This document shows, one piece after another, positions 1 to 64,000 of a stretch of 64,000 bases of DNA. Within the stretch, counting starts at the first letter, position 1. Every line of letters starts with the position of its first letter. The translations under genes were made by a program, and so were the position numbers. Under the pieces are notes generated by a model. It saw nothing but the letters and a program-made list of their open reading frames with translations, ran no database searches and was not told the DNA's origin. The stretch comes from Octopus bimaculoides (taxonomy: Eukaryota). The stretch covers positions 35,446,014 through 35,510,013 of the forward strand of contig NC_068985.1 in assembly GCF_001194135.2 (NCBI RefSeq). The letters are read 5' to 3'.

Positions 1-712
1 GTATTGTGCAAGATGAGGATCAGACATGCAAGGCCATCCAAATTGACTGACAGTCTGCCAAACAGAAGACACTCTATGTAGATGTATAGAATAACAATGG
101 CTTCCTCAGTCTTACTGATGCCAAAAGTAAAGAGAATGAATTCATTCTAAATAGAAACAGAAGAGCTACTCGCATTCTAGTTTTTCAGTATCATAACAAT
201 GCAATCTAACAATGAAATGATAGGGAACGTACCTGGTTTCTTGAGACTAGATATTTAGAGATTTAGAATATCCATGGGTTATTGGAAAGTTGATTAAGAA
301 TAGGATTAACTTGGATATGCCAAGAAGCTGTATCATTGAGATTGTATTCCAAATGAAATAACTACAAGAGCTACTTAGCTTTGAGTAAGCTCCTATACCA
401 AGCATTTGTGAATTTAGAGAAAGGGACAAACCCTTTGACTTAGTCATTCAATATTTAACCTGGGAGATGCTAAGGAAACTAGACTTTCATGAATTGGTTG
501 TGTGAGCTATACAAGCCATATGCACAATCATTATGGGCAAGGTGAGCAATAGCAACGAATTTAGTGTGCATATGGGGTTTATCAGGACTCGGTGCTCAAC
601 TGTCCTGCTTATTTAGGCCTCCAAACTATGAAAGAGGTATTCTCAACAACTAACCATGGAAGCACCTGTATACTGATGACATAGCTCTGATAACAAAATC
701 TGTTGAACATAT

Positions 713-906
713 ATTCTTTTACTTGTTTCAGTCATTTAACTGTGACCATGCTGGTGCACAGCATTTTAATCAAAGAAGTTGGCCCCAGGACTTATTGTTT
801 GTAATCCTGTTACTTATTCTGTCAGTCGCTTTTGCCAAACTGCTAAGTTGTAGGGACATAGACACACCAACATCGGTTGTCAAGCGATGGTTGGGGGACG
901 AACACA

Positions 907-955
<49 letters not shown>

Positions 956-1118
956 GACAGGCTTCTTTCAGTTTCTGTCTACCAAATCCACACACAAGGC
1001 TTTGGTCAGTTTGAAGATATAATAGAGGACACTTGCCCAAGGTGCCACGCAGTGAAACTGAGTCTGAAAACATGTGGTTGGGAAGCAAGCTTCTTACCAC
1101 ACAGCCATGCCTGCGCCT
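713..1118 (-). mobile_element. tRNA-derived SINE with internal (CA)n/(TA)n, inserted in the RTE remnant of the first unit
   Basis: Reverse complement starts aggcgcaggcatggctgtgtggtaagaagcttgc (A-box-like), followed by gcaccttgggcaagtgtc. The sequence is absent at the homologous position of the units at ~4950, 8610 and 10880. Confidence 0.85.
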
Positions 1119-1450
1119 CTCATCTGATAGATATTCCAAACATGATAGCAAAACCTGCATTTAAAAGATTTTAAATTGAATCTAGTAAAAACAAATGTTT
1201 TACCATATATGAAGAAAGACTGAACTCAGATATCATCAGGAAAAAAAATGTGTTTTGTATGCAGGAAGTGAGCAGGTAGAAATTTCAACAAGTGTTCCCA
1301 GTCTAAATAATGCACACAAAAATTCCTGCTTGTACTTCTTTGTACCTTTATGTATGTGAGGGAGTGAATGTTTCTCATTAATATTAGTTCTGATACTTTC
1401 AGCACATCATTAACAGATTTTAAATAAAATCTTATTTTAATTACTTAAAG

Positions 1451-1501
1451 ATGTGAATGACCTTTATGCTAAAGTCAATAAACCAAACAAGGAAACCTAT
1501 G
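1451..1501 (+). CDS. Micro-exon A1 (51 nt, phase 1-1): DVNDLYAKVNKPNKETY
   Basis: ttttaattacttaaAG|atgtgaatgacctttatgctaaagtcaataaaccaaacaaggaaacctatg|GTAAGC. Open frame, homologous to four other intact 51-nt copies. Confidence 0.75.
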
Positions 1502-3640
1502 GTAAGCATAATTACATTCAGTTCGTTAAGAAATATAAACTTCAAGCAGTATTAACTGGTACATATAACAGAGAAAATTTGTGTTCTTATGGGACAATCT
1601 GCTGAGGTTGAAAGTACAAATCAGTGGCTGGTGCAAGGTCCCAAATAAAAACCACAAAGTAACACATAAAATACTACTTTGGAAATTACCATAACAGATA
1701 ATAGACAGGTTTGGAAAGTGTGAAAGTAAGGGATCTTTTATATAGAACCAAAGACTCATGAAGGTCCAGCCTCAGAAACTACACCAATATGAGAGAATTA
1801 TGATCAGTGGATCGAACCAAGGTGTGTTGTGACAACCAAGAGGAACTGGTTTTAATTATGATTGCTGGACAAACCTATGTTAGTATCGACAGTGGATGAT
1901 CAATGATAATGATGATAACATAAATTAAGCAAAGAGTTAGCAAATATTTAGGCCAATTTTTCTTACAAGAGTTCGAGAGTTATTAACTAACATATATGGG
2001 AAAAATTATATATCTAAGACGGATTACAACAGAAGGAAATCTGTAGCTTTTATGGAGCCACATGCTGAAATCTAAAGATTAGATAAGTGGTTGGTGCAAA
2101 GTGACACACAGTGAGACAATATTATAGGTAGCACCATAACAAGTAAAAGACTTGTAGAAAGGAGGCAATAGAGAAAATATAAAATAACTAAAGAGAAGCT
2201 AAATTTTGGCTGTAAATAGCAAAAGGAGGGGCAAAAAAAGCAGAAGTTGCATGTATTGTGCAAGATGAGGATCAAACATGCAAGTTTATCCAAATTGTCT
2301 GACAGTCTGCAAGAGAGAAGTCACACTTTGTAAATGTATAGAATAACAATGGCTTCCTCAGTTTTACTGATGCATATGTAAAGAGTGAATTTATTCCAAG
2401 TAGAAGCAGAAGGGCTACCAGCATTCCAGTTTTACAGTATCATGACAGTGCAATTAAAGAATGAAAATGTAGGAAATGTAGCTGGTCCCTTGAGACTAGA
2501 TATTTAGAGATTCATGAATCACTGGAAGTTTTTATTAAGAATAGGATTTACCTGTATATGCCAGGAAGCTGTATCATTGAGCTCATATTCCAAATGAAAT
2601 AACTACAAAGAACTACTTAGCTAGAAGGAAGTTCGTATATCAAGCATATGTGAATTTGGAAAAAGGGACAACCCTTTAACTGAGTAATTCACTATCTGAT
2701 CTGGTAGATTCTAAGGAAACTGGACTTACATGAACTGGTTGTGTTAGCCATAAAAACCATGTGCAGAATCATTTTGGGTAAGGTGAGTGATAGCAATGAA
2801 TTTAGTATGCACATGGGGTTTATCAGGACTCAGTGCTCAGCCATCCTGCTTATTTAGGCCTCCAAACTATGAAAGAGATATTCTCAACAACAAACCTTGG
2901 AAACAACTGTATGCTAATGACTGTTGATCAATTATTCTTTTACTTGTTGCAGTCGTTTGACTGCAGACATGCTGGTGCACTGCTCTTTAGTCGAAGTGTG
3001 GAAGTAAGGGAACTTTATATAGTACCAAAGACTTCAAGGTCCAACCTCAGAAACTACACCAAAATGAGATGATATGAGAGGGTTATGATGTGGATGAAGC
3101 CAAGGTGTGTTGTGATAGCAAAGAGGAACTGATTTAAATTATGATCACTTGACAAACCTAAGCAGGACATCAATAGTAGTTGATCAATGATGATGCTTAT
3201 GGTGTGACTAATGATAACAAAATAAATTAAGCAAAGAGTTAGCAAATATTTGGTCAATTTTCCTTTAACTANNNNNNNNNNNNNNNNNNNNNNNNNNNNN
3301 NNNNNNNNNNNNNNNNNNNNNNNNNNNNNNNNNNNNNNNNNNNNNNNNNTTTACATTTATTAATCCTTAATTGTACTTCACTATCCCACTCAATATTTTT
3401 TATTGTTTATTTTGTATTAATTTGGTAATGATAATCTGAGCTAAATGGGGAAAATAATATTATATTACTAATTCCTACTTACACAACTTTGAATGTGTGT
3501 GTGTGTGTGTAAGAGTGAATGTTTTTCATCAATATTTGTTCTGATATTTTCAATACATCCTAAATATATTTTAAATGTTATCTATAATCATGTCATTATT
3601 TTTTAACACCTTAAATTTGTGGTCAATCATTATCCTAAAG

Positions 3641-3667
3641 ACAATACAGGCAGGAAGAAACCTGCTG
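3641..3667 (+). CDS. Candidate micro-exon B1 (27 nt, phase 1-1): DNTGRKKPA
   Basis: Homolog of the A exon whose original acceptor reads aaT instead of aaG. Internal AG at 3639-3640 and donor GTAAGC at 3668 give an in-frame 27-nt exon. Confidence 0.4.
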
Positions 3668-3835
3668 GTAAGCATCATTATGTTCAGTTCATTAATATAA
3701 CTAACAAGAGTTTGAGATGTATTAACTAACATATATGAAAATATAAAATTTAATAATAAGGATAGAAATTGATATTAATCAATTAAAACCAGTGGTCCAG
3801 CATTTTTAAAAAATCCGAAGATTAAAATTATGTTA

Positions 3836-4012
3836 CGTACACAAATAAGAGGAATGACCAGCAAAAGTGGACTCCTATATGTTAGAAATAGATGCCGAAT
3901 CATCTAACCACGAAGAATACTGAGAACATATTCTTTGTGGTTAGATGATTCGGCATCTATTTCTAGCATATAGGAGTCCACTTTTGCTGGTCATTCCTCT
4001 TATTTCAGTATG
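3836..4012. mobile_element. TA-flanked foldback MITE / long hairpin
   Basis: 77-nt arms 3843-3919 and 3929-4005 are reverse complements with 2 mismatches around a 9-nt loop. TA at 3834-35 and 4013-14. Absent from the other array units. Confidence 0.75.
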
Positions 4013-5272
4013 TAATATATGATAATATATATGACAAAAATTATATATCTAAGACAAATTATAACAGAAGAAAATCTTCAGCTTTTATGGCACCATGTAC
4101 TGAACTCTATAGATTAGATAAGTGACTGGTGCAAGGTGGCACACACTGAGACAATATTTTAGGTAGCACCATAAAAGGGGGCAATAAAGAAAATATCAAG
4201 CAACTAAAAAGAAGCTAAATGTTGACTATACGTAGCGTAAGGAAAGGCAAAATAGCAAAAGTTGGCATATATTGTACGAGATGAGGATCAGACATGCGAG
4301 GCCATCCAAATTGACACAATATTTACAAGGTAGAAGAGACACTGGATAGATGTATAGAATAACAATGCCTTCCTAAGTTTTACTGATACCAAACATAAAG
4401 AGACTAAGTTTATTCCAAATAGAAGCAGAAGAGCTACCAGCATTCCAGTTTTACAGTGTTATGACAGCACAATTAAACAATGTAAAGATAGGGAAAGTAG
4501 CTGGTCTCTTGGGACTAAATATTTAGAAATTTGGAATATCCATGGGTTATTAGAAAGTTGATTAAGAATAGGATTAACTTGGATATGCCAAGAAGCTGTA
4601 TCATTGAGATCATATTCCAAATGAAATAACTACAAAGAAGTATTTAGCTAGGAGTAAGCTCCTATACCAAGCATTTGTGAATTTGGAGAAAGGAACAAAC
4701 CCTTTCACTTAGTCATACACTATCTGATCTGGTAGCTGCTAAGGAAACTGGTTTTTGATGAATTGGTTGTTTCAGCCATATAAGCAATGTGCAGAATCGC
4801 TGTGAGCAAGGTGAGTGATAGCAATGAATTTAGTGTGCATATGGGGGTTTATCAAAACTCAATGCTCAGCCTTTCCTGTTTCCTTAGGTCCCCAAGCTAT
4901 AACTTTCAAAACACCTGTATGCTGATGATTCTGCTTTTATGTCAGAATCTGTAGAAAAACTGGGTCAGATAGAAATTTCAAACATGAGAGTAAAATCTGC
5001 ATTTGAAGGGCATTAACTTTAATCTAGCAAAATATAGGAAGAAAGACTGGACTCAGGTACCATCAGGAAAATGAATGTGCTCTTTATGCTGGAAATGAGC
5101 AAGTAGAAATTTTATAAGGTGTCCCCAGTGTAAACAATACATACATTCCTGCTTATACTTCTTTGAACATTTATGTACATGAGGGAGCGAGTGTTTTTCA
5201 TGAATATTAGTCCTAGTACTTTCAGCACAGCATTAATATATTTAAATCATATCTTTCTTTAATTTCTTAAAG

Positions 5273-5323
5273 ATGTGGAAGAACTTTATGCTAAAGTTAA
5301 CAAACCAAGTGTGAAAACTCATG
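5273..5323 (+). CDS. Micro-exon A2 (51 nt): DVEELYAKVNKPSVKTH
   Basis: tctttctttaatttcttaaAG|atgtggaagaactttatgctaaagttaacaaaccaagtgtgaaaactcatg|GTAAGC. Confidence 0.75.
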
Positions 5324-6791
5324 GTAAGCATAATTATATTCAGTCCATTCATAAAACTATATAAACTTCAAGGGATATTAACTGATACATATAACAAGTT
5401 GATTAAGAATAGGATTAACTTTGATATGCCAAGAAGCTGTATCATTGAGATTGTATTCCAAATGAAATAACTACAAAGAAGTACTTAGCTAGGAGTAAGC
5501 TCCTATACCAAGCATTTGTGAATTTGGAGAAATGGACAAACCCTTTCACTTAGTCATTCACTATCTAACTTAGTAGATGCTAGGGAAATGGGACTTAGAT
5601 GAATAGGTTGTGTGAGCCATACAAGCCATGTGCAGAATCATTTTGGGTAAGGTGAGTGATAGCAATGAATTTAGTATGCATATGGGGTTTATCAGGATTC
5701 AGTGCTCAGCATTCCTGCTTATTTAGGCCTCCAAACTATGGAAGAGGTGTTCTTAACAATTAACCTTGGAAACTAATGCATATGACTCTGTTGAACAATT
5801 ATTCTTTTACTTGTTGCAGTCGTTTGACTGCAGACATGCTGGTGCACTGCTCTTTAGTCGAAGTGTGGAAGTAAGGGAACTTTATATAGTACCAAAGACT
5901 TCAAGGTCCAACCTCAGAAACTACACCAAAATGAGATGATATGAGAGGGTTATGATGTGGATGAAGCCAAGGTGTGCTGTGATAGCAAAGAGGAACTGAT
6001 TTAAATTATGATCACTTGACAAACCTAAGCAGGACATCAATAGTAGTTGATCAATGATGATNNNNNNNNNNNNNNNNNNNNNNNNNNNNNNNNNNNNNNN
6101 NNNNNNNNNNNNNNNNNNNNNNNNNNNNNNNNNNNNNNNNNNNNNNNNNNNNNNNNNNNNNNNNNNNNNNNNNNNNNNNNNNNNNNNNNNNNNNNNNNNN
6201 NNNNNNNNNNNNNNNNNNNNNNNNNNNNNNNNNNNNNNNNNNNNNNNNNNNNNNNNNNNNNNNNNNNNNNNNNNNNNNNNNNNNNNNNNNNNNNNNNNNN
6301 NNNNNNNNNNNNNNNNNNNNNNNNNNNNNNNNNNNNNNNNNNNNNNNNNNNNNNNNNNNNNNNNNNNNNNNNNNNNNNNNNNNNNNNNNNNNNNNNNNNN
6401 NNNNNNNNNNNNNNNNNNNNNNNNNNNNNNNNNNNNNNNNNNNNNNNNNNNNNNNNNNNNNNNNNNNNNNNNNNNNNNNNNNNNNNNNNNNNNNNNNNNN
6501 NNNNNNNNNNNNNNNNNNNNNNNNNNNNNNNNNNNNNNNNNNNNNNNNNNNNNNNNNNNNNNNNNNNNNNNNNNNNTAATGATAAACTGAGCTAAATGGG
6601 GAAAATAATATTATATTATTAATCCCTGCTTATACAACTTTGAATGTATATGTGTATGCGGGAGTAAATTTTTTTTTTATTAATATTTGTTCTGATACTT
6701 TCAATACATCCTAAATATATTTTAAATATTATCTATAATCATGTCATTATTTTTTAACACCTTAAATTTGTGGTCAATCATTATCCTAAAG

Positions 6792-6818
6792 ACAATACAA
6801 GCAGGAAGAAACCTGCTG
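6792..6818 (+). CDS. Candidate micro-exon B2 (27 nt): DNTSRKKPA
   Basis: tatcctaaAG|acaatacaagcaggaagaaacctgctg|GTAAGC; upstream ancestral acceptor mutated as in B1. Confidence 0.4.
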
Positions 6819-7412
6819 GTAAGCATGAATATGTTCAGTTCATTAATATAACTAACAAGTGTTTGAGAGTTATTAACTAACATATTTGACGAAGATTATG
6901 TATCTAAGATTATAGCAGAGGAAAATCTGCAGCTTTTACTGAACCACATGCTGAACTCCATAGATTAGATAAGTGGCTGGTGTAAGGTGACCCACACTGA
7001 GACAATATTATAGGTACCACCATAGCAAGTGAAAGACTTTTAGAAAGAAGGCAATACTGAGAAGCTAAATTTTTGCTATACATAGCAAAGGTAAGGGCAA
7101 AAAAAGCAGAGGTTGCATGTATTGTGCAAGATGAGGATCAGACATGCAAGGGGATCCAAACTGACTAACAGTCTGCCAAATACAAGACAATATATGTAGA
7201 TGTATAGAATAACAATGGCTTCCTCCGTCTTACGTTACAATTTCTTACATATACAGCATTGAACATGTATGTGTATGAAGGAGTGATTGTTTCACATTGA
7301 TATTTATTCCGATAGATTCAATGCTTCATAAATATATTTTGAAAATTATCTATAGTCATATGTCATTTATTTTTTAAGTCTTTAATATTTGTGTTCAATT
7401 TTTATCCTAAAG

Positions 7413-7439
7413 ACAATACAAATAAGAAGAAACCTGCTG
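7413..7439 (+). CDS. Candidate micro-exon B3 (27 nt): DNTNKKKPA
   Basis: aatttttatcctaaAG|acaatacaaataagaagaaacctgctg|GTAAGC. Confidence 0.4.
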
Positions 7440-7988
7440 GTAAGCATCATTATGTTCAGTTCATTAATATAACTAACAAGAGTTTGAGAGGTATTAACTA
7501 ACGTATATGATAATATATATGACAAAAATTATATATCTAACATAGATTATAACAGAAGAAAATCTGCAGCTTTTATGGCACCATGTACTGAACTCTATAG
7601 ATTAGATAAGTGACTGGTGCAAGGTGGCACACACTGAGACAATATTATAGGTAGCATCATAACAAGTGAAAGACTTGTAGAAAGGGGGCAATAAAGAAAA
7701 TATCAAGCAACTAAAAAGAAGCTAAATGTTGACTACACGTAGCGTAAGGAAAGGCAAAATAGCAAAAGTTGGCATATATTGTGCAAGATGAGGATCAGAC
7801 ATGCGAGGTCATCCAAATTGACACAATATTTACAAGGTAGAAGAGACACTGGATAGATGTATAGAATAACAATGCCTTCCTAAGTCTTACTGATACCAAA
7901 CATAAAGAGAGTAAGTTTATTCCAAATAGAAGCAGAAGAGCTACCAGCATTCCAGTTTTACAGTGTTATGACAGCACANNNNNNNNNN

Positions 7989-8286
7989 AGCAAGGTCGTT
8001 GCCAGTGCCGCCAGACTGACTCCCATGCAGATGGCACATAAAAAATACCTTTTTGAGTGTGGTCGTTGCCAGTACCGTGTGACTGACCCTCGTGCCGGTG
8101 GCACGTAAAAGCACCCACTACACTCTCGGAGTGGTTGGTGTTAGAAAGGGTATCCAGCTGTAGAAACTCTGCCAGATCAGATTGGAGCCTGGTGCAGCCT
8201 TCTGGCTTGCCAGTCCTCAATCAAATCGTCCAACCCATGCTAGCATGGAAAGCGGACATTAAGCGATGATGATGATGATGATGATG
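7989..8286 (+). mobile_element. Non-autonomous SINE-like element with (GAT)n tail (RTE-type 3' end)
   Basis: Ends ccaacccatgctagcatggaaagcggacattaagc(gat)n. Same family as 16835-17230 and 20746-21345. It interrupts one array unit. Confidence 0.8.
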
Positions 8287-8938
8287 AGTACTTAGCTAAG
8301 AGTAAGCTCCTATACCAAGCATTTGTGAATTTGGAGAAAGGAACAAACCCTTTCACTTCGTCATACACTATCTGATCTGGTAGCTGCTAAGGAGACTGGA
8401 TTTTGATGAATTGGTTGTGTGAGCCATATTAGCAATGTGCAGAATCACTGTGAGCAAGGTGAGTGATAGCAATGAATTTAGTGTGCATATGGGGGTTTAT
8501 CAAAACTCAATGCTCAGCCTTTCCTGTTTCCTTAGGTCCCCAAGCTAAAAAAGATGTATCTTAGATAACTTTCAAAACACCTGTATGCTGATGATTATGC
8601 TTTTATGTCAGAATCTGTAGAAAAACTGGGTCAGATAGAAATTCCAAACATGAGAGTAAAATCTGCATTTGAAGGGCATTAAATTTAATCTAGCAAAATA
8701 TAGGGAGAATGACTGGACTCAGGTACCATCAGGAAGATGAATGTGCTCTTTATGCTGGAAATGAGCCGGTAGAAATTTCATAAGGTGTCCCCAGTGTAAA
8801 CAATACATACATTCCTGCTTATACTTCTTTTAACATTTATGTACGTGAGGGAGTGAGTGTTTTTCATGAATATTAGTTCTGGAACTTTCAGCACAGCATT
8901 AATATATTTAAATCATATCTTTCTTTAATTTCTTAAAG

Positions 8939-8989
8939 ATGTGGAAGAACTTTATGCTAAAGTTAACAAACCAAGTGTGAAAACTCATG
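8939..8989 (+). CDS. Micro-exon A3 (51 nt): DVEELYAKVNKPSVKTH
   Basis: Identical in nucleotide sequence to A2, with the same AG acceptor and GTAAGC donor. Flanks nearly identical to A2 (recent duplication). Confidence 0.7.
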
Positions 8990-9828
8990 GTAAGCATAAT
9001 TATATTCAGTCCATTCATAAAACTATATAAACTTCAAGGGATATTAACTGATACATATAACACAGACAATCTGCTGGGGTTTCAAGCCGAGATTGTTGGC
9101 TGGTGCAATGTCCCAACTAAAAAACACAAAGTGACACATAAGATACTACTTTGAAAATTACCATAACAGATAACAGACAGGTTTAGAAAGTGTGAATGTA
9201 AGAGAGCATTAAATAGAACCAAAGACTCATGAAGTTCCAGCCTCAGAAACTACACCAATACGAGATGATATGAGAGAATTATGATCAGTGGATCAAGCCA
9301 AGGTGTGTTGTGACAACCATGAGGAACTGGTTTTAATTATGATGGCTTGACAAACCCATGCTAGCATTGACAGTGATTGATCAATGTGATGACAATGGTG
9401 GCAATGATGATGACAAGATAAATTAAGCAAAGAGTTAGCAAATATTTAGGTCAATTTTCCTTGCAATAGAGATAACACTGTAATATAACCTACATAACAC
9501 AAACATTTATAAATGTGCATTTTGCACTACATGTAAACATATATTTTCAGGTGTATTAGCAATTTCTACCTTTATTAATCATTAATTGTACTTTATTTTA
9601 TATCTCAATGTATTTTTATTTGTTTGTTTTTTCTTTTAATTTGGTAATGATAATCTGAGGTAAATAGGGAAAATAATATTATATTACTAATTCCTGCTTA
9701 TGTAGATGTGCATGAGAGGGTGAATGTTTTCCATTAATATTTGTTCTGATACTTTCAATACATCATTTTAAATGTTATATTTTAAATGTTATCTAGAATT
9801 ATATGTCATTATTTTAAAACACCTTAAG

Positions 9829-9855
9829 TCAATAGAAGTAGGAAGAAACCTGCCG
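9829..9855 (+). CDS. Candidate micro-exon B4 (27 nt): VNRSRKKPA
   Basis: ttttaaaacaccttaAG|tcaatagaagtaggaagaaacctgccg|GTAAGC. The Tyr-encoding 5' part is deleted, leaving a clean acceptor and an in-frame 27 nt. Confidence 0.5.
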
Positions 9856-11224
9856 GTAAGCATCATTATGTTCAGTTCATTAATATAACTAACAAGAGTT
9901 TGAGAGGTATTAACTAACATATATGATAATATATATGACAAAAATTATATATCTAACATAGATTATAACAGAAGAAAATCTGCAGCTTTTATGGCACCAT
10001 GTACTGAACTCTATAGATTAGATAAGTGACTGGTACAAGGTGGCACACACTGAGACAATATTTTAGGTAGCATCATAACAAGTGAAAGACTTGTAGAAAT
10101 GGGGCAATAGAGAAAATATCAAATAACTAAAAAGAAGCTAAATGTTGGCTATACGTAGCATAAGGAAAGGCAAAATAGCAAAAGTTGGCATATATTGTGC
10201 AAGATGAGGATCAGACATGCGAGGCCATCCAAATTGACGGACAGTCCGCAAGAGAGAAGACACACTGTTTAGATGTATAGAATAACAATGGCTTTCTCAA
10301 TCCTACTGATGTCAAAAGTAAAGAATGAATTTATTCCAAGTAGAAGCAGAAGAGCTAGCAGCATTCCAGTTTTACAGTATCATGACAGTGCAATTACAGA
10401 ATGAATAGGTAGGAAATGTAGCTGGTCTCTTGAGACTAGATATTTAGAGATTTACAATATTCATGTATCACTGGAAATTTGATTAGCAATAGGATTAACT
10501 TGGATATACCAAGAAGCTGTATCATTGAGATCATATTCCAAATGAAATAACTACAAAGAAGTACTTAGCTAGGAGTAAGCTCCTATATCAAGCATTTGTG
10601 AATTTGGAGAAAAGGACAACCCTTTGATTGAGTAATTCACTATCTGATTTGGTAGATTCTAAGGAAACTGGACTTACATGAACTGGTTGTGTGAGCCATA
10701 AAAACCATGTGCAGAATCACTGTGAGCAAGGTGAGCAATCACAATGAATTTAATGTGCACATGGGGTTTATCAGGAATTAGTGCTCATCCTTTCCCGTTT
10801 ATTTAGGCCTCCAACTTATCAAAAGTGTATTTTAGACAACCTTCAAACACTTGTATGCTGATGACCTAGCTTTTATGACAGAATCTGTAGAAAAATTGGG
10901 TCAGACAGAAATTCCAAACTCGATAGCAAAATCTGCATTTAAAAGATTTTAAATTGAATCTAGTAAAAACACATTTTTTACCCCATAGGAAGAAAGACTG
11001 AACTCATATCCTATCAGGAAAATGCATGTGCTTTTTATGTAGGAAATGAGCAGGTAGAAATTTCATAAGGTGTTCCCAATGTAAAGAATGAATACTTAAG
11101 TTCCTGCTTATACTTCTTCGAACATTTATGTATTAGAGGGAATGAACGTTTCTCATTAATATAAGTTCTGATACTTTCAGCACAGCATTGATATATTTTA
11201 AATAAAATCTTTGATTCCCTAAAG

Positions 11225-11247
11225 ATGTGAATGACCTTTATGCTAAA
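11225..11247 (+). pseudogene. Broken A-type exon copy (DVNDLYAK, donor lost)
   Basis: AG|atgtgaatgacctttatgctaaa, then an abrupt join to spacer sequence (cagtggataaac) with no GTAAG donor. Confidence 0.65.
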
Positions 11248-11672
11248 CAGTGGATAAACAATGAAGATGGTTATAGTGGCAATGATAACGATGGTGGTGA
11301 TAAGAAGAATTAAGCAAAGAGTTAGCAAATATTTAGCCCTTTTTTTCCTTTGAGTAGAAATAAGTTATATAACCTTATATATGAACAAAAAATCATAATT
11401 GTTCATTTTGCAGTATTCCTATCATAAGCTTTACTCTTGTAGATTTTCAAATTTATCTTTAACATTTTCTACCTTTATTCTTCTTTAATTGTACTTTACA
11501 CCATTCGGTGTTTTTTTTTTCTGTTAATTTCATAATAGTATTGAGATGTAAATGGGGAAAATAATATAATATTGTTAATTCCTGTTGTTAGTTCTGTTAC
11601 TTTCAGCACAACATAAATATATTTTAAACAATATCTATAATTGTATGGGATTTATTTTTTAATTTCTTAAAG

Positions 11673-11723
11673 ATGTGAATGATCCTAATGCTAAAGTCAA
11701 AAAACCAAGCAAGAAACCTGAAG
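11673..11723 (+). CDS. Micro-exon A5 (51 nt, Tyr lost): DVNDPNAKVKKPSKKPE
   Basis: ttttttaatttcttaaAG|atgtgaatgatcctaatgctaaagtcaaaaaaccaagcaagaaacctgaag|GTAAGC. Confidence 0.7.
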
Positions 11724-12235
11724 GTAAGCATGATTATACTCAATTTATTAATATAACTAAATATATCTACGGAGGTATTATCTGGCACATGAGAATAAAA
11801 ATGAGAATGTACATACTTACAACATGACAGAAAACTTAAATGCTTATCTGAGTTTTAGAGTGGCCTGTGATAAGTCCCAAATAAACATAAGGTGACATGA
11901 GATGAAGTACTACTGTATACAGCACCATAACAGCTAAGAAACAAGATTGTAAAAACTAGGTGGTAATGAAGTATTATGCTGTACTAGAACAGACTCAAAG
12001 GCTCAATTCCTAGGTAAACTTGGAGAAATCTATGTCAAAATAAGAGGAGCAGTATTTATGAAATATACCAAAAGTATGGCACATACATATATAAATATAG
12101 GTATAAATGCATGTATGTGTGTATATCTGAGGCCTATGTAAAATTGCACCTGCTAAGTCATCATCTACTGCTCCTTTTGCCAATTTCATGCCACCACCCT
12201 CCATTTCATCTCTTCTACTCACTGTTCCATGCTAC

Positions 12236-14760
12236 CTCTTAAAAGATTTGAAAGCATTGGATCTGTGTATATTCAGTATTTAGTACCCTTTTCTATATCT
12301 AACATCCATATTATACTTCTCCTCCCTTCTCTAATTATCTATAGGTCCCAGCCTGAAAGTCCTCTGGAACAGACCAGTTGATTCTCATCAATGCCCAGAA
12401 TTTCATTGAATGTTGTCACACTTACACACCACTAATTCTCTATAGAACACTAAAGTGGAACTTCCAACTGCATTGCCCAATTGACAGGAGACTCTGAGTA
12501 CCTGAAGACACTCTAAGTACTAGGTGCTCTGCTTTAGTCTACTCTTGATCTACAACCACAACTCAGTCAAAGAAATAGGCTGTGGAAGAGCAAATCTGAC
12601 AAACAGCAACCCCACCTTCTTACTAACAAGAAAACATTGGGGATGTCATAGCCTCAATGCAAGTCTGTGTATCAGCAGCCACGACATGCCCAGTCCTCTA
12701 TTCAGCAGGTGTTGACAGCAAATGGAGTGCTTGACCAGTGGAGAATATCCCCTCCAGTTTGGTCACACACAAACTAGGGTGAGGCATGATGGTCAGGCAG
12801 TAATATATGATGTAGACAATATATGCATTCACCACTTCTGCCTGATCTTTCAGAAACAACTTTCTCTCAGCCCATTTCTGAGTGAGATTGGCCACCCTGC
12901 ATTCAAAATGTAAAAGACCTCAGAAAAAATACTGCAATGGAATTTGTCCAATGCACCAGTGATTTTTCTCTATCTGGAGGTCCAGACCAAACCAAAACCC
13001 AAGTAATTTAACTAATCCCTCCATCCAGCATCCCATGACATTATTGGATGGCATGGACTTGCCTCTCCAGATGCCAAACTTTAAGCCCACTGACTGTCCT
13101 CAGTTAATTTTTGCTCCTGTCATTGCTTCATATTCTTTTAGAACAGTGCCAATCAGGTTCATGTTCAACACTATGACAGTGACGTCATAAGCATATGCTG
13201 ACTCAGTTCTCCCACTTCCTGGTTCACATTGGATGTTTTTCGATGCTTCCAGTTTCCACAGTAGTTGCCTTAAAGTCAACACATACAGAATAGATGAGAG
13301 GAGACACCCTTGGCAAGCCAAGTACATGGTGCTGAATAGTTCCAATAAGTAACCAATCATCCAGTCTATTGAGCAGATGTCATTGTACATTGCAGCAATC
13401 CAACCATTGTAAATGGGACTGAAACTGGCCACCATGAGAATAGCCACCAAATATTGGTGGTCGACCCTATTATTGAAGGCTATTGATCAATCCAAATTGA
13501 TCAGGTGTCACCCATGCCAGCTTCTTTATCTACTATGTCTATGATATATCACATAAGGTGGAGGTTGTCATGGACAGAGCTGCTTAGAATGGTACATGTT
13601 TGCACATCCCCAATCAGCTCCTTGACAAGCACCAACTTTTTGATATCACTTTGACCAAATTTTTTTAATCTGCATTCAGCTGCATAATGGGTCTAAAATG
13701 TTCTATTTGATGCCCCTTGTTTGAGTCCTTTCTTAGCAGTGCCACCACTCCTTGACCTACAGAACTAGGAATTCTCCCATTCTGCTGCCAGTTGTGGCAG
13801 ATATATGCTAAGAGGCCACCAAACAAGTCGGGCATATGAAAGTAAATTTCATAGGGCAGGCCATCCAAACCAGGCAATTCGCCCCCCACTTCCATGCAGC
13901 ATCCATGATTGCATCTTGTATTTTTGGGACTGTTGTCAGCCTTTTGTGATGCTCCACCCACCTTAGCAAGAGTGGGTGGAGCATCAAGGTAGGCACTGAA
14001 GATCCATCCTGCATTCCAGACTGCCATTCATCCCAATCAGCTGAGTGAAGTCCTGTTGAAATGCTGCAATCATCTGCTCAGGTTCAAGTACCATGCATCC
14101 ATTTTGGTTCACCAAAAACCAAATTGTGGCTTTGTTGCCACATTGTGCCTCTTCCACTGAGGCCCATCAGATGGTTTTTGTTCCTTCGTTTCTTAGAGCA
14201 TGCATCTTAGCTTTGATAAGGCATTCTTCATGCTTAGTGTTGAAGAACTTGTCCAGGGACAATCTCATCATGAGCACATCAGTTTCAGTGCCTTTCTTAA
14301 GCACCTCTAAGTTACCCTCTATTTTATTTCTTTGTTACTAATGCCTTACTAAACCTAATGGATTCTGCTCTAATTGCCCTTTTCAGAGCAAACTACCAAT
14401 TGTTGTTGAGGACTGACTCCATCAGCGCCTGCTTAACTAATACACAGATCCAGTATGTAGGTTTGGCATGCCAAAAGTGATGCATTCAGCTTCCTGTAGC
14501 CAACTCCCTGCCTATGAGGCCTATTTAGGTCAACTGTGTAGATCGCAAGTTTATGGTCTGTGTAACTGACAATAGCTTTCGGCATTGTCATTGAGTGTTT
14601 TATTGCCTTTTCTTCCATAGAGAATCTTACCTTTACTGTACCATACCTTCTTCCTCTGGTGATGTAACTTTTAATAATCCAGACTGGTCTTAGACATTTT
14701 TCTATGTCTTTTTCTGTAAACATTTTTCCATGCCTTTTTCTGTCATCTGTTCTAATTCTT
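12236..14760 (-). mobile_element. Decayed L1/Tx1-clade LINE (ORF1/EN remnant + RT)
   Basis: Minus-strand peptides LPGLDGLPYEIY..FGGLLA..NWQQNGRIP..GVVALLRKD..FRPI (RT N-terminal) and SYTDHKL..GVGYRKLNASLL (APE endonuclease C-terminal); many stops and frameshifts. Confidence 0.8.
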
Positions 14761-15398
14761 TTGTTTTAATAGTAATTTTTCTATAAGTAACCGTATTTGG
14801 TTTTGTCTTTTGTTGGACACAGAACAGGATTGTTAACATTGTGTCTTACGTGTTTCATTAACATGTATTTTGCTTGTTTTAATTTATCTACCAGGATAGT
14901 GATTTTTTCTCTTGTAATCAGTGGACAATATTAGCAAAGGCAGTGATGGGTGAGTTGTCTGTTGTGTCTTCTTATTGTGGTTGCAGCAAAGGGGAAAAAT
15001 GTTGGCTTGTTGGTCAGACAGTTTTAAATGCACAAATCATTTTCACATCTTTCTTTCTGTAGAGGTTCTTGTTGATTTCATGTTCTTTCTCATTTGTTTA
15101 GTTATTGCTATTTTTAGTATTGTGGTTGTTATTGTTTTGATTGGCACTGACTGTGGTAGTAATGGTGGTGGTGCTGGTGATGCTGATTTGAGCTGGTCAA
15201 AAGCTCTCCAAGTATTTCTAAAATTTTTGGTTGATTCAAAAGTTTACTCAAATATTTTTTTGTATCATCCTTCTGTAAGCTAACAAATCTTTGAGAAGTT
15301 AGCTTCATCTAATTTCAGCCCTTTGGTGTCTAAAACTGTTTATCATTTTCAGACTGACCATGTTTGAAATAACAATAATAATAGTAATAATAATAATG

Positions 15399-15697
15399 AC
15401 AAGAGCACTCAGAGAACACAAACCTCCACCAAGGCAACACCAACGTTTTAAAATATCTGAAATAAACTCAACTGCTCTCAAAAATGAAGTAAAAGACAGG
15501 AAAAATAATCCAGAATCCTTGTCCAGAACCGGATCAATTCCAGAATGTAATCAGTTCACGCCAGTCATGAGGCCAAACATCCTTGAAAGTTTCATCCAAA
15601 TCCATCCAGCAGTTTTTGAGATGACTTGTTCACGGACAAACAAACAATCAAGCATGACTGAAAACAATACCCCCACCTTCGCTTAGGTGGAGGTCAT
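15399..15697 (+). mobile_element. Short non-autonomous element, HINE/Helentron-like ends
   Basis: 5' acaagagcactcagagaacacaaacctccaccaagg. 3' hairpin ccacct-tcgctt-aggtgg. Subterminal inverted repeat acctccacc/ggtggaggt. Sits in an (AAT)-rich tract. Confidence 0.5.
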
Positions 15698-15859
15698 AAT
15701 AATAATTTATACCTCTCAATCTTTCTCTAAATTATTTTGTATGTTCCTAAAATAAAAGGGGGAAAATAATGCAATATTGCTAATTCCCACAATGTTTGTT
15801 TGTACTCATTCTGTGATTAAGTACCTACTGAAGAAATTAAAGGTAAATGAATGACTACT

Positions 15860-16530
15860 GAGGGCCATGCCACCCATGTAGAGAAGCTCAGTCAAGAAGG
15901 TGAAAACCAGCAATGAGTTCAGTGATGAATCTAATGTGCCTGTAGGGATTTATCAGGGCTCAGTTCTCAGCCTTTCCTGTTTATTACAGGCCTCCAAGTC
16001 ATAACTGAGGAATTTGAGGCCAGCTATCATTAGGAACTCTTGTATACTGATGGTTTAGCTCTTACAGCAGAATCTGTTGAAAAACTAGAGCAGAAGTTCT
16101 TGACATGGAAGCTAAACCTAGAATTGAAGAACCTTATATCAAACTTTGAGAAAAATTAGCATTTTAATAAGTATGCAGGAAAGGACTCCGGAGGAATTCT
16201 GTGATGTGAGCCTAGTGTAAAAGGTAAGCAAAGGTGACATGAGATGTAGTGGGGTAATATGTAGGTTAAAGTAGAAGGCAAATTTCATGTACAGAAGGAT
16301 CATTAGAGTAACAAACACTGAAAAGCTCTCAGGATGTAGATTCTCTCAAATGCCCAGATGTCTCCTTAGAAGTAGCTGATAACCTTTGTTACCAATCTGT
16401 CTTAACAGCCAAAAAGGTTGCAAAAAAGTTCAGGGAGTTATCATCTTTGTTGGGAACAAAGGGATTCTCTCCAAAAATGAAGGGCAGATTTTCTAATGTT
16501 GATATGCAGAGTCCAACACTGCACACTTTT
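15860..16530 (+). mobile_element. Decayed RTE LINE RT fragment upstream of exon A6
   Basis: Translates in pieces to GIYQGSVLS..ITEEFE..ELLYTDGLALTAESVEKLEQKFLTWKLNLE..KFRELSSLLGTKGFS. Confidence 0.8.
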
Positions 16531-16720
16531 TTACTTAATTTATGTGATTTCCTAAGGTAAATGAGAAATATAATATAATATTGCTAATTACTACTTATAC
16601 TACTTTATATATGTAAGAGAGTGAATATTTTTTATTAATATTTATCCTGGTACTTTCCATACTACATTAAAATATTTTAAATGTTATTTATAATTATGCC
16701 ATTTTTTTAATTCCTTAAAG

Positions 16721-16771
16721 ATGTGGATGATTTTTATGCTAATGTCAATACACCAAGCATGAAACCTGATG
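16721..16771 (+). CDS. Micro-exon A6 (51 nt): DVDDFYANVNTPSMKPD
   Basis: atttttttaattccttaaAG|atgtggatgatttttatgctaatgtcaatacaccaagcatgaaacctgatg|GTAAAC; phase compatible with the 17941 exon. Confidence 0.75.
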
Positions 16772-16834
16772 GTAAACACGATTATATTCAATTCATTAAT
16801 ATAACTACATTCATTTAGCAACAAGTTAGTAAAT

Positions 16835-17230
16835 CATCATCGTTTAACGTCCGTTTTCCATTCTTGCATGGGTTGGACGGTTTGACTGAGGACTAGCAAG
16901 CCAGTAGGTTGCATTAGGCTCCAATCTAATCTGGCAAGATTTCTACAGCTGAATGCCCTAGCTAATGCCAACCAATCCGACAGTGTAGTCGGTGCTTTTT
17001 ATGTACCACTGGAATGGAAGCCAGTCAGGCAGCACTGGCATCAACCATGTTCGGATGGTGCTTTTTATGTGTCACCTTGCACAGGTGCCAGTCAGGGGCA
17101 CTGACATTGACCATGTTCGGATGGTGCATTTTATGTGCCACTGGCACAGGGAGCCAGTCAGGCAGCACTGGCATTGACTCACCCTAAATGGTGCTTACTA
17201 CGTGCCACCAGCACGGGTGCCAGTCAGGTG
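16835..17230 (-). mobile_element. SINE-like element, (GAT)n-tailed family with internal ~70-bp repeats
   Basis: catcatcatcgtttaacgtccgttttccattcttgcatgggttggacgg is the reverse-complemented tail; repeated ggtgctttttatgtg(t/c)cac units. Confidence 0.8.
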
Positions 17231-17940
17231 GCACTGGCATTGGCTACAACTCCGATTTCCATTTTGATTTTCATTTTAATTTTCTGTGTGTAGAATAAGC
17301 AGCTTAATGTTCCATGTATGAACATATTTACATAAAACTTTGAAAATTCCATTGCATATATAATAAACATCTTGCAGGAATTCACATTAACTCCGATACT
17401 TTACACATTTATTTATTCTTACTAGTTCATAAACTAACATTATGTTCACTAGACAAGAAAATCAAAGTATAGAAGAGATTTACAATGGTGAATTTCACAT
17501 CTTGAGCAACTACTGTTGTTGAGTACCCACCATCAGTCCTGCTTATGGACATCTCTTACATGAAAGTAATGTTGAAAAATAGTGAACAGATTCTCTTAAT
17601 GGTAATTTTAGTACTTTTAAATATCAATAAAATATTTGAGCGACAGAAATAGTAGAAGGCAATACTAAATACTTGGGCATATTCAATTTAGTCCCACTGC
17701 ATTCTGAGCTCAAATCCCATTGATATCAGTTTTGACTTTCATCTTTCTCTGATCAACATAATAAATATCAATGGTATTCTAGATTGACTGTCTCCTAATT
17801 TGTATCTACTGTCAAAAATTGCTATTTTTTAATGCTGCTTATATGATTGCTTTTCTTTTTGATAAGTTTTGTATTAATAGTATGTGTTATGTTTACTATA
17901 TTTTATATTCAACTGTTATATTCTACATGTCTAAAAACAG

Positions 17941-17990
17941 AAGATGGTAGCATGAATGACAATTATGAGAGCAACAATCAAAGTAATGAG
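17941..17990 (+). CDS. Penultimate coding exon (50 nt, phase 1-0): EDGSMNDNYESNNQSNE
   Basis: ctaaaaacAG|aagatggtagcatgaatgacaattatgagagcaacaatcaaagtaatgag|GTAAAT. Bridges phase-1 A exons to the phase-0 terminal exon without a stop. Confidence 0.7.
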
Positions 17991-18337
17991 GTAAATCCAT
18001 AAATATATTTTAATTTTCTTTTATAGTGGTTATATCGAGATATTATCTTCAAAAAATTATTTAAAGATGTGTTTTTTACTGTCCTTTTCTTAAAGGTAGA
18101 TAATAGAGCAGTTGAGATAAGTTTAAATTATTCCTTCATATTGTTATTTTTGCATTTAATACTGTATGTGAAAACCAAACAGTGTTTTATTGATTTTTCA
18201 TATTTCTTTAATAATGATGTATTAAAAATGTATACTTCTAATATGTTTAAATGTCTGTTTATAAATTTAAAAATGTTCTGATATATAATTGTTTATACTT
18301 GTAGTATGTCATTGTGTTTTTTTTTAATTCAATTTAG

Positions 18338-18463
18338 CCTGAATCTGTTCAAGAATGTAATTATGCAGAACTTGAGTTTAGAAACGATCCTGGACCAAGC
18401 AAACCAGTACCAAAACCTAAAGAAGAAGAAACTATTTATGCTGATCTAATATTGGACTGTTAA
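18338..18463 (+). CDS. Terminal coding exon: PESVQECNYAELEFRNDPGPSKPVPKPKEEETIYADLILDC* (ITIM/ITSM-like tyrosine pair)
   Basis: T-rich tract + tttAG at 18336-37, 41 open codons then TAA, exon-like composition in very AT-rich surroundings; ATTAAA at 18508-18513. Confidence 0.8.
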   Translation, partial: PESVQECNYAELEFRNDPGPSKPVPKPKEEETIYADLILDC

Positions 18464-20450
18464 TCTAAATATTTTGCCATTTTTTAATCATGTTGATATA
18501 TGTACCAATTAAAGCCACTCTACATTTTATTCACACTCTTAAACAGATGCTAGTAGTTTACAAAGTACAGATAATCAGAGTACTTCTTTCATTTATAAAA
18601 CAGTGAACACTTCCATTTACATGTCCAAGAAGAAAAATACCTTCTCAAGGCAAGTCTTCATTCACCAGTACTATCTTGTCCTTTGCCTTTCACTGGTCTT
18701 TGTGCTCCTGTTTTTTTACCTGCTTTTTGTAAACCATGAGTGTGCTAACTTTATATTATTCCCATCTGAAACCACCTGACATTCTCACATTCCTCTTCTT
18801 TCCAATTCTATTGTGTCTCATCTACCATAAAATTTGATAGACATCAGCTACTTCTCTTCCTCTATTACTATGCATTCCCTTCATCATATAACTTGCAGCA
18901 GTTTAAATTAACCAAGTGCCAATAATAACCCTTCAGATATACCATTCTCCCTGTTCCTAAGCCTAAGAAGCTATTAGCTGATATTTTTCTCTTTACACAA
19001 ACAAATATAGCCAAATATAAGGAAAACATTTAAATCTTTTACATCTTTTTTGTATCTGATACTCAAAGCTTTATTTTTTTATAATTATTTAAAATTTTGA
19101 TAATGTGTTTTGTGCTCCATAACCTTTTTGGAAGAATGGATATCACAGTCCTTGGTACTGCTTAGTCTATTCTTCAAACGATTTCAAATAATGTGATAAC
19201 TATTGACTGTGGTTACACTGGTTTTGTGTATCAAAAATCATTTCTTTCTCTTTAGATATATTTGTCAGTTTATTTCTAGAAACAATACATGGACCTGCAA
19301 TTATAGTACACTGTTACAGATATTTATTTTTGGTAAGATTTTTTAAAAATGTATATTTTATAAAGTAACAAGTTTTCAGTAGTGCTTTTGGTAGCATTAT
19401 AAGAACACAATACATTAAAGATTTTGGACAAGATTCTAGATCTTATTTATGATTCATATGTTCCTATTCTATAAAGTGTGTTAAGTAATATACTGAATTT
19501 TTTTTTAATGCAAATTGTAATGTTTCCAAGATTGATACAAAGATTCACTTTTGTAGTAATAAATAGCCAAGTTAATTAACCTCAGCACATGCCTTTATAA
19601 AGTTATCCATTATAACACATTAGTCACCCTTAACAAGTGAGCATTGCATGTAGGTCTTTACTAGCTTTATAGATTTGGACTAAATATCTAAAAATACCAT
19701 TCCATTAAGAGTTTCTATGTCATATGCAGCAACTGCATTGACAAATTCTTATTCTTTTATTCTTATAGATGTCTACAAATAAGCATTTGCCAGCATGGAA
19801 GGCAGGCATTAAACTATGATGATTAATGAAGTAAATCCAGTTAAAATTTTGTTTTTTTGTTTTCCAATGTGAATCATTATAAGACAAACACAATATGGCT
19901 GTTAATTTGTTTATTTTTGGTACTTATGTGAGTTTGCTCTCCAGTTGTCTATAACTAGGCAACAGTTATGACTAATTTTAATTTGTTGATGAAGTTATCT
20001 TTTTTTTTCTTGTTTTTTTTTGTTGTTTATTTTATTCATAAAACTATATGCTGATTAAATTTGTTTCTGATGGGGTTTGGACCCCATTAAGCAAATTTTT
20101 TTCAAATCATTTCCAGTTTTTGAAATTTGCCTCATCAAACTTGAAATCTTGATCTTATTGCAGAAATTTTATATTATTTACTTTTTGTAATTTTACTTAC
20201 ACAAATGTATTCAGATTTCTTTCTGTCACATTCATGTGTGTGTGTGTGCATTCTTGAGCAAAACTATTTCACATTGGTCTGTGATCATTTTGACATTTGA
20301 AGTGTTGCACGCTTCTGCACTTGTGCAGGCAATGTTGATTTGATAGAGGAAGTGAATAACTATGCAGCATAAATATTTAATTATTATAAACAGATCATTT
20401 GTGGAACAAAAACTGAACATTCATGTCATCTTCAATGGGAGATTCCATTG

Positions 20451-20482
<32 letters not shown>

Positions 20483-20745
20483 GTAAGAGGAGAGATATAA
20501 AATCTAGGCAGATACCAAATTTCGCTCTGTAAAATTCCAAGGCTGGTTCCTTCAGATAATGCATTTTTGGTAAACTTCCTGTAATTCCCATCTGATGTTA
20601 CAGTTTCTTTCTTGACTATTTAGAGTGTAAAGTACAATATTGATAATAAGGAGAATGAAGAATTCGATCAGTCAAACTTTATGTTTATTTCCAGTTAGTT
20701 TATTCATAATAATTGCCCTACATGTGTTTTGATCACACTAACTGC

Positions 20746-21345
20746 ATCATCGTCATCATCATCGTTTAACGTCCGCTTTCCATGCTAACATGGGTTGGAC
20801 GATTTGACTGAGGACTGGTGGACCAGAAGGCGACACCAGGCTCCAATCTGATTTGGCAGAGTTTCTACAGCTGGATGCCCTTCCTAACGCCAACCACTCC
20901 GGGAGTGTATTGGGTGCTTTTACGTGCCACCGGCACGAGGGCCAGTCAGGTAGGTACTGGCAACGGCCATGCTCGAAATGGTGTATTTTATGTGCCACCT
21001 GCACAGGGCCAGTCCAGGGGCACTGGCAACAATCTCACTCGGATGTCTTACTGGCAAAGGCCACGCTCGAAATGGTGTATTACATGTCACCTGCACAGGG
21101 CCAGTCCATCGGCACTGGCAACGATCTCACTCGAATGTCTTTTCACGTGCCAGGAAAGCAACGTTGGTAACGATCCACGGCCACACTCGAAATGGTGTAT
21201 TTTACGTGTCACCTGCACAGGAGCCAGTCCATCAGCACTGGTAACGATCTCGCTCGAATGACTTTTCATGTGCCACTGGCACAAGTGCCAGGAAGGCGAT
21301 GTTGATAACGATCACGCTGGTGCTATTTATGTGCCACCGGCACTT
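20746..21345 (-). mobile_element. SINE-like element, (GAT)n-tailed family, with an expanded internal ~70-bp tandem repeat
   Basis: catcatcgtcatcatcatcgtttaacgtccgctttccatgc, followed by about 6 copies of ..ctcgaaatggtgtattttatgtgccacctgcacagggccagtc..ggcactggcaacg.. Confidence 0.85.
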
Positions 21346-24115
21346 TAAAATAACACTTTAAAATAACAATAATAATAAGAAGAATTTAAAATACAACTCA
21401 CTACTTCTCTTAATATCCATGTGGTTCTTACTGCATAGAAATTATCCACAACCACTCTAAATAACCTTCACAAAAATTCAAATAATATAATAAAATCTGA
21501 AATCCATCAAAAAGCCATGTGACTATAAAGTATGTAGAATCTATCAAATGAAAAGTATTCTATAAATAACCACTCCCCAGCTAGTCAAGAATATTTGTCA
21601 ACTTCAACAAACACTGCTGCTGATGATGAATTTTAGCCAAACAATCAGTTGAGAAAAACAGCTCATCAATGAAAGTAATGGTTTACTACTACTACTACTA
21701 CTGAGCCTAATACAAACTAATAATGGAGGAAAATTCCTTTTCGAACAATGTCATACTTATATACCCTGAAGAGATTGTACTAATAAAGCATAACTTGCTG
21801 CATATAAATATGCAGTTAATGTGATTGAAACATGTGTCAGAAAATTATGATGAATAAACTAACTGAAAATAAACAAAGTCTTAATGTTCAAATTCTTCAT
21901 TCTCCTTATTATCAATATATATATATGGAGAAAAGAATATAAGAAAATTTGATTTGGTGGTTGAAAATGTGCCTGAGTCTTAAAATGTGGTCATTTTGAA
22001 ATTGTGCAACAGATTTATTAAAATACCAGTTTCAACAGTTTTTTTTTTTTTTTTTTTTTTTTTTGTTTATCAATGCTAAAAAAATTTTTAGGAATGATTG
22101 AAGATACAATGGAAAATTCAGAAAAACATGCGAAAAAGATCAAATGTTCATACAAATTCCAATATTCAATAATATATATATATTTTAACATACACACACA
22201 CACATGCAACGTCAGTGTTATAATCCATGATAATATCACTTTGGTACTTTTTGTTTATCTCACCCCTATTAAAAAATTGCCATTAAAAAATTGGGTTACC
22301 TCCCCACTAAAATTTTGAGCTTTTGTGGGGACAAGAGATTGAATTAAAAGAGATCCTTTTGATTCAATACTTCAACACATTGTTGACTTTTGGCCCCCTC
22401 AATAGGCATGGTATGATCTCTTATTAAAATGTTATCAGATTCAATAAGATGTTTAACTTTTTCAGTTTTCATGTTTATTAATTTTTCATTCTTTTTTTTT
22501 GTTTTATTGAGAGTTAAACAATTTTTTAGTTGAGGGAGATAACCAAAAGTACTGAAGTACTATCTCATTTTTTATATTCAGCATTTTCAATCCTTTTGAA
22601 TCTAGATTCAATTTTTTTGTGTTTCTTTTTAATATTGATATATTTGGATTAAAATCCATTCTTTTTTATATTATGTGTATATTTTTGTTACTCATGTTTA
22701 ATCATTTTTATATAAAGGGATACCTTAATATGTATATATTTTGTCATCATAATATAAAATTGGAATATCCCTCAAAAATATGCATGTTGAAAATACCTAC
22801 CTAAAATAAACAGACAATTAAAGATATTTTTATTTTATTCCTTATGTTGTAAGTATTGAATCAATAATACATGTATGTGATTTGTTAATGAATTCAATAT
22901 TAACCCTTAAATCAGCTAGTTGAGCTGACCTATGAGCCACAACTGCCCTATTCTTTTAAGAGCATATCTGGAATAGATTATCTGATGTGTTCTTTTCTCT
23001 CGCAAGACATGAGGATGTAATTTGAGGGAGACTTGGCTGCTTTTTCTAGAAAGTCTGATTACCATGAAGAGGCTTTCTCTCATTGGCTCAGCAATACACA
23101 TTGTTGGGATACTAGTCTGCTTGATGAAGTGCCTGCCACTTTGCATACTATTAATGGCATACGTTCTTTTCCAGGCAGATACCTACTTAACTTTTAATGC
23201 AATGCCGTGATATTTTGAGTGGATATGTTGCACTATTGCAAGCAGTAGTGAAATGCCTGAATTCGTGAGTGCTGAATTAGCTTGCCAAACTGTGCTCAAG
23301 TATTTCTATGGACCTGGAGGAAGTAGTAGGATATGTTCTAGTGTATTTCCCTTCAAATCCTTATTTGAGGATTTAGCTTTTAGGAGTTTCCAAGAACACA
23401 ACAGTTTATAGTTCATTATACTCTGCTCACATCCTACACATATGACTAAGTGAATTCTAACTAAATATTATATTTTAAAAGTTTCCTCTGAAACTGAATT
23501 ATGTCGACTACTTTCATAAAAACAATTTCTCAGATTCATAAGAAACGGGGAGTATATGCAGTTATTCTTCTAAAGTGTATTAGCATTGTAAGAGAAATGA
23601 AACTTCAATTGAAAATTAAAGCACCATACAAACTTGCCTCACAGATAGTTTGCATCTGCTCAACAGCACCCCTACTTAAAGCTAAATAATATTACATTAT
23701 ATAATTTGTAAATATTTACAAAAAAATAAAGTGGTTAGCACTAGTAATGGTATCAAATTATCAAATTATTATTTTCATTGTAGAAGTCAGAGATAATGTT
23801 TTTTAATCCATAAATGAAACTAAACTGATTTTTATGAAATAAAAATAGTAGAAGATTATCATAGTTTATGAACAGGTATCACATTGTTTCTTGAACAAAT
23901 ACATGATTACTCTTATCTTAATTATCTGAAATATTTAATTTCTAAACAATTCTACAAACAAATAAGCAATCTTGTATATTTTAATTTTATCCACTATTTC
24001 AGCAAGCACAGTGAAAGCTAGACTTTGCTGATGAGACAGTCCTATATTTAAGAGATGAGGGATTATGTACATTATTTACGTTTGATAGATATTTGTCCTC
24101 ATCTTGTTTGTTGTT

Positions 24116-24158
24116 AACATGTTTCGGCTGATATACCCTCCAGCCTTCATCAGGTGTT
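24116..24158 (-). ncRNA. Degenerate minimal type-I hammerhead ribozyme motif (left arm)
   Basis: rc = aacac CTGATGA a ggctg gagggtatat cagcc GAAAC atgtt. Core boxes and stem II are intact; the cleavage-site triplet is altered. Confidence 0.55.
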
Positions 24159-24222
24159 TTGGAGAAATTTCAAACCTGGGTTCTCATTCCTAAGGTATTT
24201 TCTGATGTTATTATTATTATTA

Positions 24223-24288
<66 letters not shown>

Positions 24289-24341
24289 TCACTGCCTGGA
24301 ATCAATTTATAAGCCCTAAAATTCACTCCATAGTTGCCCTT

Positions 24342-24415
24342 GAGCATATGGCGTAGTGGTTAAGAGCGCAGGCTACTAACCCCAAGATTCCGAGTTCGAT
24401 TCCAAGCAGTGACCT
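24342..24415 (+). promoter_or_regulatory. tRNA-derived Pol III internal promoter (SINE head)
   Basis: A box tggcgtagtggt and B box gagttcgattc; no convincing complete acceptor stem, so not called a tRNA gene. Confidence 0.7.
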
Positions 24416-24501
24416 GAATAATAATAATAATAATAATAATAACAATAATAACATCGAAAAATACCTTAGGAATGAGAACCCAGGTTCAAAATTTCCCCCA
24501 A

Positions 24502-24547
24502 AACACCTAATGAAGGCTGGAGGGTATATCAGCCAAAACGTTGTGTT
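24502..24547 (+). ncRNA. Degenerate minimal type-I hammerhead ribozyme motif (right arm)
   Basis: aacac CTaATGA a ggctg gagggtatat cagcc aAAAC GTT gtgtt. Stem I aacac/gtgtt, stem II and the palindromic AACGTT are intact; two core G>A changes. Confidence 0.55.
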
Positions 24548-27500
24548 AACAACAAACAAGATGAGGACAAATATCCATCAAATGTAAATAATGTTTGCTG
24601 ATGAGGTTGTGATAAAGCCAAAACATGTTCACAGTTGACTCACACACTTGCCAGAAAAAAGAAAATGATATTTGTGAATGACAAATCAAAATTCCTAAAA
24701 TTGATTTATTTTTTTTAATATTTTGTAAGCTGCATAATTTCTTTGAGTATTAATTTTTGCATAATATTATATATACTTGTGTACCCTTAATTTTGTAAGT
24801 AAATACTTTTAGTAATTTCTCTTGTTAGAAAGAGATTTTTCATTTTTTTCTTTTTTGTCTATTTATCCATACTTATATAGGTGGAATGACCACATTTTTA
24901 GAGTCATTGTTTCACTGGTAAATGCCCTTCCTACTGCTAACCACTCAAACATGATGTAAGAGTACAATCTGTTTTTAGACATGCAAACTGAAGTGAGCAG
25001 AATCATGGGCAGTGATAGAAATGGATTTTGGAAACTAGGTATAAGGTGAGGCTGTATCCAAGATTTATGTTCAGGAATCAGAGTGAACTTTTTATTTCTT
25101 AATTTAGCCTTAAATATGCTCATTCATCCCCAAGAATACTGTGAATCACATGTTCATCTCCAAGATGTTAAAACAGTTCATAGAGCTCACATTTTTATGT
25201 GAATCTAATATTCATAAAATCTCTTACTTTTGATGACAATCCAAGCCTCACCACGTTATCTTTAAGTAACTTTACATGAATGTTCACAACTTCACAACCT
25301 ATTAAGGAACCAATTGAATTGTTTGCATAAGTAGATGAAGCCATATTATGTAATATATTTTTAAATGCACTTTGTTAGAATTTAATGTTTTGTTTGCAGT
25401 CCACTTGTTGGAATAAGAGTACTTATCAAATCAGGAAAAAAGCAAATGATAAGATTAATAATATATATGACAGTAAAATAACTGAAGAGTTCAAGCAAGT
25501 TAGTAGTTATAATTGTTACTCTTTATTTTTTCCTAAAAAGTAGACTACAAACTAAACTATAAAGTTCAAACAAGGTATCTTTATATTTAATTATAACAGT
25601 ACCTCACATTACTCTATTTCATTCTTCACAAAGCCACACAGTAGTTATTCCTGTCTTCTAACTTTGAATATTTCAATCAAAATAATGAGCTTCTTTTCTG
25701 GTATATAGTATACTGTAGATTAATCTATATGATATATTCTATTATCGGAAATTGATAAAATATCCATACATAATTATCGTAATCTTTTATTAATAGAAAT
25801 TTTATAAATAATAAAATAAGTGTCTCTTTTGATAGACTTAAAGTGTACAAAATCCTGAGAAATTGAAAAATCGGCCAATACCATACCTCTCTGCTTATCA
25901 CTCTGCTTCCATCACTGCTCATGAATACAACACAATGGCCCAAGTAAGACTTAAATTAATGATAATGTGGTCACTACTTCAGCACTTTAATCCTACAGCT
26001 ATTATGCCTATTTTTCATTGTTTTAGTTTTGTTTCAAAGTTTATTTTTGTTATAATTTTAATTCTGTTAATAAATTTGAATTATACTTTTAAATACCCTT
26101 GTTCATTTTGTTTTGTCTTTCTATTTACCATTTCAATAGAATTTGATCTGACTTTATTCTAAAATACAAGAACATTCAAATCCAAATTGTATGAACAGTT
26201 ATTTGTTAAAAAAAATCTTAGACTTTGTATACAGGTACACGGATGTACATATATTTATCCAGACCCTCTTGTACTTGTATATTGCTACAGAACTAATTAA
26301 CAAATTGTCATATGATGACTGCTTTTTATGGCTTAGAGAGGAAAAAACATACTCATGAAGCAGTAATGCTGTGAGTTCTTATATTGGTATTTATTGTGCT
26401 GAACACTTTCAGAAGGCCCCTGATTCCATCAGGGTTCTTGAGTCCCATATCTGGTCCCAACATGGCATCACAAAGTGAACAAAAGGGGTTTTTGTCCTAG
26501 GGGGCTCTTTTGTCCAGATCCCGGTATACGGACCATCTGTACAGGTTGGTGAAAACTGATTTACAGAATGTTTTAAATCCTATTGTCTTGTAATTCTTAT
26601 ATTTTAGCTTATTAGAAAATGAAATAAATCAGCAGTAATTTACAAAAGTTCAGATTTTACAATTACCATTTAAATACATAAGGTTTTTTTGGGTTTTTTT
26701 ACTTTTATTTCATTTCAAAAAAACTTTTCGCACTTTCTCAGCTAATAACGATCACTGCCAACTTCAAGTAGTTTGGCTTTCTGGCTTGCAGAATTCGATA
26801 TTTAGATGCCTGTTTTCTACTGCTGGAGTCTACATGTTGTGGTGTTTGTTTCTCTAATCAATCTCAGCCACCTTCTTTTATGTTTTCTCTCTTATTATCT
26901 GTTATAATCAGCAATCTCACTGTGAGTCCTTTTCTTTTTGTTCACTTTTTTCAGTCATACTTGCTATTTCACTTTCTTATCGAGATACGAAAGCTCTGAA
27001 ATGAGATATGTAATGTTCAAAACAAATTTACTTAAGATGAAAGCTGAAACCATGTTGCTGTCTTAGTGACTTAGATATCTTATGTCTCACTCAATCTTGC
27101 CTTCATTACTGTTTTCTCTATAAATAGTAGTACTTATTTGTGTCAGGTCGCTCTTGTGTACTATGGGCAACATGTAATACAGTACAACCTGTTGCATGGT
27201 TGGGTCATCGGCAACTAGACTGGCAACCCCACCAAGCTTGCTTGGTGAGGAGGGTAGTTGTTGGACACCCTACGGGATAAAAAATAAGACCCATTATAGG
27301 GCGGAGGAACTCATGAACAGTCAACGGCCATCCAACAAATGATCCTGGACAAGATCTGAAACTGCATCGATGACAATGGGTTTTGCCTTGAGGAAAGTGG
27401 GGCTATCTCTTAATTGATCATTGCTCCCAGGTTTGCCCTGGTCTGAAGTGGTAGCACCTGTTAGGACTAGGAGAAGGACAGCTCCAAACATAAAACCATT

Positions 27501-29570
27501 CAAGACAGAGAAGTCCTTTTACTACAAATCAGCATATTCCCTAAATTGTGATAACACCAATCTACAATCCATGTGATGCTTCCCTAGACTCAGGGTCTGC
27601 AGCATGATGTTGTAGCGCTGTATGGAACCAGTCGTCTTGGTTTACTCCATGTTATTGGATAACTCCATGTTATTGGATAATTCCATGCAGTGCCAGTTAG
27701 TGGGTCACGGATTGTGCAACCGTTTCTCCACTATAAACTTCCTAGCACAATCGTTTCTTACATCGTCTACAATTATGTTTTGAAGTCCTATGGCAATGAG
27801 TGCTGAATAGCAGGGGCAGGCTTAAGCTGGCTGCAAGCCCTTAGTTCTGCACTTGCATACAGGTGGTCTCAACAAGATGGTCATTTGCTTTCTGGACAAG
27901 CAGCCAAGACAATCGGTCCTACTGAGAAGACTGAGTAGCCTTGTTTAGGGATGCGCTGCTCACCTCAAGATGGGGAGAGGCCAAGAAAATGTGGCCTAAA
28001 AAACGCCTGCTCACACACCTAATCTGGATGGATAACTGCGTCCGTCGGAATGACTTTCAAATGCAGTTGAAACATTAAAAGTAAAATTCAACCCTTGAAT
28101 GTTGCAACCTGGAATTCTGGACTTTACTGGATGACACCAACACCTCCCTCCCAATCACCGCACTGCCCTTGTTGCGGTGGAACTCCTACACTACAACATT
28201 GACGTTGCCGCCCTCAGTGAAACTCACATTCTTGAGGAGAGGTCACTTACGGAGGTAGGTGAGGGATACACTTTCTTCTGGAAAGGTCACCCTGCTGGCT
28301 CCTCCTGCATGCATGGCATTGCTTTTGCTGTCAGATCAGCTTTGGTCCCATCGCTAACCGAATCTCCAGTTGGCATCAGTGAACGGCTCATGACGATGCA
28401 CATCCCACTAACTCATGGTCGTTCGGCCACACTGCTTAGTGCTCATGCACCAACTCTCACATCAGCCAAAGAGGACAAAGATGCCTTCTACGCTTCCCTG
28501 CGTGCTGCTCTGCAGCGCATTCCACACGAAGACAAACTCTTACTTTTAGGCGACTTTAACGCAGGAATGGGATCAAACCACCACATTTAGCATAGTATTC
28601 TCGGTTGGCACGGCAGTGGAAACACCAACTCAAACCGCCTCCGCCTCGCACTTTGTTCTGAATTTTCCTTTTGCATCACAAACGCAATGTTCCAACTTGC
28701 TGAGAAACACAAAACAACATCGATGCACCCAGATCCGAGCACCTGATTGACTATGCCATCACACAGACCTGCAAGATGTGAAAATCACCACAGTTATATG
28801 TGGTGCCAACTGCTGGACTGACCATCGCTTGGTCCGATGCCGGCTACGCTTGCAAATTCGTCCTCCTATCCATAAGCAAAAACTGAAGCAGATGCTAAAT
28901 GTTGTAACTCTGCAATCGTATGAAGTCCGCCAGAAACTGGCAGTAACACTGGAACAAAAGTTTGCCGAGCTCCCTGATGCCAAGCTTTGACCAACTGATA
29001 GACAAACTCTGACGTCAGAGTGGGACACTCTAGCAACCATTATTATCACTAATGCTGCGAAAGATATACTTGGTGTTTAGAATAGACGTCATCAACCACT
29101 CACTCCTACGTGGAATGAATGCTGCACACAACAGACATCTCTGTCAACCAGCAGCAGCCAACCACAGACAATGGACAAGCCTCTGCTCTGATGTCCAGCG
29201 AAAACTTAGAACCATGCAGAACAACTGGTGGAAGACTAAATCACAAGAAATACAAGGCTATGCTGACGCAAGCAACATCCAAGCTTTCTACGAATCCATA
29301 AAGACTACATACGATCCAATTAGAGGATCCTTCTGCCCCGTATGAAACAATGATTCACATCACTCATCAAGGACCGAGATGGCATTTCAACACCCTCCTC
29401 AACCGTAGAAACCCCATAGACCCTTCTTTTCTTGACAACATCTCTACACTACACCCATCGATTGTGTAGATGAGAAATTTAATCTGCGATAAATGACCTC
29501 AAGTTGAGGTCTCTGCCAGCTGAGATCTTGAGGTATGGTGGTCGGTTTTCTAGACCCGCATTCATGCTTT

Positions 29571-31432
29571 TGTAGTAACGCCGTGCGCATGCGTAGTCTC
29601 ACGCATGCGTGGAATTCAACAACCAAGCTTTCCCGCTTTGATCGATCTCTTTCTTGCTGGCCAGCGATTGAGCATGGACGTGTCTAGCTCGCTCCATCTT
29701 TCGAACTCACGCTAGACAGCTCACATCAACATACCGATGTCCCAACAACCATGTTTCTCACACACCGAAGACGTCTCAACAAACAAGATTAAAGATGTAT
29801 ATTTTCCAACCATGAATAAATATTGTTTGTGTTGATAGTTTGGAGTTCAGCGTTGCCATTAATTTCTAATTTAATATAGGAAAGTCAGGTGTACATCTAA
29901 TGATGTATAACCCACTTTCCTATAAAGTGGTGACCCCGACGTGATACAGACACGCAGCCCGCTGAGCTACAATAACAACTATTTCTATATAACTGATAAC
30001 CAACATTCTTATAAAGTGGTGACCCCGACTAAGAAAAAACGCGGCCATGGATTCTGGACACCAACCTATAACTGGTGACCCCGACTAAAGAACAAATGCG
30101 GCCATGGAGACTGAACTACCAAGCAACGATGACCACCAACATCTCCAACCATAGTCAACACGACTTACTATGTACACCAAACTAAACCACCGCGGCAAAT
30201 CTCTCTATTCGATTCTGTTAGGTGACTTAGCTTCACCACGATAATAAACAGACAAGAATTACANNNNNNNNNNNNNNNNNNNNNNNNNNNNNNNNNNNNN
30301 NNNNNNNNNNNNNNNNNNNNNNNNNNNNNNNNNNNNNNNNNNNNNNNNNNNNNNNNNNNNNNNNNNNNNNNNNNNNNNNNNNNNNNNNNNNNNNNNNNNN
30401 NNNNNNNNNNNNNNNNNNNNNNNNNNNNNNNNNNNNNNNNNNNNNNNNNNNNNNNNNNNNNNNNNNNNNNNNNNNNNNNNNNNNNNNNNNNNNNNNNNNN
30501 NNNNNNNNNNNNNNNNNNNNNNNNNNNNNNNNNNNNNNNNNNNNNNNNNNNNNNNNNNNNNNNNNNNNNNNNNNNNNNNNNNNNNNNNNNNNNNNNNNNN
30601 NNNNNNNNNNNNNNNNNNNNNNNNNNNNNNNNNNNNNNNNNNNNNNNNNNNNNNNNNNNNNNNNNNNNNNNNNNNNNNNNNNNNNNNNNNNNNNNNNNNN
30701 NNNNNNNNNNNNNNNNNNNNNNNNNNNNNNNNNNNNNNNNNNNNNNNNNNNNNNNNNNNNNNNNNNNNNNNNNNNNNNNNNNNNNNNNNNNNNNNNNNNN
30801 NNNNNNNNNNNNNNNNNNNNNNNNNNNNNNNNNNNNNNNNNNNNNNNNNNNNNNNNNNNNNNNNNNNNNNNNNNNNNNNNNNNNNNNNNNNNNNNNNNNN
30901 NNNNNNNNNNNNNNNNNNNNNNNNNNNNNNNNNNNNNNNNNNNNNNNNNNNNNNNNNNNNNNNNNNNNNNNNNNNNNNNNNNNNNNNNNNNNNNNNNNNN
31001 NNNNNNNNTCATTCCTTCAATTTGTACATTGCATGCATGTATCACACGAGTGTACATTTCATTTCTTTCATTTTCTTTGTGTGTGTTTGTGCTACATCTT
31101 GTGGGTGGTTTTCAGTGGCCATCCTGCCTCAGGCTTTCCAACAAAAAAATTATATTATCGTGCGTTCCACACTGGCGAGGGGAGCCCTGTAGTAACGCCG
31201 TGCGCATGCGTAGTCTCACGCATGCGTGGAATTCAACAACCAAGCTTTCCCGCTTTGATCGATCTCTTTCTTGCTGGCCAGCGATTGAGCATGGACGTGT
31301 CTAGCTCGCTCCATCTTTCGAACTCACGCTAGACAGCTCACATCAACATACCGATGTCCCAACAACTATGTTCTCACACACAGAAGGCGCCTCAACAAAC
31401 AAGATTAATGATGTATAACCCACTTTCATATA
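29571..31432 (+). mobile_element. Small (TRIM-sized, Gypsy-type) LTR retrotransposon
   Basis: Direct repeats 29571-29924 and 31188-31432 start TGTAGTAACG. PBS 3 nt after the 5' LTR; purine tract ggcgaggggag just before the 3' LTR. The interior includes a ~745-N gap. Confidence 0.85.
29928..29945 (+). promoter_or_regulatory. Primer-binding site complementary to the tRNA-Trp 3' end
   Basis: TGGTGACCCCGACGTGAT is the complement of ..ATCACGTCGGGGTCACCA, the 3' end of eukaryotic tRNA-Trp; partial copies at 30017-30029 and 30073-30085. Confidence 0.8.
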
Positions 31433-33567
31433 CAAAAACAAAAGTGACAGAGTAGTCTATGGAAATAGACGAGGCATCTCCTTGCTTTCGGTTGCTGGTA
31501 AGGTACTTGCTCGAGTCCTCCTATCATACCTTCTGAGGCATGTTGCCGATGTTGTACTGCTTGAAACCCAATGTGGTTTCCAAAGCGCCCGCTCGACTGT
31601 TGACATGATCTTTGTCGCACGTCTTCTCCAGGAGAAATGCCGTGAGCAAAACCATTCCCTTTACATGGCTTTTATCGACTTAACCAAAGCCGTCGACACC
31701 ACTGACCGTGATGTTTTGTGGGAAATCCTGACAAAATTTAGCTGCCCACCAAATTTTCTTGCCATTCCGAAGGACTTCCACAACGGAATGCTAGCCAGAG
31801 TCGACTGATTCTTTCCGGTCCAAGTCGGTGTCAAGCAACCCATGCTCCTTCCATGTTGAAGATGTGACAATTGCTAATGTTAACCAATTCACGTACCTTC
31901 GCTCAGTCCTCAACAACACCCTCGATCTGACAGACGATATTCAGCGCCATATTCATTATGCCTCTGCTGCGTTTGGTCGGCTAAGTACTCGCGTCCTTCT
32001 CAACAAAAACATCAACATCAGAACAAGAGTGGATGTCTGCAATGCTGTTTGTGTCTCAATCCTGCTATATGGCTGCGAATCTTGGGTGCCTTACCGGCGT
32101 CATATCAAGATGCTCGAATGGTTTAATATCTCTCGCCTTCAACAACTCCTTGACTTACACTGGTGGAACAGGATTCCTCATGCTGAGATACGTGGCCGAA
32201 CAGCCAGCCATCGGAGGTAACAATCGCTAACCGCCAACTCAGATGGGCAGAGCACGTCATTTGAATGCCTTCAAGTCAATTGCTCCTCCTTGTTATGTAC
32301 GGTGAACTTGAAGATGGAAGAGGCTCTGTCGGTGGCCAGCACAAGCGCTTTAGAGATCACCTAAAGGCAACACTGAAAAAGTGTCATATCCCTCCCGACA
32401 GCCTCGAATCAATGGCTACAGATCGCACTAGCTGGTATGGTGCATACAAGACTGGCACCAGCAAACTCCAAGAATATCCTACTGCAGAGTGAAGGGGCAC
32501 GCCGTGCCCGGTGGCACGTGCAGAACCCTGGAAGTAAACAACAGCAAGGCTTTACATGCTCCTCCTGCGGACGTATCTGCCTCTCCAGAATCAGACTTCA
32601 TAGCCATCAGAGGTCACATAACTACAAATGACGTTTGGGAAAAGTACTCATCGTTTCACGATGTTCACGAAACGATAATGAGTACTTATTTATCTATGAT
32701 CCTACAAATTAATTTTCCTGGATTGCCTCCCTTTTTCTGTTATTTTGCTAAGTCGACCCCACTTCACCCTTTCCAGTCTCAATATTATTTTTCTCTGTTC
32801 TTCTTTATTTCTTTAACTAATTATCCCTTTATTTTCACATTTTCTTTCACTTTATTTATCTACTATTTCACTGTTAATATCTCTTTCTATTATCTGACTG
32901 TCTCTCTCCGTCTGTAACCCCTTTCTTTCATATAGTCAACAATCTTCCCGAGTTATCTCCCTTCCTTTACTACCGTGGAATAACGTTAGAACTCATTAAC
33001 GAGTATTATATATTTAAATTCCGAATTATGTCCCTTGAGCCATTACTCGCTCTTTATCTTCTAACGTGTGTTGAGAATGTAAATTTTGAACACGACGGCA
33101 AAACCATACCAGCGCACACAACAACAATAATAACAATTAATACAGAACGAAATTAAACTAAAATCTCTCTTTCATGTCATCTTAATTCATTTCATCTCTT
33201 CCTATCCTTTCATATGCCATCAATTTTTCACCTGTACTACCCCATTATATCCCCTTCCAACTGCTCATGCCTTCACACCATTCTGTATCCTATTTATTGT
33301 ATCCTAACATTTCTCATTTCATTGTAATCCATCCTAATTTTTCTAATTCCATCCTGTGCTATACTGTCCCATCCCATTCCCTTTCATCCTATCTTCCTCC
33401 TCTATTTCTCCTGCCTTCCTATCTGATCCAGTCCTGTAATACCAAATGATATTCCATCTCTTTCTACCTTGTCTAATTCAATCTTGTATAGCTTGTCATT
33501 TCTTGTCACATCCCATCCTATCCCATCATTTTCTATCATGTCCATTTCCATCACACCCTATCCTACG

Positions 33568-34148
33568 ATGCCACTGGTAGACCCACAAAAGATCTTCCTT
33601 CCACCCCTTCACATCAAACTTGGCCTCATGAAAAAGTTTGTAAAAGCAATGGCACACGATGGTTATGGCTTCCAGTATCTAAAAGTAAAATTTGGTGCAG
33701 AGAAAAGTGACGCAAAACTGAAAGCAGGCATTTTCATTGGATCCGAGATCAGAGAATTGATATCTGATAGCAAATTCAGAGGTAGACTGAATTCAGTTGA
33801 ACTGACGGCATCGGAATCATTCATATTAGTTGTACAGAACTTTCTTGGAAATAATAGGGCTGAAAACTATGCTGATTTAGTAAACGACATGCTAACAGTG
33901 TATGAAAGAATGGGATGTCGAATGTCCCTTAAAATGCACTTCTTGCATTCTTATCTAGATTTTTTCCAACAAATCTTGGTGCTCTTAGTGATGAGCATGG
34001 TGAGAGGTTCCGCCAGGACATATCTGAGATGGAAACGTGGTATCAAGGCCAGTTCAATCCACGCATGATGGGCGACTGCCACTGGTTCCTACACTGGGAG
34101 ACCAGCACGATGCATAAGCGCAAGAGCAAGTGTCTCAAACACATCTGA
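33568..34148 (+). mobile_element. DNA transposase C-terminal fragment, probably Chapaev3 (CMC) type, with a frameshift
   Basis: PLVDPQKIFLPPLHIKLGLMKKFVKAM..FLGNN..MSLKMHFLHSYLDFF, then a shifted frame NLGALSDEHGERFRQDISEMETWYQG..MMGDCHW. Confidence 0.8.
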
Positions 34149-34630
34149 GCAGAGTATATCAAAAATGAAATGAGTATTCCCTTAACATATATATATACGA
34201 TGTACCATTACATTATAATACTATTTGCCTTGAACATAAATTTACTATATACAGTACTAATATACTATTATAATAATTATTTACCTTGAACTTAATTATT
34301 CCTGATTCTAATATAGTATTAACATATAAATATGCGCATAACTCAAAATCCTGATGTGCTATAGCAATTCTAAGTTCAAATTTGGAATCAACGTTCTCGA
34401 TTCTGGGTAGCAGACAATAAATCTTTTGCTGTTGCCCAGTGCTATCAAGGTGATAAATGAATGTGGGTGTACACTCATACATGTGTCCATATGTTGGTAC
34501 ATATATATGTGTGTGTGTGTGTGCGTATGTGTGTGTACGTGTGTGTGAGAGAGAGAGAGGAAGAAAGAGAGAGAGAGAGACTAAATTTTAGAATTTCTTT
34601 AAGAATATAAAATCCATAATCTTTCTAATG

Positions 34631-34940
34631 GTACTCCATCGGTTACGACGATGAGGGTTCCAGTTGATCCATGAAATTAACGTGCTTGTGGCTGAGCACT
34701 CCACAGACACGTGTACCCATAATGTAGTTCTCAGGGAGATTCAGCGTGACACAGAATATGACAAGGCTGGCCCTTTGAAATACAGGCACAACTCATTTTT
34801 GCCAGCTGAATGTATTGGAACAATACGAAATAAACATTACACTGAAATAAACATTACATTGTGGTCTTGTTCAAGAACACAATGCATCGCTGGAAATTGA
34901 ACTCACGACCTTGCGATTGTGAGCCGAATACCTTAACCAT
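34631..34940 (-). mobile_element. tRNA-derived SINE (same family as 56840-57220)
   Basis: Shared core gaaattaacgtgc..gtggctgagcactccacagacacgtgtaccc..cagcgtgacacag; tRNA-like head at the right end on the minus strand. Confidence 0.75.
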
Positions 34941-37429
34941 GGATCTTTCTGGTTTTCGTCAATGTTAACAATTTTGTTCAGACCTTTAGTAATTTCGCTT
35001 ACATTTTCATCCAAGCAAAACTCAATTAAAATTATTATTAAACTATACTTTTATAACTTGAATTTCGAGATGTTAATGAATTTTTCAGTACATTAATGTG
35101 AAAGCATCAATGTTACTAACAGATACGCTATGTATATAATGTAGAATTAATGCTTTTGCTAAGATATACGCCACGTATGTAAAGTTACGCAGTTTCAATT
35201 AAAGATGTATTTTATAAAGTGCATAAGCGCATATCAATGAACAAATATCCACTTATAAAATGCTGTAATAAACATACTATCAATCAGTATCAGTATTTAT
35301 TTTATAAATGTATGAACCTATTCGTACGTGTACCTATAAACTTTCGTAAATTTCACTCACTGCCGAATAAAATCAGTTATAAGTTCATTTGCGTTTCATC
35401 TTATAGCAATGTGTATAGTTCTGTCATAGTGTTGTGATACGATACGAGCATTTCTGTAGCAGACGGATGACACGGGGGCCAAGCCTCAGACGAATTTTAA
35501 AGATGGGCAATGTTGATGGAATATTTTCCACATCATACAGATGATATAGAGCTCACAACGGCGGTGGAGGGAGCAAAGCCTGAGCTTTTTGAGTCGATCC
35601 CAATAGTCAAGGCTTGTCATGTCATCACTTGCTTTACTTGAAAATCCTGACACATCACACGAAGAACTCCTTCGATTTCCAGTTACAGAGAATATGGAAA
35701 CCCCTTTCCAACTTGCTATGACATCAAATAAGTAAAATTATTGATTAACTAGGGTACTTAGAATCATTGGATAGATTTGAGTATTTTTTTATATTGTTTA
35801 AGTTTTCAAATTCAATTGATTCTCAAAAATCATAGAAATGTAAAGAATCAAGACGCTCATAAAAGGGATCATAAATATTTGTTTGATAATGCCTTTATTG
35901 AAATTATGCTCTCAAAAGGTTTCCGTAATTTTAAGTTCCGTCAAAATTTCAAAATCTGTTCAGATTGATGATTCCAAGTTAGACTAAGGTATTTATAAAG
36001 GTATTATACTAGTTGCGACAGTATGAATGTGGAAGCGACTGAGTGCGTCACCTACAAAACATGTACAATATCAACTATATCAACAATCCACAGAGATAAT
36101 GGTATGTGTCTGAATTGCATTTATTCTTCCTTTGTAAAGGCTGTTGCTACCAATAAGAATGTAGACTGTTACAAGATCGTTTTAAAAGTGGTAAGTCCTT
36201 GAAAATGCTCTTAAAAAAGATGAGTCATTCACACTCTGTTCCAAGACCAACATCCGAATGACTTCTGTTGACATTAAACAGGGTTTGAACATGCACAACA
36301 AACTTAAACGATCGGTGACTGTCGATTTGGATTAAATGGCTACGACAGTTGTAAAAAGCCATTTCTATCCGCAAAGGGCAGAAAAGCGTACCTCGAATAC
36401 GCCAAGGCTTAATAGACATTGACAGAATCTTTGTTAAGCAGAATCTAGTGGTGAAGTGGTCCGAGGCATCCATGTTCAACTAGTTGTACTTATGATGGGA
36501 GGATGTATGTGAGATGCTGTCCTGGCAAGAAACTGAATATCAGTTATCTCTAGAAAACTGTATAAAGAGGCGAGATAGTGTCATGGTTTGGAATGGTTTC
36601 TCAGTTCAAGATTCTGCTCCTAATCATCCTATCACTAGTCCCATGGATCAAAAAGTCTTTCCAATGGTCACTTGCTGCCGGCTCTGTCGTGACACTTTTA
36701 GAGGCCCCTGCAACTTTTTGTTTCGAGACCCCCATCCCTTCAATCAAAATTCATAATCTACGCACCTTTTATTCATAGTTATATTTTACTGTATTCTATT
36801 TGAAGTTCATTATTTCACGATATCCTAAAGAGCATCTTTAAAAGTAGAAGTTAAATTCATTTAGGTCTATTACAAATTTCTATAAGTAAAATTTCCAGAT
36901 ATAAATAAAAGAGCACTTTTATCATTCAGGCAACTTTCAAAGTCAAACACAGCGCACTTTTCGCTTCGCGAAATCATCGATCAGTTGAGAATAATCAAGC
37001 TGAGAGCTAAGTTCGTGTTCAATAGATATCATAGACAATCGACAAAGTCTGGTACAGGTTCGTGGTACAATGTAATATTTTTACAAGAACTTTTACAGGT
37101 ACAATGAAATACCATTTTATTTCTTGAAATTTTCAGTTAACATAATTTAATTCTTCTTCAACATCTTAACCAAAGTAAATAAATGACTCATCTACGTACT
37201 TTGATCTTAACATGGGGCCCCTCAACCGCGGAGACCCCCTGCGACCGCAGGGGTTGTAGGGGCCTAGCGACAACCTTGCATGCTGCTGAAATGAATACTG
37301 AAGTATGACTCCGAGCTCTGCATAGTTCAGTCAAGTAGTTTCTAACACAATATTAGGTCAATATTGTGTCCAGCACCTGATGTGTCCATGCCGCATAAAT
37401 GTCATAGAGAAAAGGGGAGAGTAGGCTTA

Positions 37430-37625
37430 CTATTGGTTTCAAATTTTGATCAGCAATTTCTAGGGACGGGGTACGTCAATTTCATCGGCATCAGTGCTCA
37501 ACTGGAACTTACTTTATCGACTCCGAAAGGATGACAGGCAAAGTCGACCTCGGTGAAATTTAAACTCAGAACGTAAAAGCGAACGAAATGCCGCTAAACA
37601 CTGCCCGGCGTGCTAACTATTCTGT
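37430..37625 (-). mobile_element. Decayed tRNA-derived SINE (family of 54786-55019)
   Basis: gcaaagtcgacctcggtgaaatttaaactcagaacgtaaaagcgaacgaaatgccgctaa matches the rc of the 54786 element head. Confidence 0.7.
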
Positions 37626-37630
37626 AAATA

Positions 37631-64000: not shown

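What the first reader, a model, noticed from the sequence alone, without database searches (positions are those of the whole stretch)
1451..18463. Hidden gene 3' end built from tandemly amplified tyrosine-motif micro-exons (LYAKVNK repeats)
Seen: five intact 51-nt phase-1 exons (1451, 5273, 8939, 11673, 16721), each with an AG acceptor and a GTAA donor. They keep length and frame while the surrounding repeat is full of indels. They splice in frame to exons 17941-17990 and 18338-18463, giving DVNDLYAKVNKPNKETY-DVEELYAKVNKPSVKTH-DVEELYAKVNKPSVKTH-DVNDPNAKVKKPSKKPE-DVDDFYANVNTPSMKPD-EDGSMNDNYESNNQSNE-PESVQECNYAELEF..ETIYADLILDC*. The ORF track misses all of this. Known: acidic-(L/I)-Y-A-x-V is a Src-family substrate/SH2 docking context, and YAKVNK matches the Helicobacter CagA EPIYA-A segment (EPIYAKVNKKK); phosphorylated EPIYA-A/B segments bind Csk. 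Inference: this is the cytoplasmic tail of a cephalopod receptor/adaptor in which one exon equals one SH2-docking module, so signalling valency can change by exon copy number or skipping. The N-terminal part lies upstream of the window.
Basis: partly seen in the sequence, partly recalled or inferred. Interest (0 to 1): 0.9.

Follow-up and report, generated by a model that had tools for sequence, protein, structure and literature searches.

The report
Amplified tyrosine-motif micro-exons, octopod receptor tail
The window holds the real 3' end of a cephalopod immunoglobulin-type membrane receptor gene, whose cytoplasmic tail is built from 51-base exons that each carry one tyrosine docking motif; this species has at least five such exons where a related octopod has two, but whether all five reach the mRNA is untested.

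Summary
There are five 51-nt phase 1-1 segments with an AG acceptor and a GTAAGC or GTAAAC donor. A 50-nt exon and a terminal exon ending in TAA follow in frame. A full HMMER scan found a homologue, Argonauta hians GAB1598814.1. It is a 906-aa protein with several Ig domains and one transmembrane helix, and its tail is colinear with the composite peptide (45% over 84 aa). Its gene uses the same exon plan: two 51-nt phase 1-1 exons, a 56-nt exon and a terminal exon. Between the two species only these exons plus about 16 nt of flank align; the introns do not. So the exons are real coding exons of a receptor tail.

The three assembly gaps are intronic and colinear with an ungapped sister unit, so frame is not at stake, but copy number could be.

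Some points are weaker than claimed. Young copies diverge as fast as their introns. Decayed copies without an acceptor also keep 51 nt and an open frame. One module has lost its tyrosine, and two modules are identical.

SH2/Csk docking and tunable valency remain inference. The CagA likeness is motif-level only. This is a new variant of a known design, the Ig-superfamily receptor with an ITIM/ITSM-type tail encoded by small exons.

The parts
1451..1501 (+). Module exon 1, 51 nt, phase 1-1: (D)VNDLYAKVNKPNKETY
   Evidence: Letters and frame. Aligns to the A. hians coding exon L001 47665-47715 with the same boundaries.
5273..5323 (+). Module exon 2, 51 nt, phase 1-1: (D)VEELYAKVNKPSVKTH
   Evidence: Against exon 1, the LYAKVNKP core has 0 non-synonymous and 2 synonymous changes.
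8939..8989 (+). Module exon 3, 51/51 identical to exon 2. Product of the latest duplication (2793-5396 matches 5662-9062).
11673..11723 (+). Module exon 4. Splice sites and frame are intact but the tyrosine motif is lost: (D)VNDPNAKVKKPSKKPE
   Evidence: Aligned to the P0001 tail in the BLASTP alignment.
16721..16771 (+). Module exon 5: (D)VDDFYANVNTPSMKPD. This is the copy nearest the constant 3' exons.
17941..17990 (+). Penultimate exon, 50 nt, phase 1 to 0: (E)DGSMNDNYESNNQSNE
   Evidence: Colinear with the A. hians 56-nt exon L001 47886-47942, VSTGNDNDIYENNQHINNK.
18338..18463 (+). Terminal coding exon: PESVQECNYAELEF...ETIYADLILDC, stop TAA at 18461-18463. It carries two tyrosine motifs 25 residues apart.
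   Evidence: 72% nucleotide identity to the A. hians terminal exon L001 51688-51819. Tyr at positions 9 and 34 in both species.
3617..3667 (+). Decayed copy of the module exon. Acceptor AG changed to AT, donor kept; 51 nt, open frame, HYPKDN.
6768..6818 (+). Decayed copy, 50/51 identical to the copy at 3617.
7389..7439 (+). Decayed copy, acceptor lost, FYPKDN.
9803..9865 (+). Decayed copy with an internal deletion. Only the 3' half and the donor are recognisable.
11220..11249 (+). Truncated copy: acceptor plus the first 26 nt of the exon, then joined to a SINE-related block.
3272..3349 (.). Assembly gap 1, inside the intron between exons 1 and 2.
   Evidence: The flanks 2994-3265 and 3352-3745 map to 9188-9462 and 9567-9933 of the ungapped unit, which lie 104 nt apart.
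6062..6576 (.). Assembly gap 2, inside the intron between exons 2 and 3, at the position homologous to gap 1.
   Evidence: The flanks map to 2793-3194 and 3426-3738, and to 9188-9390 and 9645-10028.
7979..7988 (.). Assembly gap 3 (10 N, length unknown), intronic, at the edge of a SINE insertion (7991-8283).
   Evidence: The left flank matches 4091-4471 and 9995-10388. The right flank is a SINE, then 8287 onward matches 4639 and 10560.

Best explanation
Shown:
- Window 1451-18463 (+ strand) carries the last seven coding exons of a gene. That gene is homologous to Argonauta hians GAB1598814.1, a type-I membrane protein with about eight Ig-like domains and one transmembrane helix.
- The exons encode a low-complexity cytoplasmic tail (its disorder is assumed, not tested) made of 17-residue modules. 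Each module is one 51-nt symmetric (phase 1-1) exon with the core acidic-x-(L/I/F)-Y-A-x-V-N.
- The modules are followed by a short Tyr-containing exon and a terminal exon. The terminal exon has an ITIM-like motif and an ITSM-like motif exactly 25 residues apart in both species.
- In the window's species, tandem segmental duplications of 2.7-5 kb units multiplied the module exon. These units also carry SINE pieces.
- The result is five spliceable copies (four with Tyr, two identical), four decayed copies and one truncated copy. A. hians has two copies 476 nt apart.

Inferred:
- After receptor engagement, Src-family kinases phosphorylate the tyrosines. The pY-A-x-V modules then recruit SH2 proteins of the Csk/SHP type, and the terminal motif pair recruits a tandem-SH2 phosphatase. 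On this reading the protein is an inhibitory or scaffold receptor.
- Because every module exon is symmetric and a multiple of three, gain, loss or skipping of an exon changes the number of docking sites without breaking the frame.
For: - The letters, frames and splice dinucleotides are as stated.
- The pattern occurs 6 times against 0 expected.
- A full HMMER scan of 1.84 billion representatives gave P0001 at E 2.3e-8. P0001 is a named A. hians protein with Ig_3, I-set and C2-set_2 domains and a TM helix.
- BLASTP gives 45% identity over 84 aa (E 4e-15 for the pair), running colinearly through three of the proposed junctions.
- In the A. hians locus the two IYAxVN modules are 51-nt exons at 47138-47188 and 47665-47715, with AG acceptors and GTAAGC or GTGAGT donors. 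A 56-nt exon and the terminal exon follow them.
- blastn of the window against that locus aligns only the module exons plus about 16 nt of flank, the terminal exon, and SINE families. The introns do not align.
- The Tyr-Tyr spacing of 25 residues is conserved.
- The gaps are intronic and colinear.
- Literature: pY in E-x-L-Y-A (p140Cap EPLYA/EGLYA) and EPIYA (Pragmin) binds the Csk SH2 domain (PMC3561454, PMC3593179). A mollusc Ig-superfamily receptor with two ITIMs signals through SHIP2 (PMC11841013).
- From my own knowledge, not checked here: the optimal Csk SH2 motif is pY-(T/A/S)-(K/R/Q/N)-(M/I/V/R), which pYAKV fits. ITIM-ITSM pairs about 25 residues apart (PD-1, PECAM-1) bind SHP-2.
Against: - There is no transcript evidence of any kind.
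- Within the window the young exon copies are not better conserved than their introns: exon 76% against flanks 82-86% (Fisher p = 0.32). pN/pS is about 0.5-1.
- Decayed copies lacking an acceptor also keep 51 nt and an open frame, so intactness alone is weak evidence of use.
- One module lacks Tyr.
- The ITIM-like motif has Cys at position -2, which is not canonical.
- The N-terminal part is not in the window, so a truncated or partial gene copy cannot be excluded.
- The two word-index searches that could have found close relatives found none, so the family comparison rests on one protein from one species.
Confidence: 0.7

Rival explanations
1. Only the 3'-most module exon (16721), perhaps with one neighbour, is spliced together with the two constant exons. 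On this reading the upstream copies at 1451-11723 are silent or rarely used pseudo-exons. They would sit in a long, repeat-rich intron and be drifting towards the state of the decayed copies.
For: - Young copies diverge at the intron rate or faster, and overall pN/pS is near 0.5-1.
- Four decayed copies and one truncated copy show that copies in this array do die.
- Exon 11673 has already lost its tyrosine.
- A. hians manages with two modules.
Against: - All five copies keep the AG, the GT, the 51-nt length and the frame.
- Every decayed copy has lost its AG.
- The LYAKVNKP core shows only synonymous change between exons 1 and 2, while the rest of the exon changes faster than the intron (core against non-core p = 0.02). 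That pattern is expected of a used motif with free spacers.
- The intron motif after the donor is conserved in all five copies and in A. hians.
Confidence: 0.3
2. The copy number is partly an assembly artefact. The identical exons 5273 and 8939 would be one unit placed twice (haplotypes or mis-scaffolding across the gaps at 6062-6576 and 7979-7988). Alternatively, further units are hidden in the gaps.
For: - Two gaps lie between the identical exons.
- The exons plus 60 nt downstream and 22 nt upstream are 100% identical.
- The 10-N gap has no measured length.
Against: - Further out the two units differ by 3-9% and by indels, a SINE insertion (7991-8283) and an extra decayed copy (7389). That is more than I would expect between two haplotypes (my judgement, not measured here).
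- Both sides of each gap are colinear with an ungapped sister unit.
- Short-read assemblies tend to collapse such repeats rather than expand them.
Confidence: 0.12
3. The window holds only a partial 3' duplicate of the receptor gene, a dead tail fragment without Ig or TM exons upstream. In that case nothing here is expressed as a receptor.
For: - No upstream exon is visible.
- The repeat blocks run to the first base of the window, so the context is unknown.
Against: - The terminal and penultimate exons are intact, with a conserved stop position region, conserved motifs and conserved spacing.
- In A. hians the tail exons lie 8-14 kb downstream of the TM exon. It is therefore expected that the TM exon falls outside a window that starts 1.4 kb before the first visible module.
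Confidence: 0.07
4. The segments are not coding at all. They would be a non-genic long-period repeat or transposon fragment that happens to have an open frame and AG/GT ends.
For: - The array carries SINE pieces.
- Open 51-nt frames are not rare in AT-rich DNA.
Against: - The same 51-nt unit with the same boundaries is an annotated coding exon of an Ig receptor gene in another octopod.
- It is one of the very few stretches that align between the two loci.
Confidence: 0.02

Closest known systems
Argonauta hians GAB1598814.1, 'uncharacterized protein LOC115212114' (locus L001)
   Same: The tail is colinear (45% over 84 aa). The gene has the same 51-nt phase 1-1 module exons, the same short phase 1-to-0 exon, and the same terminal exon with two Tyr 25 residues apart.
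   Different: It has two module exons 476 nt apart, against at least five spread over 15 kb with decayed copies. Whether the two genes are orthologues or paralogues is unknown, because the window lacks the ectodomain exons.
PECAM-1 (CD31) and other vertebrate Ig-superfamily receptors with paired ITIM/ITSM tails (PD-1, SIRP-alpha, CD22, FCRL)
   Same: A multi-Ig ectodomain, a single TM helix and a tail presumed disordered (low complexity; not tested). Two tyrosine motifs lie about 23-25 residues apart and recruit tandem-SH2 phosphatases (PECAM-1 motifs and disorder: PMC5314882). The tail is encoded by several short exons that can be spliced out; this last point is my own knowledge of the PECAM-1 and FCRL genes (isoforms: PMC4950983).
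   Different: There is no specific sequence relationship beyond generic Ig domains. The vertebrate genes do not carry a tandem array of near-identical motif exons. The -2 residue of the first motif here is Cys.
Oyster CgNCAM1, an Ig-superfamily receptor with two ITIMs that signals through SHIP2 (PMC11841013)
   Same: A mollusc Ig-type membrane receptor with an inhibitory-type tyrosine-motif tail. It shows that this kind of signalling exists in the phylum.
   Different: It has a different domain plan (3 Ig + FN3). No repeated YAxVN modules are described, and no homology was tested here.
Host EPIYA-like Csk-docking motifs: Pragmin EPIYA, p140Cap EPLYA/EGLYA (PMC3593179, PMC3561454)
   Same: An acidic residue, then a hydrophobic residue, then Y-A. 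EELYA in exons 2 and 3 resembles p140Cap EPLYA/EGLYA. Phosphorylation creates a Csk SH2 site in those proteins.
   Different: Those are single motifs in cytoplasmic adaptors, not exon-modular receptor tails. The window modules have no Pro at -2. Binding is untested.
Bacterial EPIYA effectors, including H. pylori CagA (named only)
   Same: A tyrosine motif repeated in a disordered region, with copy number changed by duplication and a Y-A-x-V context (EPxYAxV, PMC3593179).
   Different: These are bacterial proteins with no introns and no shared ancestry among themselves. According to that review they mimic host motifs. The resemblance to the window modules is a few residues long.

Membership tests
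Octopod Ig-receptor gene family of A. hians GAB1598814.1 (LOC115212114-like) | Significant, colinear sequence similarity of the tail | tested here: met
   E 2.3e-8 against 1.84 billion proteins. BLASTP gives 45% over 84 aa.
Octopod Ig-receptor gene family of A. hians GAB1598814.1 (LOC115212114-like) | Same exon plan: 51-nt phase 1-1 module exons, a short phase 1-to-0 exon, and a terminal exon with the stop | tested here: met
Octopod Ig-receptor gene family of A. hians GAB1598814.1 (LOC115212114-like) | Signal peptide, about eight Ig-like domains and a TM helix upstream of the tail | not testable with these tools
   No Ig or TM exon is present in the window. The upstream sequence is outside the window, and no cephalopod genome collection is on hand.
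ITIM/ITSM-bearing inhibitory receptors (functional class) | ITIM consensus (I/V/L/S)-x-Y-x-x-(I/V/L) | tested here: inconclusive
   CNYAEL here and CVYADL in A. hians have Cys at -2, which is not canonical, but the rest fits. The modules (DLYAKV, ELYAKV) have an acidic residue at -2.
ITIM/ITSM-bearing inhibitory receptors (functional class) | ITSM consensus T-x-Y-x-x-(V/I) | tested here: inconclusive
   TIYADL in the window has Leu at +3. TIYADI in A. hians fits fully.
ITIM/ITSM-bearing inhibitory receptors (functional class) | Two motifs about 20-30 residues apart in a cytoplasmic tail | tested here: met
   Tyr at positions 9 and 34 of the terminal exon in both species.
ITIM/ITSM-bearing inhibitory receptors (functional class) | Tyrosine phosphorylation and recruitment of SHP-1/2, SHIP or Csk | not testable with these tools
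   This needs experiments.
EPIYA-type motifs | Literal E-P-I-Y-A core (or the EPxYAxV context) | tested here: not met
   The modules read NDLYAKV, EELYAKV and DDFYANV. There is no Pro at -2 and Glu at -3 only in exons 2 and 3. The Y-A-x-V part is present in four modules (motif definition from PMC3593179).
EPIYA-type motifs | Phosphorylation-dependent binding of the Csk SH2 domain | not testable with these tools
   This needs a peptide pull-down.
Tandem duplicated exon arrays with mutually exclusive splicing (Dscam type) | Only one exon of the array is included per transcript, enforced by frame or by competing RNA pairing | not tested
   The exons are symmetric multiples of three, so frame does not enforce exclusivity, and A. 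hians includes both of its copies in one protein. RNA pairing was not examined.

The most novel reading that the evidence does not exclude
The most novel reading is a lineage-specific, still-growing array of symmetric micro-exons. Each would encode one promiscuous Y-A-x-V phosphotyrosine docking site, letting an octopod Ig receptor set its SH2-binding valency by exon copy number and exon skipping.

The same 17-residue (D/E)x(E/D)x-L-Y-A-x-V-N-K-P module also turns up, with the same 17-residue (51-nt) period, in an intersectin-like SH3-RhoGEF gene of another, unidentified eukaryote. The core motif turns up again in a third unknown C-terminal tail, there in units about 47 residues long. The module would then be a portable SH2-docking cassette, either spread by exon shuffling or reinvented convergently.
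Probability: 0.2. Interest if true: 0.65.

Novelty: new variant of a known kind. Interest (0 to 1): 0.45.

Why it matters
If the exons are all used, this is a clean natural example of signalling valency evolving by copy-number change of a single-motif exon. An invertebrate immune-type or adhesion-type receptor would then carry 2 modules in one octopod and at least 5 in another, with decayed copies recording the turnover.

It would also give cephalopod biology a candidate inhibitory Ig receptor. Very little is known there about the regulation of haemocytes and other cell types by phosphotyrosine signalling.

It would further show that the Y-A-x-V context, reported as underrepresented in mammalian proteomes and exploited by bacterial effectors (PMC3593179), is used repeatedly by an animal's own receptor.

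If only the last module is used, the region is an ordinary gene 3' end with a repeat-laden intron.

Tried and rejected
1. A word-index protein search with the 143-aa composite found nothing. The homologue appeared only in the full HMMER scan.
2. P0002, the second hit of that scan, is a 2599-aa repeat protein matched through NYAENG-like repeats. I judged it spurious.
3. A search with P0001 itself found no relative but itself, so no family alignment could be built. A 51-column profile of three concatenated modules gave only one weak hit, P0004 at E 0.088.
4. I tested whether the sequence after the truncated copy at 11220 (…EDGYSGNDND…) is a decayed penultimate exon, which would mean the duplication unit once held two exon types. 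This is rejected. An HMM of that block hits SINE copies in the window and in the A. hians locus, not 17941-17990 or L001 47886-47942.
5. I tested whether the exons are conserved above the intron level within the window. This does not hold for the young copies.
6. The weak nhmmer hit at L001 48988-49038, a possible third A. hians copy, has no open frame and no motif.
7. PDB sequence search gave generic Ig-domain matches only: Robo, FGFR, MAG, Dscam.
8. No tRNA genes were found.
9. Literature: there is no paper on LOC115212114, none on ITIM receptors in octopus, and none on tandem exon duplication of tyrosine-motif tails.
10. The species of the window was not determined. It shares SINE families and this gene with A. 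hians, so it is an octopod-like cephalopod.

Full report
**1. The observation**

- The segments at 1451, 5273, 8939, 11673 and 16721 are each 51 nt.
- Each follows a T-rich tract ending in TTAAAG and is followed by GTAAGC (GTAAAC at 16772).
- Each is open only in the frame that begins with two bases of a codon and ends with one. Any of them joined to any other therefore gives G+AT = Asp and stays in frame.
- 17941-17990 (50 nt, AG ... GTAAAT) takes the frame from phase 1 to phase 0.
- 18338-18463 then reads through to TAA.
- The acceptor-plus-motif pattern is found six times on the + strand, against none in 100 shuffles.
- Tandem Repeats Finder sees no short-period array over these segments. 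The repeat is a long-period one, 2.7-5 kb between exons.

**2. The gaps**

The three N runs (3272-3349, 6062-6576, 7979-7988) lie in the proposed introns 1 and 2 and never touch an exon. Reading frame therefore does not depend on them.

I tested continuity by mapping the 400 nt on either side of each gap onto the other repeat units.
- Gap 1: its sides match 9188-9462 and 9567-9933 of the ungapped unit, on the same strand and 104 nt apart (the gap is estimated at 78).
- Gap 2: it sits at the homologous position of the next unit. Its sides match 2793-3194 and 3426-3738 at 91-95%.
- Gap 3: its left side matches 4091-4471 and 9995-10388. Its right side is a SINE copy followed by sequence matching 4639 and 10560, which is the expected order.

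The ungapped equivalent of gaps 1 and 2 holds no exon-like sequence. Order and orientation are therefore consistent. What remains open is the number of units, above all at the 10-N gap.

**3. The anatomy of the array**

- Three decayed copies lie at 3617-3667, 6768-6818 and 7389-7439. Their acceptor AG has become AT and the motif reads H/F-Y-P-K-D-N. Their donor, 51-nt length and open frame are kept.
- One copy at about 9803-9865 has an internal deletion.
- One copy at 11220-11249 has an intact acceptor and first 26 nt, then joins a SINE-related block.

The latest event duplicated 2793-5396 to 5662-9062 (91-97% identity). It produced the identical exons 5273 and 8939. There are thus four independent lineages of intact exons. 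One of them (11673) has lost Leu-Tyr.

Repeat blocks reach base 2 of the window, so more units may lie upstream.

**4. Are they exons? Evidence within the window is weak**

For the young pair 1451 and 5273, the exon is 76% identical. The near and far flanks are 82-86% identical (Fisher p = 0.32).

Nei-Gojobori counts give pN/pS of about 0.5 to above 1.

The only sign of constraint is inside the exon.
- The eight core codons L-Y-A-K-V-N-K-P show 0 non-synonymous and 2 synonymous differences.
- The other nine codons have changed faster than the intron. Core against non-core gives p = 0.02, and non-core against flanks gives p = 0.02.

For the older copies (11673, 16721) the exon (75-82%, no gaps) stands out against far flanks that no longer align.

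Keeping length and frame is not diagnostic, since the acceptor-less copies do so too.

**5. Evidence across species is strong**

The word-index search with the 143-aa composite found nothing. A full HMMER pass over 1.84 billion cluster representatives found three proteins.

The best hit is P0001 (E 2.3e-8).
- It is GAB1598814.1, 'uncharacterized protein LOC115212114 [Argonauta hians]', 906 aa.
- It has Ig_3, I-set and C2-set_2 domains, a transmembrane helix, and this tail...CNIYATVNESKKEPD DVGHIYALVNKSNKKPD VSTGNDNDIYENNQHINNK PEPVKECVYADLDF...QTIYADINMESLN.
- BLASTP aligns composite residues 58-139 with P0001 817-900 at 45% identity. The alignment runs straight through the junctions 11723/16721, 16771/17941 and 17990/18338.

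In the A. hians genomic locus (L001) the coding exons reproduce the protein.
- The signal exon and each Ig-domain exon recovered by tBLASTn match the protein (one Ig-domain exon, residues 565-648, was not recovered), as does the TM exon.
- The tail exons include two 51-nt phase 1-1 exons at 47138-47188 and 47665-47715. They have the same ...TTTAAAG acceptor and a GTAAGC or GTGAGT donor.
- A 56-nt phase 1-to-0 exon and the terminal exon follow.

blastn of the whole window against this 62-kb locus aligns only three things:
- the module exons with about 16 nt on each side,
- the terminal exon (72%),
- copies of shared SINE families.

That is the signature of conserved coding exons in diverged introns. 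The exons, their order and their phases are therefore real. tBLASTn with P0001 finds no Ig or TM exon in the window. In A. hians the TM exon lies 8-14 kb upstream of the tail exons.

**6. What it most likely does**

Shown:
- The tail is modular, with 17 residues per exon. A. hians has two modules and the window at least five.
- The terminal exon has two tyrosines at positions 9 and 34 in both species, in the contexts C-(N/V)-Y-A-(E/D)-L and T-I-Y-A-D-(L/I).

Inferred from established knowledge:
- An ITIM-like motif followed 25 residues later by an ITSM-like motif is the arrangement that engages the tandem SH2 domains of SHP-type phosphatases. PECAM-1 has paired ITIMs in a disordered tail (PMC5314882). 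The PD-1 spacing is from my own knowledge.
- Acidic residues before a hydrophobic residue and then Tyr suit Src-family kinases.
- pY-A-K-V fits the optimal Csk SH2 motif as I recall it from peptide-library work (not checked here).

Support from papers read here:
- The host proteins p140Cap (EPLYA, EGLYA) and Pragmin (EPIYA) bind Csk through such phosphotyrosines (PMC3561454, PMC3593179).
- An oyster Ig-superfamily receptor with two ITIMs signals through SHIP2 (PMC11841013).

I therefore take the protein to be an inhibitory or scaffold-type Ig receptor whose number of docking sites is set by the number of module exons included.

Whether all five are included is unknown. I put the rival, that only the 3'-most copies are used, at about 0.3.

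**7. The CagA likeness**

The point does not need it.
- The modules lack the Pro of EPIYA.
- Bacterial EPIYA effectors share no ancestry even with each other, and the literature regards them as mimics of host motifs (PMC3593179).
- The same review reports that EPxYAxV is underrepresented in mammalian proteomes. This makes repeated (E/D)-x-Φ-Y-A-x-V in an animal's own receptor mildly noteworthy, but it is a functional analogy only.

**8. Comparison and novelty**

The design is known from PECAM-1, CD22, FCRL and others: a multi-Ig ectodomain, one helix, and a low-complexity tail with tyrosine motifs encoded by small symmetric exons. The protein family is already annotated, though uncharacterised, in another octopod.

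What is new is the tandem amplification of a single-motif micro-exon, with visible birth (identical pair), divergence, motif loss and death (acceptor-less copies) inside one locus. I file it as a new variant of a known kind, with interest 0.45. It would rise if transcripts show variable inclusion.

**9. Things seen in passing**

The other two database hits carry the same motif in other settings.
- P0003 is on an ENA metagenome contig of 53% GC. It has four tandem 17-residue, 51-nt repeats D-E-E-S-L-Y-A-T-V-N-K-P-R-V-A-S-S inside one uninterrupted ORF. The ORF lies between coiled-coil, SH3 and RhoGEF pieces, an intersectin-like arrangement.
- P0004 is the C-terminal end of an unknown protein, with ...LDDMYAKVNKPTRS...VDDLYAKVNKPTRS...VEDLYAEVNS-stop. 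Its E-value of 0.088 is not significant.

Also noted: a conserved intron motif directly after the donor (G|GTAAGCAT-R-ATTATAT) is present in all window copies and, with minor changes, in both A. hians exons.

Noticed in passing
L002 1495-2202 (ENA ERZ25071132 contig; protein P0003): Four tandem 17-residue (51-nt) repeats DEESLYATVNKPRVASS lie in one uninterrupted ORF of a 53% GC eukaryotic contig. The ORF sits between a coiled-coil ORF, SH3 pieces and a RhoGEF piece, an intersectin-like arrangement. The core motif and the period match the window's module exons (10/17 identical to exon 5273). This could be shared descent (exon shuffling) or convergence.
   Followed up: partly
L003 about 560-985, frame 2 (ENA ERZ27262672 contig; protein P0004): This is the C-terminal end of an unknown protein, with units about 47 residues long carrying LDDMYAKVNKPTRS and VDDLYAKVNKPTRS and ending VEDLYAEVNS-stop. 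The 9-mer DLYAKVNKP is identical to window exon 1451. The match is not statistically significant (E 0.088).
   Followed up: partly
window 1502-1517, 5324-5339, 8990-9005, 11724-11739, 16772-16787; L001 47189-47204, 47716-47731: The intron sequence just after the donor is conserved well beyond the splice consensus (GTAAGCAT-R-ATTATAT). It is present in all five intact copies, in the decayed copies and in both A. hians exons, although the rest of the introns does not align between species. It may be a splicing regulatory element.
   Followed up: no
window 3617-3667, 6768-6818, 7389-7439: The decayed copies have lost the acceptor but contain an internal ...CCTAAAG|AC. If used, it would give a 27-nt exon, again phase 1-1, encoding DNT(S/G)RKKPA without tyrosine. 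This is arithmetic only.
   Followed up: no
window 7991-8283 (-), 16833-17115 (-), 20745-21030 (-); also 27142-27334: Copies of SINE-like families have many relatives (70-92% identity) scattered through the A. hians locus L001. This places the window in an octopod-like genome. A 66/133-nt tandem structure lies at 16991-17242, and a 92-nt one at 20955-21141.
   Followed up: partly
window 28177-28590, 50693-51346, 51574-52182 (+); 13100-14027 (-): These are broken non-LTR retrotransposon pieces with Pfam hits to Exo_endo_phos, RVT_1 and zf-RVT. The 13-14 kb ORFs on the minus strand look RT-like by eye but have no Pfam hit. They help explain the 5-kb intron between exons 11673 and 16721.
   Followed up: partly
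window 3272-3349 and 6062-6576: Two assembly gaps fall at the same position of two adjacent repeat units. This suggests that the assembler failed at the same repeat-internal stretch twice, rather than at random.
   Followed up: yes
window 18464-64000: No further exon of this gene family and no other recognisable host gene was seen downstream. The region holds seven more N gaps, long (TA)n, (AAT)n and (CA)n-type microsatellites, and transposon debris.
   Followed up: partly

What the first reader, a model, noticed from the sequence alone, without database searches (positions are those of the whole stretch)
18338..18463. Terminal exon with an ITIM/ITSM-like tyrosine pair spaced 25 residues apart
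Seen: CNYAEL (Tyr9 of the exon) and TIYADL (Tyr34) near the C-terminus, separated by a Pro/Lys-rich linker. Known: TxYxx(V/I) is the ITSM of SLAM-family receptors, and tandem motifs with similar spacing (human PD-1 Y223/Y248) engage the two SH2 domains of SHP-1/SHP-2. Inference: an inhibitory-type tail in a mollusc, possibly an immune or recognition receptor. The first motif has Cys at -2 and the second ends in Leu, so neither is strictly canonical.
Basis: partly seen in the sequence, partly recalled or inferred. Interest (0 to 1): 0.7.

Follow-up and report, generated by a model that had tools for sequence, protein, structure and literature searches.

The report
Probable receptor-tail exon with paired tyrosines
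A 41-codon reading frame that looks like the genuine last coding exon of an unidentified animal gene carries two tyrosine motifs arranged much like the phosphatase-docking tail of the vertebrate checkpoint receptor PD-1. No transcript, related sequence or outer receptor domain could be found to prove this.

Summary
Window 18338-18460 (+) reads PESVQECNYAELEFRNDPGPSKPVPKPKEEETIYADLILDC, followed by a stop, with Tyr9 and Tyr34 25 residues apart.

A loose YxxL/I/V pair is common by chance: 18 of 385 comparable random ORFs have one. Other features are not chance-like:
- **Codon signal.** The ORF has the strongest codon-position GC periodicity of 692 comparable ORFs (GC1/2/3 = 0.59/0.37/0.12).
- **Splice context.** It follows a 98th-percentile polypyrimidine tract plus AG and a 20%-GC intron-like stretch.
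- **Motif 1.** It matches the published extended PD-1 consensus core Y(A/G)(E/V)L(D/E)F, including Phe at pY+5.
- **Motif 2.** It is TxYAxL with Ile at -1.
- **Joint expectation.** About 1e-6 per window.

A transmembrane-like ORF ends in a phase-compatible donor 347 nt upstream.

Neither motif meets the strict ITIM or ITSM definitions. No ectodomain exon lies in the window. No homologue was found in any database, but controls show the source organism is poorly covered there. The taxon ("mollusc") could not be verified.

Best reading (about 0.4): a real terminal exon encoding a bipartite docking site for a tandem-SH2 phosphatase. ITIM-bearing mollusc receptors are already described, so interest is moderate.

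The parts
18313..18337 (+). Putative 3' splice site: pyrimidine-rich tract tgtgtttttttttaattcaatttag ending in AG. The TAG is also the in-frame stop that opens the ORF.
   Evidence: Sequence. Pyrimidine fraction 0.74, the 98th percentile of all AG sites in the window. No other AG in the last ~30 nt (read).
18338..18460 (+). Putative terminal coding exon of 41 codons: PESVQECNYAELEFRNDPGPSKPVPKPKEEETIYADLILDC.
   Evidence: Translation. GC1/GC2/GC3 = 0.585/0.366/0.122, the highest periodicity of 692 ORFs. Amino-acid composition ranks 13th of 822. Unique within the window.
18356..18379 (+). Motif 1, CNYAELEF (Tyr9 = 18362-18364). ITIM-like, with the core Y-A-E-L-E-F.
   Evidence: Matches Y(A/G)(E/V)L(D/E)F of the PD-1 ITIM-region consensus. 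This 6-mer pattern is expected 0.016 times in the window's six-frame translation and occurs once, here. Cys at -2 fails the ITIM definition (S/I/V/L)xYxx(I/V/L).
18380..18430 (+). Pro/Lys-rich then acidic linker, RNDPGPSKPVPKPKEEE.
   Evidence: Best local match to the SIRPalpha linker NLPKGKKPAPQAAE between its two tyrosines (peptide).
18431..18454 (+). Motif 2, TIYADLIL (Tyr34 = 18437-18439). ITSM-like: T at -2, I at -1, A at +1, L at +3, L at +5.
   Evidence: ITSM is TxYxx(V/I), so Leu at +3 is outside the strict definition. Ile at -1 is the residue class c-Src and c-Abl prefer, and Ala at +1 is preferred by c-Abl.
18461..18463 (+). TAA stop codon.
18508..18513 (+). ATTAAA, a possible polyadenylation signal 45 nt after the stop. 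A canonical AATAAA lies at 19558-19563.
   Evidence: Such hexamers are common in AT-rich DNA, so this is weak evidence.
17991..18337 (+). Putative last intron (347 nt), from donor GAG|GTAAAT to acceptor TTTAG|CC.
   Evidence: GC is 20% here, against 35% in the exon and 34% downstream. The donor scores 3.5 bits on a generic PWM and is phase 0, matching the acceptor phase.
17867..17990 (+). Hypothetical penultimate exon: (x)FVLIVCVMFTIFYIQLLYSTCLKTEDGSMNDNYESNNQSNE, a transmembrane-like stretch followed by a polar juxtamembrane segment. The 5' end is uncertain (17867, 17881 or 17941).
   Evidence: The open frame 17847-17990 is in phase with the terminal exon. Maximum 19-residue Kyte-Doolittle hydropathy is 3.06, reached by only 13 of 612 ORFs. 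The acceptor at 17867 has a 98th-percentile pyrimidine tract. Against: there is no codon periodicity here (D = 0.06), T-rich introns mimic hydrophobic ORFs, and there is no basic cluster after the hydrophobic stretch.

Best explanation
18338-18463 is a genuine 3'-terminal coding exon of an unidentified, probably single-pass membrane protein of an invertebrate. Its upstream exons lie mostly outside the window.

The exon encodes a disordered C-terminal tail with two tyrosine motifs, CNYAELEF and TIYADLIL, 25 residues apart.

Inferred mechanism:
1. After ligand-driven clustering, a Src- or Abl-type kinase phosphorylates both tyrosines.
2. The doubly phosphorylated tail then binds the two SH2 domains of one SHP-2/Corkscrew-type phosphatase at once. 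One motif supplies affinity and the other displaces the autoinhibitory N-SH2 domain, as in the two-step model for PD-1.
3. This recruits and activates the phosphatase at the membrane and dampens tyrosine-kinase signalling.

Shown here: the sequence, its coding-like statistics, its splice context and its motif architecture. Inferred: transcription, membrane anchorage, phosphorylation, the binding partner and the sign of the signal.
For: - **Coding signal.** Highest codon-position GC periodicity of 692 comparable ORFs. G1 in the top 2.6% and GC3 in the bottom 0.3%. Protein-like amino-acid composition, rank 13 of 822, with most higher ranks being microsatellite artefacts.
- **Splice context.** 98th-percentile pyrimidine tract plus AG, a 20%-GC intron-like stretch upstream, and a phase-matched donor at 17991 behind a transmembrane-like ORF. 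That donor is the nearest of only 14 phase-0 candidates in 9.3 kb.
- **Motif 1.** It matches 6 of 8 positions of the PD-1 consensus (I/V)(D/E)Y(A/G)(E/V)L(D/E)F. Phe at pY+5 is reported there to contribute to binding by both SHP-2 SH2 domains. Ala at pY+1 is the cartilaginous-fish PD-1 state and favours SHP-1 recruitment.
- **Motif 2.** It has Thr at -2, which that paper attributes to a C-SH2 preference, and Ile at -1, which fits the c-Src and c-Abl preference.
- **Spacing and overall similarity.** The 25-residue spacing equals that of PD-1 Y223/Y248 (peptide). SIRPalpha has a 24-residue spacing with a similar Pro/Lys linker. The local alignment score to the PD-1 tail is 45; only 0.12% of shuffles reach it, and it is the best of 1,090 window ORFs.
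- **Joint chance.** The two extended motifs at this spacing in one open frame are expected about 1e-6 times per window and about 0.06 times per 3 Gb.
- **Precedent.** An oyster IgSF receptor with two ITIMs binds an SH2 phosphatase.
Against: - There is no transcript evidence.
- No homologue was found. The word-indexed search found no candidate. The exhaustive phmmer search of 1.84 billion representatives found nothing at E<=1e-3. The metagenome scan and the PDB search were empty.
- No paralogue exists in the window.
- No Pfam domain was found in + strand open segments of 9560-18460, so no ectodomain or signal peptide is known.
- Cys at -2 of motif 1 and Leu at +3 of motif 2 fall outside the strict ITIM and ITSM definitions.
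- The transmembrane-like ORF has no coding periodicity and lacks a basic stop-transfer cluster.
- The PD-1 consensus was looked up after the sequence had been seen, so the joint probability is partly post hoc and assumes independent residues.
- A second frame (18282-18446) is also open across the exon.
Confidence: 0.4

Rival explanations
1. Chance open reading frame in intronic or intergenic AT-rich DNA. The tyrosine motifs have no function.
For: - The 'exon' is just a 41-codon stop-to-stop ORF, and 582 ORFs of at least 41 codons exist in the window.
- 4.7% of comparable ORFs carry a loose YxxL/I/V pair at this spacing.
- No protein anywhere matches it.
- No recognisable upstream domain exon was found.
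- The surroundings are dominated by transposon debris.
Against: - It ranks 1st of 692 ORFs for codon-position periodicity.
- The acceptor pyrimidine tract is at the 98th percentile.
- The extended motif pair is expected about 1e-6 times per window.
- The database negatives are weak. Control transposon ORFs from the same window found nothing closer than 64% identity, and exact window ORFs are absent from the collection, so the source organism seems uncovered.
Confidence: 0.25
2. Real terminal exon, but the two Y-A-[D/E]-L motifs act as YxxPhi tyrosine-based sorting signals. Unphosphorylated, they would bind the mu2 subunit of AP-2 and drive endocytosis or trafficking of the membrane protein. 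They would not act as phosphotyrosine docking sites.
For: - Both motifs fit YxxPhi with Leu at +3. YxxPhi recognition by AP-2 mu2 is established knowledge, and many invertebrate adhesion receptors use such signals.
- Failure of the strict ITIM and ITSM definitions leaves this generic reading open.
Against: - A sorting signal does not need two copies 25 residues apart, a Phe at +5, a Thr at -2, or an acidic run with Ile at -1 typical of tyrosine-kinase substrates.
- The in-register similarity to the PD-1 bipartite module is unexplained by sorting alone.
- The two functions are not mutually exclusive.
Confidence: 0.15
3. Real terminal exon with phosphotyrosine docking, but for a different partner. 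Candidates are an inositol phosphatase (SHIP), a Csk- or SAP-type adaptor, or a Syk/Shark-type tandem-SH2 kinase. The output could then be activating or a switch rather than SHP-mediated inhibition.
For: - The oyster receptor CgNCAM1 with two ITIMs was reported to bind SHIP2 rather than an SHP.
- A TxYxx(V/I)-like motif is by definition a switch motif with several possible partners.
- pYxxL is also the half-site of ITAMs (established knowledge).
Against: - The Tyr-to-Tyr spacing of 25 lies outside the ITAM range, which has 6-12 residues between the two YxxL/I half-sites (established knowledge).
- Ala at +1, Leu at +3 and Phe at +5 fit the SHP-class preferences quoted.
- SAP-type switch binding needs a hydrophobic -1, which motif 2 has but motif 1 does not.
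Confidence: 0.15

Closest known systems
PD-1 (PDCD1) cytoplasmic ITIM-ITSM module of jawed vertebrates
   Same: - Two tyrosines 25 residues apart near the C-terminus, with a Pro-rich linker.
- The first motif shares Y-(A/G)-E-L-(D/E)-F, including Phe at pY+5. The second shares T at -2, Y, A at +1 and aliphatic residues at +3 and +4.
- An ungapped 31-residue alignment keeps both tyrosines in register.
   Different: - Position -2 of motif 1 is Cys, not Ile or Val, and -1 is Asn, not Asp or Glu.
- Motif 2 has Ile, not Glu, at -1, Asp, not Thr, at +2, Leu, not Ile, at +3 and Leu, not Phe or Tyr, at +5.
- The tail ends 7 residues after Tyr34.
- No IgV exon was found upstream.
- The similarity (shuffle frequency about 1e-3) is motif-level and not evidence of homology.
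- Transposon content points to an invertebrate source.
SIRPalpha (SHPS-1) bis-tyrosine SHP-2 activating peptide DITYADLNLPKGKKPAPQAAEPNNHTEYASIQTS
   Same: A xTYADL / TIYADL-type motif, a Pro/Lys-rich linker and a 24-25 residue Tyr-Tyr spacing. The SIRPalpha peptide has been shown experimentally to activate SHP-2 when doubly phosphorylated (alignment).
   Different: The order of the motifs is reversed: YADL comes first in SIRPalpha and second here. SIRPalpha has four tyrosines in its full tail (from memory). No sequence homology beyond the motifs.
PZR (MPZL1) ITIM pair VIYAQL / VVYADI
   Same: Both motifs are of the pY-A-x-(L/I) type, as in the peptides used to pull down SHP-2.
   Different: Both PZR motifs meet the strict ITIM definition (Val at -2), while neither motif here does. 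The spacing in PZR was recalled from memory only (about 22 residues) and was not checked.
Oyster CgNCAM1, a mollusc IgSF receptor with two cytoplasmic ITIMs
   Same: It shows that tails of this kind exist and signal through an SH2-domain phosphatase in a mollusc.
   Different: [quoted passage not shown] Here the ectodomain is unknown and no sequence comparison was possible, because the motif sequences are not given in the text that was read.

Membership tests
ITIM | Sequence (S/I/V/L)-x-Y-x-x-(I/V/L) | tested here: not met
   Definition. Motif 1 is C-N-Y-A-E-L, with Cys at -2 and +3 correct. Motif 2 is T-I-Y-A-D-L, with Thr at -2.
ITSM | Sequence T-x-Y-x-x-(V/I) | tested here: not met
   Definition. 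Motif 2 has Thr at -2 but Leu at +3. Motif 1 lacks the Thr.
ITIM/ITSM receptors | The motif lies in the cytoplasmic tail of a transmembrane receptor | tested here: inconclusive
   A transmembrane-like ORF (Kyte-Doolittle 3.06, reached by 13 of 612 ORFs) with a phase-0 donor lies 347 nt upstream. It shows no coding periodicity, and no ectodomain or signal-peptide exon was found in 9560-18460.
ITIM/ITSM receptors | Tyrosine phosphorylation and recruitment of SHP-1, SHP-2 or SHIP through SH2 domains | not testable with these tools
   This needs biochemistry. Only indirect cues exist: Ile at -1 and Ala at +1 fit Src/Abl-type kinase preferences, and Phe at pY+5 fits the SHP-2 SH2 preference quoted.
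PD-1-type bipartite SHP-2 module | (I/V)(D/E)Y(A/G)(E/V)L(D/E)F followed about 25 residues later by (T/V)EYATIx(F/Y) | tested here: inconclusive
   Motif 1 matches 6 of 8 positions and motif 2 matches 3 of 8 exactly, with conservative Leu for Ile at +3 and Leu for Phe/Tyr at +5. The spacing of 25 is met. This is resemblance in working parts, not membership of the PD-1 gene family.
PD-1 gene family (orthology) | An IgV ectodomain exon and detectable sequence homology | tested here: not met
   No V-set or other Pfam hit upstream. No protein hit at E<=1e-3 among 1.84 billion representatives.
ITAM | Two YxxL/I half-sites separated by 6-12 residues | tested here: not met
   There are 21 residues between the end of YAEL and the Tyr of YADL, and the Tyr-to-Tyr distance is 25. 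The ITAM spacing rule is from established knowledge.
YxxPhi sorting signal | Tyr-x-x-bulky hydrophobic residue in a cytoplasmic tail | tested here: met
   YAEL and YADL both fit. The pattern is generic, occurring about 1.3% per residue position in random ORFs here, so meeting it carries little weight.
Protein-coding terminal exon | Acceptor site, open frame with coding statistics, in-frame stop, transcript support and conservation | tested here: inconclusive
   The acceptor, coding statistics and stop are met. Transcript support and conservation could not be tested because no related sequence is retrievable.

The most novel reading that the evidence does not exclude
An invertebrate, possibly cephalopod, membrane protein carries a complete PD-1-like two-tyrosine module: Y-A-E-L-E-F, then 25 residues, then T-x-Y-A-x-L. 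The module would engage both SH2 domains of the SHP-2/Corkscrew orthologue. In that case the 'checkpoint-type' two-step mechanism of phosphatase recruitment and activation, including the pY+5 Phe contact, either predates vertebrates or has arisen convergently in a lineage with a complex nervous and immune system.
Probability: 0.2. Interest if true: 0.6.

Novelty: new member of a known kind. Interest (0 to 1): 0.4.

Why it matters
Inhibitory receptors that recruit SH2-domain phosphatases are central to vertebrate immune and neural self-recognition. Outside vertebrates only a handful are characterised, for example oyster CgNCAM1 and the allorecognition receptors of Botryllus and Hydractinia.

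A tail matching the extended SHP-2-binding determinants of PD-1, and not just the minimal ITIM, would give a concrete and testable handle on whether the tandem-SH2 'two-site' activation mechanism operates in invertebrates.

As it stands the finding is one small unannotated exon. Its value depends entirely on obtaining the full-length transcript.

Tried and rejected
1. **Homology searches on the exon.** The word-indexed search of 5.8 billion proteins with the 41-aa exon found no candidate. Exhaustive phmmer of the spliced 82-aa transmembrane-plus-tail model against 1.84 billion representatives found 0 hits at E<=1e-3. PDB sequence search found 0 hits at E<=10. The metagenome contig scan gave 148 pattern matches, none confirmed.
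2. **Coverage controls.** A reverse-transcriptase ORF and a transposon-like ORF from the same window hit nothing closer than 64% (full-length) to 72% (partial) identity, and the named hits were coral, sponge, arachnid and insect proteins. Five exact window ORFs are not in the collection. Two contig look-ups gave no organism names. The negatives in point 1 are therefore weak, and the taxon stays unverified.
3. **Search for ectodomain exons.** Pfam on all + strand open segments of at least 32 aa in 9560-18460 gave only a sub-threshold DUF4834 hit on the hydrophobic stretch. The first 9.5 kb was only inspected by eye and consists of repeat copies.
4. **Paralogues in the window.** None were found.
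5. **Decayed reverse-transcriptase fragment.** I considered whether TIYADL is a decayed reverse-transcriptase 'YADD' box, because upstream LINE fragments read ...KHLYADD.... I rejected this: there is no nucleotide or protein similarity beyond YAD.
6. **Non-coding RNAs.** Rfam and tRNA scans of the window found nothing.
7. **ITAM reading.** Rejected on spacing.
8. **Literature.** Searches for the exact peptides found nothing relevant, and the PD-1 paper's supplements hold no YAEL or IYADL match.
9. **Further exact-ORF look-ups.** These could in principle find the same locus in other assemblies, but I did not run them because made success unlikely.

Full report
**1. Observation**

Window 18338-18463 on the + strand translates to PESVQECNYAELEFRNDPGPSKPVPKPKEEETIYADLILDC followed by TAA. 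Tyr9 is codon 18362-18364 and Tyr34 is codon 18437-18439, so they are 25 residues apart. The linker between them, RNDPGPSKPVPKPKEEE, is rich in Pro and Lys and then acidic. The reverse strand is closed by stops.

The TAG at 18335-18337 serves both as the upstream in-frame stop and as the AG of the putative acceptor. Exon status is therefore an inference that needs its own evidence.

**2. Is it more than chance?**

The window is AT-rich eukaryotic DNA (33.5% GC) with ten N gaps. It holds 582 stop-free frames of at least 41 codons. A loose YxxL/I/V pair 20-32 residues apart occurs in 18 of 385 random ORFs of 41-60 codons. The tyrosine pair alone therefore proves nothing.

Several independent properties do set this ORF apart:
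- **Codon-position periodicity.** GC at codon positions 1/2/3 is 0.585/0.366/0.122. The periodicity index (GC1+GC2)/2-GC3 is 0.354, the highest of all 692 stop-free ORFs of 35-70 codons in the window (mean -0.007, sd 0.10). G at position 1 is in the top 2.6% and GC3 in the bottom 0.3%. This is the pattern expected of selected coding sequence in an AT-biased genome. It does not depend on local GC content.
- **Amino-acid composition.** It ranks 13th of 822 for resemblance to real proteins. Most of the ORFs above it are microsatellite translations.
- **Splice acceptor.** The 19 bases before the AG are 74% pyrimidine, the 98th percentile of all AG sites in the window.
- **Intron-like flank.** The 347 nt upstream (17991-18337) have 20% GC, against 35% in the ORF and 34% downstream.
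- **Specific motif.** YA[DE]L occurs only five times in 74,054 random-ORF residues, and two of those are in this ORF.

I conclude that a real coding exon is more likely than not, at roughly 0.7. This rests on intrinsic evidence only.

**3. Surroundings and gene structure**

Region 17243-20446 is single-copy within the window. Positions 1-17242 are largely copies of repeat families and LINE fragments.

The nearest phase-compatible donor upstream of 18338 is GAG|GTAAAT at 17991. It is one of only 14 phase-0 donor candidates with at least 12 open codons in the 9.3 kb upstream, and several of the others sit in repeat copies.

The frame behind that donor is open for 48 codons: LLFFLISFVLIVCVMFTIFYIQLLYSTCLKTEDGSMNDNYESNNQSNE. 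It contains an 18-19 residue hydrophobic stretch with a Kyte-Doolittle maximum of 3.06, a level reached by only 13 of 612 ORFs. A possible acceptor at 17867 has a 98th-percentile pyrimidine tract.

Spliced to the terminal exon, this would give a transmembrane helix followed by a 64-residue cytoplasmic tail. That part is a hypothesis, for three reasons:
- The hydrophobic segment shows no codon periodicity.
- T-rich introns readily mimic hydrophobic ORFs.
- There is no basic cluster after the hydrophobic stretch.

No Pfam domain is encoded by any + strand open segment of at least 32 aa between 9560 and 18460. No Ig-like exon is visible further upstream. The ectodomain, if there is one, lies beyond the window.

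Possible poly(A) signals lie at 18508 (ATTAAA) and 19558 (AATAAA). These are weak evidence in AT-rich DNA.

**4. External evidence**

No external evidence could be obtained:
- The 41-aa peptide shares no three 5-mers with any of 5.8 billion clustered proteins.
- An exhaustive phmmer search with the 82-aa spliced model found nothing at E<=1e-3 among 1.84 billion representatives.
- PDB sequences, metagenome contigs and the window itself hold no relative.

These negatives carry little weight. Two transposon-derived ORFs from the same window, which should have many near-identical copies in the source genome, found nothing closer than 64% (full-length) to 72% (partial) identity. Their named hits were coral, sponge, pseudoscorpion, spider and insect proteins. 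Five exact window ORFs are absent from the collection.

The source organism therefore seems not to be covered.

**5. What the motifs resemble**

By the published definitions, ITIM is (S/I/V/L)xYxx(I/V/L) and ITSM is TxYxx(V/I). Neither motif here is a strict member: motif 1 has Cys at -2 and motif 2 has Leu at +3.

The resemblance to a working SHP-2 docking module is nevertheless closer than the minimal motifs suggest. A 2025 comparison of PD-1 from sharks to humans gives the conserved sites as (I/V)(D/E)Y(A/G)(E/V)L(D/E)F and (T/V)EYATIx(F/Y). It reports four relevant points:
- Phe at pY+5 contributes to binding by both SHP-2 SH2 domains.
- Thr at -2 favours the C-SH2 domain.
- Ala at pY+1 of the ITIM is the cartilaginous-fish state.
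- Ala at that position promotes SHP-1 recruitment.

Here, motif 1 (CNYAELEF) matches Y, A, E, L, E and F. Motif 2 (TIYADLIL) matches T, Y and A, with aliphatic residues at +3, +4 and +5.

Aligned without gaps to the native human PD-1 tail peptide, NYAELEFRNDPGPSKPVPKPKEEETIYADLI pairs with DYGELDFQWREKTPEPPVPCVPEQTEYATIV, and both tyrosines stay in register. The local alignment score is 45. Only 0.12% of shuffles reach it, and it is the best of 1,090 window ORFs.

The pattern Y[AG][EV]L[DE]F is expected 0.016 times in the window's six-frame translation and occurs once, here. Together with [TV]xYAx[ILV] 23-27 residues downstream in an unbroken frame, the expectation is about 1e-6 per window and about 0.06 per 3 Gb. 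That calculation assumes independent residues and was made after I had seen the sequence, so it is indicative only.

Three further comparisons fit:
- The SIRPalpha peptide that activates SHP-2 when doubly phosphorylated (DITYADL...24...EYASI) has the same YADL motif type, a similar Pro/Lys linker and nearly the same spacing.
- PZR uses VIYAQL and VVYADI.
- The run EEETIY, with Ile at -1 and Ala at +1, fits the Src and Abl kinase preferences.

**6. Mechanism**

My best-supported explanation has confidence of about 0.4. This is the terminal exon of a single-pass membrane protein. Its two tyrosines, once phosphorylated by a Src- or Abl-type kinase, together bind the tandem SH2 domains of an SHP-2/Corkscrew-type phosphatase. 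This would follow the two-step model for PD-1, in which one site gives affinity and the other releases N-SH2 autoinhibition, and it would recruit and activate the phosphatase.

Only the sequence-level facts are shown. Every functional step is inferred.

The rivals are:
- A chance ORF (0.25).
- A real exon whose YxxPhi motifs are AP-2 sorting signals (0.15).
- A real phosphotyrosine docking site for another partner, such as SHIP, which binds the oyster receptor CgNCAM1, or an adaptor or kinase with a different signalling sign (0.15).

An ITAM reading fails on spacing. A decayed reverse-transcriptase YADD box is ruled out by the lack of any similarity to the LINE fragments in the window.

**7. 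Comparison, novelty and verdict**

In working terms the tail resembles the PD-1, SIRPalpha and PZR class of bis-tyrosine SHP-docking tails. It is not a member of the PD-1 gene family, because there is no IgV exon and no detectable homology. It also fails the strict ITIM and ITSM definitions.

ITIM-bearing IgSF receptors are already described in molluscs and other invertebrates. If real, this would therefore be a new member of a known kind. Its most interesting aspect is the match to the extended SHP-2 determinants.

Interest is moderate (0.4). The motif architecture is unusually good, but the finding rests on a single unannotated 41-codon exon without transcript, orthologue or domain context. 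The decisive steps are transcript mapping, cross-species comparison and phosphopeptide-SH2 binding assays.

Noticed in passing
window 18599-18736 (+): The ORF NSEHFHLHVQEEKYLLKASLHSPVLSCPLPFTGLCAPVFLPAFCKP has the second-highest codon-position GC periodicity of the 692 ORFs (D = 0.283). It lies in the same reading frame as the finding, 136 nt after its stop, with several stops in between. A pyrimidine tract plus CAG acceptor sits at 18603. It could be an alternative 3' exon, or an effect of the strongly C/T-rich stretch at 18575-19024 (GC skew down to -0.53).
   Followed up: partly
window 28135-32914 (+): A LINE-type retrotransposon. An endonuclease/exonuclease/phosphatase domain lies at 28135-28587 and a reverse-transcriptase domain at 31419-31805. 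It is interrupted by the N gap at 30264-31008. Nearly the same minus-strand ORF start appears on both sides of the gap (29447-29683 and 31115-31300), which suggests an assembly duplication around the gap.
   Followed up: partly
window 50159-53385 (+): A second LINE-type element, with RVT_1 at 50690-51343 and a weak zf-RVT match at 51553-52179. The peptide GSLHSKCDTDRLYVP is repeated on both sides of the 10-N gap at 51451-51460, probably a scaffolding artefact. The best database relatives are only 64% (full-length) to 71% (partial) identical, including a coral protein.
   Followed up: partly
window 33427-34065 (+): A 213-aa open frame with no Pfam match. It has about 400 relatives at around 60% identity among unnamed or 'hypothetical' proteins of arachnids, sponges and insects. 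It is probably the C-terminal part of a widespread DNA-transposon protein. It also contains a YADL by chance.
   Followed up: partly
window 8087-8266 (+), 16840-17101 (both strands), 20762-21260 (both strands): Copies of a GC-rich (about 50%) repeat family, translating to ...APTTLSEWLVLERVSSCRNSARSDWSLVQPSG.... It stands out against the AT-rich background and gives spuriously 'coding-like' ORFs on both strands. It is likely a SINE or similar element. No tRNA or Rfam match was found in the window.
   Followed up: partly
window 654-11000 (+), e.g. 4903-5013, 8569-8679, 10836-10949, 16034-16156: Several degraded copies of one retroelement family lie on the + strand upstream of the finding. Each keeps the reverse-transcriptase box ...KHLYADD(L/S/Y)AFM.... 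This resembles TIYADL only superficially.
   Followed up: yes
window 52391-52767, 54311-55184, 40014-40260, 43527-43770: Long microsatellite and low-complexity tracts: an AT-rich trinucleotide tract, a (TATC)-like tract reading IYLSIYLS, and GA/CA dinucleotide tracts. They produce long artefactual ORFs that top naive coding-potential rankings.
   Followed up: no
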